A DNA stretch of 63,372 bases, the filler included, from Folioceros fuciformis (lineage: Eukaryota): assembly GCA_049999805.1 (NCBI GenBank). It is 4 parts of 3 records of this genome, joined end to end, with 100 filler letters (N's around TTAATTAATTAA, not from the genome) between each part and the next. Parts side by side here need not be neighbours in the genome. Positions count along the whole stretch, not along the records: positions 47,836 to 62,057 come from JBNGIO010006225.1; 3 more parts are not named here. One strand, given 5' to 3'. The translations under genes and the position numbers were made by a program. The notes beneath the pieces are model-generated. The model was not told the origin of the DNA. It saw nothing but the letters and a program-made list of their open reading frames with translations, and did no database searches. Each line of letters begins with the position of its first letter. Within the stretch, counting starts at the first letter, position 1. This document shows positions 1 to 63,372 of the stretch, piece by piece.

Positions 1-800
1 CAATAGCGGGGAGCAGAATGGCAGCGGAAATGGGGAAGTAGGACAGTAGTGGGGATGGGGAAGCGGGATGAGGACGATGCTGGCTGGCGGACAGGAGGCT
101 AGAATCGGCGAGGCAGGATGACCCGATCTTCTGTAATCCGGCCTGAAGATCTCTGCGGCGCACTTCCCTTGGCCTATAGCCTATAACACGCCCAGCTCAT
201 CAGCAGCTTGGGCCACGGTGCGCACCTCAATCCACTTCCAATACTCTGCCTAAGGTGTGACTCCCCCCCAGACCTTTGACATTCTCTCCTCTTCCATTCA
301 TTCTTGGTCGTCCCACCTTTCTCTTAAATCTTTTGTCTAAATTTCTTTTTTCCATCACCCTTTCATCAACTGTCCCAACTTCTCCATTCTCAGCCCTATC
401 CTTCGACCTTGGCAACACACAAGCTCACCTTACACTCGCTTGCATTACTCTAATACCCTTGGATATAGGCTTCCTCATGTTAAAAAGTTTAGCACTAGTT
501 TAGCAAAATTAACACACTAGAGTTTGATAACTTTTACAGCTAATCAACTTTATACCGGTTTGTATCAAAACCATTACGGGAACAGTGTAGAATATACTAG
601 CTCAAAAACCAGGTGTCTTGAAGCATTTCACACTAAGTTCTCTTCCCCATCTTTTCTTTCTAAACACGTCACCAAACCTTTTTACAGCCGAGAAATGTCT
701 TCCAAGCACTATCATATTTTCACAAAATACTTCGAGCTGGCTCTAACTACTAGGCATGGAACACCCTATTATAAGGCGTTGTAAACTTTGTTGCCTCCTC

Positions 801-825
801 TCTTCTTCTTCTTCTTCTTCTTCTT
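801..825. repeat. (CTT)n microsatellite
   Basis: Run of tcttcttctt... of ~8 units. Confidence 0.85.
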
Positions 826-1077
826 TGGCTAGGATCTTCATCCTTTCTCATAGTTTGATCGATCGCCTCTTCCTTCTTTTTCTTCACTTCTAGGTCATCC
901 TCCTCTAGTCCATGCTCTTCGGCATGCTAAAACTCTCCTGCACGGCTTCTACCACACTTACACTAACAATATTCCGCTAACCATTTTTCAACAGTTAGTG
1001 ACAAGTTTTAACTTAACCTTCCAAAGCAACTTTTTACACAATTAAAACTTTAACCACACTTCACTCTTGAACTGTCT

Positions 1078-1590
1078 TTATGCTGCAGACCCTCCCTCGC
1101 TGCTGCTACTTATCAATTTCACACCCACATAATCAACTACAGGCTTAGATGCAAACTTCTCTAGATTGAGCCTATTAGATCTTCTTACAGGAAGATCCCC
1201 AGTTACTGCACCCTCGCCAACCTTCCATTTGGCGAAGCTTCTACGATATGTTCTTCCCCTTCCGACTTCATAGCTTGAACTCCTCATGGGAGGATCCCCC
1301 TCATGATAATCTTCAACCTTCCTAGGCTCATCCACAGTCTTTTGACTGCTCTTAACACTCCTCCTCCCTGAATGAGACTCCCCATTCTTCAACTAATGGT
1401 ATTGCCTCGAAATAACCTCAAAGGTAGCGTCCAGTTGCTGTTCCTTCAAATTCTCAAAAGTTGACGCTACTCTCTCTCCCCACAACAAATCCGTGGAGTG
1501 AATGTCCCTCAACTCATACTGATTCTGTGCTTCCTTGGTTCTGAGTTCTTGCACCACTACTGCAAGCCTAGCTCTTTCAGCCATTATCAC
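1078..1590 (-). other. Degenerate ORF remnant, probably TE-derived, unidentified
   Basis: ORFs 1393-1590 and 1078-1392 are contiguous in one frame across a single TAG. No recognisable domain; the surroundings are low-complexity. Confidence 0.25.
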
Positions 1591-1993
1591 GACACTAAGG
1601 TACTAATACAGTTTCCTTTTTTTTTTTTAATTTAGACTAGCAAAATGCTGCCCAAATGTCAACAAAACATTAAATGGAAAATAGTGCAGCTCACTCAAGA
1701 GTTGCCTTGCAGGATGCTCGTGGGCTTACACCAAGAGTGTGAGCCCAGCCCTGACACAATCACCGCTGATACTTGAAATTGTCCTGACATCAACCATGGC
1801 GGCCAATGCTAAACCCTGGGAAGAGCGCCGTAGAAGACAGTCGTCGAAATTGCACCGAGGGAGAGTGCCTGACCCCGCACCAAGGATTTCTCTTGCTTTG
1901 TGTTTGTAATTTCCCGTTTTGGGGCAGAAGTGTTATAAAGCTCATGGATTTTCTATGTATATTGGCAGCTTCGATGTGACTTATGCGACTTTA

Positions 1994-2096
1994 AATACCA
2001 ATACCAATACCAATACCAATACCAATACCAATACCAATACNNNNNNNNNNCAATACCAATACCAATACCAATACCAATACCAATACCAATACCAAT
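1994..2096. repeat. (AATACC)n hexanucleotide microsatellite spanning a 10-N gap
   Basis: Perfect aatacc units on both sides of N 2041-2050. Confidence 0.95.
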
Positions 2097-2444
2097 ATAC
2101 AATATCATAATGCATGGTATGGCGTGTAGGCCCGTGCAACACCCCATGAGATTGAAGATCTTATCTTGCGCAACTATATTGTTGCTCATATTCAAGAGCA
2201 TGTTTATTGCTATCGTGCACAACTATAATGTTGCTCATATTCAAGGGCTGGTTTCGTGCCATGTTGTTGTCCGATGAACTGAAACAGCTTGCAACCCTAA
2301 ACTCATGCACCAGCCCCTCGTGATCGCATGCTACTCGAAGGCAAACAAAGGTAGCGTGCATCAGGCTGAATAACATTCCCTCAAAACGGGTAGCTAGTCC
2401 AATACTAGTCTTGTGATGTCCGAAAATAGAGAAATGAGAAATTT

Positions 2445-2670
2445 TGATTATGATATCATTTTCATGCAAGTATGACAACCCATCCATATTCGAAGGATGC
2501 TAAGCGAAAGAAGAAGATGTTGAAGATTGAGAAAACTTTATGAATTGAATCCAAAAGATGATTATGATATCAATTTCATGCAAGTATGACAACCCATCGA
2601 TGTTCAGGAATGCTAACGAAAAAGAAAAAGATGTTGAAGATTGAGAAAACTTTATGAATTGAATCCAAAG
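2445..2670. repeat. Two-copy 114-bp tandem duplication
   Basis: tgattatgatatca...gaattgaatccaaa begins at 2445 and again at 2559. Confidence 0.9.
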
Positions 2671-3131
2671 AACAATCATGGATGGTATGTTTGGGTTATT
2701 TTTAGGCAACTAATGTTTGCAAGTACCTTTTTGTTTTCAATTTACTGTCGGCCATCCCTCGTAAAGCACGTTTTTGATTGATATTCGGTGAGAGCCATCC
2801 ATGGCCATAGGGAATGGCTGTTTGCCGTAGGAACAACATACATGCACATGTATGTACATTAAGCGACAGCAGCTGGGCGTGTTTGGGTAAGAGTGGGTAA
2901 AGCGGGGTCTAGTGAAGGAGGAGTGCACACTGCACCTAATCTGTGGGCCGCCCCTTCCTCATCCCCCGCTTTGTGCGTAATGCGAGCCAATGGGAACGCA
3001 CGAGGAGAGATCCCGGCGTGTGTGCAGCGTTATCGGTATCTGACGGCTAAGGGGTTGCTGTGATGAGAGTGACTTGTGCTGCCTAGCTATTGCGGAGCTC
3101 TTGAGCTCATGTAGCTGGGCCTCGGGACGAC

Positions 3132-4804
<1,673 letters not shown>

Positions 4805-5428
4805 ACCCGACCCCCTCCCATTCTCGCGCTCAATTCTCAGCAGGGCAAGGCTGCGCAAAGCAATGCAAGGCAGGGCAAGACAATGCTGCGTCTCAGCTTC
4901 CCTCTCTAGCTCTGATACTATCATGCCGTTCAGTTTTGTGTTCGCGAGTACAGACAAGATGATGTGTGTTGGCCCTCTTATAACCACCTCATGATACCCT
5001 TATTAGCTAGTATACATTCCACCAGGCAATAGGGTAGATCTAAATGCAGCGTGAGACCATAGTTGGTGTGAAGCAGGATGGAAGACTACTCACTCCATCC
5101 TCATGTATTTGAAGCGACACTTGAATTCACTATTAGTAGCCCATGAGGCTGTTTTCCAACCTCCTGCACGTCGGCTGTTCCAAGTACACCTGTCTATCCC
5201 TAGTGCACCGTCGGATCCGGGTTTCGCCCACATGGCAGGAGGAGCGCCTTGGCCAACACGCCGAGAGTTTCGCCAGCGTCGGAACTCTGGTTGGCCTCAA
5301 TTCTCCTGTGGCCCTGGCGTGGGTGAATGTAGATGTGCTGCTGGGCGAATCGAGGAGCTTTCGGCTTCCTTCCAGCTGAAGCTATAGCGGTAGCAATAGC
5401 ACCTGCACTTGCACCCCCCACCGGCAAG

Positions 5429-8400
5429 ATGGGAATCCCGGACTCCGTCCGAGAGCGAGTCGACAAGCTGGCATCCTCCCTGCTCAACGGCTGGGTCGTG
5501 GGTAATGTTGGGACTGCGTGCGATTTGAATTTGAGGGTGGCGGGCCTGGAGCTCCAGCATCTGGTGTTCGACGTCGGGAAAATCAATTCTGCTGCCATGG
5601 GTTCCAGTACTCTGCTTTTGCTGCACGCCACGGTGGACAGCGTGCAGCTGCAATTCAGTCCTTGGCGCGCGCCTGTCGCGACTCTGGTGGTGCGGGGCTT
5701 GCATCTCGTGCTGCGGCCCAGGTAAAGGGATGCGTACCGTCATTTTGGCATGGGCAGCTTGGGAAGGAAGGTTGTGGAGTGATTGTGTGTTCGGAAGTGT
5801 AGACCGGTGGACGATGTGTGGTGGCAAGCAAAACCGCGCTTGTCGAAGCAGCAGGAACGTGATGCAGCCCTGGCTGCGCTTGACCCTCAGGTCAGCAAAA
5901 ATTTCAGTGGCATAGTTGTTTGTGTGTGCACTGGAGATTTTGTTACTAAAAGTTTTGGTTATCGACCTGAACTGGCAGGGGGCTGGCGCACATGCTGCAG
6001 CTCAGAAGCTTGCTGTGCCCAACCACGCCACCACATTTCTTTCCTCGTTCCTGGCAAGTTTTGCTCTCTCCTCCCTCAGAATTGAGTTGCACCACTGTTC
6101 TGTGGACCTGGTCACTCATCCTCGAGATGGACTCCTTCGCTGTGGCTCCATCTCGCTGCAAAGCCTGGTGCTGGAAGAGGGCTTTACTAACAGGGTGGGA
6201 GGAGCAGGGGGTCTAATGGGAGCAGCTGTCGCAGCGCTGTTTGGCCTGTGGAGTGCGTCCAGAAAGAAATGTTGTAAAGTTGAAGGGCTGGGCCTTCGTG
6301 TGAGGAACGTGAAGTCAGAGGATGCTTCCCCTTGGGCGGGTGGCAGCTCTGTACTGGCTCACAACTCTGGCCAAGATGCACCATCGGACGCACGGCCAGT
6401 GCACCCAGACAGTGATGCACTGAGTGGTGATAGCCCTTGTATGCTGCAGTTTCAACTCATTTTGATCATCTTGGAGTTTGAGAGGGTGCAGGTGAAATAT
6501 GTGGAGTTTGATGCTCCCTCTGCTTCCGTGGGGATGGATACCAGAGATCTAGTGGCAGTGACGGCCCTCGTTTCACAACTGCAGGGCCCTGATGACAGTG
6601 AATCGGCTGGGTTAGGCTCTAGACACGTTGTAACTCCGCTGCAGTCAAGGACAGCTTCAGAGCTGTGGCGACTTGGGTTTGAACGGGCCTTGACAAAGTC
6701 ATCCAGAAGAATGCAGCTCACGCAAACACTAGTAGGTGGTATGCGGAGACGTCGATATTCTTCCCTGTACAGGACATGGCTCATGGAGATCGGATGGGGC
6801 CAGAGGATGGACATGTCTAGTGCTCCAACAACTTTGAAGGGAAGAAGCAAGTGGGAGGTGCAAAAACTCGATAAGTTGCAAAGACAACTTGAAGAGATGG
6901 AAAGAGACCTCCCAATCGAAGCTCTTGCTTTGGCAAGACGAGCAGCCCGATGTAGTGCAGCTGCAGCTCAACTGGAGAGGGAAATGCGTGCTGTAGAGAA
7001 GGAATCAGAGGATGCAGGAGGTGCTGTCCCCTCATTTGCTAGGGAGGGCGTTTCTCATGTCAAGCAAGCATTGATTTATTTAAGAGATGTTGTTCTAGCA
7101 GTTGTGCTTCTTTTCAAGCTGCCCCCATCTGTCTGGGAGAGGCTGCAAGGTATCCTAGGACGAGTATCCGTCCGATCCACTGTCAGTGATATAAGTGAGC
7201 AGGGTGTAAGCCCATCCTCATCTTCAGGAATGGAGAACTCTCCAGAGAGCGTCTCTCGTGTGCACATTCAACTGGTTGATGAGGATGCCCAAGGGGTTTT
7301 TGTGAGGAGTTGGCAGGTTGCCTACAAAGCACACATTGGAAGCAGCTGCTTTACGCTTGCATCTGCTGCAAGTGACAAATTATTTGAGGCAGGGGACCTG
7401 CTCCGCGAGTCTGGAGACAATGTAATGCCTACAGAAACGATGATACCTGCAGTCAGGGTTGTATTCCAGCAATTTTCGTTTGCCTATGGTTCTGATTTGC
7501 ATGCCAAGGGCGCAAGCATTGCTTGTGGTAGTTTGCAAGGTGAGATTCTGTCTGTTATACCAGGGCAAGTACCTGACGTGCATTACCAGGATTGGCAAGC
7601 TCTGGACGGCCATGAAGACATTGCATACGGTGGGAAACTTCCAGCAAAAATAGCTGACAGTATCACTATTCTGTCTTCGACTCAATCTGAGAGTATCCAC
7701 CGTGAATTTGAGGGAGATAGTCGTTTCAATGAAATGCTGCTCGGGTCAATGCAAAGCAAGCATAAGTTGTGGCTGGATCAGGAGGTGGCATTGTGGATCA
7801 GTAGAGATTGGAGCAGCCTGAATCTAGAGCAAGCTCGATCATCTGGCTGTGAACAAGTAATGACCAGAAAGTCCTCTCTACCTAGTGTGCTGAGACCGTT
7901 TCTCGTCGCAGAGTTTGAGACTTGTCAACCGGGAAAATGTTCTGGAGAGACTCCCAACGGTATGATCTGCTGTATGGTGGACATGAGTAGGCTAGAATGC
8001 TCTCTAAAATCTTCTTATATCACCCGGCTGAACCCTCTATTAGTTCAGTTAACCCAAGCTGTCAACCTGTCAAGGTCTGGTGGTCACATTGCTGCTGGAG
8101 AAGTACAGGACCAAGAAAGGGAATCTAGTGTCACTCCAACATTCCAAGAAGCGTGGGATCACTACAGCGCCATGTGTCTGAGCATATCTAGGCATTATTC
8201 ATTGAATTACGTTCCTGCAACCAACTTCATGTGCTCCATGGTAATTCAATGCCCACAACTTAAGTTGTCAGCCTCAGCTTTTGATGTGAACAGCGATTTC
8301 TCTTCTCATGGTGATAGTAGGAATGTTAGTACATCTGGGGATAGGAGGGAGGTGTCTCTGGTGCTGGATCTAGGACACCTGGATGTTCTGACGACTCCAG

Positions 8401-11400
8401 CCCACATGACAGAAGATCTGCAAGGGATGCAACAGCTGCAAGGACCGGGGAGCTCAGGCAGCCCTTTGGTTCAGGCTGTGAGGAATAAGGAGTGGCTTAC
8501 AGTGCCCCCTGTACCATCTCTGGCACATGAAACTGTGGAGGCCTCTCCTGAGATGGAAACGATGGGGAACAATGTGTTTGTGCGAATCCAGCATGTTCGG
8601 CTAATGATTGACACTCAAGAGCCAGGTCAAGCTGAATTCCCTGTTCTTGGTCCAATTTCGTTAGTGCTCACCTCTTCTTTATGCAGGTAGATATCACCTT
8701 CACTAATCCTGAAAGTCTGTTTCTTATAGCAAGCCATGCTTGTTTACGAAGTAAATGAACTCAGCTCGCTCTTGCTGCTGTTTGCAGAAACGAACTCAGC
8801 TCTCTTTTCAGCAAAACAACGATTGCTTCTGCTGGCTTTTGCGGGGAGGTCTCAGAATTTACTGTCCATGCATATGTTTCCGAATTGCTAGCCATCTTGC
8901 AGGTCAGCGTCCCAAAGTTTTCATTCCACTCGTCAAAAGCTGTGCTGGGAGTTGAGGCGTTTGTCAACTTTCAGCTGTGATGAAAGTGCCTTCTTTCTTT
9001 CTGCAGGTACTCACTTCGTTTCGTGAGGTGCTCAAGCCATTTTCAAGGACAGAATGTGCAGGGGATGCTGCCGAAGTCATAACTTTGGAACTAACGTCTT
9101 TGCCGGAAGAGCTTGAAGGGCTGGACATCACACCATCAGAAGAGGGGAGGAAATCAAGGCAGAATACCCAATTGATGCCGGGCCCGGCAAGACCAGAGGC
9201 ATCAGCATTTGCGCTCTCCCTTGACTTGCGCCTGTCAACTGTTCAAATTCTGTCAGGTGTGGAACGATGTGTGGCAAACCAGAAGCAAAGTAAAAAGAAG
9301 GATCGCCGCAGATCAGGAGGAGGGGATCAGAATGCAGGAGAATTGGAGAGTGTATTAAGTGCATGGCTTCGTGCAGCAGAGATCGCTAAGATAGGAAACC
9401 TTGGTCACGTTTGTTTGCAGAATTTACAAACCTCTCTACTCTTGGGAGATGGTTGCCAAGCATCTCTCGGCACTAGTTGGGATCTTTTGCAATTCGTTAC
9501 CATTGATCTGACGGAAGCCAAGGAGGAGTCCCACGGGCAAGCAGAGCACAGAGCTTTGCATCCTGTTGTGGCAAGGATTCAAACAGAGCTAGGGACTTCT
9601 GGTCTTGTGGTTGGTGACTTAGAGCTTGGTAGTTGTGAGTTATCCTTCATTGCTCCAGTCACCCAGAGAATAGATTCTGAGAGCGGGGCAGGTGAGACGG
9701 TCACAGTTGATGGGCAGTCTCGCTCACCTGATGATAATAGGGACATTGTTATACATTTTGAGATTGGAAGAACGTGTCTCATAAATGGATCATCAAGGCC
9801 AATGACTGACAAAGTGGGTCAAGCAGCATCAGGACCTGATACATTGTCCGTGCATGCAGTCCTGAGAAACGATTTGAGAAGCATCGACATTGAGATAAAG
9901 GCAAGGATGCTTACTCTGCTGCTTGACATTCTCACATCGAGGAACTTATAATCCTCTCGTTTCTCTTCACTGCTACTTGCCACCTGCTATCTGACAGGAG
10001 ACAACAATGTGTTCTGAGCAGGGTGGCCTGATCCTTGTGGATACAGCAACACTGGTCTCTTTGTTGGATTATACTACTAGTTACTGGGAGCTTATGAAGC
10101 AGACTTTAATGCAGCCCCTCAGCTCCAGTGAAACTCCAAATTCGATCGCAAATGTACTCAGGAAGCAGGAGCGGACAGCTGCAAGGACTCTACGGTCAGC
10201 TTCTCTGTCATCAATGCGCTCACAAAAGTGGTCAGAACCTAGACCAAGACGTGTGTCTTCAGCTCCACCTCTGTCCCACATACCACTTCGTACTGAGAAT
10301 AGGTGGAAGTGGGAAGGAATGGTTTGTTGCAACGTTGAGGAATTGTCATTCATTCTTGCAAGAAGTGATGCTACAGGTTGGCTTTTTGAACTAGTTCTTG
10401 ACATCTGAACTTGTCATGCGGCTACCTCCTACTGCATCACTCTGACATGTTGTTTTCTGTATGGCCAGGGTCTTTTGAAGGTTTGCTGTTTGAGCTGGAT
10501 ATGAGATCAAATGTCGAATATGGTCTTCAGATGAAGAACATTGTTGCCGATCTCAATCGGTTAATGATATGTGGCCTGCAAGCTTCACGGGTAGGACATT
10601 TGAATGGCGATAGCAAGATTGCCCGGACACCCCAGTTTGAATCTGGGCACAAAAGTTTGGAGTCCAGTGCAAGCTTTGGGTCCAGCTACAGTTTTGGGTC
10701 AATCAGCACTGGTGAGAGCTCATCTGGCGAAATCCAAGTTGCAGCAGTGCACTCTGACCAGCCCAATAACGCTCAAAGTACGGGAGATGGAGCTGTCCCA
10801 GCTGCCAGCACTATTCTGGAACAGCTCAGAGTGTCTTGTGTGCTTCAGAGTACCATTGTTGATGATGTCATGGAGGAAGAGAAATGGGGCTCTGCTTGGA
10901 TAGGCACAACCTCCATTAGTGGCTTTGACTTAGCCATTACCACATCAGAAATTCAGGTAAGCTCTGATTGATCGTACTAGAAATGGCACCTCACAAGCTT
11001 GTGGATCATGTGCTGCGTAGTTACTTTACAGTCTTATGATGTTGTATCTGAACCTCAGCTACTGCGGTCCATTCTGTCTCCCTCCTCCAACTTTCGAAGT
11101 CCTTCAAAGGAGTATGAGGGTGACTTGTTATTGGCCTCGCTGGTGGAGAGATCTGAGACTGCACTAAACCAGCATGACGTACCAGATGGTGAGAACATGC
11201 TACCTGTTATGTTAAAAACTTCATTTGGCAAGATCTGGTCCATAATCTTGTTCTCTGTTCCATTCTCCATGGATTTCAACTGATGGTTACTGGCTGGACG
11301 ATCTCCTCCCTCAGGAGCCATAGTAGCAATTAAAGATGACGAGGAACATCTGTATCTCGCTGTGGAGGAAATTCCTACAAAAGAGGGAAACTACCACCTC

Positions 11401-14400
11401 ATATCAGTTATGCATTACTCGTTGGCCGGGGATAAAGCGCTATTCAAGGTGAGTATAGGACTGCAACTTCTTTGGCTCTGAAAGGCTGGACATATTTTGT
11501 CACAATGGTGAACAAGATGAATGGTGATGCTTGTGGATTGCCTTCAGGTAGCCTTTGGATCAGCCTGTCACGTTGGATTTGAAGGATTTTCGGTAGTACA
11601 TTCCTCAAAACTTCTTTTTAACTTTTGACTGTCAGGTAAACTATCAAAACACGACCAAAGGACAGGATTGGTTCATACTGTCCTCTCTGCATGCAAGATC
11701 GTCAGACGGTGAGCCCTTAAGGGTACACTGTCGTTCTGATTCCGGGTTGGCTGAAATCTCATCAACACATGAAGGCTCTTGGGAACTCTGGCAGTTCGTT
11801 CCACACAAAAGTGGGAAAAATGAAGAAAGTGATACTTTTGATCGCTATAATTATATTACCAGGGATGTGGTGCACCTTGTGAATCAGAAAAGTAAATGTG
11901 GGCTGGCAATAGTGGATGGCATGCCAATGATTGTTAAAAAGCCTGGGAATCCCTTCAAGATAAAGATAATTTCTCTTATGAAGGAGACTGGACGTGCAGG
12001 AACTAGCTCTGACAGGGACATAGAAGTGTCACAGGAGAAAAGGCGTGAAGAGGCAGCCACTGGTGTTATTGCTATCCCACAGGTCACACTAGAATTCGAA
12101 AATATCAATATCACATTACTGCATGAAGCAGGTGGTGGGATGCATCTTCTGCCTTTGGTCCGTGTGCGCCTGGAAAACATCCATGCACTAGCACAGGTGG
12201 GATCAAAGAAGACCAGAGTCATCAGCTGGTGCAACTTTCTTTTTGATTACTTCGAAGCTCAGAACAGCCAGTGGTAAATTAAACCTTGTACTTGCTACGT
12301 TTCGCTAGATTTTGATTTTGAGTGTGTGGGGCCTGTTTCTCCTTGCTTGTTCTTAGTCCTTTATTACACATCGTTAGCCACAATCGACGTAACCCGTCGT
12401 TAGCCACAATCGTTAGCCAAGATGTATATTTGCAAATAATTTTTCTCTTCCTGCATCGGCAGGGTCAGCATAACAAACCCGGTGGTTGCTAGCTGCTTTT
12501 ATCGGAAACGGGTAGGTCGAAATGGCTTGACCGTTACGGGATTCGAGAAGATACCACTCTCTATCTTCTGCTGCTTGAAAAAGGCACTTTCGCTCTCCTC
12601 AGAATTCTTTAGTTTTGGAACCTTTTTCTTGTTATTGTGTTTTAAGTGCACATCTTTGGCTGTCACTGCAGGTTGATATCACGGTCAGTGAGCAGGCACT
12701 GGATACTTGCTTGTTTTTGATAGGAGTCCTTGACCTCGCCGGACCGTTTACAATACACCATTCGCCACTGTCCGCAAACCAGTGCAAGGTGCTTGTTGAA
12801 CTTCAGATCAGCTGCTTAAAAACTCCTTTAAAAGCAAGTCTTGCTTGAATGGCTGAGTTCCAACTAACAGGAAGTCATTTTCAGGTTGCCAACCAATTAG
12901 GTGTAGACGTTCTCTGTAGGTTTGAGGAGTCGAAGGCAAAAATAAGAGCTTGGGGCAGTGGGACTTTCTTTATAAGGTCAGGTGAAATCCTTGATCAATT
13001 TAACTACTGAAGAACTAGGCATTGACCTATAACATGGAACTTTTGGACTCCTGAACAGGCACACGTTGTCCCGGCGGGACCTAAGCTCAGCTACAACCAC
13101 CTCTATGGTTGACTTGTACCTTGAAAAGTTAGGTGCAGCGGTATCTACTCCTATACGAGTACCTCTAGAAAGGCCTGGAGTCATGGCACTGAGGACCCGT
13201 CTTAAAGTAGGAGAAGGTAATGTCTTACATTTCTCCCCCACTGTGTCGCTGCAAAGGCTTTCACGGTTGAGCATATTAGAAGGTTGCTCTGTTAGCAGAA
13301 CAGGTGTCGACGCCCTCTCTGCTGACTACCTCTCTGTCTCTGTGATAATTGGCATTTTTGTTGAGAACTCGTACCCAAGACTGGCTCTGAGTAGTGAGTG
13401 TCTTTCATTTCATTTCCTTTTGGCAGGTAGAAAAGCACCAGGCCCAATCATCGTGGTGGATGTAACTAGACAGAGCGAGGTGAGTTAATACTGAGTTTGT
13501 GAGGACTAATGCTCCAATTTTGGAAAGGTCCCTCACTGATTATGTCTTGTTTCGTTTTGCAGGAAGGTGTTGTTTTGACCGTATCATCCATGATCCGGAT
13601 ACGCAATGCAAGTGGTTGTTCATTGGAACTTCGATGTAGAAGACCAAATCAAGTGGAAGGAGGTGCAGTGGTCACACTCGAAGATGGTGATGTGATAGAT
13701 GACGCCACAGGGTCTTTTGATGCCCTAACAATGCAAGGAGAGTATCGGAAAGCTCTGTCTTCATTCACTGTGGGTAACGTCTTTGCACCATCTTGCAACT
13801 CGACTGTAAGCTGCTACATTTTTGGGAAAGTTTTACATACATTTTTGTGGAATACGCAGGAAACTTTGTACTCTCTATTCGACCAGCTTCTGTCCATTTT
13901 GTTGCGTCCGAGGACACTAGTTGCACAGAAAAAAGTTTTTCTTATGATTGGTCAGATGACGTCAAGGGTGCCAAGGCTGAAAGGGTGTCCGGGTTGTTTG
14001 AAAAGCTGCATTACAACTTGAGGAAGTCTATGAAGGGGCTGAACTTTGAATCTTCTTTGGAGTCCTCGTTTGCTACAGTAATCTGTCCAAGTACGGCGAG
14101 TGCAGCAGGATCTGACCACTTGAATCGAGATTTACATTTCCTGGTTCGCAGGACTCTGAGGCAAATACCACTCGCTTTATCAGACGTGGCCAAAACACAG
14201 CACCAAAAGAAAGCTGTTTGGCATGAACAGCAAGAGCTGGTTCTGCTGCCAACATTTAGGCTACATAATTATCTTACAAGTGATATACGGGTGACGTTGT
14301 TTTCGTCCCGACCAGGTACAATGGAACACGGAATATATTTAAGTGTCTTCTTTCTGTTCACTGTTCTTCTTATTGTTCAAATTAGTTCTGACAGTAAGAG

Positions 14401-17400
14401 ACAGCAGGAAAAGGGAAAACAGACAGCAGTGGCTCACCCATGGAGCGGTCTGTTGTGAGCGGAGGCTCAGCATGTATGTATGCAGCTCTCGAAAACCTTG
14501 TCCTCATTGTCAAACAAATTGATCTGGGAATATGGAGCAAGCCAGTATCTGTGAATCTGGAAAGCAGTGGTTCTAAGGAGCTATTTAGAAACAGCAGTGC
14601 AGGTGACATAAGGGAGTTAGAGATGGAGGTCGATTTTGCAGATGGCTTCCATGTCGCAAACCTGAAGATTCTTCGAGGAAGTGATGGTGTAATAGAGGTA
14701 TGTTTCTTTCAACAACGCCTTTATAGTCTCAGCACGTGCGCCACTGTGTACAATCGCTTACTTCCCAGAGTCTTTTGTATGTTTCTCTCTGCCGCATGTT
14801 AGGTTTTTGTCCTTACCAGATATGCTCTTCAAAATCAAAGTGATGTGTCGCTTTGCTATAGTGCACCCACGAAGAAGTTATCACAGTGGTAAATCAGTTG
14901 AAATTACCGTGGTGTTCTTATCAGCATTTTGTCGTGGATGAGGTTGATTACTTTATGCACCGTTTATCTTGATTGAAGGGGCTTGCGCAAGTTGAAGGAC
15001 CAGAGAATGGAGTGGCCTTCAGAAAATGAGATTTTGAAGTTGGCACCTCGAACCCGTGTATCTTGGCTCAACAGGTATAAATAAACTGTGTTTGCAGGAA
15101 CTTGAAGAGTGGTGCTCGTACTTGATGGAGGAGGTTGAAGAATTTCATCTATAAAGTGATGTCAGGTTCATTACCTTGGTATTGTTACTAACTCGAAGCC
15201 TGTTTGGATGTTCATCTGGGATCCAGATCAAACAGAGTGCTCATCAGGAGGCAAGAACCAAATGCTGACACAGCAGTCCTTGATTTGGAGTCTCTATCTG
15301 GTGCCATGGAAATTAGTCTGGGAGTTCAGAAGTCTGACACCTGTGAAGAGCTTGTCCAGCTTGGTGTCAAGCTGCAGATGCCATCATCAGCTGCTGTGGA
15401 TCCTACTAACGTAGTACAGTTTGTGCCACGATATGAGATAGTTAATGAGTCTGCGAAGGAAATATGTGTTTGTCAAGATGGCTTCCAGGTCAGCAAACTT
15501 GAACTTTGAGCTTTTTGATGGCCTGTTTGAAGTCCAAGTGATCAGCTCTCTGATTCAGGGATGTCAATTGATTGATCGAGTGTGATTACCATGAGCAATG
15601 GTGTGCAGGATGAAAGTTCTGCCATCCTGGTTCTGGATCCGGGAGAACGAACAGCTTTGCATGCACAAGTTCTACCAAATGACAGAGGAAGGTCCCATAC
15701 AAGGGAAGGGAAAGACAGTGGAAATGACTTGCTTTTGTCTGTACGATTCCGGCCACGGGAAAGTTGCTGGGACTGGTCTGGGCCCGTTTGCTCCTCGTCA
15801 CTGGGAACTTTCTGGCTGAAGATTAGAAGCCGAAGTGAGGAGTTGCGTAGCACTGAAAATGGGTCGTCTGTTAGGCAAAAGACAGAGACAGGATTCTGGT
15901 TTGCTGTAGCGGACTGTCAGGAAGAGTCAGCCTCATTGGTGATGCGGTTCCGTGCGCAATCTGCAGCTGCTGCACCTTATCGAGTTGAGAATGCGCTGCA
16001 CTCAGACTCCATGTCATACCACCAAAAGGTTTGTGAAAGGAATCGCAAGCCTTTTTTGAGTGGCCTATCAGAAATGTAGAACAGCACGATGTATTGTGCA
16101 CAGTAGAGTTAAGAATCGTCAGCTTTCCTTTTCAGATGGTCACGCTTATGTCACGTGGCAATGCAGGGCCTGAACGCCTCAGACACACTTAGACCAGGAG
16201 CATCAGCCCCATATGCGTGGGATGATCTAAGCCTACCACGGAAACTCGTGGTGACTGTTACAGGTGCACTTGAGTACTTGTTCATGCTAGGAACTGACGG
16301 GTTTGGTAGAGCCCCGAGCATTGATTAATCTGGCATTTTACACGGGGTGGCTGACTTTTGTCTATTGGAGTTCCTGCAGGTGCACAGCTCTCCCACGAAG
16401 TCAACCTGGACAAAGTAAGACCTTGGAAGCTCTTCCGGGCTTCAAAGCAAAGGAGGCAGTTCACCCTGCAGCTTCCATTTCAACAACAACTTCAAAGTAT
16501 CCTGGATGATGGTGATGGTGATGATGATGATTATGGGAACTCCAGCGCATCGGGAGCATTTGATGTGGGCTATGAAGTCTATGCAGAGGGCACAACTCGT
16601 GTTCTTCGAATCAGCGAGCAAGTTGATACGTCTGAGACTCAATGGGATCTGAAAAAGTCCATTCCTCGGACAGAATTGCAGCTAAAAGTACCCTTACTTG
16701 CATTGATTTTGGTCGAGGCTGAAAAACAGGTGCAGATTCTATTCGAAGCTGAGAACGTTTGGGGAAGTTTTGGAGCTTCTTTACGACCTACGTCAACGAA
16801 TTTATTTGCTTTCAATAGTTGTACTTTCCTCTGGTTCAGTGCTTGATGTTTTCTTCTATCACCTGTTGTACCCAGGTGTCATACGAGATTGAGAAAGCTG
16901 CCATACCATTACCCATAATATCCCCTCGGATGACGGGCGTGGTACTCCAAGCGGGTGTCACTTCTCACAGCACAGTCTGCCAGCTTAAGGCTCAGGTGAG
17001 CAGTTGCGATCAGTCCTTGTGTTTGTTTGCTTAGATTGTGGAACCTTGTCAACAGTGTAGGCTTTGCCTCCGTATCCACATATGTTGATCGAGAGTCAGC
17101 TCACTGGGTTTCAATGTCAGGAGATGGCTCATTTGAGCGTTGAACTTGCTGCAGCGATTAGATGTGGACGTGAAATGGCAGGGAGCCCCTTTTGCTGCAA
17201 TGTTACGGGTCCATGGTCAAGACCGCTTCACCAAGGACTGTGTGTTACATTTTGCAGCAGTTGTGTCCAACAAAGTATACCATCCAATGCATGTCAGATA
17301 TGCATCTCTTCTGCTCCAGGTCCGTTTGTGGGATCACTCAGCGTTTTGCAAAAGCAATATTTGAGTGTGGCAGCCTTGTGTCAGTGCTTGGTGTACTCGC

Positions 17401-19769
17401 AGGTTTCATAGTACTGTGTTTTGTGCAGGCGATGGACCTGAATCTGGATGAAGAAACATTGATGAAGCTTGCACCCTTTTACAGAAGCTCACTTGCTGAC
17501 TCAACTGCCCCCAGTCGTCAATTCTATTTTGATCGACTGGAGATCCATCCAATTAAGGTTTGTGCGATAGCTGTCATAACCTCGATTCGGGTTTTCCTGT
17601 GAAATCTGGCTCTAAAATTCCTGGATCTACAGATTGTTGGAAGCTTCATTCCTGGCAACCCACGGGCTGACTACACGTCAGCACAAGAAACTCTTCGAGC
17701 ACTCTTGCATTCCGTGATCAAGGCAAGGGCAGTCATGCATTCATCTTCAACTAAATGGATTAGGGACATGAAGAGGGTCTTTTGATTCGTGCTTGTTCAA
17801 ATCGCAGATACCATCAGTCCGAGGCAGGACTGTGGAATTAAATGGTGTCCTTCTGTCACACGCTCTACTGACTTACAAACAGCTGGCCCTGAAATGTGCG
17901 CAGCACTACTCCTGGTACGACAGGATGCTAAGTGCCCTGATCTGCAATTTTTTGGCCTCGCAATACTGGAGAAACTTCAGGGCTGGCATCTTATCACCGT
18001 TGATGACCACTTTTGCAGGTATGCCATGAGAGGAATATACATGGCGCGGGGAAGTGAGCTCTTACCACCCGCGTTTGCATCTCTGTTTGATGACACAGCT
18101 GCGGCATCTCTTGACGTGTTCTTCGACCCATCAAGCGGTTATATTGACTTTCAAGGCCTGACATTAGGTGTAGAGCTTACCCTTCAAGTTCTGTCTTTTG
18201 TTGTCGTTTTGGTATGAGGTCACCATCTTGATATGCATGAGGAATGTCATTGGATATGTCGCAACGAGCTGACTGCATCCCTGCTGGCTGGCGGATGTAG
18301 GCATGTTCAGCCTGCTTAGTAAAGGTATGTTAAGGCAAGGGCAAGGTGGAACTCGACGGTATTTGGGTGATCTAGAGAAGACGGTGAGAGTCTAATGCTG
18401 TCGTCTTGAAATAAGGCTATCTCCATTTTGACCCACTAAAGGGCTTGCGGAATCTATGTTGTTCATGGAGCTTATCTGGTGGGTTTCATTGGTTGCAGAT
18501 GAAGTCCGCTGGTTCCAATCTTGTCTTTGCTGTGGTTACTGAAGTTTCAGATAATGTTTTGAAAGGTGCTGAGGCTAATGGTCTGGATGGCATGGTAAGA
18601 CGCCCTGACCACGCAAGTATTTCTTCGTAGAAATCTGTATTAAGCATCGTTCCATGTTCTGGATCAAGGAGTCGCAGTGTCTTATATTAACACTCGACAT
18701 AATTTGAGAACCCGTGTATAGCAAGAAGTCTCAAGTGTGGTGTCAATGATCAGGTGACCGGTTTCCGAAGAGGAATTCTGAACGTTGCCATGGAGCCATC
18801 CCTTCTACGCAGTGCAGTTGTGAAAGGTGGCTCGACCAGACAAATCAAACTGGACCGCAGTGTTGGGATGGATGAGGTAGTGCAATCATGCCAGCTTTTC
18901 AACTTAGACGACAGTCCGCCTCGTTTCTGTTTTGCGGTTTTATGGATTGATGTACCATGTTGTTGTAGGTTTATGTCGAAGGATACCTTCAGGGAATGCT
19001 TGACGTCAGATTCAAACAAGACTATTTAAGGGTGAAAGTCGTTGATGATCAGGTAACATCTTGTTGTCTAGAGAGGTGGGATCGTGTTCCATGGGCGCAG
19101 TTCCTTTGCAAAAATGATAGTGTGGAAATCGCCTTATGTGTAGGTGACCTTGAAGAATCTTCCACCCAACAGCTCTCTAATAGAGGAGGTCATGGAGACT
19201 GTGAAAAGCTTTCTCATTGGAGAGGGACTTCTCTCCGAGGGGTCGCACGTGGCCGGCTTTCGGTCGATGAGGCGCTTACAAGGAGGAAATGTGATGTCCT
19301 TTTCCAGCTTTGTAAATGCTGTCGCTGTGCTGTACCAAATTGGCCCAGGAGCTTTTGCTTTTTCTCACAGAAGATTGGAATGCAGGAGAGGCGGCTTGGT
19401 CCAGCAGTTTTTGCTCTTACAGAGCAGCTTCTTGTCATTATAGCTGTCCGCATGCTGAGAAATCAGGCGAAAAAAGCAATCAACAAGCTTGCAGGCGAGC
19501 CGAAAGCCGATTCTAGGAAGGAAGAAGGTACAACATCGGGTGTGGCCAAACGTGAGGAGGCTCGTGAAGCTTCTTCGTCGGAGTCACCACGTGAAGAGGA
19601 TATTGACGAGTCGATACAAGGGCAGGTTGGACGCAACATTCCGAAGGCCATGTCCAAGTTTGTGCTGTCGAGTGCTGTAGCGTACGTAGATGGTCGGGTG
19701 TGCAGGCATATCCCCAATGCTTTCCTTCGGAGAATTGTGAGTGCCTTCCTGCTCAGTTTCATTGAGTAG
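5429..19769 (+). CDS. VPS13X: VPS13-related bridge-like lipid transfer protein (plant VPS13X / At3g50380 type), multi-exon
   Basis: Chorein-N-like start MGIPDSVRERVDKLASSLL; VAB-region motifs (WDWSGPVC, APYRVEN, YAWDD); C-terminal YFDRLEIHPIK, PPAFASLFDD and YVDGRVCRHIPNAFLRRIVSAFLLSF. Exons are linked by GT-AG and three apparent GC-AG introns. Confidence 0.88.
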
Positions 19770-19877
19770 ATATTGTGTATTTATTTTCACCTTTCAAATA
19801 AAGTCTCGTAAACGAGGCCGTGTGTAGACGAGGCTACCGTGAGCCATGGCCGTGTGTCGATGACGCTACCGTGAGCC

Positions 19878-20672
19878 ATGGCCTGCATACCTTATCAGAT
19901 TCCGAGGTCAAGGGTGGGGGCAAACCAGCTATCGCGCTTACCCAAGCTGCATGCCTCCCCTCCCCTGCAGCTGCGGCGGAGATCGCTGGCTCGGGGTTTG
20001 ATCCCAATGGCAGCGCAGAATGTGGAGAAGGAGCAAGCGGAGCGGGCCACTGGAGTTCTCTTCGTATGCCTCGGAAACATCTGCCGAAGTCCAGCTGCCG
20101 AAGCGATCTTCCGGCGGTGTGTGGAGAAGAGAGGCCTGGAATCTAGCTTCACGATAGATTCTGCGGGTACGATAGGCTATCACGAGGGCAATCCAGCAGA
20201 TTCCAGGATGAGGGAGGCTGCCAAGAGGCGAGCCTTGAACATCACGTCCATCTCGCGGCGCATCCGCCCAAGAGACTTTGAACAGTTTGAGCACATATTG
20301 GCCATGGACAAGAGCAACAAAGCTGACATCCTTAAGGCGTATCAAGCCTGGAGTAAGCAGGGCGCATTGGCACCCATACCCGATGACAAGGTCAGGCTTA
20401 TGTGTGACTTCTGTAACAAGCACACGCTCGACGAAGTCCCAGACCCCTACTACGGCGGCCCTGCAGGGTTCGAGAAGGTGAGCAGGTGCAAGGTGCAGTC
20501 GCAGTTGCAGTTGCAGATGCAGAAGTAAGTTGTGTTTGCCGTGCACGCCGATTTTCTGACCTCCCAACTGCGACCGGTATTGTGTCAGGTATTGGACTTG
20601 CTTGAGGATGCTTGCGAAGGCTTCCTGGACTCGGTCGTGGGGCATCGAGACAATAGCTCCGTTGCTAGCTAG
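19878..20672 (+). CDS. Low-molecular-weight protein tyrosine phosphatase (probably plastid-targeted); exons 19878-20477, 20589-20672
   Basis: VLFVCLGNICRSPAAE P-loop, DSAGT, DPYYGG; last exon VLDLLEDACEGFLD...*. Confidence 0.95.
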
Positions 20673-21997
20673 CCAAACGTCCCACACATTTTCGTGCATG
20701 TCCTAATTTGACAACCATTTTAGCATCGTCTCGATTCGAGTTTTCACCCAAGTTTTGTGCACTCTATCAGTTCTTTTTCAGTCCTAGTCTAATTCACGAA
20801 TCGTAGTTGTCTTGGGTGCCAGTCATGGTTTCCTCCCTTCATCATTGAAAAGGAGGTCAAATCCAGCGTCGTCTCCATCCACAGAAATGAACATGGAAGC
20901 ACCCGCCTAGTGGTGAAAAGGTGAGCATTGGGGGAAGGAGGTGGTACAAGCGAAACGTGCTCGCGGGACAGAGAGGTTGGATGGGGAGAACTTCATAAAA
21001 TAGTAAAAATTAACCTTAGGCTTCAAAGCAGCCACTTGCTTTTACTTGGCACGACTTGACTCACTCCTGGATAGTATTTGCTACTTTCTTTATTCCTGCA
21101 AGAGATCATAATAATAACCCTAAAATTTTATTTCAACAAGAGTTCCCAAGAAGAACGTCAAGCACTACTTAATAAGATTTCAAGACTGAAAAATAATATT
21201 TCTTAACGAGATAGAAAAAAATCTTCCTTCTACTAAGCTTGAGCTTGAGGTAGGGCTATGCAAATGCTTTTGACTGGACAATACTGATAATTCTAGGACG
21301 ATAAAGCTTTAAGCAAGAAGTAATTCCTCAACAGACGAAGTTACCAATTTAAATTGAGGTCAATTATTTTTTCTACACCCTTTTTCATACTTATCTTGTG
21401 AATCACGTTACTCGCAATATTTATGCAGGTTCCCAAACAATGTATGCGGGGGGAAGATGCTGTCACCGGCGTGCGGTTATGGTATCCCGGGGCCTGTGTC
21501 TACCCCATACCATATCATACCCATCAATCAAACTCTACCCGGCACACTGTCAATCGAGTCCTCCCTGGGACTGCGCCACGTTTTAGCTTCCCTCTTCACA
21601 TTACCGTGCGAAGGACAGTAGACTATACTACATTCCTCGTCTATGTGTTCAGCTACCTGTCCATTTCCGGTAAGATACGAGGTCTTTCAGAACTCCCGTC
21701 ACTGGAGCAATCCTTGAGTATGGCTCGTGTGTGTGACCTACGGGGACGCTACACCTACCATGTTAGGGGTACGTGCCCTAGGGTCAAAAGAAAAATGCCG
21801 ACCGACGGAGAGCAGGTCACTCTATTCAGGTGCACGCTCGGCAAAGCGAAGGGGCTGTGGAGTACCAGGGCAGGGCAGAAGTTGCTGGGTTGCCTCCCAG
21901 CCACCGGCCGGCAAGTTGTTGCCTCCAGCAGCCCTTCCCTCTCCAAGGAAGGAATCGAAAAAATCATAAGGGCCAGAGATAAGCCCCGCCCCCATTG

Positions 21998-23134
21998 TCA
22001 TTCAGGGGCCGGTGCCACTTCTTCCGCCTTGGCCCGCCGTTGCAGAAGGGCTTTGAAGATGGCAAACGATACCCAAGCATCCATGCACGCATATCTCAGC
22101 TGGGCTGGGTCCAGTACTCGCTTCGCCCAGTTACTCATCGTCACCCTCTTGGGTTTGGCCATGTCAAAGTGGATCACAAGTTTGGCCAGCTTCTTCAGGC
22201 CGATATTTTTCACTGCCGCCAGGCTCGTCAGCTCCACCTCGCCATGGCACCGCAATCCATAGTCCCGCTGCAGCTTCGACGTGTCGCCGGTGATGCCCAC
22301 CCCGCCCAGTTTCTTGTCCGGATCCTCCAAAAAAGCCGCCAGAGCTTGGGGCATGGAGTCCAGGAATAACATCTGCACTATCAGGCACTCGCCTGCCGAC
22401 GATATCTGCAGGACCGCCAACTTGTTGTCGGGCGCACCTCTGCGGAAAGTGGGCTTCCACTCGGCGTCCAGCCCGAAAAGGCTTCCGCTCTGCTTCCGCA
22501 CCCACTCATCCACCACGGCTGCCTCCCTCGTTAGAGTCACCGCCACCCTGTTCTTGTGCACCAGAACGTGCGTCTGGACCGTGCTGCAACCTGGCGCCGG
22601 CCCGAACATAGCACTGCTGAAAGTGATCCGGTCTGAATCGAACAGTACGGGCCACGCTCCATTACCCGAGAGCCCCTGCCCAGGTTGCAGGCCTCCTCCG
22701 CGAGACATACCCTCCTGCCCTTCCTCCTCCGCCTCGTCACAATACGAATCCGAAAACTCATCTGCCGCCGCCGGATGGTGTGACACCAGCTCTCGTTGCA
22801 CGTATCGCAACACCCTCTCCCTCACACCCTCCACCCATCCTTCCTCCTCCGCTGTATCCTGCGCCTTCCCATTCACGAGCCGCATATCGTCCGGTTCCGA
22901 ATGCTCAACCGCCGGCAACACCCCACCTTCGAGGGCCCTAAACCTCTTCCGGCAACTCTTACCCTGTGCGTCTGAGGACCCGTTCCTCCTTCGCCTCTTT
23001 TTGCCACAACGACCCTGCGTTTGGACCGCAGCCTTTACACAGCCGCTGCCTTCCCCAACGCACCGTGGCGCTGCTGAATCGCTGCTGCCGCTCCGCTCCC
23101 GTGCCATCCTACTTTCTCGACCCGGCATGCTCAT
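21998..23134 (-). CDS. Werner-syndrome-like DEDDy 3'-5' exonuclease (WEX-like), intronless
   Basis: ExoI GLDAEW, LAVLQIS, GVGITGD, MSNWAKRVL and ExoIII YACMDAW; basic/acidic N-terminal extension with NLS-like KKRRRR. Confidence 0.9.
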   Translation of the reverse strand: MSMPGRESRMARERSGSSDSAAPRCVGEGSGCVKAAVQTQGRCGKKRRRRNGSSDAQGKSCRKRFRALEGGVLPAVEHSEPDDMRLVNGKAQDTAEEEGWVEGVRERVLRYVQRELVSHHPAAADEFSDSYCDEAEEEGQEGMSRGGGLQPGQGLSGNGAWPVLFDSDRITFSSAMFGPAPGCSTVQTHVLVHKNRVAVTLTREAAVVDEWVRKQSGSLFGLDAEWKPTFRRGAPDNKLAVLQISSAGECLIVQMLFLDSMPQALAAFLEDPDKKLGGVGITGDTSKLQRDYGLRCHGEVELTSLAAVKNIGLKKLAKLVIHFDMAKPKRVTMSNWAKRVLDPAQLRYACMDAWVSFAIFKALLQRRAKAEEVAPAPE

Positions 23135-23443
23135 CCAAACCACAACGATCCCTTATACTTTGGCAAGACCAATCACACAAAACAAGGTACCATCCGAGCC
23201 GAGGTCTTAGGCCAAGCTGCCTGTCCCGCAACTGGGTACCACAGCTGAGCGAAAATCCAAACCCTCTTCACTGAAACTGTCTGGCAGAAACCATTGGTCC
23301 GCCGCCGACGCGCGCAGCTGCCCCCTCATTCCGCTCACGGGAGCGCTAGGGCTTGCAGCGCCCGGGGAGCCGTCCGGAGGGCAACGCCGGGATCGAAGGC
23401 TGTGGCCACAGTCGTTGTCAGCGTATGAACATATATATATATA

Positions 23444-23480
23444 CAGTCCACCCTCCCTAAATGTTACCTGTTGGGAGGAG
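23444..23480 (+). mobile_element. Possible Tc1/mariner-pogo terminal inverted repeat in a (TA)n tract, cut by an assembly gap
   Basis: (TA)n followed by CAGTCCACCCTCCCTAAATG. TA|CAGT..CCTC is a typical pogo-type end, but no partner TIR was found. Confidence 0.3.
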
Positions 23481-23580
23481 NNNNNNNNNNNNNNNNNNNN
23501 NNNNNNNNNNNNNNNNNNNNNNNNTTAATTAATTAANNNNNNNNNNNNNNNNNNNNNNNNNNNNNNNNNNNNNNNNNNNN

Positions 23581-25560
23581 AGCGCTCGCTCAGTTCGCTC
23601 CACCCGCTCTCACGTGCTCCCTCCCTCCTGTTCTCTTGGTCCTCTTTCTCTTGCCTTCGCCCTCCTTCTCCCTCTTGCTCCTTGCTCCTGTAGGGCTATT
23701 AAAGCCCAATGCGCTTAGACTAATGTGTTTAGTTTAATATTAGTGTCTAGTTAAGTATCATTTGTTTAGATTAGCTTAAGCTAATCCTTAGGAAGCTTCT
23801 TGCACATCTTCATGTGCGCTTCTTTTTGTGAAGCTTCCTTGGGAGCTCTTCTAGAGGGTATAAATACCCCCCTTGAGCTCCATTGCTATTGAGACTCTAC
23901 GTGAGAGTGTGACCTCTCTTTGTCCTCTCCTCCTTCACCATGTGGCTCCTCTAGCGATCCTTCAACTAGTATTAGAGCAAGGGTGTGGAGCAAGATGGTG
24001 TTGGCTCCAAGTGATGGTTGCAGGTTCTCCGTGAGGAAGGCTCCGGAGTGAGACAGCATCCGGGTGCCGTGTGCGGCATCCTGGGGTGCAGGGATCTCCA
24101 TCCTCGCCGTGCAAGGCATCAGCAGCGCAGAGCGGGAGTGAGAGCCAAGAGCAATGAGGCGCGGGAGTGGCCGCCGCGGTCGGCGAGGCGCGACGACACA
24201 GGCATAGGTGTTAGGGGCGTAAGCGTCGCGGACGCCGGGTGCCGGATCAGCACGGACGTCACGGGCGCCAAATCAATCCGGCCACGAGGCCTTGAAATCA
24301 ATCCAAAGCCGTAGGCGACTAGATTTTGATCGCAAAATTTAGGCCGTCAAGTTGGCTTGTGGACAGCCGAATCGGAACGAATTGTGAGGGTAACTTTCAT
24401 GATTACATTACATTTCGACTGATTTCTAACTAGCCTTTTGCTTGATTTGCATCGATTTTGAATCATGATGTTCTTAGAAAACGTCATGTTCAATATCGAG
24501 AAGTTAGATGGTACTAACTTCCTGTTTTGGAAAGAACAAGTGTATAATGTTCTAGTGCAGAAGAAGCAGATCAAGCCCATAAAGTTGCTAGGAGTGAAAT
24601 CGGTTAGTATGACCCGTGATAAGTGGCAGGATCTAGATGAGCTTGCTAGGTCTACCATCATGCTAACATTATCAAAGTCGGCCTACTTCAACGTGAAAGA
24701 CAAGACCACAAGGTACGAGCTATAGCAGAAGTTGTATGACCTGTATGAGAAGCAAAGTGCGGCTTCTCAGGTGTACTGGTTGAAACAGTTGGTGGACTTG
24801 AAGATGAAGGAAGGGACAAGGATGTTCGATCATCTGAATGAGTTCAATACCATTTTCAACCAGCTCTCATCTCAAGGCATCTCGTTCCAAGATTCCGTGA
24901 GGGCTATGTTTCTGTTGGTCACATACCAAAGAGTTGGGACATGTTTTGTAGAGCTCTGAGTAATTCCGCTCCTGCTAGTGGTCTTACCATTATAAATATA
25001 GAAGGTAGCTTGTTAACAGAGGAGGTGAACAAGAAGAATATGGAACCTTCGAAAGGTTCCAATGCCCCCAAGGTGAGAGGAAGGTCCACTTCAAAGGGGA
25101 AGTACAAGGAGCGAAGTCTTTTCCGTAGCAAATCTCATAGTCGTAACAATGTTGAGTGTTACCATTGTCACAAAAAGGGTCATATCATAAGGGACTGCGA
25201 GAAGTTCAAGAAGGACAAAGGAAAGGAGAAAAAGCAAAGTGACACCAAGGCAAGTCCGAGTATCAAGCATGACGAGATGAATTCTGTTGATGATGGAGAT
25301 GTTTTCATCTCTTCTTCCTTCAATTTTGCGCAAATGACAGCCGTGGATAGTCACTTATTCTCTAATTGGATAATTAACTCTGGAGAATCTTTCTATGTTA
25401 CTCCGCATAGGGAGTGGTTTAGCACCTATGATGCTACTAGGAAAGGATGTGTTTGGCTTGGAAATAACTACACATGCGAGGTTGCAGGCGTTGGTGATGT
25501 GCAGGTGAAGTTCAATAACGGATCTTCATTCATACTGAAGGATGTTATGCATGTAGCTCG
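23581..25560 (+). mobile_element. Truncated Ty1/copia (Tnt1/Tork-like) LTR retrotransposon: partial LTR, degenerate PBS, gag and protease
   Basis: LTR-like region with tataaata ends ttca at 23964, followed by tagtattagagc (degenerate Met PBS). Gag IEKLDGTNFLFWKEQ, zinc knuckle CYHCHKKGHIIRDC, protease WIINSGESFYVTPHREWF. Contains stops and a frameshift and ends abruptly at LKDVMHV. Confidence 0.9.
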
Positions 25561-26470
25561 AAGACTAAAGTGGAGTAAGGATATGTTTCTTTTGAAGGTT
25601 GGAAAAGCTTTTGTTTGTATTTTTGTATGGATAGAAATGTCACTATTTTTTTATCATATATTGCGTAAAATGGAAAAACACTTTTATGATAGATTACTAA
25701 AAGTCACAAGATTGGAAAAACTAACATCTTTCTTATAGTTGGATTGCAAAGTTTAAGCATCATCATGATATCAAGGAGTGTGCGAAGCATGAGAAGTTGA
25801 CAATTCACAATCAATCTAAGATAAAATGATAGTTATTAAAAGTATCAAACAAAAATATGAGCTTGAAGAGATATTTAACCTGAATGAAATTGGGTAGTTT
25901 TATAGGTTGGAACTAAACAAAACGTTGGCGATGAAGAGAATGAATGGGAAGAAAACTCTAAGGGTAAGGCTAACTATTGCTTTGACAATCAATATGGATG
26001 GTAGTTATAAGTTACCATCCTTTGTGAATCACAAATTCTTGAGGCCTAGTTGAGCACTAGTTGAAACATTTAGCAAATGGAGAATCTTGGTATTCCATGG
26101 TTAGGAAACACTCAAATGCTTGGATGTCAGTATCTCTTCTATTTGAGTAATTTGTTGAGTAATTGAGTATTTGAGTAATACGAGAGTTATGGGCTGCACT
26201 AATATATTATTTCTTTTGGTTAATGGTCCAGTGCACAAGATATCGTGTAAGACATAAAGCATATAGAATTATTTTTTTATTATTGAAAAAAAAGAAAAAA
26301 AAGAATAACCCCAGCAAGGCGAAAAGGTGTTAGCCCCTTAGAACATCATTCTCAAAATATAGGCTTCCAATTACAAGGATTGAATTTTTTTCTCGTAATA
26401 TTTTGGCACATTACTGATCGTTACATATGGACATGGGGCATTACACAATCTTTCAAGGCTATTAGCATCA
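25560..26470 (+). mobile_element. Degenerate pogo/Tigger (CENP-B-like) DDE transposase remnant
   Basis: My translations: SWIAKFKHHHDIK (~25738), EIFNLNEIG*FYRLELNKTLA...RLTIALTINMDGSYKLP (~25868), NAWMS, ILFLLVNGPVH, GITQSFKA. These match pogo HTH, IFNxDETG, AWMT, LDN and GIIxxFK motifs. Confidence 0.8.
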
Positions 26471-26961
26471 AACCTAAAGAGATTCAAAATGATACTTCTC
26501 TTCTTCTTTCTTCTCTTATTATTTATACTATGATGAAAATTGTATGGTATATTGATATTAAAGAAAAAGTCAATTAAAGGAACGTCATTAGACATTGTTG
26601 GAAACTCGTATGCTCCTCTTTGGTAATTTATTATTAAAAAAGAAATAAAAAGTTCTATCCAGGAATAAATGATTAAAAATGATATGAACAACAGCAAAAC
26701 AATCAAATAACATATCAAGATTTGTTAACAAGAGATTTATTAACTAGAGATTATATAGAAAAAAAAAACTTCTCGGTCACCGGAGGGATTTGGGACTCCG
26801 TCATGGAGGACTCGATTAGGGTATTTTCACGTCACCTTGCAAGCTCTCTGTACTGCAAGCAGCTACTCCTGCCAACTGTTTAACCAGGCAGCGTACGAAA
26901 AAATTCAAGGCTGTGAGCCGACTGATGAGAAACGGGTTGCAATTTGGAGGAGCTTCGAGCC

Positions 26962-28934
26962 ATGGCGATGCAGGCTCGAGACATGGATCTTCATCATGAA
27001 CCGCCCGCGCCACCACGCGAGCCACAGCTCCCGAGCCTGGCGCATCTGGCGGAGCCTTTGCAATGTCTTCCTCCCGTGGATTTTGCGTTCGCTTACGGGT
27101 CGGGTGTCTTCGCGCAGCAGGGCAAGGCCTCCACGGATGTCAGTCACAGCTTTCTCTCTGTATTGCGTCGCCATTGCGGCAAAGGTGGTGAACCCGTTTT
27201 CATGAAATTGGACCTCTATGACACTTGCAGGTGCCCATGGTTGACTATATCCTAGCAGTACAGTCTCCAATGGACTGGCATTTCCAGGTAGAAAATCTGC
27301 TGGCCGATGGTTCTGGATCGACTCTTTACAGAAGTGGTGTTGATGGGATTTCGGTTGACCTGCTTCTTTAGAATTTGGAGCACAATCCAAATCACTATTC
27401 CTCGATTATACGACGCGGAGGAGCCAAGTGGGTCCGTAGTTTCTACTCTCACGCGAATGCCATGATGAAGGGGACGACATTTTTGACGATGGTGCGTTGG
27501 CATGAGTTTGTCTTCTGCAGGTCTGTTGGATTGCAGACAACGTTGGCGTTGGGGTTCACTTCAACCCTTACGTGCCGTGGAGGAACAAGGTATCTGTTAG
27601 TGGTTCACATGGGTGCGCTGTCGTTTACTTACTGATTGCGTTCGATTGGCCGTTGAACCTGGCGTTTCTACCTCGCAGATGATCAAGTATGGTGTGATTA
27701 GCACAGAGAATCTAGTGAGGGATATTCTGACCTGGGAGAAGCTCTACATCAGCGGACGTCTTCACAAGCCTGTGGGTCGCACTCTGGTGCCAACATGGTT
27801 TTGTTCGGCTTGACAACGTCAGGAATCCAACTCACTAAGGCAGCGTACTGTCGTCTTCCAGGTCTCTATCATCGTCGATAATCTTGAGTTGGGAGGCGTG
27901 AACAAAGTGAATCTGCAAGCCGCTCTATCCGCTGCTCTTTTGTTACTTCCTTCAGAGTTCTCAGAGGTCAGATGGGAACCTAACATTACTTTTCACATTA
28001 CCATGGATTTGCATTCGAATACGTTGTTTGTGATTGTATCTGTCGCTTGAATCCACGTACCTCACTTACGAATGGAACTTGTGTTTTTTAGTTTGTGCTA
28101 CCTGAGGTATTTTGCAGGAAGATCTGTTGACTACAATTTGTAGTATCTCGTACATGGGTGACATCCGCATGTTTTTTGCTGAAGATAAGCACAAGGTGAT
28201 TCACAGCTTTACTGCATTTCCATACAGAGTGTCTCCTGTGAAGTGACAGGTCTGCCATGACTTATGCCTTGACCCCCGTTTTGTATTGTGAAGGTGCGGA
28301 ACATTGTGAGAGGCAGTGCTAAACAGTTGCATAATCTTTACAAGAAATCGATGTACAACTCTTCTGCCGCTGGACTCTTGTCGTTACCGTCGACCTTCCG
28401 GACAGACCTGCAGTCCAAGCTCCTTCAGGTTGGCAAGAATTTTCTCTCATTGGTGGCACTGCGCTTGAGGAGTACGATCTGATCCAGGCATATGATGCAG
28501 GATGGTGGCAGAGATTCGAGGTGCTCCTTAATAAGTGCCCTACCCTCCTCTGTGTTGGACAAACTGGCTCTCGCAGTTGGGTTGTCAAATTCAGACAGGG
28601 AACTTGGTGATTCCTCAGTCTTCGTTTGTTGTTCACACGAATCATGGAGGATATAGGCGCCGCGTTTACTACATTCTAATGCTCCTGTTTGTGGACCACT
28701 CTCTGTTCTCGGTTGTTAAGTCACTGATAGAGCTTCCCTTTGACAGGTTTAGAAAGAGCGGAAGCCGTGCTGCAACAGGGAGGTTATGAGCTGTTGTTAA
28801 AGCGTACTCTGCGGCAGACAGTGCGAGCTTCTAGTTTTAGGCAGATGGTGTCAGGTTTCTTTGCTGCTGGCAGTTCAAATGCTGTGAAATATGTGGCTCG
28901 GAAAGCATCCAAAGCTTGGCTGTCAAGGACTTGA
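26962..28934 (+). CDS. TAM41: Mitochondrial phosphatidate cytidylyltransferase (CDP-DAG synthase), multi-exon
   Basis: [59 protein letters not shown] introns. Confidence 0.95.
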
Positions 28935-29066
28935 CTCTTCCACGGAACGAGTTAGAAGACGCGGCACAGTTGCAAAACAAAGTTCCTACGCACGGGTCGG
29001 ATTCCTATTGTGGGATTTGCAAAACAGAAGGTCCAACCAGGATATTTGTTGCCCCTATCCACAAAT

Positions 29067-32000
29067 TTAGCGGAGCTTAACTTGCTTGAATTCTCGCATG
29101 GTGCTGATGATGGCCGTCTCTACTGGCAATCGCTCCATGCTTGATGCACCGTAGAATCCATGCACCCCACTCTTTTGAATAACGAAGGCTGCTTCCTCAG
29201 CACCTGATATGGGGCCTGCAGCATAAAACCAAATGGATGGAGGAGTGTCAGCAGGCACTTATCTCCGTCTTCTCGGCAGTTTATGGTATTCATTGATGCA
29301 TTCTTTGGCTTGTTGTAACTTCTTCCACATTTACCTCCATGGCATAGGACGAGGATGTTCGGTTTTATCTCCTGGGCAGCTACAGCTATGGCCTTCACTC
29401 TTTGCGCGCTTTCTTCCAAAGATAAGGCAGTTTTTGCCCCTATCGACCCAGCAGTTGTCAAGCCCATGTGAGCTACGATGATGTCCGCCCCTGCGGTGGC
29501 CATTTGCCGAGATTCTGCCTCGTTGAATACATACGGTGTAGTTAGCAAACCCAGATCATGAGCTTGCCGTATCATATCCACTTCGAGCCTGCCACAATCT
29601 GCAAACGTTAGCTGGATGCCAGCCCAGGAACTCAATGCCCAATGAAAGACATTTTCAAGAACGTACCCGTAACCCATTCCAGTCTCCTCCAGATTCTGAC
29701 GAAAGTTGCCGTCGATTATGCCAACGGTAGGGAAGTTTTGGATGCCTACAAATCCCATGTCCGCAAGTTGCCGCAGGAAGCTTCTAATTTGACGAAAGGG
29801 ATCAGACGCGCACACTCCAGCAAGGACAGGCACCCTCTTCACAACCTGCAATTCCAGGGAGTTGCAGCTGTTGAGGAGGGTGGAAATGGTTGGGCTTGCA
29901 AGCACAGAGAACATCGGGGGCTACAAGAACCATACTGGTAGAATTTCACTCGCCATGTCCACAAGCACAGCGTTTGCATCCTTGTAGGGCATCAGACCAG
30001 CCAGAGAACCTCGGCCAGCCATCCTGAATCGACCTGAGTTGTACAGAATGATCAAGTCAGCTCCACCTTCCTCTTCAAACTTTGCAGAAATCCCCGTCCC
30101 TGCGCCTGCACCAATAATGGGAATGCCACGAGAGATCTGTCTCCTCAACCTCTGCAGCACCAAGGACCTTGGCAAACTTCCTGAGTCTTCGGCCTTAGTT
30201 ACGTCAAAGGAAAGGGAGCGTTGCGGCACTGCACATTCATCTGTGGTAGCGCCTTGGTCTGGAAGCTTGTGCACTGTCTGTGCTACATCTATTTCTGAGG
30301 ACATGGAGGAAGTTTCTTGATGGTTCTGAACATTTAAAGGCTCCTCACTCGTTGGCACCTCAACGACTGATGAGTTCGAGGTAATGCACAGAAACTCCTG
30401 CACAAGAGCTTCAGCAAAATCCAGGTCGTTGATGTGGAACGGTTTGCGGTGAACCTACAGTAGTGTAACGCCCGAACGTGCACTTAGCCCATAAGCTAGT
30501 TCCCACATCGAAACGGAATGCAATAGTGGTCACTCACTTGACGGTCAGCTGTTTGATGGACTGCTTGCTGTAGTTGGTTGTACAGGGCTTCTCGTGCTTC
30601 AGGATCGTAGAAGGGCATACCCGAGGCATCAAGTGCAGAGACGCCATGGTCGGGAAGCAGAACTCTCACAGGGGCGGTCGATTTGTTAAGAGCATCAGCA
30701 ATGAAGTTTGCAAACTTCTTGTTTTCCTCCACCGTTGTTCGCATGACAGTCACCTTATGATGATCACCCCACACACACATCACCAAACATAAGACAGTCA
30801 GTTGGAAACGTTGCAGATGCAAAGCCTATCAGTGACGACCATTGAACCTTTTCATTGTGAGCGTGAAGCTGTCTTGTGCTGAACTCAGCTGGTATACTGT
30901 TGCGCTCCCAAAAGTTCACTATGTCCAAAGCTCCAACACTGACGACCAGAGGAATACCCATTTGAATCATGGCTTCAAACCTGTTGCTCTTACAAGGCAT
31001 GACTCCCCCCACGACATAGTCGGCTACCTCCGTGGTGGTGATGTCTATGACGCCCTGCAAGCCAAGGCAGCGTAAAACCTCCTTGTAGTACAGAATATGA
31101 CAATCCTCATACATGTACACAGGGCAACACTAGCGTCCAGCAGCCAGCGCAACACCTGAAGAAGACCTTGAGTCACCATGCTTTCCATCGCTTGACCGCC
31201 AATGCCGGTGGCATGAAACACGAGTGACTCGAACCCAGCATGTCTCAGCTTCGTCTGCACGGCATTCACACAGGGAGTTGTGACACCGAACATTGTCAAG
31301 CCCACCGTGGGCCTTTCTGCCCCGGAGCCAGACTCGGACTGCTTTCCATCCACCTTGTTCCTGATAATGCCAGCCACCATGCCCGCCAAAGCAGAAGCAG
31401 AATTGTTTAGGATACGCGAGCTGACGGGGTTCGGGCCACTCAAGTCCACCACAGATGGCCACAGAACAAGATCCGAATCCTGGATGAAGGGTCCCGTATT
31501 CCCGCTGGCTATTGTGGAGACCAGAATCTTTGGCACCCCTATAGGAAGTTCCCGGAGAGCTGGTGCTATGAGAGCTGACCCGCCAGAGCCACCGATTCCT
31601 ATAGCACCAGCCACCCCGCCCTGGGCGCGGAGGAATTCCCGAAGGGCCACGCTGAGCACAGACACCGCAGAGCCTCTGTCACTCGGGAGACTTGTGAACG
31701 ACCTCAAGGATGCATCTGGGTGGCGGGACAGAACGTGCTGTCTGCTGACATGCGAGTGTCCACTTGCAGGTTCCACTACAGCAGCTTGGGATGCAGACAC
31801 GTCCACGGTGACAACGTTCACCTGCACAGAAAGCACATTGTATGACTGGATAGTGCGAAGGAGCAGCATTGCGCTGCCCCGCCCCCGCAGTCTGGACAAG
31901 CTCCAAGCTAGGTTGAGGCTTGGTTGAGAGGCCACTTACCTGTCCTTGGGCTGCGGGACAGAAGAGAGCGAGGTGGGAGGACACCTGCTGAGCGACATAG

Positions 32001-32092
32001 AGAAGCTCCTGGCCCTTGGTGTCAAGAGTCCCTATGCAGTAGATTGTCAGCCTGGACGACGGCGATGCTGGAGCTGCAGCTGGTGCAGCCAT
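29067..32092 (-). CDS. ToMV resistance protein Tm-1-like (UPF0261 domain + TIM-barrel), multi-exon
   Basis: [96 protein letters not shown]. Confidence 0.95.
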
Positions 32093-32904
32093 TTCCGTCT
32101 TCCTCCGGGTCTGGGTCGCCGTCGCTGCAGTTGGGAGGAGAGCCAAGTAAATGTGCTGGGACCAGCCTCGAGCGTCGGACAAGTGGCACAACTATGGGGC
32201 ACAAAAGTCGGGTGCAGGGCGTATTTTTCATAGTGAGAACGGAATTATTGCTGGACCACCAACCACATTGCATTCGGTAGGTGATCGATGACGCCACTTC
32301 AAAGCAGCTCGTTTCTGGTGACTGCTGAAATTGCTGGGATTCGTTACCGACAGAGGACGATAAAAAGAGTCTTTCGATGTACTGGCGAACCTTCTGGACG
32401 GCACGTTATCTGAATCTCATGAGTCCACAAGGGGGTGGGAGCAAACAGAACGTACACCGAGAACAGGTGGTTGTCTTGGACTTCGTTTTCGTCAGCCTAG
32501 TGTCTTAGCCACTGCCCGTCTCTTGCGATGCTCGCTTGTGGTGCTATCGGCTTGGTGGAGATCGAGCAAGCTTTTCGTGGGAGCAAACCTCCGAGCATCA
32601 GAGAATTGGGGGCTGTTAGCTAGTCGCTGTCTCTGAAACAGAAGGGCCTTGCAATTGCAATCACTTAAGATGGAGTCTGTTTTGTTTGGATGGGCTCTAT
32701 CTTAAGTGAGATTGACCGCAGATTCATCGAGGTTTGTGAGCTTGGATTTTCGTGGTAGCAGGTGCTGCTGCTGCCCACCTCAGACGGTATCCATGTAAGC
32801 TCACGGAGGTGATCTGGACGATTACTTGGGCAGCAACTTCGGATTGCGCCTGTTTACCTCCTCCCATGTTCCTGGACCTTTCCTAAACACAGCGATCTGC
32901 ACAC

Positions 32905-34903
32905 ATGTTGGTGGGCAAAGGTTTAGCAAGGTGGTTGTTCCACCGGAAAGCCCTCCGGTTGAACACTTCAATTCGAATGGTGAGTCCTGGTTCGCTCGGC
33001 TGCAACAGCTTGCCAAGGAACGGTGAAACAGCAAACCAGCATCCATTGTCATCCGGATATGGTATGTGCTGGCTTAGGCCTCTTGGAGGTGAAGAAGCTC
33101 TATTTGGAGCAGGGGATGAAACGGCTTCAACGGCAAGCCCCATGACCCGTCAATTCTGGTATCGTCTCCATCCTCTGCACTTGGCTGTACAGTTGTCCCG
33201 ACCTGCTGCTCTCATGTTTAGGGCCTTTGCAGGGAGAGGGGCTCAAAGTATTCACCGTCGCCCATTGGACTTCGTGGTGCTCCCAATTCTCCGTCACTTG
33301 ACATTTCTCCTGTGAGGGGGGCGGGCCGTGGTAAACGGCACCAAAGCTATCCCAGCTGTGAGAGGGGATTCTGGTCTTCACCAACCAGCCTTTACGAGGC
33401 ATCGAAGGAAGTGATCCAAAAGCGGCCCAAGGTACTTTCAACACTGGAATCTGCCTAAGTAGGGAGGATGCATGTCATTTTGGCTGGGTGGTCCTATGTT
33501 CTTTGCGTCATGTTCGTTGGTGAAACATTCGTGTGACCTCTTGCAAACGAAGGTGCTTGCTGGGTTGCCCAGCTACGTCAAGGTTGTGGAGGTGGGTCCT
33601 AGAGATGGGCTTCAAAACGAGAAGAAAACGGTGCCAACAGACGTAAAAGTCGAACTTATCCGAAGACTAGTGGCTGCTGGCCTGTCGGTTATTGAAGCCA
33701 CCAGCTTTGTCTCCCCAAAGTGGGTGCCTCAGGTACAAACTTGTAGACTTGGAGATCCCCTCTATCTCTAGGTTCGAATCACTTGTTTACTGTATTGGGG
33801 CATGCCAGCTTGGAGATGCGAAAGATGTGATGGCATCACTCAAGTCGTTCAGTACAGCAAGGTTTCCAGTCTTGACGCCTAACCTCAAGGTAAATAAATG
33901 CTGGGGTGACAGTCTGATTCAGTTCGTTCATGTGCCGAGCCATGCCTGTTGCTATTCTCATTCCTAGAGCTTGTGGGCAGGGATTGGAGGCAGCCCTTTC
34001 CGCCGGAGCAACTGAGGTTGCAGTTTTCGCGGCTGCCTCAGAATCCTTCTCAAAGTCCAACATTAACTGTACCATTGAAGAAAGCCTTCAGAGATACAGA
34101 GATGTATGTGAAGCAGCAAAATCCAGAAACATTCCAGTAAGAGGGTATTGTTCAGACGTCATCAAAGCCTTTGCAGGTGCTCATGGCGTCTCTTTTCGAT
34201 CAATACTGCCAATCGCATGTTCCTTCTCCTTTGTGTGTGTGTGTGATACAGGTACGTTTCATGCGTTGTTGGTTGCCCTATTGAAGGCCCAATTTCACCG
34301 GCCAAAGTAGCCTATGTGGCAGGGGAGCTCTATAAAATGGGTTGCCAGGAAATTTCCCTTGGTGACACAATCGGTGTGGGCACCCCTGGTATGCATCTCT
34401 GGTACACTTGTGTGCAACAAGTCGTGGGACCATTGATGTCGTGGATCGGCAATTAATGAGTGGTGCTTCACCAGGAGGAGTGGCACGGATGCTGCAAGCA
34501 GTTACGGATGTGATTCCAGTGGAGCGCCTGGCAGTGCACCTCCATGATACATACGGACAGGCACTTGCAAATCTTTTCGTTGCCCTTCAGGTATGACTTG
34601 TGGGCAAGCGAGCAGACTCACCTTGCACCGAAATATCTAAGTTGTAATACTGTGGTCCACTGGCCGCAGATGGGTGTGAATGTGGTAGACTCGTCAGTTG
34701 CAGGTCTTGGGGGTTGTCCTTATGCAAAAGGTGCGTCAGGAAACGTGGCAACAGAAGACGTAGTCTACTTACTGGATGGCCTCGGCATTGAAACTAATGT
34801 CGACCTCAACAAAGTGGTGGCTGCTGGAGAGTTCATCTGTCAGCACCTCGACAGACCTTCCGGATCGAAGGTAGCAACTGCTATTCGGAGATGTAAAGCT
34901 TGA
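32905..34903 (+). CDS. HMGCL: Hydroxymethylglutaryl-CoA lyase; conserved core 33553-34903, 5' exons uncertain
   Basis: [59 protein letters not shown]. The 5' start is tentatively placed at a transit-peptide-like ATG (32905). Confidence 0.9.
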
Positions 34904-35675
34904 ACAGCATTCGCCAAGTGTGGTGTATGCTTGAACTGGTTTTTGTCACTCAATTCTTTGGCCCTAGACTTAGAGTCTAGTCTAAGTCTAAGTCTAGGAG
35001 CGTGAAACCACAAATCCAATGAACAGATGTACATATCGACGATTTTGGTATGCAAGGAACTTATCCTTCATAGACTGGGTTCCTCCTGGATGGATGCTTT
35101 GTCACTCCTGATTCACGACTGACGATAGTACATCTGCAACTGCTTGCCCGCTCCCAACAAAGCACTTCACATCTCTGCAAATTTCATTTCAAGTATCCAT
35201 TATCATTCTTCACTGTTAGGAGTGACTTATAGTATATCGACTGCTATTTACGTACAGCGAGGCCAGAGGAGAGCCACATACATAATAGGTTGTGGGACAC
35301 CATGTGAGTTCGAATCGCCGAATCGAAGAATCGACATCCATGTACATGGTATGTACTGTATGAGCTTGGACTAATGTGCGAGTTAGAATCAACGGGGTTG
35401 GAAAGTGGATACGAACAGTCTAAGTGAGCGTGAGGTACATAGGCGGAGGGCGGGCGAGTTGGCGGCTTTACCCGGCAGGGCAGCTGGCAAGGGTGAAGAG
35501 GCAGGGAAAGGGCCTGCGGAATCGGATTCCAGGAGGAGGGCCCAGTCTCCTCAGGTCCCCGGTGCGGGGTGGAGGAGAAGGTGGAGAGATTAGCGACGCC
35601 CGTAGCAAGGGTTGTGGGTTTAGAACAAGGGGTTGTTTAATGCGGGCTTGGTAGGGCTTTGAATCCGTTGGAGGC

Positions 35676-37308
35676 ATGGGGAAGAAGAGGAAGCACGTTG
35701 CTGCCGAGGTGGATGCGGACAAGGCTGCAGGAACCGAGGCGCTTGCGGAGCCTCAGCCAAAGCGCACGCTGTTCGGACCTCTGAAGGATTCCGACGGGCG
35801 TCTTTCTAACGGGGAAAATCATGAGGGGACTGATGACAAGACGGTGGTGTACAGGAACAAGGAGAAGTTGCTTGTTCTTTGCTCCCGCCGCATTAGTTTC
35901 GGGTTCGCGGCCTTCTGTGTGTTGTGCTTGCCAAGGTCCTCCCTAGTGTGTTTCCCAGCTGAACGATGACGACCTAATTTGGACAGGTACCGGCATTTGA
36001 TGATGGACATGGCCTCCCTCCTGCCGCATAGTAAGAGGGACGTGAAGGTTGCGCTCAAGGGCAACAAAGCTGAGATACTGAATGAGCTGGCGGATTTGAA
36101 GGGTTGTTCGAGTTGCCTGTTTTTCGAGGTTTTGTGCTTCGTCCCCTGCAGTTGTTGCCACGTACTGAGAGGAGGATGAGGCTCTGTGTTTTGTTTCCAT
36201 GGCAACTGTTTGGTGGTGACTGAGACTGATGCTGACTTCTGGGTTCAGTGCAGGAAGAAGAAGGACCTCTACATGTGGCTCGCCAAGTCGCCCTCTGGAC
36301 CCTCAGCCAAGTTTCTTGTAAACGCAGGTGAAAAGGAGTCTATATTTGGTGTTTCGTGAGCTTGCAGGTGATATCCCGTTGGAAGTAGGTGAGATCTTTT
36401 CAGGCTATGTTTGATGTGCAGTCCATACGATGGAAGAGCTTAAGCTCACCGGTAATCATCTGAAAGGCTCTCGTCCCCTTCTTTCCTTCTCATCGACGTT
36501 TGACTCCCTGCCCCATCTTCAGCTCTTGAAGGAACTTTTCACACAGGTAGGTATCAGTGGTCAGAGATTCTGTACTGCGCTGTCCACAGTTGTTTTTTTT
36601 TTTTTGGTGACGTTTTTCTTACTGGGTTGAAGGTTTATTGCACACCGAAGGATCACCGGAAGTCAAAGCCATTTTTTGACCACATTCTCTCATTTTCAAT
36701 ATTGGACAGCCGGATATGGTTTAGAAACTATCAGGTGAATCTGTGCACATGTGTTTCCAGCTATTGCTTTTTGGGATGACTCAATTGCTTGCTGGTCTTT
36801 TCCCGTATGAACTCACTGTTGAGCTTTTTGCAGATATGTGCCCCTCATCACGGATCTGGGAATGCCGATAAGTCGTCTTTGGAGAAGATGACTCTGATAG
36901 AGGTGCGATGAGCAATGCTTTTCCTCAGATAGCTTGTGATCTTGTCACCATGGGGCTGCTCACAGATCCACCGGCTTGCTGTTTGCAGGTGGGACCAAGG
37001 TTCACCTTAGATTTGATAAAGATCTTTGGTGGTAGCTTTAGTGGACAGACACTGTACGAGAACCCTTTTTACGTCTCTCCTAACAAGGTGTGCTAGTTGT
37101 TTTGTGGCTCCGTCCCCGCTCCTCACCAAGCTTTTCTTCTGTGTGACGGGTTTTAAGGATGGGTCCGGTTTTGCAGCTTCGATCAGAAGCAAAGCGTGCG
37201 AAGGCAGGAAAGTACACAAAAAAAGTCAAGGCCAAGCAAAGAAGAAAGCAACACGTAGTGAACAACCAAGCGGAATCAGACGAATTAGACGGCATGTGGG
37301 ATGAGTAA
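35676..37308 (+). CDS. BRX1: Ribosome biogenesis protein BRX1 (Brix domain), multi-exon
   Basis: YRNKEKLLVLCSRRI, YRHLM, LLPHSK, HTMEELKLTGNHLKGSRPLLSF, VGPRF, LYENPFYVSPN; last exon ends DGMWDE*. Confidence 0.95.
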
Positions 37309-38898
37309 GCTGATTTTGGGTATGGCCTACCGCCTACTGGCTGCGGTACTCGTGGTACGGGTGGGGCACACTGGGTTGATTCCAATTGGCCCGCCCTGTC
37401 TTGGGTCTGTTTTTTTCAATGACAGTGCCGTGCACAGTTTTGTTGGGAAACTGGAAGACTGATGTTCTGTAATAAAAGAAAAAGCAATTTCACTGCTCAC
37501 ACCCTGTAGTGCACACTTTGGCATTCTTTGTGTGGGCTCCGCTAACCTTTGTCTATCCACTGGTCACGGGAGGATGATTTCCCGCAGCATGCTGGAGCAG
37601 GGGCCAAGGCTGCTGAATGGTTTGCCAGGGATAGAGGGTGGAGTAGTGGCCTGGTAGTCACGCCTCATCATGTGGCAAAGTGACGCTCCTCTTGCCAGGC
37701 TCGGTGCGCGCCGTTGCCTAGAGCTTCCCTTTGTCAGGGCCACTGCATGCCATCGCAAACACGGTGGAGGAGATGGCACACATGTGGCTGCCGGACTGGA
37801 TGTTGAGCTCAGCGTCACACGCGGCTGGGATCTTCCAGCCCCCTGGAAGAGACGGTGCTGGACGCTGTGTGGGACACCTGGAAGTCTCTCTTTGCGGAAG
37901 CCAGCACGTGCAGTCGAGCGAACATAGGGTGAGAAATGTACAAATGCAGCTCCAACGAGTGGTACAGACTGGTCAAAAGTTAGCTCACGAGCCTTGCAAA
38001 ACGAGCAGCTAACGTCAGCTTTGTGAAGGACGTTGCATCCATTCCAGTTTAGCGCATCATATTCCTTCCGGTTGATGGGGTCATGAGGAGTCACGACACT
38101 CACTAGCGCCCTTTGGCCCTGGTAGGCCATGGCTGTCGTGGAGGGGGAGACGACAAAACCTGCGTTATTGTTGCCCTGATTCCGTTCGTGCGAAGCCCGT
38201 ATCAAATTGGGCAGACTTGTGTCGGCAACTCCACACTTGCAGGAGAATGGACTCCAGTCAACCAGGTATGGACAGACTGTATGTATGCATGTACAGTAGT
38301 ATGTATGTGCTTGTGTGGCAGGTAAGCTGCCTCCCTGGTCACCCTCAACTCTAAACCCAATTAATATTCGTTACGTGACCGAGCCCGAGTTCAACTTTGA
38401 CTCGCGCAACCACAAGGATGATCGGAGAGGAAAGGAGAGGACAGGAGCGAAGCGAAGCGAACCGGAGCGGAGCGGATTGCGCGTGTGTTGAATGTCTTCT
38501 CGCGAAAACCGATATGTCAGAGATCACAACAATGGATAAGCGGTTGGGCGGACGTGACGTCAGAAACCGGCTCTGGGAGGGTTTACGTTGAATCTCACGA
38601 AGCGGCAGAGCTTTCGTTTCTGTAGGCTTGAGTGTGGACAGGCTGAACACCGACATATCGGGCAAGGAAAAAAGTAGTGACTGTCATGAGGATGGCAGAG
38701 AATGGACACTGGCCGCAGGGTTGCAGAGAAGAGAAGCGAAGCAGAAAGAGTGGTTGAGATATTTTGATGCTCGCACCGAAGAATCTCGAGACGAAATCGG
38801 AGGTTGACGAAGGAAGTTTAAGAAGAGGGGTTTCCGGAGTGTAAGACATTTGATTAGTGGCCGGCGAGGGTATAAGCAATCGGCGAGGCGTGGCAGTT

Positions 38899-38975
38899 AA
38901 GGGCAAGGCACGGAAAGGGAGGGCAAGGCACGGAAAGGGAAGGCAAGGAAAGGGAAGGCAAGGCAAGGCAAGGCA
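38899..38975. repeat. Purine-rich pentamer repeat (GGCAA/GGAAA variants) upstream of the LRR-RLK
   Basis: gggcaaggcacggaaaggga x2, then (aggca)n. Confidence 0.8.
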
Positions 38976-39250
38976 GTGAAGTGCGGGGGGTGGGTCCGCG
39001 CCGTGCCCAAAATGGGCGTGGCCAGCCTAACAACCTCCAGCGTTGAGCACGGGGAGCGCAGCTCAACTCCGGATTCCACCCGCGATCGCTTGCTTTAGCC
39101 CGTCCTCGGGAGATCGTACATGCAATGTGATGATCGCTTCAAGCGGAGGCCGGCAGTCGCAGTGCCAGAGCGCGAGGTATCTATGCCACGCCGTGGGCCG
39201 CGACTGCTCTCGCAGCTTTGTGTTGCTCTTTGCCTCATGAGAGCCTAGAG

Positions 39251-42200
39251 ATGCGGCAACAACAACACCAACAACAGCAGCAAATGCGGGGGCAACAGCG
39301 GGCCATGGCGCTGCACCCGCACCCTCAGCTGCTGTTGCTGTTCATGGCCGTGGCCATGGCGGGCTTGTTGTCGGCGGAGGGAGCCTCCCCGGCGGAGCTC
39401 GCTGCGCTGCGGGCGGTGCAGGCGGCGCTCACGGATCCGCACGGGAAGATGGACACCTGGGTGGGCAACGATCCCTGCGCGAACTGGGCCGGGGTGGTTT
39501 GCGGCGCCACCAACGGGACCAATGCCAACACCACCGCGACGCCGGTGGTGAGCTTGGACCTGAGCCAGGGAGGGCTGACGGGTACCATCTCCCCCGCCAT
39601 CGGGACCTTGTCCCGCCTGCAGACGCTCAATCTCTCCTTCAACATGCTCACGGGGCCCCTCCCGCTCTCCATGGCCAGTCTCACGTCCCTCCAGGTGCTG
39701 GACTTGAGCATCAACCGGGACGTGGACGACAAGTCGAGTACAGGCCTCACCGGCTCCATCGCGCCAGTGGCTGGCATCCTCTCACTCCAGTACCTGCTGC
39801 TCAACACCAACGGCTTCAACGGCACGCTCCCCGCTTCCCTCGGCAACCTCCGGGAGCTCCAGTGGCTCTACCTGGACAGCAACCAGATCACGGGGACTCT
39901 ACCCTCGCAGCTGGGCAGCCTCCCTGCCCTCACCGACCTGTCCGTGTCCGACAACCAGATGTTGGGCACCATTCCCAGGCAACTGGGGACTGGAGTGGCT
40001 CCGCTCTACTGGCTGGGGCTGGCGCTCAACGATTTCTCGGGGGCGATACCCCAGGAGCTTGGGAACCAGACGGGGCTATTCTTCCTGGACCTGAAGGGGA
40101 ACAGGTTCACCGGGCAGCTTCCGAGCGAGCTCGGCCAGCTCTCTGAGCTGGAGTATCTCTATGTACAGGACAACCAGCTCACGGGCCCGCTGCCCCCGCA
40201 GCTGGGCGGGTGCAGCAAGCTGGTGGAATTCATGGCCTTCGGGAACAGGTTTACAGGAAGCATTCCCTCGCAGCTGTCCAACCTCACCCAGCTCAAGATC
40301 CTGTGGCTGTCTGGTAACAACCTCACCGGCACCATCCCGCCTGCGGTGGTCAACATCTCCTCCCTCACCACCGTCAACCTCGACTCCAACAAGCTCACGG
40401 GGCGGGTGCCCCCGACGGTGGGGTCGCTGCCCAACTTGCAGTATCTCACTCTCTTCGACAACCAGCTCACGGGTGGACTGCCGGCTCCCTTCCGCTCCCA
40501 AGTGCTCAGCATCCTGGATGTGCACGGGAACCCGGGGCTGGGGGGCAGCATCCCGGCGGGGCTGTGCAAGGGGAACTCGCTCACCGTGCTGGCGCTCTCC
40601 AACACCGGGGTTGGGGGCGCCATCCCTCCCGACCTGGCCGCCTGCAGGTCGCTGCAGAGGTTTCGCGTGGGAACCGGATCCCTTGTCGGAAGTGTCCCCG
40701 GCTTCTGCGGCTCCACCCCGCAGCCGCATTTGAATTACGTGGAGCTCAGCAGCAATGATCTCGCAGGCGAGGTCCCTGCCAGCTTCGGGAGCTGCCCCGG
40801 GCTGCAGACACTGAAGCTCGATGGAAACCACCTGACCGGGAGCATTCCGATTGAGTTGGGGACCGCGTCCAATCTCACGGTGTTGGATCTGTCGAGGAAC
40901 CAGCTCTCGGGCAGCATTCCCTCTCAGCTCGGGGCTCTGTCTTCGCTTTCCAGCCTGGCCTTGTCCGGCAATGTTCTGTCGGGGGCTGTGCCGCGGGATC
41001 TCTTCCAGCTCTCCTTCTTGCAGACGCTCCGACTGAGCGACAACCAGTTGACGGGCCCGCTGCCCCCGTCGGTCTCGGGGTTGCAGAGGATACAGGATTT
41101 GGAGCTGGGCGGGAACAGGTTTGCGGGCAGCATTCCTTCGGAACTCGGGAGCCTCACCAGCCTCATCTACGGGCTGAATCTGAGTCACAACGGGTTCAAC
41201 GGGAGCATCCCGGGTACCCTCGGTGGGCTGTCCAGGTTGCAGAGTCTGGACCTGTCTTACAACAACCTGTCGGGTCAGATTCCGGGGTCTTTTGCAGGGT
41301 TGGCGGCTTTGACCTTCTTCAACGTCTCCTACAACCAGCTCTCAGGGCCCATCCCGGACGCCCCCAACCTGAAAAACTTCCCTCAGTCTTCTTTTCTGGG
41401 AAACACGGGGTTCTGCGGTAGTTTACTGTCCGACTGTTCCGGGGGCCAGGTTAGCAGCAGAAGCAGCAAGAACAAGCTTAGCACAGGCGCGTTGGCGGGT
41501 ATTATCGTTGCCGTGGCTCTGATATGTGTGGGTGTTCTGCTGGCGGTCTGGATTTCCTGCTTCGATAGCCACCCCGTTTCTGACGATGGACGTGTCACGA
41601 AGCGGAAGAGCTGGAGCGCGCCCCTGCTGGGTGGTCTGTTCGGCAAGGGCAGGTCGTCTCGTCCCGGCCCTGCCGCCTCCGCGCTTCTTCCGGACTTGTA
41701 TCAAAAGTTCACGTTCCAGGAGATCATGGACGCCACCAACAACTTGAATGACAGGAACCTCATTGGCCAGGGCGGGTTCGGGAAGGTGTATAAGGGGTTG
41801 CTCAAGTCGGGGCAGGAGATCGCCGTGAAGAAGATGACTGTGGAGGAGGAGGATCCCGACGTGTTTCAGAGCCACATGAGGGAAATCCAGACGGCAGGCC
41901 AGGTCCGACACCGTAACATCGTCAGGCTCATAGGCTATTGCAAGCATAACGACACAGCGCTCATTCTCTACGACTATCACCCCTTCGGCAGCCTTGGGGA
42001 TTTTCTGTACAAGAAGAAGGAGAACAGCCCTGACCTGAGCTGGGAGCTGCGCTACAAGATTGCTCTGGGCACAGCGCAGGCCATCTCCTACCTCCACTCG
42101 GATTGTGTGCCTCAGGTTCTGCACAGGGACATCAAGAGTAACAACATTCTTCTGGACGAAGAGTTCGTCCCCTATGTCACGGATTTCGGAGTTGCTAAGC

Positions 42201-42762
42201 TCGTGGCTCGTGTGGACGGAGAGAGAACAGCACCCATGTCTGTGATTGCGGGATCTGTGGGCTACATCGCCCCTGGTGAGTCCCTCTTGTGCCTCCTTTT
42301 GAAACTTCTGTCTGCGTACACTGCGCAACCAAATTGTTTGAAGACAAGCCTAGGGCTTACCAGTTGTGTGGAAACCTTGCAGAATACACTTACACATTGA
42401 ATGTAGGGGAGAAGAGTGATGTCTACAGCTACGGGGTTGTGCTCCTGGAGCTTTTGACGGGCAAGATGCCTGTGGATCCCAGCTTCGAGGAGGGGAGGGA
42501 CTTGGTGCATTGGGTGAGGAACAAGCTGGAGAGTAGCGACACCATCGATGTGGTGCTGGAGCCCGGTCTGCGGAAGGCTATGCAGGGTTCGGAGGCTCAG
42601 GAGATCTCCGCCACACTCAGGGTAGCCATCATGTGTACCAGCGAGACTCCCTCTGACAGGCCCACCATGAAGGAGGTGGAGGATATGTTGCTGAGAGTGA
42701 AGAGTTTCTCCAACCCCGATCTCCTGGCCAGGAACAGGAGCAGGTTGGAATCGCTCATTTGA
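39251..42762 (+). CDS. Leucine-rich-repeat receptor-like kinase (subfamily XI-like); exons 39251-42275, 42383-42762
   Basis: Signal peptide, CxWxGVxC cap, >20 plant LRRs, GNxxFCG cap, TM helix, GQGGFGKVY, AVKK, HRDIKSNN, DFG, GSVGYIAP|EY with a single kinase intron. Confidence 0.96.
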
Positions 42763-44772
42763 AACATCTCTTCCCATCCGTTCCTGCAGGCACCGTCGGT
42801 GAGGCAGGGAAGGGAGAAACGTGGGACACTCAGCCAAACTCAGCAGCGTCGTCACAAAAATGAGGGTGACAAAGGGTGGTGACGCATCTCGATGCCATGC
42901 CTCCTAATTTGGTGCTCCAGCCCCGGATCGTGTATCATGTGAAGTGCGTTAAGTGGGTGCCATGAGCTGCAACTTGCATTCGTGTACATTTTGGTACCAG
43001 AAGAGGCTATGCTCAAAGGCAACCACTCCTAGCCTGAGGTTGATAGACTAGTAATACTGGACCAGGTGTGCTCATCTGGGAGGTCCCCATCTGATTATCG
43101 AGTGCATCTTGGGGACCTCATTTCGCGGCGATCTTACTCATACCTGCTATAATGTCAATGTGCCCAGGCGCAGATCCGGCAGGCCAGTTGTTGTGGTCTA
43201 CAACACGTACCTCAACATCCGTTATTGTTGTACCGTCGTACAACGGTGTGATTTTGTGCGAAATTTGTGTGGAAGAGGTGCCAGAACAAGATGCAGTGTG
43301 CAGGGGCTTTGTACCTTGGTCACATCAAACTTGCGTGCGCAAGTAATGAGTGTTGGGATTATCCAATGCATTCTGCTCGAGAAAAGCATAGTCACAGACG
43401 CCAAACGTTGGCACTCCTGGTTGCATTCCAGGAGCGCAAAGTGTACTTCCATCGTTTTCCCACACTGGATCAACGGTCCCAGGGTCCACAATTTGTGCTC
43501 AGTCCTTGAAGACTCCGCAGACGGCCGCACAGCCAAAACAGAGTCACGTCGGAGGTCCGTGGTGGGAGCCACATCCGTCGGCACCGATTTGGCCAGCCTG
43601 ACGCCACCCACCAGCACTGCAAATGGTTGCAGAAGAAGCGGACGGAATGCTCATTTGTGTACATGGTGTCGCGAAAGCTGCGGGTGTGGTCAGGATCAAC
43701 CAGTAAGCCCCGTTGAGCAACATGTTGGGTGTGTACTTCCTTTTACTGCATAGCACCGCGAGCATCGCTTGTGGGCACCTTGGGCTGGGTTCAGGTGAGA
43801 TATCTGTCCGGCTAGCCGGGTAGTCTTGCTCTGTCACGTCCTTTCCGGCCTTCGTCTTCCAGGGAAGGAGCAGAATATCTGTCTACCCTTTCCATCGAAC
43901 CGCTGCTTGAAGTTCCCCGATGCAGAGCAGGAGGGAATGTAAGCACGTACTCTGTTCGTGGGACACAGCTAGGCAAGGTTCCCCGAGACTGCTGCGGCCC
44001 TTGCAAAGTTCCTCACGAGAGTTACCTCAAACTACGAAGGAAGCTTGCACCCTCAACACCTCGACTTTGTCCTGAAGGTGCTGAAGGAAACGCTGCGGTG
44101 CACAAAACGGTGACCATGGAGCTCACACACGCCACATCTTCAGTCATGAATCTGGGAGGTCAGCTACCCATGGCCAGGGCACGCTGCTCCAAAGGTAGGA
44201 GAGGCTAAAAATTGGACTGAGCCCGACTGCAACCCAGCTTGTGGTTCAGTGGTGCCCACCATTGCCACGCCAGCGCAAGTTCAGTTCAGTTCGAACAGAG
44301 AAGAATGTCGATGTGGCCCCATGATGTATGTCATGATAGGCTACAGGCGCTCCACAGATGATCAAACACCTTGGAGCGCTTTCAGCTGGTGTAGCACCCA
44401 CCTGAAATCGACACCTGCACACAACCGGCCTACACGCTATCTCTAAGGGGACAAGCATTTAAAATGCAGAGAAAGAGCGTGGAGGAAGCCTGTCTCCCGT
44501 CTGCTGTTCAGCACTCCTGTTTATGCGTAAGCACAGACACCACGCAACAGACGGTCGAACGGCGCGTAAGCCCGAGCTCGGTTTTGGGAGTCCAGGAATA
44601 ACTTGTGATACAAACCGGGCAGTAGCACCCAAGGGACCGAGCTACGTTACATCTGAGTGAAACCAAGGATGAGTGAAACTGAGGCCCTTCACACAGCTGG
44701 GTTGGCATGCACGGGCGCTTGACCTAACTCATCAGCCCCGCGGAGCCGCGGAGCGGGGTCCGGGTCTGCCCT

Positions 44773-46239
44773 TCATCTTGGAGAACTGGAGTTCGAGCTT
44801 GCTTCTGGAGCAGGCACGGCGTTCCCTTGAATTATTCCGTTTCGAACCTGTTCAGCCACATCCTGCACATGCCCGGGTCCGTGTGGGATGAAGATGGTTG
44901 TGTTCTTGGAGCTGTTGCCGATCTCCTTCATGGTGTCGAAGTACTGTGTCACCATGACCATGTCCATGACATCCTTTGCCGACGTCCCAGGTACGTTGTG
45001 TGAAAAGGCTAGCACGCTCTCCCTCAGCCCGTCGGTAATAGCCTGGCGTTGCCTAGCAATACCTACACCAGACAGATACTTGGCTTCTGCCTCTGCCTCT
45101 GCTTTTTTAACTTGGAGGATCTTCTCTGCCTCAGCCTTCTCCACGGCTGCCATCCGCAGGCGCTGTGCTGCAACATGGAATTCCCACAACATCGTCAGCA
45201 AACATGCTTCTCATGTCCCAGAGCCTTGCAGACTTGGTAATTGTCTAGAGCAGAGAACACAGACCAGCATTGATTTCATTCATTGCTCGCCGCACTGTGG
45301 AATCAGGCTCTACATCCACAATGAGAGTCTGCTCGATGCTATATCCATAAGCACCCATGACCTGCAACAACAGAAAAATAGAATCAGCACGCAAATGGAT
45401 CGTCGGGCCAAAGCTCACACTATGTGCAGAGGGCTCAGGGTGCAAACCTTCTCCAGCTCCTCCGACACAGTCCTTGCCACCTCATTTTTCTGTTCAAACA
45501 CTTCGTCCAAATTCATCTTCGGAACACAAGCGCGGACCACTACATATGTAGTACGCACCAGCAAGTTAGCTCCCTACATGACTGACTGACTGACTGACTG
45601 ACTGACATCGCTACAATTTCAAGCAAAATGGAAGACGGAAGGGCCAAATATAAAGCACTACCGTCGAAGACATAGGCCTGAATCTGCTCTCTTGGATTTT
45701 GGAGCTCATAAAATGCATCATCCGCGTCTTGCCGCACAACTCTGTATTGAATAGAGCACACCACGGTGACAAACACATTATCCTGCCAGATCGCACGGGC
45801 CAAAGGTCAGCCAGCATACAGAACAACCCTAGGTGCACCGCAACAATTCCAGCGGCAGCTACACAGATAATTTACGCAGGCAAAGGCAAAAAATTCGCAT
45901 GAGCTGGAAACACAGACAACAGGAGGTTGCAGAGTAGATGAAGGACTCTGCGCGAACACGTCCACACAATCAATTTCACCAAACAAACAGATCTGAAGTC
46001 GGAAGCATGCAAACGTGAAAGGCAAAGCGGCAAGGTACGTTCTGGGAACCAACCTTGCTCTTGGTGAGGCATCGAACCTCCAGATGCTGCACACGCAACG
46101 AGAGTCTCCCCGCTAGGCACTCGCCAGCAAGCGGGTTGAGAATATGGCAACCTGGCTGAGCCACATGAGAGAAGCGGCCCCATTTCTCAACGATGCCAAC
46201 GGTAGCCTGCTGGATGCAGGCAAAACAGAGGAAGGCCAT
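44773..46239 (-). CDS. HIR: Hypersensitive-induced reaction protein (SPFH/band-7 family), multi-exon
   Basis: [68 protein letters not shown]. Confidence 0.95.
45579..45606. repeat. (TGAC)n intronic microsatellite
   Basis: Seven tgac units. Confidence 0.9.
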
Positions 46240-47835
46240 GACTGAGATTTTGGAAGCCGCAAATGCAGGTCCCGCTGCAGCCCGTGCCACCTACGCCTCC
46301 CGACACTGGCACCACTAGACGAGGGCCAGTTCACAAAATTGCAGGACTGGCACACATCACGCTGACACAGCTGGTACAGGACCGGGCTTAGCTACGAGCC
46401 TAGCGAAGGTGGAGACTCGCTAGCGTGAGCCCCAACCTTCGTTAGGTTGACGTGGAAACTTTCTCTCACTGCCCGGGCTCTGGAAATAGGTCTGTGAGTA
46501 ATTCCTTGGAAAACAAATCGTGAACCTCCGAAACGGCGTGTGGCCTGTCGTGTGTCTCCTTGCGTGTAGACCGCGTGTGCATGAACGACTCCATATGCAA
46601 AAGTCCGTTGGAATTTGGGCACCGGACTTCTTCCACCTTTGTGGGTCCAGGTCAAGTTCTATATAGAAAGCCAACTCGGATCCTGAAAGCCACCTTGGAC
46701 TACCCTCCCCGGAAGCCAATTTCGACCCGGAAGCTAACTTCACTTTAAATACCATTTCCTGGTATTTTTTTGCAGAATAGTTATAAGTTTTTATCTATAC
46801 AATAGTTGAAGTATTTTTTTTCTGTGGGACTTCATGGTATGAATACCACCAAGCCCAATTATCATAACATTGTGCCATAAGCTGCCTATGGAATACCGAT
46901 ATGGACAGGGTTCTTTCCCAGAACTTTAGGGCGGCGGTATAGCGGACCAAAGACTTTTTTTTAACACATATTTATACGCGAATATTCTATAGAATCTATG
47001 GAATATTCCTATAGCCTACCTTACCATATCATCCTACCCTACATATACACGGTATAGCAAAGTTTTTTTTGATAGTCTTTAAAGAATCGTCCTCGACATA
47101 GTGTGTTAAGTTTGTGGCACAGCATTTCGGGTTTAGGGTGCTCCTTGGGTTTTAGGGTTTAGAGCTTTGGCTTGACCAGCTCACGAATTAGCCTACGCGA
47201 ACCTGAGGCATAGAAGCGTGGCTGAGGCATGGAAGAAGAAGCCATGAAGTGTGGCAAGGAACCCTAAACCCAAAAACCCATGGAATGTGCACAGCCATGA
47301 AAGCATGGCCGTTGTGAAACCCTAAACCCATTGGGGAAGGCCCCAATCCTGAAGCAACCTGCCACAACATGGAAATTGAAAACCCTGAGCGTGTGTGGCA
47401 GCAAAAGTTGTGTGTGTATCACTTTTTGTCCCCCATCGGAACGCTTCTATGGCCGCATCTTGCGCAAAACTTGAGACCGTATGTAGCACAACAAAATATT
47501 TGTAATAGAGCATATGACTATATGGGTATTCCATATTCTTCTCCATTCATATTCATTCTTTTTTTTAGTTAGCTAGGGTGGCGTGCAACATGACTAGGTG
47601 GGTGTGAGTGCTTGGGAGGGTGTGGGTAGGGAGCCGGCAAGTGGGCGACTCTGTTGCAGGCCTGATTGGCGCAGGCCAAGTAAGCATGGGGAGTGGGCCT
47701 GTTTGGTGCAAGCCAAGTGAGCATGGGAGCGAGCANNNNNNNNNNNNNNNNNNNNNNNNNNNNNNNNNNNNNNNNNNNNTTAATTAATTAANNNNNNNNN
47801 NNNNNNNNNNNNNNNNNNNNNNNNNNNNNNNNNNN

Positions 47836-48238
47836 GGGTGCTGTCAAGCGTATTTACAGGTACCTTAGAGGAACAATGGACTATGGCCTCCACTACGTGT
47901 GCAGCAGTAAGAGGGAGTTCACACTTACCTCGTATGCAGATGCTAATTGGGCTTCTGACTCCGATTCTCGGAAGAGTCTTTCAGCACATGTGTTCTTGTT
48001 GGCCAAGGGTGCTGTTAATTGGTTGTGCAAGAAGCAGACCTCACTTGCCCTCTCGTCCACGGAAGCCGAGTATAAAGCCCTAACAGACGCATGCAAGGAA
48101 TTAGAATGGGAGAGATAGTTTCTGGACTCAATCAACTTACCACAGGAAGGTCCAACTCTGCTCTTGTGTGACAATATGTCTGCCATAGCTCTTGTGTCAA
48201 ATCCTTGCTTTCATTCAAGGACTAAACACATTGAACTC
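47836..48238 (+). mobile_element. Ty1/copia RT-end/RNase H fragment, interrupted by the downstream LTR
   Basis: KRIYRYLRGT..YADANWASD..RKS..SSTEAEY..CDNMSAI..FHSRTKHIEL, then TGTTAAAGG (LTR start). Confidence 0.92.
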
Positions 48239-48485
48239 TGTTAAAGGAAATTACCCTTAGCCTATGTCTAGGGTGATTTGATGAACAGGTTAGAAAAATC
48301 TCATTTAGGGTTGACTAGTGAACCGACACCATTGGGATGTTTTTTTAAGACCGTTTACATTCTTTGTAGGTGAGATAATGTATGATTATTCAATAAGAAA
48401 TATATACATGTTTTTGTACAAGAGTTCTGGCCTCCCGGCTCTCCTCTAACACCTATCATAGATGACTATCATCAGTTAGTTCACA
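48239..48485 (+). repeat. 5' LTR (247 bp)
   Basis: Aligns to 54922-55169 with 8 substitutions and 1 indel by manual count. Confidence 0.95.
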
Positions 48486-48498
48486 TGGTATCAGAGCC
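48486..48498 (+). promoter_or_regulatory. Primer binding site, tRNA-Met(i)
   Basis: TGGTATCAGAGCC directly after the LTR. Confidence 0.95.
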
Positions 48499-49644
48499 TA
48501 ATCCCTCTATGCCTTTTGGCATAACCAATGCACCATGTATCTGGTCTGCCAGGATCGCTCGACATGCTACTGTAAAAGAACAGGAAAAGCATATTTTAGC
48601 GATCTACAGAATGGCATCCCTTTTGTTCGGAAAAATAATCCAAAAGTTTAAAGGAATGTCGTACCTTTTCTCTGGGAGATGAACCAAGAGGCAAGATGCC
48701 TCGAAGATCTGCAAATGGAAGAGGCAACGTTCTTCGACGAGAACACTTATATTGGCAGAACCAGAACGTGATCAACACAGAATCACATGTTCAACGGTCA
48801 AGGACCAACCGACAATGAGGGAGACAAGATTCACATTGCTGTGAAAGGAGGAGAATCACTCCACCACCCTGCCAGCGCCCAATTCGATCTGCAACCTACA
48901 CAATTCCACCATACAGAGAGAAACCCTTAGAGGCAATTCTGATTAATGTGGTATTTAAGCAATTGTCGGTGCTGAGACAGGTGGAGAAGATTCAGTCGCT
49001 GCTATTACAAAGCCAAGAAGATATTGTTGGCAACATCGAAGAACTGAGATATTCTCTGGAGCAGACAGCAATTGCTGGATCAGAAATCATAAAGGAGGAT
49101 ATGAAAAGCATGGTGATTCTCCTGCAAAATATGAGTATGAGATTTTCTGCCGCCCATGGTGACAGATCTGCCCAGATTCATTGATCTCCTCCTGCTTCCG
49201 CTGCTGGAGAGCTGGTGATGGTGTCTACCTCTGGTGCTGTTGAGGCTATGGATTCCAAACGCTGTCTTCTGCAAGGTGTCCTTTCACCTCTAGGTATCTC
49301 TTAGAATGTGGTTGGTCCACCTGGAAAGACATCAAGAAAAGATGGTTAGGTTTCAGCTGAAACGCCATACTTAAATAATTCAAATTAAGTTGTAACGTGT
49401 TCATACCTAATCTCTAAAGGATAATTAAGGTTTTTTTTTTCCTAGCAAGGAGGGATCTCAAGGAGAGGGTGGGCATGAGGAGGCCAGGATACGACAGTAC
49501 CCCTTCCCACTCGAACATACCCCTCCTCAGATCACTCCCTGCCATGCCCTAGTTAGTCTGTAACACAAGAGGCAACCTATAGACATAACATACTTACTTG
49601 TGTTTCTAGAGCCATAGCTATAGTTACCTTGTTAGTTTTTTTTT

Positions 49645-52600
49645 ATGTCCGCAGGATCTCCCCTCTCAATTGACACACTGATCGGGTTGTTCCAAGCTCT
49701 TAGCCTCAGACAACTCGCAACCAACGTTAATCAGAACGTTCAGAACATCCAGCCTGTAGCTATGGTAGCCGCGGTACCCAAAGCTACATACACATCAGAA
49801 TTGAAGGAGAAAGATCGCTTCAATGGCAGAAGGTATCCAGTTTGGAGAATCAGAATGAAAGCTACCTTGATAGCTCGACGCGTGTGGAAAATCATAGATG
49901 GAACCATAAAGAAACCATATCCAAATGCAAATCCACCTCCAACAGTAGATCAAATTGCTGAATGGGATGAATTAAATGGCATTGCCATTGCCCTGTTGAT
50001 TGGAGGCCTGGATGCAGATCTCATACCAGAAGTTGAGTTCCTAGAAAACGCTTCTGATATCTGGTCACAATTGGAAAAGACCTATAAAGTCACCAATGTG
50101 TTAACTCTTTGTGCCATCAAACACGAATTCTATAGCTTAAAAATGAAAGAGGGGGATAAAGTGGTGGCATTTACAAGTAAGTTTCAACACTTAAAGGCGC
50201 AGATAGCTTCACTAACTGGAACCAAGATGGATGAACTGGATGCTGTGGCTGAGCTGCTCACTCGACTTCCCCCTTCATATCAGTCCTTTGTCACTAGTCA
50301 AAATGGTCCTCTACGCACTGCTGCTGTTGTTGCTGCTGGAGGCGCTGCACAGATCACCCTTGAGGAGGTGATAGGCGCCTTGTATCAGGAAGTGCAGAGT
50401 CGCTTATTATCTTCGACTATTCCTAAGAACAGGACAAAGAAAGCGTTAGCAGCTGGTCAGAGAACATTTAAAGGAAAAGGCAAGGCAGGAGGTAGACCTC
50501 ACCAAACTTCAGACTCTGTTGGTCCTTCCAAACGCCCAGGAAACTGCAATTGGTGCAGCATAGCTGAGCACTGGGCCAGAGAATGCAAGAAAACGAAGGC
50601 TAGGGAACCAAAACGAACTCCTAAAAGTACTGCAACTGTTGCATTTAAGGAGAAGTCAACAGGTGACTCCAAGCCAGTGGTGAAAATCCTTACAGTCTGC
50701 CTAGCTCGATCTGTATGTGATGAAGACGGATGGTACTTGGACTCTGGTGCAACCTCGCACATCTGCCGAAACAAGAGTCAGTTCTTTACTTTAAAGACAT
50801 CATGATCAGGTCTCAGAAAGAGTCCTCTTGGGAGATGAAAAGAATCAATCTAGTCTCCAGATTACAGGCTATGGAACATGCAAATTCACCCTTGATGATG
50901 GGTCGATTCTTACCTTGGATGGTGTTCTCTATGTTCCCTCCATGGCGAAGAACCTGGTTTCCCTCAGTAAGCTTATGCAGATGCGTGTATATGACATGAA
51001 AGCCAGTGAAGATGCTTGTCTTTTCTACAAAAGATCAGAGCCTTCTTTGCTGGCATTCAAGGGCACTCTCGACCATGATCTCTACAGACTTGACATCTGT
51101 ACCCTACGTCATAAGGCAAGCCTTGTATCCAGTCAGCCCCAACGTCTTGCTGTCCTGTGGCATGCACGGCTAGGGCACGTTAATAAGAGGAAGTTAGTGG
51201 ATATGTCATTGCAAGAATGTCACCTTGAGCCACTACCTCAGGTTTTTAAGGACTTACCATCCTGTGAAGCTTGCATTGTCGCTAAACCAAAAGCACACCC
51301 GTTTCCTGTATCAGCAACATACAGAGCCACTACCGTTTTAGAATTGGTCCATGCAGACTTCTCAGGTAAGATACATGTTCCCTCTTTAGGAGGATCCATT
51401 TACTACCTCTGCATTACCGACGACTATTCACGATACACCTGGACATTTCCTATGCAACTCAAGAGTGATACCTTTGATCTGTTTCGAGACTGGTTGTTGA
51501 CTGCTGAGAAGCAGACAGGCCAGTTCGTAAAATATCTTAGGACAGATAATGGAACTGAGTTTGTGAATATGGCGTTCAACACCTTCCTGCAAGAGAGGGG
51601 GATCCAACGTCAACTTACTGTTCCGTATACCCCACAACAGAACGGAGTAGCCAAGCGCAAGAATCAAACATTGCTGGCGATGACAAGAAGTATGTTGTTG
51701 TGGGCAAACTTACCTCAGAAATATTGGGCAGAGGCCATAGTTGCAGCCACATATACTCTGAACCGACTGTTCACCAGTTCCGTTCCCTCGAAGACCCCTT
51801 ATGAAGCATACTGGAAACGCAAGCCCAGCTTGCTCCACTTACGAGTTTTCGGCTCCCGTGCTTTTGCTCTCATTCCAGAGGAGAAGCGAAAGAAGCTGGA
51901 CCCGAGAGCCCAAGCACTTATCTTCGTTGGCTACAGTGAACAGTCCAAGGCATATAAACTCTATGACCCTGCAGAAAGAAGAGTGGTATTATCTCTCTCA
52001 GTTACTTTCCTAGAGATCGACAGACCTCTCATCATAGGACAGACAACGACTGAGGGAGACATTCTACCTGCTACAGTGGAGGATGTGGTCTATTTTCCAG
52101 AAGATGATTCACAAGATGAGGGAGATGCCAATGCAATCTAGGAAATTCCCCTCATTATTCCACCCGTAGCTCCTATCCCGCCTGTGATTCCACAGCCTGC
52201 AAATGTTTTAGTCCCACCTCCACCTCCAGTCCAGAATCCTATTTTAGATATGGAGGCAGAAGGAGATGTAGATCATGAGCTAGTCGTTGAGGACTTACCC
52301 GTAGGGGATGAATAGTTGCCAGTCGTCCTTGATCCTGAACCAGATCCTCCCCTACGACGTTCCACAAGAAATCGCCCTCCTCCAGACCAGTGGAAAGAGC
52401 CGAGATATGAGTCAATTGATTTCAGAACGTCTTATGCTGACATCTGCAATTCTGCATCAAGTACTATACACCTAGAACCTAAGACTCTTACAGAAGCCTA
52501 TTCAGGGCCTGAACGAGAAAAATGGAAGTTTGCAGTGGACGATGAATACAACTCTCTTGTCAAAAACAAAACCTAGCAACTATTAGACCTCCCACCTGGC

Positions 52601-54057
52601 AGAAAACCCATATCCAGCAAGTGGGTGTTTAAGCTAAAACTTAATGCAAAAGGTGAGATTGCCAGATACAAAGCCAGGTTAGTAGCACGTGGATTCACAC
52701 AAGTTGAAGGTTTAGATTACCAAGAGACGTTCTCCCCTGTTGTGAGAGCGCAATCTATCAGAATGATAATATCCCTTGCAGCAGAATTTGATTTGGACTT
52801 ACAACAAATGAACGTTTGTACTGCCTTTCTATATGGAGCACTGGATGAAGACTTATATATGATGTAGCCTGAAGGCTATGAAGACCCTAAGCATCCCAAG
52901 AAAGTCCTCAAGCTACTGAAGACAATCTACGGCCTAAAACAGAGTGGCCGTGTTTGGTACCTAACCATTCATGAATATCTGATTAGTAGTTCTTTCATAC
53001 AGAGCGCTGCAGACAGTAATGTATACAAGTTGACAAAAGGTGATGACTATGTTGTTCTAGCCTTGTACGTCAACGATGTAATACTTGCTACAAACAACCA
53101 AAAGCTGCTAGCAGAAGTTAAGGAAATGCTAAACAGCAAGTTTGAAATGAAAGACATAGGCGAGCTTAAGTTTTGTTTGGGGATCCAGCTCTTAAGAGTC
53201 AGAGCAGAAAGGCTTATCATAATACATCAATATCAATATGTTCAGGAGCTGTTGCAAAGGTTCAAATTAGAACAGGCGAGACCTTCTACTACTCCCTATG
53301 CTTTGGGGACTAAACTTACTAGCCAGCAGTGTCCTCAAGCAGCTGACGAAAATAGGAAGATGTCACAGGTGCCCTACAGGCACGCCATAGGGAGTTTAAT
53401 ATTCATAGCAAACTGGACACGCCCCGACATACAGTATTCAGTCAGCACCCTATCACAGTTTCTAGAAAATCCTGGCAGAGTGCACTAGATTGCAGCAAAG
53501 CGTGTATTCCGGTATCTAAAGGGGACACAATGCTATGGGCTTGCATTCAGAAGCAGTGGTGAGGGCAAGCTTACGCTGAGGGGGTTCACTAATGCAGATT
53601 GGGCGTCAGATACTGAGTCCCGTCGCAGCTTGTCCACATATTGTTTTCTTCTATCCTCTGCAGCCATCAACTGGAGCTGCAAAAAGCAAACTTCAGTGGC
53701 GATATCCTCCACAGAGGCCGAATATAAAAGTTTAACAGAAGCCTCTAAGGAGGTTGAATGGGAGTGTACCTTCTTGTCTGATCTCGAACAAAAGCAGACA
53801 GCGCCAATTCCCATTCTGTGTGATAATATGTCAGCAATTGAGCTTGTGGCCAATCCCAAATTTCACGCCAGAACCAAACATATTGAAATACAACATCATT
53901 ATATAACGGATGTTGTTGGCGTGAGATAGTTAAGGTGAGCTATGTAGCAACAGACCAAAACACTGCTGATATTCTCACGAAAGGCCTTCCTAAGCACAGA
54001 CATTATGAACACATGGAAGGACTCGGGCTACTTGACTTCTCAGAGTATTTGGGATAG
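49645..54057 (+). pseudogene. Copia gag-pol polyprotein, disrupted
   Basis: CNWCSIAEHWAREC knuckle, WYLDSGATSH protease, WHARLGH / LVHAD / RTDNG / TPQQNG integrase, YKARLVARGF RT, SSTEAEY RNase H. Frameshift at ~50800, several TAG stops, and catalytic D>N and E>K changes. Confidence 0.93.
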
Positions 54058-54921
54058 TGAGCTGCAAACTTATCTGGTTGAAGGGGGGTGGAAGCCTTGC
54101 TCCCTGATTGTGCTTTTCGCACAAGTTCTCAACCAGACAGCCTGCAACACTATGTCCGCCTTGGAGTTAGTCCCTCTCAGTCTTTGACACACATGAGCTG
54201 CAGAAGGATGAAGCATCACACTTACCTAATCTTCTGTCCAACTCGTGCTTTTTTTTAAGTCAGCTCTAATTAAACCCGACTTCTCTCATCCTGTTCAGCA
54301 GCCTGATGGTGTCTTCAAGCTGCTTCACAAGACCTTGTCTTCCCTCTTCACTTTCTTCAGGACTTGGAGGTTTGGATTTCCTAGCGTCCTTTTTCTTCAC
54401 CTTCCCTATCACTAGGGACACATACATCTCTACGTGGTAGCTGCCTAGTTGCACATATTGTCCCACGATATGTTTGCTGTCCCACTCCCAGCCTCTCGCG
54501 ACTTCGTCCCGTCCTAGGGACACCACTTCTTATGAGGAGGCTTCTATGTTTGAGGTTGTGGGCTGGGGACTAGCAACTCTTTGCCTCTTATTCGCAGGAG
54601 GCTGTGTGTGAAGCTCCTTGCCACTGCGAGTTCTCATGACAGCCAAGCGCAGCAGATGAAGAAACACAAACAGTACCAGCTCAATTGCAGCAATCTTGGA
54701 AGCAAGATTGGTTGCCATCTTGTGCACCGACACCGACTTCTTGTTACGTCTCCTCGGCGCTGTCCTACAGAATTCGAAGGGGCGTGCTGCCGCCAGTTTC
54801 GCGTGAAGCAGAGCGTGATGATTTTGTTTTTAATTGCTCGCTGTCCTTCCTTATGTCCTGTCCTTCAGTCTCTGTGCACGCCAACTTAAGTTGCGCTGAC
54901 ACGGCTACACCTAAGAGGGAG

Positions 54922-55169
54922 TGTTAAAGGAAATTACCCTTAGCCTATGTCTACGGTGATTTCGTGAATAGGTTAGAAAAATCTCATTTAGGGTTGACTA
55001 GTGAACCGACACCATTGGGATGTTTTTTTTAAGACAGTTTACATTCTTTGTAGGTGAGATAATGTATGATTATTCAATAAGAAATAGATACATGTTTTTG
55101 TACAAGAGTTCTGGCCTCCCAACTCTCCTCTAACACCTATCATAGATGACTATCATCAGTTAGTTCACA
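54922..55169 (+). repeat. 3' LTR (248 bp)
   Basis: Direct repeat of 48239-48485, preceded by the PPT. Confidence 0.95.
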
Positions 55170-55918
55170 CATATGCATGCGGCAGCGGCGTACCCTGGAG
55201 CCCGTGGCTCTGAGCGGATAGCTCTAGACCAAACAATGTTCCCACAAGCACGTTCTTTTGCTCCCTCATATCTATTTGAACCAATACAATACACTCTTCT
55301 GAAAGCGTCTCAACAACACCTTATTTTTCCCAACCCAAGTAAGAATGGCTCCGCGATTGGAGATGTGCTCTCAATCTGTTCGACATCAAAATGCGCCTAC
55401 AAAAAGGTTTCTTGTTATGTCCTGCTCATTTTTAAAAAACGATATCGCACCTCTCTAAATCCTGGTTTACCAAGCAGTCTCAGACATTGTCTCATACAAC
55501 ATATCTTTCTATAATCAAGGGAAATGCGAAGCTTTGAACACTTAGCCTCTGGTATTGTTGAAGGTCTCTTCCGCCGATATCATCGATGATGTAAGGGTGT
55601 TTCGATCATTGACTCCGACGCCGGCTTCCGATTAAAGGTCGACCGTTGGCTAGGTGTTTGTCTTGAATCCGAACACTCTTGACTGCAACGCCCTTCTTCA
55701 TTTGCATTCATGAAATCGTTCACTTCCTGCATATGTGTTCCAGTACCTAGGCCCCAACCTTCTGTGCCACTCCCTCTCGAGAACCTACGAACATCGGCGT
55801 TTCTCTGTAGCGGTGTAGTCTTCATCACTGTGCCCACAAATGAATGTCGTAGAGATGACGGGCTTGGAGAACTATGCACTTCATCCAGAAGACTGAGACA
55901 GATTGGTGACGACCTCAA
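55170..55918 (-). pseudogene. Probable N-terminal part of a Sola/DUF7869-like DNA transposase, truncated by the Copia LTR
   Basis: Read-through of ORF 55580-55918 gives KICCMRQCLRLLGKPGFREVRYRFLKMSRT*QETFL*AHF...FLLGLGKIRCC*DAFRRVYCIGSNRY. This fits the CCxxxC..R..F....Q..FL / xCxxAFxxxYxIxxxR pattern I associate with these transposases; the catalytic domain is not in view. Confidence 0.45.
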
Positions 55919-56225
55919 CTCCTCAAACTAATGTATGGAAGGATGGTCTCCTGGGGATTAAAATCATCCACGGATTAGTAAAGCAGAAGCAAATCATAGT
56001 CATGTGAATCCAAGGTCACAAAGAATTGTCTGCTCTTCCAAACCTTTGTTGCTACTATCTTCATAGAAATTCTCCATACCGCAACATGATGATGAAGGTT
56101 TGTTTGCCATGGAAGCATGAAGAACAAAGTGTGCGTATACACTTCGGCTTGGCTGGCTTTCAAATGTCCAGCGTTGTAACAAGGCCCTACACCAAGTCCC
56201 GAAGCGCGGGTGATTAATGCAATCA

Positions 56226-56378
56226 GAACGTTAGACCAAAAATAGAACTAGCTCTTCTGCGAGAATTGACGCTGGAAACGACCATTATCATGCTATTTCG
56301 ATTTGAACGTTTGAGTCAAAATAGAACTAACTGTTCAGCGAGAATCACCGCCTGATACGACCTGCATCGCGCTATAAA
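56226..56378. promoter_or_regulatory. Two diverged 79-bp direct repeats ending in TATAAA, between divergent ORFs
   Basis: gaacgtt..caaaa(a)tagaacta..gcgagaat..acgacc..gctat at 56226 and 56305; TATAAA at 56373-56378, ~85 bp upstream of ATG 56461. Confidence 0.55.
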
Positions 56379-56460
56379 TGCATTGGCGGTCGGTAACAGT
56401 GGATATTCGGTTTCAGCTGAACAGTTCGTTTTCGAATTCTTTCTCGTACAAATCCGGTGC

Positions 56461-59400
56461 ATGGGCACCTCTTCTCCAACTGCTTCCATCACCAGAAAAG
56501 ACTACGTGCTATGCAACTCTTCCCTTGTTGGGTGGACACCAATGGCATCTAGTCGTCGTAGCAACAAACTTCAGCTTGTGGAGAGGGATGTTTAGGCGCT
56601 TCCACGAGTACGAAAGCAAAGGAATGCCAGGAGAGCAACTGTGCGAGCATCGTTTGGTCACAACACTGACAGAGATGGACACCGACCTACACCACCCGCT
56701 GGCGAAGAGGCTACTCCCATCGCCCAGACCGCCGGAGGAAGAAAGGATAACTCAGGTGGGAGCGTGAGAGCGTCCAATTCAAAAGCAAGCGAAGGACCTT
56801 TGAACCACATTCCGCTAACTCTGAATCACAGAGGCAGTACAAGAGGCAGTCAAAATTACAACATTCTGAATGCCTACAACTTTGTAGAGCGATTGAGACT
56901 GAAGAAGTAACAAGACACTCTGGCCAAAAGATTCAACACTGATAAGGAATGGTTTTTGATAGCTGAAGATGAGCCTGATGACTTGAACTTGCCGGGGTTT
57001 CCTCTTGTTGCTCTATGGGTGAATGGGTTTCAAGGTTTGGTGGAGGACAAAGCAGGAAGGGCAGGATGGATTCTTTGTGCGCCTGTGGACAGTGAAGACG
57101 ATGAAACTCACTTGAATTTCATCCTCACCCGTCACCCACCAAGCCACATTACGGATGACTACGACAGTCACAGTTTAGTGGTTGTGAATGTTGCGAAAGC
57201 CATACCTTGCCGATGGGAACCGCTATGGATGAAAAACACGCTAAGAGATTGTCTGTTCTTGAAGGATGTAAGTGGTCTTATAAGCTTAAAAGGTTAAAAT
57301 GTAATTACCAAGAATTATCATAAACCCTAACTTTTGTGATTGTTTTTTCACTAATTAGGGTGGAGAACAGTTTTGTCGAACAATTTTGCGGTGTGTAGGG
57401 GACGCGGTGCTGAAGAACAGGGCTCTTGTGGTGTGGCTTGCAGGGGAGCGGCAGCGGAAGACGGCGCAAGCAGAATTTGGAGTCCTCAACACTCATGTAG
57501 TAGGATTCGTGAAAGACAATCAGGACATGCTTCGTATGCAACCTGAGATTTCAGAAGAAAAGGCACCCTACGTTCACGAACTCAGCGAAGAGCAGGAAGT
57601 CAAGGAGATGGCTCAATACTCCTTAGCTGAAGACAGTTTGAATGATGCTCTGGAGACTCCTCGCAATTCTTGCGAGGGTGATGCATCTGAGGAGGAGTCT
57701 CCTGTGGAGATCACTCCACCGCGAAAGAGGGTGACCTAGGGGCGCCGGTCTACTAGCGCACCAGAGCAGCGGAAGAGGAAAGCATCAGCGTCTCCTGCGA
57801 AACAGCGGAAAATGACATTCGGTGAGGCTGTTGTGTGCAAGCTGAGTATTTTGCTTTGGATTTGTTTCTAGCTTCCTGGATTCTGTTGCTAAAACATTGA
57901 CCATTGACCCCGATGTTCCTCCTCTTGTATGTCTCCACAGCCGAAACGGCGAAAAGCAGCAGGCACTGCAACAAGAGGGCAAGCAGCGAATCAAAAGAGA
58001 CGGAAGGGCGGGGCATTGCACCAGGTGCAGCCAGAGCCAACCCGGGCATTGGAAATAGACACAGAGAGGTTTGAGAGATAGCGCAAGATGAGGACTACCT
58101 GAATGGGATAAGGAAGAAGGCCCATGCCAAGAGGATAAGGTCCACAACGTTTGATCTACATGTGGATATTTTGTATCTTGCCTCTTTTATCACCTCTGAC
58201 GCACAAATAAGGCAGGCAGATGAAGCTTGGATGAAAAGCTTAGTGAGGCAGATGTAGGCTGGGTCCGTTAAGGAAGGGATCTTGCCCCTCCTGTGTATAA
58301 TTGATCCTAAGCAAGCAGCGAGCAAGGAAGAAGTTTCCTTGGATAGGATCACGGCGCAGCAGTACTACATGGGAGTCTTAGGGGGCAACCACTGCTTTGC
58401 AACCATGTAGAAACTCCATTAGATGTTCCCCGCAGAAGATAAGTATGAATGGATGGAAGGGCAAGTGTATGGTGGGTTGACAGAGGAAGAGATGAGGGTT
58501 CTTGCTATCGACCACAATGTCTATGTAGACAAGCGGAAGAGGATGGGATTTATTGAGCAGGTGCGATATATCCATGACGAGCTTGACATTTTCTTCAGGA
58601 ATCATTTAGGAGAAGAGAAGCCACCAGTCAAGTGGAAGTTCAACCTATACAAGTTGCTAGGGATGATTGACGAAGGTGGAGATCCCCACGACACAGACTG
58701 GGTGCAGAAGATGGTGGACAGGCAGACCTTGCCATATCGGGTAGCTAGATGCACAGGTGTTTTGTGGGACAATGTGGATAGGATCTTCAGAATGTGGGAA
58801 CAGTGTGAGCTCCCAGAGCAGAAGAGCATGGTAACAGCCGGGACCACAAAGAGGGCAAAGGCAAAAAGGAAGACAGGAGATTCTGCCTTGCAAAGTTCTG
58901 TTACCCAGGTTACCGAAGACAGCAGCAGGAGGCCAGGAGCTATGCAAGGTAGGCCATGGAGAGCCTTTCAAGGCGGCCCAACAGGTGTCAAGGGAGAGGA
59001 GATGTTGATAGCGGTGACGCAGAAGGTCATCTAGGGGAAGCTTCAACTGCGGGACATGGACATTGAAGTGGGGAAGAAGAAGAAGATACACCTGATCCAA
59101 CATGCCTTCCGACTGGCAATGAAGTGTGAAACATTTGAGGAGGCCGAAGAGATGTACCCGAAGCACACAAAAGATGGTCATCTCTTAAAATTCCAGACTG
59201 CCTTCGCCAAAGTTTTTCCATTCATTTCTCGTGTTACTTATTCGGTTCCTTAAGCAGGAGTGCGCCAGTAGACCGACACACTCTTGTCTGCATAAGCAGG
59301 AGTGCGCCAGTCTACCGGCGCACTCGAGATGGCTGAGGCTCAAGTGCGTCGGTCTACCGACGCACTGCTGCAAGAGCGGGCCCAAGTGTGCCGGTAGACC

Positions 59401-60805
59401 GGCGCACTCAAGCCCTGTGGAGCTCGAGTGCGCCGATCTACCGGTGCACTAGGCCTTGCACTGAGTCCAATGCGCCAATAGACCGGCGCCTTGGAGCTCC
59501 AGCGGTCTCGAGTGCGCCGGTCTACCGGCACACTCATGTATGTTCATGCTAAAGTAGCTGTATCGGTAGCCAGACTAACGTTTACCATTCTGGTTGCAGA
59601 AACCCTCAGAGATAGCGGACTTGAAGTCCCTCCCAAAGCCTTTTCATGATTTCGTTTATTCGGCAAAAAACTGGAAAAGGATGGAAGAGGAGAAACAGAA
59701 GTTGACGGCAGCGGATATGGAAGCAGGGCTGCCAGATTTTTGGGTTTCAGCGAGTAACTCAAAGGTAAAATACCAGGTTATTCAAAGGAATGTACTAGAA
59801 ATGAAGGCATTCCTTGTCAAACGACCCTACACGCTGCTATTTGCAGACCTGCCTCGGGGCTTACAACGTCATGAGTATGACAGGCAAATGACGGTGGAAG
59901 ATTTGGATGAAATTCTCCAAGGGTTTAGTGAATGCACCTCGAGCAATATTTTTAGGGTTATTCTAATGCACGGAGTAGACATGATTTCGGAAGCAAAGGA
60001 GGTACTGCGGCCATGGTGCAAGAAGGGCAGCATCCAGACATTGGTATGGGAGAAGACGAACATACCCCCAAACGCAGGAGCTGTGGAGACAGTTGAGTAT
60101 GTCACGGTTGGGAGTGCAATTCACACAGAGGCTCAGGAATCGAAGGCTGCACTATTTGCGAATCATGGATTTCTGCTCCCAAGGGTTATAAGGCATGGAG
60201 TGGTGGTGACGAAGCACCTCTTTCATTCAGCAGATGCGCATATTGTCTCCCCTTACCGAAAACCATTAGGGTTGATGCGTATGCTGATTAACATGTTTTT
60301 GTGTGAGGGAGACTAGGTGGTTGATGCATGCGCAGGCTCTGAATCTCTCCTCCAAAGTGCAGTTCAACAGGGAAGGCATGCGGTTGCGATCGATGTGGAT
60401 GTCAGGTGCACATCATATATCATGCAGCGGATTATCGGGCTAGGGTCTTTGCCTGACGCAGATGAGGACATTACTACAGAGGCGTTTACGTGAGGCCCAT
60501 CAAAGTTTTGGGCGAAGGAAGTGTGCGGTGATGGGAGCGTGGACCACAAACTAATGGTATTCAGTATGTTGGGTAAGAAAGAAGAGGACATACACCAGAT
60601 TGATGATAGGCTTGCAGAAGACCTTTACGCCATCACTATCTGGGATGAGAATTGCACCCTACCGCCTCAAACTACAGAGGACCCCAACTTTTCAGTGCTT
60701 CGAGTGGGTACCGATGACTTCGGCAATACAGATGCACAACGCTTGAATGATTTGGATGTAGTTGTGGACTCCGAAGCCAACCAGGATGATCCTGTTTTCG
60801 TTTGA
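56461..60805 (+). pseudogene. ParB/Srx-like domain + beta-class N6A/N4C DNA methyltransferase fusion; predicted exons 56461-57267, 57359-57821, 57941-59211, 59600-60805
   Basis: Three GT-AG introns join all ORF pieces into one 1,249-codon frame with 10 point stops and no frameshift. ParB-like QIRQAD..LVRQM / VLGGNHC(R)FA / VYGGLTEEEMRVLAIDHN. MTase TLLFADLPRG, LVWEK, PYRKPLGLMRMLI..EGD*VVDACAGSES..QGRHAVAIDVD. Confidence 0.8.
59258..59535. repeat. Array of seven 26-bp palindromes (GAGTGCGCCGGT-AG/CT-ACCGGCGCACTC) at exact 42-bp period with 16-bp variable spacers
   Basis: Units start at 59258, 59300, 59342, 59384, 59426, 59468 and 59510, inside predicted intron 59212-59599. Confidence 0.95.
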
Positions 60806-61027
60806 GAATACACTTGATTTAATTTGAATTGGTATAATCTTAACTTGAAGTACTTTGAAAAATTTGACCGGCGCACCATATGTTTAGGGTTGCAAAATAT
60901 CAAGTTTTGCATAGAAGACTCAAATTGTTTTTTTTCAGTAATTTTGGTTTTATTGACCTATGCAGCAACAAAAAAATTCAGATAAAATGCGCAAAATGGG
61001 CGTTGTGGAATCCGCCTGTCTGGCTTA

Positions 61028-61500
61028 GACCATGTTCTCTTGTCTCATTCCCCAGAGGGCCTCTAAAAGCAACTAGACATATTGTCAAGCTTTTCTGAGG
61101 CTAGAGACTTGGAGGTAAACCTCAAGCAGACCAAGGTCATGTTCTTCGATCGGCGGGATCCAGTTAACCACAATCTAAAGTTCTTCTATAATGGCCAGCC
61201 GGTGGAGGTTGTGCGGTCTTATGTCTACTTGGGTGGTGCTATCTATGGTCCAACACTCCAATGGAAGCTCTCTGCCTCAACTCATATTCTCAAGGGTGTG
61301 GCATCGGCATGTGGGGTGCAGAGACAATGCACTCGGATGTACATCAAGGACATCCCCACCCAACAATGGTTGTTTAACACAGTTGTGGTTCCTTCAGCAA
61401 TATATGTAGCGGAGTTTTGGGGACCTTATCTCTCACTCGATGATCGGTCCAAAGTGAAGGAAGTTCAGACATCCTTTCTTTCTTCAGAACTCCGTAGTCA
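61028..61500 (+). mobile_element. LINE (RTE-like) reverse transcriptase C-terminal fragment
   Basis: VLLSHSPEGL*KQLDILSSF..LEVNLKQTKVMFF..VEVVRSYVYLG..LFNTVVVPSAIYVAEFWG. Confidence 0.85.
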
Positions 61501-62157
61501 AGCGCTCTTGGGCTGGATCAGTATTGGGATGGGTGACCTCCCGAGAAGTCCCGGTGCTGCACGCTTCCTTTCTCGCTTCCTGCAGAACTTTCCAATTTTT
61601 GCTTTTTTGCTCTTTCTTTTTCTTCCTGTTTCTGCTTTTTCTTCTTTTCTTGGGTCGTTCCCCCATAATAGGTAGCAAACGCTCAAACCTTTTTCTCCCT
61701 AAACAAGGGAAACAACGAAATGAAAAAATCTTCTACCTTTTTCTACCTATTTCTACCTAAAAAAAGAATCTTTTTTCCCAAAAGGCATGTAGTTTAATTC
61801 TGTTTCTTGGTGTGTTTCCTTCTCATAAAGCTGTTCCCTTCTTTGCGGCTTTTGTAACCTTGAAGGCAAGTAGTTTGTGTAGTCCTTTTTCGTTGCCTAT
61901 TGTTTTCTTTAAGGGCATGTACTTTAGTTCTTTCCTCTACGTGTTCTTTTCCGTGTCTTTCTATGATTTAGGCTTTCCTAAAACCCATGTACTTTAGTTT
62001 ATAAAGGCCCCTAAACCCCCAAAAGCTTAGGCTTTCAAAACAAACTTTACTTTATAGNNNNNNNNNNNNNNNNNNNNNNNNNNNNNNNNNNNNNNNNNNN
62101 NTTAATTAATTAANNNNNNNNNNNNNNNNNNNNNNNNNNNNNNNNNNNNNNNNNNNN

Positions 62158-63372
62158 ATATACTAAGATTCTATAATGGCTGTTGCAGGGGTTCAACCTT
62201 TGAGACTTCAATTAAATGCTATCAGGTCAGCAGAGTCAGAGTATGTTTACAGCATTAGCAGGTCTGATAGCAAACTCTTGTTCTCTAACTCTGTTTGCTA
62301 CTCTTTGGTTTCTAATCTCCCACTTATTGAATGCATACACTAAGCAGGAAGGGCAAGAGTTTGGGACACCAAACATATGCTTCTTACTTGTTTTCTTAGC
62401 GTGTTTACAGGCTACTCCCCTGTGTGCTAGGTTAGCAAGTAATTGTGGCTTTAACAAGGTAAGAAGTTTAAAGTCCAAATGCCCTATCTATTCTTGCAAG
62501 TCTCTTACATCTATACTAGTTGCAGAGACTTGACTCAGAATACTGCTGAAACGTGTATCTATGTGCTCTTGATGTGCCTCAATTCTATTGACTAATTGAG
62601 TGACACTTGTGGCAGGTGCAACGTGTGTTGTTAGAAAGCCTCTATGATGACCATTTCCATCAAAAGCTCTCTGTACGCGCACTTCTGGGAGATTATCAGG
62701 GTTACGAGGTGGAAGGGCTATAATCAAGTGGTGCTGGTCAGGGAATATCACTTCAATTAAGGTATTGTAGGATTCCCTTACTTCCAACGCAAGCACTGGC
62801 TGATGCTGATTCCTTGCAATCCATTCAGCCACATGTTGATTAAGTTGATCAACAATGATGTTCCTTGCAGCTTGCGCACCTTGCCCCCTGCGGCGATTTT
62901 GATGCTGTGGAATTCGCTCAGCGGGGCGGGGATGCCATTGATGTCCTTCCAACTGGTTGGCCATTCATAAGGCCAACATGTGTGTTGTTTTGTAATTTCT
63001 ATTTATCATTGTATTGTATATAAAATGTTAACAATCTACCTGTAGATTAGGTAGTTGTCCTAGCGCACTTCCTCTGAAATTGCTAAGATAGCAATTCAGA
63101 AAATGTGCGCCAAGATCACTTCCTTAATTTTGCCAGGAATTGTTAAATGCCTATACAAGAAAACAACACAAAAAATGTATTCTTTTGAATTTTGCATTCT
63201 TGATCAAGAAAACATTTTCTTTCTTGAATCAAAACAACAAAATTATTTCTAAATGCATTTTCTTCAAATGCATTTTTCAATGTGCATTAATTAAAATGCA
63301 ATCTATATAATCTGCTCTGATACCATGTTATTTTAAATGGGATTTACAGATTATTCAAATCAAATAGAATTG
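62158..63372 (-). mobile_element. 5' part of a minus-strand reverse-transcribing element: LTR-like end, Met PBS and an unidentified first ORF
   Basis: gctctgatacca at 63314-63325 (reverse complement of TGGTATCAGAGC) abuts tgtta (a CA end on the minus strand). ORF 62964-62236 has one internal TAG. Confidence 0.7.

Follow-up and report, generated by a model that had tools for sequence, protein, structure and literature searches.

A decayed, many-copy plant repeat from Folioceros fuciformis carries a three-intron gene for a putative ParB-like DNA amino-methyltransferase

The locus described here lies at positions 56461–60805, on the plus strand, of a 63,372-nt stretch of DNA from Folioceros fuciformis, which we refer to as the window. 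An initial annotation had proposed that fragmented open reading frames at this site join through three GT-AG introns into a single 3,747-nt frame, and we could reproduce this: four exons add up to 3,747 nt, which is divisible by three, each of the three proposed gaps opens with GT and closes with AG, and both the sum and the borders agree. The spliced frame closes with a TGA at 60803 and contains 10 internal stops (seven TAG, one TAA and two TGA). In the chosen frame there are 2 stops in exon 1, for which the two alternative frames have 18 and 13, 1 in exon 2 (against 9 and 6) and 2 in exon 4 (against 19–24). Because stops are few in these three exons, and because a family methyltransferase (MTase) HMM matches the translation of exon 4 at 7e-52 (positions 12–252 of 254), the coding frame is far from chance. 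Its parts are as follows.

56461–57267, plus strand: putative exon 1, N-terminal region with no assigned fold; in-frame stops at 56593 and 56908
57268–57358, plus strand: predicted intron 1, 91 nt, GTAAGT...TTAG, GC 0.26
57359–57821, plus strand: putative exon 2, a low-complexity tail of acidic and basic character; interrupted by a stop at 57737
57822–57940, plus strand: intron 2 as initially proposed, 119 nt, GTGAGG...CACAG
57941–59211, plus strand: exon 3, with a basic stretch, a ParB-like N-domain, a helical region and a linker; interrupted by stops at 58072 (in the initially proposed frame only), 58255, 58408, 58420 and 59032
59212–59599, plus strand: intron 3, 388 nt, GC 0.57; donor damaged in the window copy
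59600–60805, plus strand: exon 4, in which a linker and the MTase domain are followed by an acidic tail; interrupted by stops at 60314 and 60491 and closed by the TGA at 60803

The ATG at 56461 is the choice of the initial annotation and is a putative start. Exon 1 has no match in Pfam and no similarity among the 114 collected proteins with which it was compared, and a search for homologues of exons 1 and 2 found none; the exon 1 stretch is covered by contigs of the repeat family described below. Intron 1 occurs in genomic copies of this family, with depth in all bins. Intron 2 as proposed has a phase that clashes with the family frame downstream, and some family copies carry a 14-nt insertion immediately 5′ of its acceptor. 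Over the junction at intron 3 the related proteins P0108, P0011 and P0022 are collinear with the spliced translation, with zero extra residues. The view that the gene has spliceosomal-type introns is supported.

The locus belongs to a many-copy, diverged repeat whose class is not assigned. Two DNA runs of the organism (X1 and X2, from one sample) yielded 1,205 and 1,125 contigs, respectively, that lie on 56400–60850 at 80% likeness or more, copies being counted here as contigs rather than as mapped loci. Those from X1 comprise 120 at 99% or above, 259 at 95–99%, 454 at 90–95% and 372 under 90%; coverage extends over 30 of the 30 bins of the interval, introns and flanks included, and a single variant letter can be common to up to 22 distinct contigs. 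The window itself has one copy only, so the repeat is not tandem here. Two further features define its surroundings.

48239–55169: copia LTR element, the adjoining repeat upstream
39134–42400: plant LRR receptor kinase, in another joined part of the window

These features agree with the setting among plant transposons that had been proposed for the gene. The proposal that it is borne by a mobile element stands in part: copy number supports its being repeat-borne, but 55170–61066, where the copy may be truncated by its neighbours, yielded neither terminal repeats nor a target-site duplication, and no transposase, integrase or reverse transcriptase either, and neither the termini nor the transposase search gave an element class. 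Copy number is thus what supports the label 'mobile element', and its one basis. It could be argued instead that the gene belongs to an ordinary, vertically inherited streptophyte host family, of which the window holds a duplicated pseudogene. The spliceosomal-type introns, the interval free of transposase and terminal repeats, and a family tree roughly congruent with plant phylogeny (Chara apart, Ginkgo and fern together) would all fit such a family; more than 1,000 contigs at 80–99% likeness in one DNA sample, with introns and flanks covered, would not, nor would the several, often fragmentary models per named genome (6 in Chara, 4 in Adiantum, 2 in Riccia) or the heavy decay of a window copy that lies between other repeats. 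We consider this alternative unlikely and favour a dispersed repeat. Contamination of the assembly by bacterial or phage DNA, which the domain pair, typical of prokaryotic mobile elements, might bring to mind, has already been refuted and retains next to no probability: the GT-AG introns, the plant copia element alongside, the diverged copies that number in the hundreds in DNA runs of the organism and nearest relatives that are plant proteins rule it out.

The window copy is dead, as had been recognized at the outset; in addition to its 10 in-frame stops it has a 1-nt deletion and a damaged intron 3 donor.

58078–58079, plus strand: private 1-nt deletion (frameshift); all family contigs at the site are one base longer, with a loose end at 58077

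All family contigs over 58076–58078 have one extra base relative to the window (in run X1, a depth of 58.1 after 58078 and of 28.1 after 58076, 86.2 in total). Because every crossing contig carries this base, the deletion is private to the window copy, and the initial description of a frame with no frameshift has to be corrected. Read from 57941, a frame without stops extends over 57941–58078, where the initially proposed frame has a TGA at 58072; about 46 codons of the latter have probably been misread, and the position of the exon 2/3 junction is probably approximate. At intron 3, the window donor is GTTTTT at 59212, whereas other copies continue after 59213 as ...GGTAAGTTTTTCC (5 contigs in X1 and 5 in X2) and the loose ends of the family show a GTAAGT donor, of which GTTTTT is the remnant. 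At 25 of the 40 variant sites listed, stops 58408 and 58420 included, a T or A in the window stands against a C or G in the family, and in place of the stop at 60314, 13 of the 14 other alignment rows that reach the column have Trp. The copy has decayed mainly through C-to-T and G-to-A transitions, which is the expectation for silenced, methylated plant repeats.

Exon 4 holds the following features.

59729–60472, plus strand: β-class amino-MTase domain, from Pfam, family HMM and alignment
59846–59857, plus strand: motif IV, DLPR
60254–60265, plus strand: YRKP
60323–60346, plus strand: motif I, DACAGSES

The D-L-P-R and motif I stretches, together with a GGNHCFA stretch in exon 3 discussed below, were all located where they had been reported. 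Exon 4 matches Pfam N6_N4_Mtase (PF01555) over residues 219–274 with 31.1 bits (cut-off 26.7; E 3e-7), and its relatives match it with 27–66 bits. The order of the motifs is that of the β class: in the exon 4 translation DLPR, at residue 90, precedes D-x-C-x-GS-x-S, which lies near residue 250. Searched against solved (PDB) sequences, a profile of the relatives found the DpnA-type enzyme M1.HpyAVI (1.3e-11), and also CcrM and MboIIA. The fold was examined on an AF2 model of P0005, an intact relative (32% identical) from the DLPRGL clade described below, rather than on the window protein (32-row alignment, pLDDT 70.4). In Foldseek, this model matched MboIIA (9e-13), CcrM, M.BceJIV, RsrI and HpyAVI at E values of 1e-12 to 1e-11; N4-cytosine enzymes come after N6-adenine ones in the list, and N4CMT is among the matches. 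The Pfam match and the relative's fold agree with each other, and with the initial proposal of a β-class MTase with catalytic motif IV ahead of motif I. Judged by these likenesses, exon 4 encodes what is by descent a β-class DNA amino-MTase, its activity being only predicted.

The canonical form of motif IV, (D/N/S)-P-P-(Y/F/W), is not kept in the window, where D-L-P-R-G retains the Asp and the second Pro and has lost the aromatic residue. Among 95 HMMER matches, DLPRG occurs in 5, D[ILFVAM]PYG in 26, DPPY in 13 and D.P[HFS] in 7, the other 44 being fragments or giving no match. In motif I the family has GSG[ST] and the window GSES; the family-majority letter at 60342 gives Gly, and the residues R (60258) and E (60342) of the window stand against a family majority of Q and G. 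The departure from DPPY that had been pointed out is thus real, but it is not a lesion: because DLPR is shared by a monophyletic DLPRGL clade (99/93), nested in a land-plant clade (95/92), it is, on alignment and tree, a conserved clade signature rather than a product of decay. In this clade the SAM-binding motifs are retained and the stacking Tyr has become Arg. In DPPY enzymes the Tyr of motif IV is the residue that stacks against the flipped base; its replacement would take away the base-stacking residue and counts against catalysis in the clade. Whether the members of the clade are enzymes with an altered pocket or SAM-binding, non-catalytic DNA binders seems to us about evenly balanced. 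It is also conceivable that the whole family is non-catalytic and that both domains only bind DNA or chromatin, as a reader or a silencing-interference factor. The drift of motif IV from DPPY to D[ILFVA]PYG, DIPHG and DLPRG, and the loss of the ParB Arg motif in land plants, could be read in this way; yet the motif IV Asp, Pro and (outside the DLPRGL clade) Tyr have been kept over long branches, as have NPYQKP, the D-x-C-x-GSG[ST] of motif I and the acidic residue after strand 2, and the two most distant fused members, P0052 and P0077, retain a canonical DPPYG. We regard loss of catalysis throughout the family as rather improbable, and prefer to view it as a family of predicted MTases.

Upstream of the MTase part, exon 3 contains a second domain.

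58141–58530, plus strand: ParB/Srx-fold N-domain, approximate limits, aligned to residues 114–245 of the model of Chara P0106
58381–58401, plus strand: motif GGNHCFA, inside this domain

Exon 3 is collinear with Chara P0106 (BLASTP 5e-24, 25% identical) and with P0011 (5e-16). A ParB-region HMM matches the window translation at 6e-126, a value due partly to construction, the window being one of the 7 seed rows. Fold was assessed on an AF2 model of Chara P0106 made from 7 sequences only (mean pLDDT 65.7). All 7 Foldseek matches of this model at E ≤ 1e-3 are Noc or ParB. In VIA-align it superimposes on C. crescentus ParB over 98 residues (Z 10.1, rmsd 2.3 Å), 23 of 376 chains reach Z ≥ 8 and the top 34 rows are all of ParB/Srx type; the match set consists of ParB, Noc, KorB and sulfiredoxin. 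Pfam ParBc, on the other hand, found no match at E ≤ 10 in 6 proteins, and a PDB sequence search found none for exon 3, the relatives' profile matching MTases only; DUF6551 in the Ginkgo protein, at an E of 0.019 and below its cut-off, is the sole sequence-level hint of ParB. The ParB/Srx core initially read into exon 3 is accordingly upheld by the fold of the Chara relative's model but not by the Pfam and PDB sequence searches, and the presence of such a domain is supported at the level of the model. At the site of the Arg motif the window has GGNHCFA, the Chara clade GG[GD]H[SC]REA, Ginkgo GGCNSVEA and Adiantum AGTHSLIE; the Arg of G-x-x-R or G-x-H-R is found in the Chara clade only and is lacking in the window, Ginkgo and Adiantum. 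GGNHCFA had been interpreted as one CpG transition away from GxHR, but the Chara sequences indicate that its Cys is native and that the Arg position is the Phe of the window. Because this Arg is absent from the land-plant members, a CTP-switch clamp appears doubtful there.

ParB and MTase parts occur in a single protein in Chara, Ginkgo and Adiantum, and P0108, of the DLPRGL clade, spans the exon 3/4 junction. At least 18 proteins match both the ParB-region HMM and the MTase HMM, seed rows matching by construction; in the Riccia and Cymbomonas models only part of the ParB-region profile is matched. Named members, 11 among 30 looked up, come from Chara braunii, Ginkgo biloba, Adiantum nelumboides, Riccia sorocarpa and Cymbomonas tetramitiformis, and Chara has two additional family proteins. 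All named members are from plants other than flowering plants, a distribution that, with few names, is only suggestive. In the tree, a Chara clade (99/99) is separate from the land-plant clade, in which Ginkgo groups with the fern. Within green plants this is an old family rather than a recent capture; we found no description in print of a ParB-MTase family of green plants.

Phages and large DNA viruses commonly encode ParB and amino-MTases, and fused ParB-MTase forms are common in phages. According to the relevant passages of Iyer et al. 2015 (PMC4738411), phage ParB-terminase (ParB-Tls) loci encode such amino-MTases. The phage and plasmid enzymes likewise pair a ParB/Srx fold with an MTase of the N6_N4 type in which motif IV comes ahead of motif I, and like the plant family they are orphans with no restriction partner. 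The plant gene differs in being nuclear and many-copy, and in its three introns, its motif IV drifted from DPPY and its long N-terminal extension. When a full-length relative was compared by tblastn with 50,697 phage records, 301 matched, in the MTase part only and at 24–29% identity, and none of the 301 covered at least 80% of the query or both of its parts; these matches do not show that the fusion itself came from phages. The locus might still be read as what is left of a DNA virus, of the giant-virus kind or another, that had a ParB-MTase gene and became endogenised. However, the copies share three introns, the 63-kb window has no further viral gene, two query proteins found no relative in IMG/VR, the phage matches are confined to the MTase part and the family tree tracks plant groups, all of which makes a viral relic very improbable next to the plant repeat we favour.

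Eukaryotic counterparts of this arrangement are known. The same survey describes proteins with a 'ParB-type HTH' and a 'chlorophyte-type Dam' domain, the latter in the M.EcoKI/TaqI/Dam-like group, a family that it records from certain chlorophytes and chytrids alone (Iyer, Zhang and Aravind 2015, PMC4738411); its relevant passages name no streptophyte family, although its supplements may list one. These too are eukaryotic ParB-type fusions with an adenine MTase of prokaryotic ancestry, whereas the plant MTase is, by Pfam and the relative's fold, of the PF01555 β class and not EcoKI/TaqI/Dam-like. Marchantia DN4MT1 and bdelloid N4CMT are likewise PF01555-type amino-MTases of bacterial ancestry in a eukaryotic nucleus. 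As far as the sources go, DN4MT1 has the TSPPY motif of N4-cytosine enzymes (DN4MT1 preprint) and N4CMT carries a chromodomain; the plant family has Asp rather than Ser in motif IV, which by motif makes it a separate clade, and DN4MT1 and N4CMT are low-copy host genes without a ParB domain, unlike the plant repeat family. Retrotransposons that carry a DNMT have been described from charophytes and dinoflagellates, in the relevant part of de Mendoza et al. 2018 (PMC5890265). As described there, they resemble the plant repeat as streptophyte-lineage repeats that encode their own DNA methyltransferase, but their enzymes are C5-cytosine MTases, whereas the repeat has an amino-MTase with ParB and no reverse transcriptase or integrase was seen. 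The plant family adds an amino-MTase case to this short list.

Intron 3 contains an array of palindromes, a new observation that goes beyond the initial annotation.

59259–59576, no strand assigned: array of 42-nt units inside intron 3, each a 24-nt palindrome and an 18-nt spacer
57742–57759: palindrome copy in exon 2, a pattern match
60866–60876, minus strand: exact half-palindrome GTGCGCCGGTC, 60 nt past the stop codon

In the array the palindrome AGTGCGCCGGT-CT/AG-ACCGGCGCACT occurs seven times in good form and once in degenerate form, with 8–11 of 11 arm positions paired. The spacers that follow are unrelated, with a pairwise identity of 0.32 as against 0.70 for the palindromes. In the window there are 11 palindrome matches where 0.01 would be expected, all within the element, and other copies differ in steps of 42 nt (one such difference being a skip of 126). 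The parS, NBS and OB sites of ParB, Noc and KorB are short palindromes, which the array recalls, and we infer that the palindrome could be a binding site of the ParB-like part. With the bacterial CTP-dependent clamps the plant protein would have in common the fold of the N-domain and of the DNA-binding region that follows (from the relative's model); the window and other land-plant members differ in lacking the nucleotide-motif Arg, and no partner ATPase is present.

Our preferred reading, which we consider probable, is that the locus represents one dead copy among the many of a dispersed plant repeat, whose single three-intron ParB-MTase gene would act by targeted methylation. The intact product would comprise an N-terminal region with no assigned fold, a ParB/Noc-like N-domain with a helical DNA-binding region, and a C-terminal MTase. 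The ParB-like part would bring the protein to DNA, the conserved array of 24-nt palindromes in the element's own intron 3 being the obvious candidate site, and the MTase part would move a methyl group from SAM onto an exocyclic amino group. N6 of adenine is a more likely target than cytosine N4, given that D-x-P-Y-G is the motif of the family and that N6-adenine enzymes provide its nearest solved folds. A bolder version, which we think has only a small chance of being right, is a plasmid-like module, borne by a family of plant repeats ranging from Chara to Ginkgo, in which the ParB protein would load on the element's parS-like array and the fused MTase would write 6mA or 4mC on the DNA of the element itself, shielding or marking the element against silencing, with the subclade's Tyr-to-Arg change giving a new substrate or a reader. 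If true, this would be the first transposable-element-encoded DNA amino-methylation system in land plants, and the disputed 6mA writer of plants would gain a concrete candidate; enzymatic 6mA or 4mC in plant DNA, and its writer, is largely an open question outside Marchantia sperm. The conserved Tyr-to-Arg clade offers a natural experiment on the catalytic pocket of β-class MTases. Intact candidates with a D-x-P-Y-G pocket and a DNA-targeting domain are Chara GBG86584.1, GBG75370.1 and GBG66685.1 and Ginkgo Gb_37443, and the palindrome provides a candidate target sequence alongside them.

Window positions 56461–60805 (+) hold one dead copy of a gene borne on a many-copy plant repeat; in this gene a ParB-fold domain is fused to a β-class amino-methyltransferase. 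The initial annotation had proposed such a fusion, which proved to be real, whereas its accounts of an unshifted frame and of a GxHR motif needed correction.

Proposed exons of the fused gene (window positions)
56461–57267, + strand, exon 1
57359–57821, + strand, exon 2
57941–59211, + strand, exon 3 (ParB part)
59600–60805, + strand, exon 4 (methyltransferase part)

As had been proposed, the four exons total 3,747 nt in a single frame, with 10 internal stops, and all three gaps start with GT and end with AG; the motifs quoted in the initial annotation also lie where it had placed them. Intron 1 is AT-rich (GC 0.26, versus 0.48–0.53 in the exons), and stop counts are strongly frame-specific in exons 1, 2 and 4, where the chosen frame holds 2, 1 and 2 stops, respectively, compared with 18 and 13, 9 and 6, and 19 and 24 in the other frames. 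The frame had, however, been described as free of frameshifts, and the window copy lacks one base at 58076–58078, where all of the covering depth carries an extra base. Because of this 1-nt deletion, the stop-free frame starting at 57941 is likely the ancestral frame for 57941–58078; that frame does not match the phase of the proposed intron-2 donor at the exon 2/3 junction, and in some family copies the intron-2 acceptor has gained 14 nt. A single contig from a further run, X4 (its run type, RNA, being only a guess), is collinear over intron 1 at less than 90% likeness and is uninformative on splicing. Exons 1 and 2 gave neither a homologue nor a Pfam family. The ESM Atlas raised a myosin-head identity for exon 1; with its recognition score (2039) short of the 2300 mark and nothing in Pfam to back it, this was rejected. 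A short distance before the proposed start codon, 56215–56372 is made up of two 79-nt units in tandem that are 71% alike.

The assignment to the β-class amino-methyltransferases is solid because Pfam, HMMs, profile matches to solved structures and the modelled fold of a relative all agree, as the initial annotation had anticipated. With stops written as X, the exon-4 translation scored 31.1 bits against Pfam N6_N4_Mtase (cut-off 26.7), and a HMMER pass over 1.84 billion representatives returned 95 proteins at E ≤ 1e-3, the top one at 7e-36 and 32% identity. (A word-based homologue search with the same translation scored 0 of 2,351 candidates.) An HMM made from nine relatives matched the window at 7e-52 across 241 of 254 positions. 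Among solved structures, a profile of the relatives matched DpnA-type M1.HpyAVI (1.3e-11), CcrM and MboIIA; its PDB matches were to methyltransferases alone, apart from chance antibody chains, with ParB absent. For the intact relative P0005, an AlphaFold model (32 rows, pLDDT 70.4) matched MboIIA, CcrM, M.BceJIV, RsrI and HpyAVI at 1e-12 to 1e-11, and the N4C enzymes N4CMT and PvuII ranked next.

Catalytic motif IV of the window copy reads DLPR (59846–59857). Across the 95 HMMER matches the motif takes the form DLPRG in 5, D[ILFVAM]PYG in 26, DPPY in 13 and D.P[HFS] in 7, the other 44 being fragments or non-matching, and DPPYG is kept in the two most distant fused members. Taken together, these observations identify DLPRGL as derived and conserved within one clade rather than as damage. 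Chara GBG86584.1 and Ginkgo Gb_37443 are intact relatives of the D-x-P-Y-G type. Proteins of the DLPRGL clade, to which P0005 belongs, retain NPYQKP, W-x-x-D-x-C-x-GSG[ST] and the acidic residue after strand 2, and a Tyr-to-Arg change in the catalytic motif is conserved in the window's subclade.

The ParB-like core that had been proposed for exon 3 holds up at the level of fold, in the model of a relative, whereas sequence methods see no ParB: Pfam gave no ParB match at E ≤ 10, and exon 3 gave 0 matches to PDB sequences at E ≤ 1. Exon 3 is collinear over ~375 residues with proteins of Chara braunii (BLASTP: P0106, 5e-24; P0011, 5e-16). Of these, P0106 was modelled from a shallow 7-row alignment (mean pLDDT 65.7, and 65–92 at residues 100–250). 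In a Foldseek search with this model, all seven matches at E ≤ 1e-3 were Noc or ParB, with KorB, Spo0J, PadC and sulfiredoxins lower down. VIA-align superposed the model on the N-domain of C. crescentus ParB with a Z of 10.1 (rmsd 2.3 Å, 98 residues), and longer alignments extend through the DNA-binding region. These predicted structures support a ParB/Srx fold for exon 3 by way of its Chara relative. The sequence GGNHCFA (58381–58401) had been read as one CpG transition from the GxHR motif. Chara, however, reads GG[GD]H[SC]REA, and the Cys is therefore native; the residue at the Arg position of the ParB motif is Phe in the window and is also non-Arg in Ginkgo and Adiantum. The closest ESM Atlas neighbours of P0106 were clusters of fungal DUF3723 (score 0.95, 182 of 256 features), a family described among the auxiliary genes that Starship giant transposons carry (PMC11162782). 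No Pfam support for DUF3723 was seen for P0106 at E ≤ 10, and a search for papers linking DUF3723 with ParB found none; that DUF3723 may be ParB-like is a lead only.

The ParB and methyltransferase parts belong to a single gene, which is old. Both the ParB-region HMM and the methyltransferase HMM match at least 18 proteins, a count in which the HMM seed rows match by construction, and P0108, a protein of the window's own subclade, reads through the exon 3/4 junction with unchanged spacing. Of 30 proteins looked up, 11 had organism names, as did two more proteins, the rest being Logan, JGI or ENA records; the named proteins come from Chara braunii (6), Adiantum nelumboides (4), Riccia sorocarpa (2), Ginkgo biloba (1) and Cymbomonas tetramitiformis (1), and all are annotated as hypothetical or 'DNA methylase N-4/N-6 domain-containing' and nothing more. 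Maximum-likelihood analysis of 37 domain rows (four near-identical rows and matches not spanning HMM positions 45–210 were excluded) recovered one clade of Chara proteins (99/99) and one of land plants (95/92); within the latter, the window's clade (99/93) and a group of Ginkgo and Adiantum proteins (96/88) are sisters (97/93). The 720-aa model of the Adiantum protein P0109 begins with a stretch that looks by eye like a retrotransposon integrase and continues with the ParB–methyltransferase part; it is probably a chimera, annotated across repeats that are nested in one another. A metagenome scan with the Chara protein P0011 found no relative, and IMG/VR scans with the relatives P0077 and P0052 found nothing. 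The gene apparently belongs to a green-plant family not yet described, no description of a streptophyte ParB–methyltransferase family having been found in Creative Commons PMC papers or bioRxiv.

Known systems differ from this one. Iyer et al. 2015 (PMC4738411) describe fusions of a ParB-type HTH with a Dam-like methyltransferase in chlorophytes and chytrids, and haptophyte methyltransferases derived from phage ParB–terminase loci; both types, as presented there, differ from the β-class streptophyte fusion. Phage records match a plant relative in its methyltransferase part only. Membership in the DN4MT1/N4CMT group was rejected on the motif; DN4MT1 carries TSPPY, according to its preprint, and N4CMT is described as a chromodomain enzyme. 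Retrotransposons carrying C5-methyltransferases are reported from charophytes (PMC5890265).

When contigs from two DNA runs of one sample were aligned to 56400–60850 at ≥80% likeness, 1,205 (X1) and 1,125 (X2) were placed. Those in X1 fell into likeness classes of 99% and above (120), 95–99% (259), 90–95% (454) and under 90% (372). Depth filled 30 of 30 bins, introns included, and one variant letter was common to at most 22 contigs; because depth is not copy number, we claim only many diverged copies. Within the window the repeat occurs once. The initial annotation had called this copy dead, which is supported. Measured against the family majority, the copy has private lesions: its stops at 58408 and 58420 have T in place of C, YQKP has R instead of Q (60258) and GSGS has E instead of G (60342), and its intron-3 donor is shortened, other copies reading on ...GGTAAGTTTTTCC. 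At 25 of the 40 variant sites listed (of 1,069; 12 of 30 indels were also listed), a C or G of the family is replaced in the window by T or A. We looked for terminal inverted repeats, LTRs, target-site duplications, a transposase and further fragments of the repeat, and found none.

Intron 3 contains, at 59259–59576, seven clear and one degenerate 42-nt units, in each of which a palindrome of 24 nt comes before a spacer of 18 nt, and the palindromes are far more alike pairwise (0.70) than the spacers (0.32). The palindromes are GC-rich, with a 2-nt centre that is either CT or AG, and the unit at 59343 has matching changes in both arms, such that 11 of 11 pairs are retained. Matches to the palindrome core number 11 in the window (0.01 expected), all of them within the element; outside the array there is an occurrence at 57742–57759 and an exact half-site at 60866–60876, 60 nt past the stop. 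Copies of the element differ in unit number, their length differences being multiples of 42 nt. We infer that the array could be a candidate binding site of the ParB part. Its layout, with unrelated spacers at a regular period, is CRISPR-like inside a plant intron. The palindrome was absent from viral contigs and occurred 21 times in 596 Gb of prokaryote genomes, singly and never arrayed, in named hosts that are mostly actinomycetes and other typically GC-rich groups; these occurrences are taken as chance or terminator-like.

The window is plant nuclear DNA, and contamination was rejected. Two features mark the setting.

Features of the setting (window positions)
39134–42400, + strand, plant LRR receptor kinase with an LRRNT_2 cap, many LRRs and a kinase, in one 1,088-aa open frame (GC 0.59–0.61)
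48239–55169, Ty1/copia element with gag, β-barrel, integrase and SH3-like domains; end repeats 48239–48485 and 54922–55169

The ParB–methyltransferase locus lies directly downstream of the copia element. The end repeats of the latter are 96–97% identical, which suggests a fairly recent insertion beside the dead gene. The repeat does not extend past this copia element because host-like genes lie there. Downstream, a 202-aa frame at 61067–61675 resembled a non-LTR reverse-transcriptase tail in look only; Pfam was empty, and this identity is not claimed. N runs at 62059–62157 and about 47790–47840 were read as assembly gaps or masked stretches. For two open frames, 5916–8690 (+, 924 aa) and 8956–9951 (+, 331 aa), Pfam yielded no family at E ≤ 0.001 and a single weak match, to DUF2383 (0.04). 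The frame 21998–23152 (−) has a 3'-5' exonuclease domain (DNA_pol_A_exo1), 31045–31935 (−) has UPF0261 N- and C-terminal domains, and the kinase part of the LRR receptor kinase appears to carry on, past a short gap, in a second frame at 42280–42762 (+).

Follow-up and report, generated by a model that had tools for sequence, protein, structure and literature searches.

The palindrome array considered here lies on a 14.2-kb contig of Folioceros fuciformis, placed between the linkers 47736-47835 and 62058-62157 of the window (the whole 63,372-nt stretch of joined DNA that was analysed). All features given a strand below are on the plus strand. Upstream on this contig is a Ty1-copia retrotransposon with LTRs of about 250 bp (48239-55169), nested inside an older copia fragment (47836-48238), and its downstream end is a 5'-truncated LINE-like fragment (60985-62057) with an RT-like frame at 61067-61675 for which no Pfam match was found. 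Loose contig ends are consistent at 60984/60985, and we read the LINE-like fragment as probably truncating the 3' side of the element that carries the array, which the copia element interrupts as well. Neither a transposase nor an element terminus was found in the 14.2 kb.

The host gene of the array consists of a ParB-like exon region (58075-59213), running in a single frame with four in-frame TAG codons (aa 61, 112, 116 and 320 of P0001), and a beta-class N6/N4 DNA-methylase-like exon region (59600-60493) with one in-frame TAG (60314-60316), whose frame extends beyond a TGA codon (60491-60493) up to around 60805. Between the two domains lies an intron-equivalent segment (59214-59599) that contains the array and ends in the acceptor ttgcag| (59594-59599). 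The window copy has lost its splice donor, some 7 nt having been deleted near 59213; five contigs from other copies continue beyond 59213 with GGTAAGTTTTTCC..., giving the donor GTG|GTAAGT. With its five in-frame TAG stops and lost donor, the gene is a pseudogene. The intronic location of the array, put forward in an earlier sequence-only reading of this DNA, is borne out by the donor in other copies and by homologous proteins that span the gap, residues 477 to 483 of P0009 and 1408 to 1413 of P0010 bridging window positions 59214/59211 to 59630/59633. A coding reading of the array, in which 42 bp would be 14 codons and two frames are partly open, was rejected because homologous proteins cross the gap uninterrupted and stops occur within and after the array. 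Further upstream, two exon-like open frames, at 56911-57267 and 57360-57823 (56911-57823 overall), are accompanied by a GTAAGT donor and an acceptor of the tag type. They had no Pfam match and no tblastn match from the 103 homologues described below, and could at most be listed as putative exons of the same gene.

The identity of the host gene as a fusion of a ParB fold and an N6/N4-methylase, also part of the earlier reading, is supported by HMMER, by Pfam in the homologues, by PHROG and by structure alignment. Two word-indexed protein searches with window translations returned nothing, and relatives surfaced only in full HMMER, with 103 homologue matches belonging to a family expanded in streptophytes. 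The methylase domain PF01555 was detected at E <= 0.01 in all 19 homologues scanned, in 16 of them above the Pfam cut-off of 26.7 bits. The window translation itself has no Pfam match at E <= 0.1, and so stays below the PF01555 gathering score, and matches five PHROG methyltransferase families (best E 9e-9). Both regions are present in one protein in P0009, P0010, P0011 and P0031. In the beta class, motif IV, (D/N/S)PP(Y/F/W), precedes motif I, FxGxG; this order is retained, with motif I reading DACAGSES. Motif IV takes the form DxPYG across the wider family and is DFPYG or DIPHG in other homologues; the window copy shares DLPRG, in which Arg replaces the aromatic residue, with its three closest relatives (P0003-P0005), and the enzyme may therefore be altered or inactive.

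Structural comparison used a model of P0009 (pLDDT 78) and an exhaustive fold aligner. The methylase part of this model aligns with CcrM at Z 23.5. For residues 90-440, the only non-methylase matches with Z >= 6 were chains of the ParB/Srx fold: pNOB8 ParB-N (Z 8.7, rmsd 5.0, 212 aligned), PadC (8.4), KorB (7.8), SerK (7.3) and sulfiredoxin (7.0), with Spo0J at 5.2. The ParB-like region of the window gave weaker values (PadC 6.5, KorB 5.5, ParB-N 5.2), and matches in this range, Z 5-9, are graded as middling by the aligner. No Pfam ParB family was found in the window protein or in five homologues, even at E <= 10, and a Foldseek search with the whole P0009 model returned only methylases among the best 50. 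A stretch resembling Box II, the CTP-binding motif GxxRxxA, reads GGGH(S/C)REA in family members (also written GGxH(S/C)REA) and GGNHCFAT in the decayed window copy, and a feature search with P0009 listed phage clusters of ParB_N plus N6_N4_Mtase at 0.86-0.87. The ParB-like and helical region is followed by the methylase rather than by a C-terminal dimerisation domain, and no ParA-like frame was present among the contig frames scanned against Pfam (14 kb examined).

The array itself (59258-59535, no strand assigned) comprises seven degenerate 26-bp palindromes, each with 12-bp arms and an asymmetric 2-bp centre (CT or AG), separated by six 16-bp spacers. The units start at 59258, 59300, 59342, 59384, 59426, 59468 and 59510, so that successive starts are exactly 42 bp apart. 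This arrangement is as originally described, as are the spacers, letter for letter, the flipping centres of units 1 to 7 (AG, CT, CT, AG, CT, AG, CT) and the paired change in unit 3 (C8>T with G19>A). The consensus proposed at the time is matched exactly by none of the seven units, which depart from it at 3, 1, 4, 2, 3, 7 and 1 positions, respectively (21 of 182 in total). Most of these differences are transitions (16/21), 12 of the 16 at CG/CHG sites; the palindromes of this dead copy have decayed mostly in this way, and each unit keeps 9-11 of its 12 arm pairs intact. The array is real and above chance: a 22-nt core pattern, scanned across the whole window with up to 3 mismatches, gave seven matches, whereas not one of 100 dinucleotide shuffles gave any. 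Array units account for six of the seven; unit 6, which requires 5 mismatches, falls outside the scan. The seventh match is a solitary eighth palindrome core (57740-57761, no strand assigned) with 3 mismatches of 20, in a K/R-rich exon-like stretch 1.5 kb upstream. A perfect 10-nt half-site, ACCGGCGCAC, lies just 3' of the gene (60867-60876, no strand assigned). Allowing up to 1 mismatch, four half-sites occur outside the array, three of them no further than 4 kb from the gene.

The family exists in very many copies, represented by 1348 contigs from the same organism, and the array recurs in the same inter-domain intron of another gene copy, with four units, three fewer than in the window. A contig of that copy runs from the exon-intron border into the downstream exon and is shorter than the window copy by exactly 126 bp (3 x 42), and contigs of other copies connect the array with both flanking exons. 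Contig depth, a measure that cannot rank parts, is no higher over the array than over the exons. In the window the units are far better kept than the spacers (mean pairwise identity 0.795 vs 0.471), and in other copies units are bordered by unrelated spacers. Across five unit-to-unit junctions of other copies the periods are 39, 40, 42, 43 and 62 bp, so exact four-turn phasing, by which a 42-bp period would have placed all sites on one face of the helix, is not a conserved feature; the sequence-only reading had itself named unconserved spacing as an outcome that would refute it.

Beyond this genome, the exact 22-nt core was found in metagenomes at 19 loci, all of them single sites in bacterial-type contexts, with terminator-like A-run/T-run flanks or 70-77% GC. 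None of the 19 has the CT/AG centre, a 42-bp array or a tblastn match to the ParB-methylase proteins, and at two (L001 and L012) overlapping matches 8 nt apart represent a short GC-rich repeat. These loci were rejected as relatives of the array and are regarded as chance hairpins, and are thus uninformative on the plant element. Viral contigs gave no match to the core. A CRISPR-like reading was likewise rejected, the setting being eukaryotic, the spacers 16 nt long and some of them mutually related.

We propose, with a probability of roughly 0.4, that the array forms a group of cis-acting candidate sites for the ParB-like domain of the element itself. In active copies the palindromes would be near-identical, and the protein would dock on them through its ParB-like N-terminal and helical part, probably as a dimer. 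Docking would raise the local concentration of the methylase on DNA of the element itself, a self-marking device that may be likened to parS sites within or beside parB genes. Palindromic sites are bound by ParB, KorB and Noc. The better preservation of units than of spacers argues for this reading, as do the full site at 57740 and the perfect half-site at 60867 in the same element, and the published parallels of PAG3 and Sola1 discussed below. It is weakened by the absence of Pfam ParB matches, by the middling structural scores, by the differing periods in other copies and by the DLPRG form of motif IV, with which the enzyme may be altered or inactive. The ParB/Srx fold, moreover, is also found in enzymes that do not bind DNA, such as Srx and SerK, which counts against docking in the same way. 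A phage ParB that partners a DNA dioxygenase is described, in the portion of the report used here, as having no obvious DNA-binding domain and as working as an activator (PMC13229309). Palindromes would suit RNA or DNA hairpins equally well.

An array that arose without any protein is the first alternative to be weighed, and the spacers are informative in this respect. The original statement that they differ stands only in part: S2 and S4 each agree with S6, read as its reverse complement, at 12 of 16 positions. In addition, S1 shares 11 of 16 positions with the 16 nt 5' of unit 1 (F5). Of 5000 shuffles that preserved composition, 0.28% reached a best match of 12/16, and none contained three pairs at or above 11/16. 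Two larger blocks, U4-S4-U5 and U6-S6-U7, show 83% complementarity across 64 nt, and their centres agree in orientation. The likeness of S2 and S4 to the reverse complement of S6 shows that inverted block duplication made part of the array, and since such a duplication requires no protein it counts against docking sites. On this basis the array could be a neutral, self-propagating palindromic minisatellite with no function for the element, growing and shrinking through unequal exchange, through template switching and through the inverted duplication of blocks at palindromes prone to form hairpins, with short-tract conversion among look-alike units holding these similar while the spacers drift. 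Such an origin would fit the block and inverted duplications, the shift in copy number by whole periods (the 126 bp, or three units, absent elsewhere), the differing periods between copies and the free decay of the window units. Nevertheless, whole-unit duplication followed by drift would not yield both the contrast in identity between units and spacers and the unrelated spacers of other copies. It also accords poorly with the additional sites elsewhere in the same element and with the presence of an array in the same intron of at least one other diverged copy, and we consider it rather unlikely. Slippage, by which whole unit and spacer are repeated head-to-tail, is not the pattern seen here, units and spacers differing as they do in conservation, though three spacer or flank pairs are related. 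The array went unreported by Tandem Repeats Finder because the spacers lower unit identity below its threshold. With regard to a MITE or other independent interspersed repeat, which would have its own termini and target duplication, neither terminal repeats nor a duplication were found around the array.

The palindromes could instead act once transcribed, by forming long imperfect dsRNA that either feeds small-RNA silencing, as host defence or self-restraint, or joins the splice sites of the intron. The 388-nt intron-equivalent has a predicted folding energy of -206.4 kcal/mol, compared with -136.6 +/- 6.2 for 100 shuffles (z = -11.3, none as good), although any array of palindromes folds so and the z-score is therefore non-discriminating. 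The predicted pairings are U1-U3, U4-U7 and U5-U6, and five of the seven single units, as DNA, are still predicted to form hairpins (-8.5 to -12.5 kcal/mol), but with single-unit stems of just 9-12 bp. Symmetry-keeping double changes, if real, would favour pairing over protein recognition. Three were counted over all 12 pairs, as against 1.0 expected from column shuffling (P = 0.049); with the outermost pair dropped, there are 2 against 0.73 expected (P = 0.14). This is weak evidence, and compensatory change as proof of pairing was rejected, its significance being no better than P = 0.05. The solitary site and the half-site, which lie outside the intron, do not fit an intron-only role, and a function of this kind appears unlikely. 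Least probable is binding by another protein, either a host factor or the element's transposase as in subterminal repeats: CACTA and hAT transposons do carry clusters of short transposase-binding repeats, and sites are spread across at least 3 kb of this element, but the array is internal and intronic, not subterminal as far as is visible, and the lack of a transposase or terminus in the 14.2-kb contig leaves the transposase part of the earlier reading without basis there.

Taking docking on the element's own sites as the preferred explanation, it is tempting to extend it to a eukaryotic counterpart of ParB-parS in a streptophyte element, whose intronic 26-bp palindromes would load its own ParB-fold/methylase protein. 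The protein would then write N6-methyladenine or N4-methylcytosine on the DNA of the element, which might thereby escape or re-program host silencing, or tether or partition an extrachromosomal form. This larger scheme is doubtful; if true, it would represent sequence-programmed self-methylation by a plant-lineage transposon. It would also bear on whether mobile elements can place 6mA or 4mC marks in plant-lineage genomes. Should the array prove to be only a minisatellite prone to hairpins, it would be a repeat of the ordinary kind. Observations of ParB-like fusions on transposons of eukaryotes are recent and come from red, brown and green algae; to our knowledge nobody has shown which targets they bind, and we found no description in the literature of such a fusion in streptophytes.

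Several known systems invite comparison. In the ParB-parS, KorB-OB and Noc-NBS systems of bacteria and plasmids, a ParB-fold N-terminus followed by a helical domain acts on palindromic sites that frequently number several and frequently lie within or close to the gene encoding the binding protein. Palindromic sites at the gene and a ParB fold with a helical domain are shared with the present locus. It differs in the length of its sites (26 bp rather than 13-16 bp), in its eukaryotic and intronic setting, in the absence of a visible ParA partner and in the replacement of the C-terminal dimerisation domain by a methylase. Bacterial REP/BIME elements are arrays of imperfect palindromes, which occur in both orientations in BIMEs and are joined by linkers that are short and variable. 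In the family of repeats of EBV oriP, a dimeric tethering protein has its palindromic sites at even spacing. These belong to other kingdoms and other proteins, the present locus has no RAYT-like or EBNA1-like gene, and the resemblance is one of analogy only.

The domain pair itself is known from phages and prophages, in which fusions of the ParB-CTPase fold to an N6_N4 methylase (PF01555) exist; these are from prokaryotic viruses, and the part of that report consulted describes no site arrays (PMC12704722). A closer parallel is found in Ectocarpus, where the 21.5-kb transposon Sola1-1_Ec32 encodes a 1104-aa accessory protein with ParB-like and DNA-methylase domains, proposed to bind and epigenetically modify its own transposon. 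The comparison is with a brown alga and is made at the level of domain architecture, and no site array is described in the sections of that paper drawn on here (PMC12477816). The closest parallel is provided by the giant Plavaka transposons (CACTA/EnSpm superfamily) of red algae. Their PAG3 protein combines a ParB-like N-terminus with a 2OG-oxygenase and is encoded next to tandem inverted-repeat arrays; most copies are degenerate, and Petroll et al. suggest that these elements are bound and modified by their own protein (bioRxiv 10.1101/2025.02.11.637652). The idea of a self-docking array is thus not new, being in print for the ParB-like accessory genes of these elements. All three features, namely a ParB-like domain of a mobile element, its fusion to a DNA-modifying enzyme, and tandem inverted repeats at the gene, are present here as well. 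The enzyme is a 2OG oxygenase in Plavaka and a beta-class N6/N4 methylase here, the array lies beside the gene there and inside the inter-domain intron here, and the hosts are red algae there and a streptophyte lineage here, the transposon class being read only in the former. The main text of that preprint gives no unit length, period or sequence of its arrays for comparison (10.1101/2025.02.11.637652). Set beside these systems, the present family offers a sharply defined candidate site, a clustered 26-bp palindrome within the gene's own intron, with which the idea of self-binding, self-modifying transposons becomes directly testable.

Seven 26-bp palindromic units lie at positions 59258-59535, their starts exactly 42 bp apart, each consisting of two 12-bp arms around an asymmetric 2-bp centre (AG, CT, CT, AG, CT, AG and CT in unit order), with six spacers of 16 bp between them. 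Period, centres and spacers are as given by the sequence-only reading. The array is real and non-random. A 22-nt core pattern, allowing up to 3 mismatches, matched the window at seven places, six of them array units, and had no match in any of 100 dinucleotide-preserving shuffles of the window; unit 6, with 5 mismatches, falls beyond this search. Tandem Repeats Finder, run on the window, did not report the array. The units had been described as copies of one consensus, which none of the seven equals: units 1 to 7 carry 3, 1, 4, 2, 3, 7 and 1 differences from it, or 21 of 182 positions. Transitions make up 16 of these 21 (12 G>A and 4 C>T); on our reading of the consensus, seven of them fall in a CG and five in a CHG context. 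This dominance and context are the signature of methylated-cytosine deamination in a plant-type genome.

The spacers, noted earlier as all different, do differ in sequence, but the reverse complement of S6 agrees with S2, and likewise with S4, at 12/16 positions, and the 16 nt located 5' of unit 1 match S1 at 11/16. Among 5000 composition-preserving shuffles, a best match of 12/16 arose in 0.28%, and three pairs at 11/16 or better in none. Moreover, U4-S4-U5 and U6-S6-U7 are 83% complementary across 64 nt, which shows inverted block duplication to be the source of part of the array, and hence of some of the centre flips. The symmetry-keeping double change reported for unit 3 (positions 8/19) is present, and unit 6 has two more (1/26 and 3/24). 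Such changes provide weak evidence, with three observed against 1.0 expected (P = 0.049), or two against 0.73 without the outer pair (P = 0.14).

The copy of the gene that carries the array is dead and decayed. Its first frame (58075-59253) is interrupted by four TAG codons and its second (59600-60493) by one, and neither matched Pfam. Run through a full HMMER search against 1.84 billion representatives, the second frame yielded 103 matches, 15 of them at E <= 1e-10. PF01555 (N6_N4_Mtase) was detected at E <= 0.01 in all 19 homologues scanned, exceeding the Pfam cut-off in 16, and the window's own translation matches PHROG DNA-methyltransferase families (E 9e-9). The first frame, too, aligns with four of these homologues (P0009, P0010, P0011 and P0031; E 3.5e-34 to 2e-11), so that both regions form a single protein in intact relatives. 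Exhaustive structural alignment of an AlphaFold model of P0009 (pLDDT 78) paired predicted residues 519-767 with CcrM (Z 23.5), and residues 90-440 with pNOB8 ParB-N (Z 8.7, 212 aligned), PadC (8.4), KorB (7.8), SerK (7.3), sulfiredoxin (7.0) and Spo0J (5.2); all non-methylase matches at Z >= 6 are ParB/Srx-fold chains. The decayed ParB-like region of the window (model pLDDT 65) retrieved the same families at Z 4.4-6.5. No Pfam ParB family was found in the window's protein or in five homologues even at E <= 10. In view of the fold and methylase matches, the earlier name ParB-methyltransferase is a fair one, with a caveat at motif IV (59840-59860), which is DxPYG in the wider family but DLPRG both in the window and in the three relatives nearest to it (P0003-P0005). 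The aromatic residue of this motif normally stacks on the target base, and arginine in its place may indicate altered specificity or lost activity. By NCBI naming, twelve or more relatives of P0009 are hypothetical proteins of Chara braunii, and its nearest atlas clusters are from Streptophyta, followed by phage clusters with ParB_N and N6_N4_Mtase. In the predicted protein P0010 (1825 aa), the ParB-like and methylase regions are each present twice, with long low-complexity stretches, Ala/Pro-rich and acidic, between them; this may represent two adjacent copies merged by gene prediction.

The array occupies about 278 of the approximately 386 nt of an intron. Across it, P0009 passes from residue 477 to 483 and P0010 from residue 1408 to 1413, both over window positions 59214/59211 to 59630/59633. 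By sequence, ttgcag, ending at 59599, is a good splice acceptor. In five contigs from other copies GGTAAGTTTTTCC... continues after 59213 (agreement 0.89), which combines with AAAGT of the window to give the donor GTG/GTAAGT. The window copy has lost about 7 nt near 59213, and the donor with them.

Contigs of at least 80% likeness to 56000-61100 were aligned from DNA sequencing runs X1, X2 and X4, all of one sample of the same organism, and from a fourth run, X3. The 1348 contigs of X1 (141 at >=99%, 285 at 95-99%, 510 at 90-95% and 412 below 90%) show a highly multi-copy and old family. One contig, found in X1 and X2 and thus from the same sample, spans the exon-intron border, array and downstream exon, and is short by exactly 126 bp (59355 to 59482), or three periods. 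It shows that the array belongs to this intron in another copy, diverged by about 11%, and that unit number varies by whole periods among copies. Five unit-to-unit junctions from other copies, listed out of 32 such rows, have unrelated letters between units, and their coordinates give periods of 40, 39, 62, 42 and 43 bp. The palindrome is thus the conserved part, with spacer sequence free and spacer length kept only roughly, which weakens the four-turn helical phasing proposed previously. Over 56000-61100, run X4 has nearly complete C>T differences at 358 places and G>A differences at 166 that X1 and X2 lack. It resembles a library of bisulfite type, and its read-level data could show cytosine methylation of the array.

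Identical linkers of the form N44-TTAATTAATTAA-N44, with stops in all frames, join separate contigs at 47736-47835 and 62058-62157, so that the contig of the array is only 47836-62057, and neighbours across linkers are without physical linkage. Along this contig come first an older copia fragment (47836-48238 and from 55170) enclosing a younger nested Ty1-copia (48239-55169, domains at 49636-53488) with LTRs of about 250 bp (48239-48485 and 54922-55169, 96-97% alike), then the array-bearing gene, and lastly a LINE-like fragment from 60985; the loose ends of contigs from other copies fall consistently at 60984/60985. Upstream of the first exon-like frame of the gene, 56215-56372 consists of two adjoining direct repeats of 79 nt with 71% likeness. 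Other contigs carry an LRR receptor kinase with LRRNT_2 (39134-42400), which, with the Ty1-copia content, identifies the genome as plant-like, and host-type genes for a 3'-5' exonuclease domain (21998-23152, minus strand), a UPF0261/PEP-hydrolase-like pair (29120-31935, minus strand) and a low-molecular-weight phosphotyrosine phosphatase (19875-20528, plus strand). A long series of plus-strand open frames without Pfam match extends over 5916-20528, including frames of 924 aa (5916-8690) and 331 aa (8956-9951).

With a probability of about 0.4, the leading reading is that the array docks the ParB-like domain of its own element, aiming the fused methylase at that element. ParB, KorB and Noc bind palindromes, frequently within or close to their own genes, and this places docking first. 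Near-identical palindromes with free spacers in one intron, with extra sites in the element, are also what a cluster of recognition sites should look like. Indeed, a solitary palindrome core (57740-57761, the seventh match to the core pattern), a perfect half-site (60867-60876) and a one-mismatch half-site (57077) lie in the same element, and the remaining 59 kb of the window contain a single such half-site, at 3843. The palindromes would be recognised, presumably by a dimer, through the ParB-fold and helical N-terminal half, and docking would bring the methylase onto the element, whatever purpose its mark may serve. The original idea of cognate sites is plausible and partly supported. The exact core also occurs in 19 metagenome contigs, in all 19 as single bacterial-type hairpins with other centres, with no array at 42-bp period and no ParB-methylase gene in these contigs, and has no match in viral contigs; these results speak neither for nor against any reading.

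A neutral, hairpin-prone palindromic minisatellite, which would account for the block and inverted duplications, the unit number varying between copies and the variable periods, is appreciably less probable, as units are far better kept than spacers (mean pairwise identity within the window 0.795 versus 0.471). Somewhat more doubtful still is a structured intron whose double-stranded RNA would act in small-RNA silencing or in splicing: the predicted fold of -206.4 kcal/mol (z = -11.3) agrees with it, as do the hairpins predicted for single units as DNA, the strongest at -12.5 kcal/mol, but the same folding is expected of any palindrome array. Sites for a host factor or a transposase, the latter suggested at the outset, are improbable, and open-frame and Pfam scans of 47836-62057 found no transposase.

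The docking reading has its closest precedent, by description, in the red-algal giant Plavaka transposons, where, according to Petroll et al. (bioRxiv 10.1101/2025.02.11.637652), tandem inverted-repeat arrays adjoin PAG3, a ParB-like and 2OG-oxygenase accessory gene proposed to bind and modify its own transposon. For an accessory protein of a Sola1 element that combines ParB-like and methylase parts, an Ectocarpus transposon survey (PMC12477816) suggests the same self-binding and self-modification. A ParB-CTPase fold survey (PMC12704722) reports ParB-N6_N4 methylase fusions as enriched in phages. A ParB fold is no proof of site binding, since a phage ParB-like activator of a DNA dioxygenase is described, in PMC13229309, as having no obvious DNA-binding domain. 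The concept of a self-binding transposon gene thus already exists for algal transposons. Our literature search found neither the ParB-methylase family nor an array within an intron described for streptophytes. New here are a family from streptophytes, a methylase as the fusion partner, the location of the array in an intron, and a 26-bp candidate site with exact limits.
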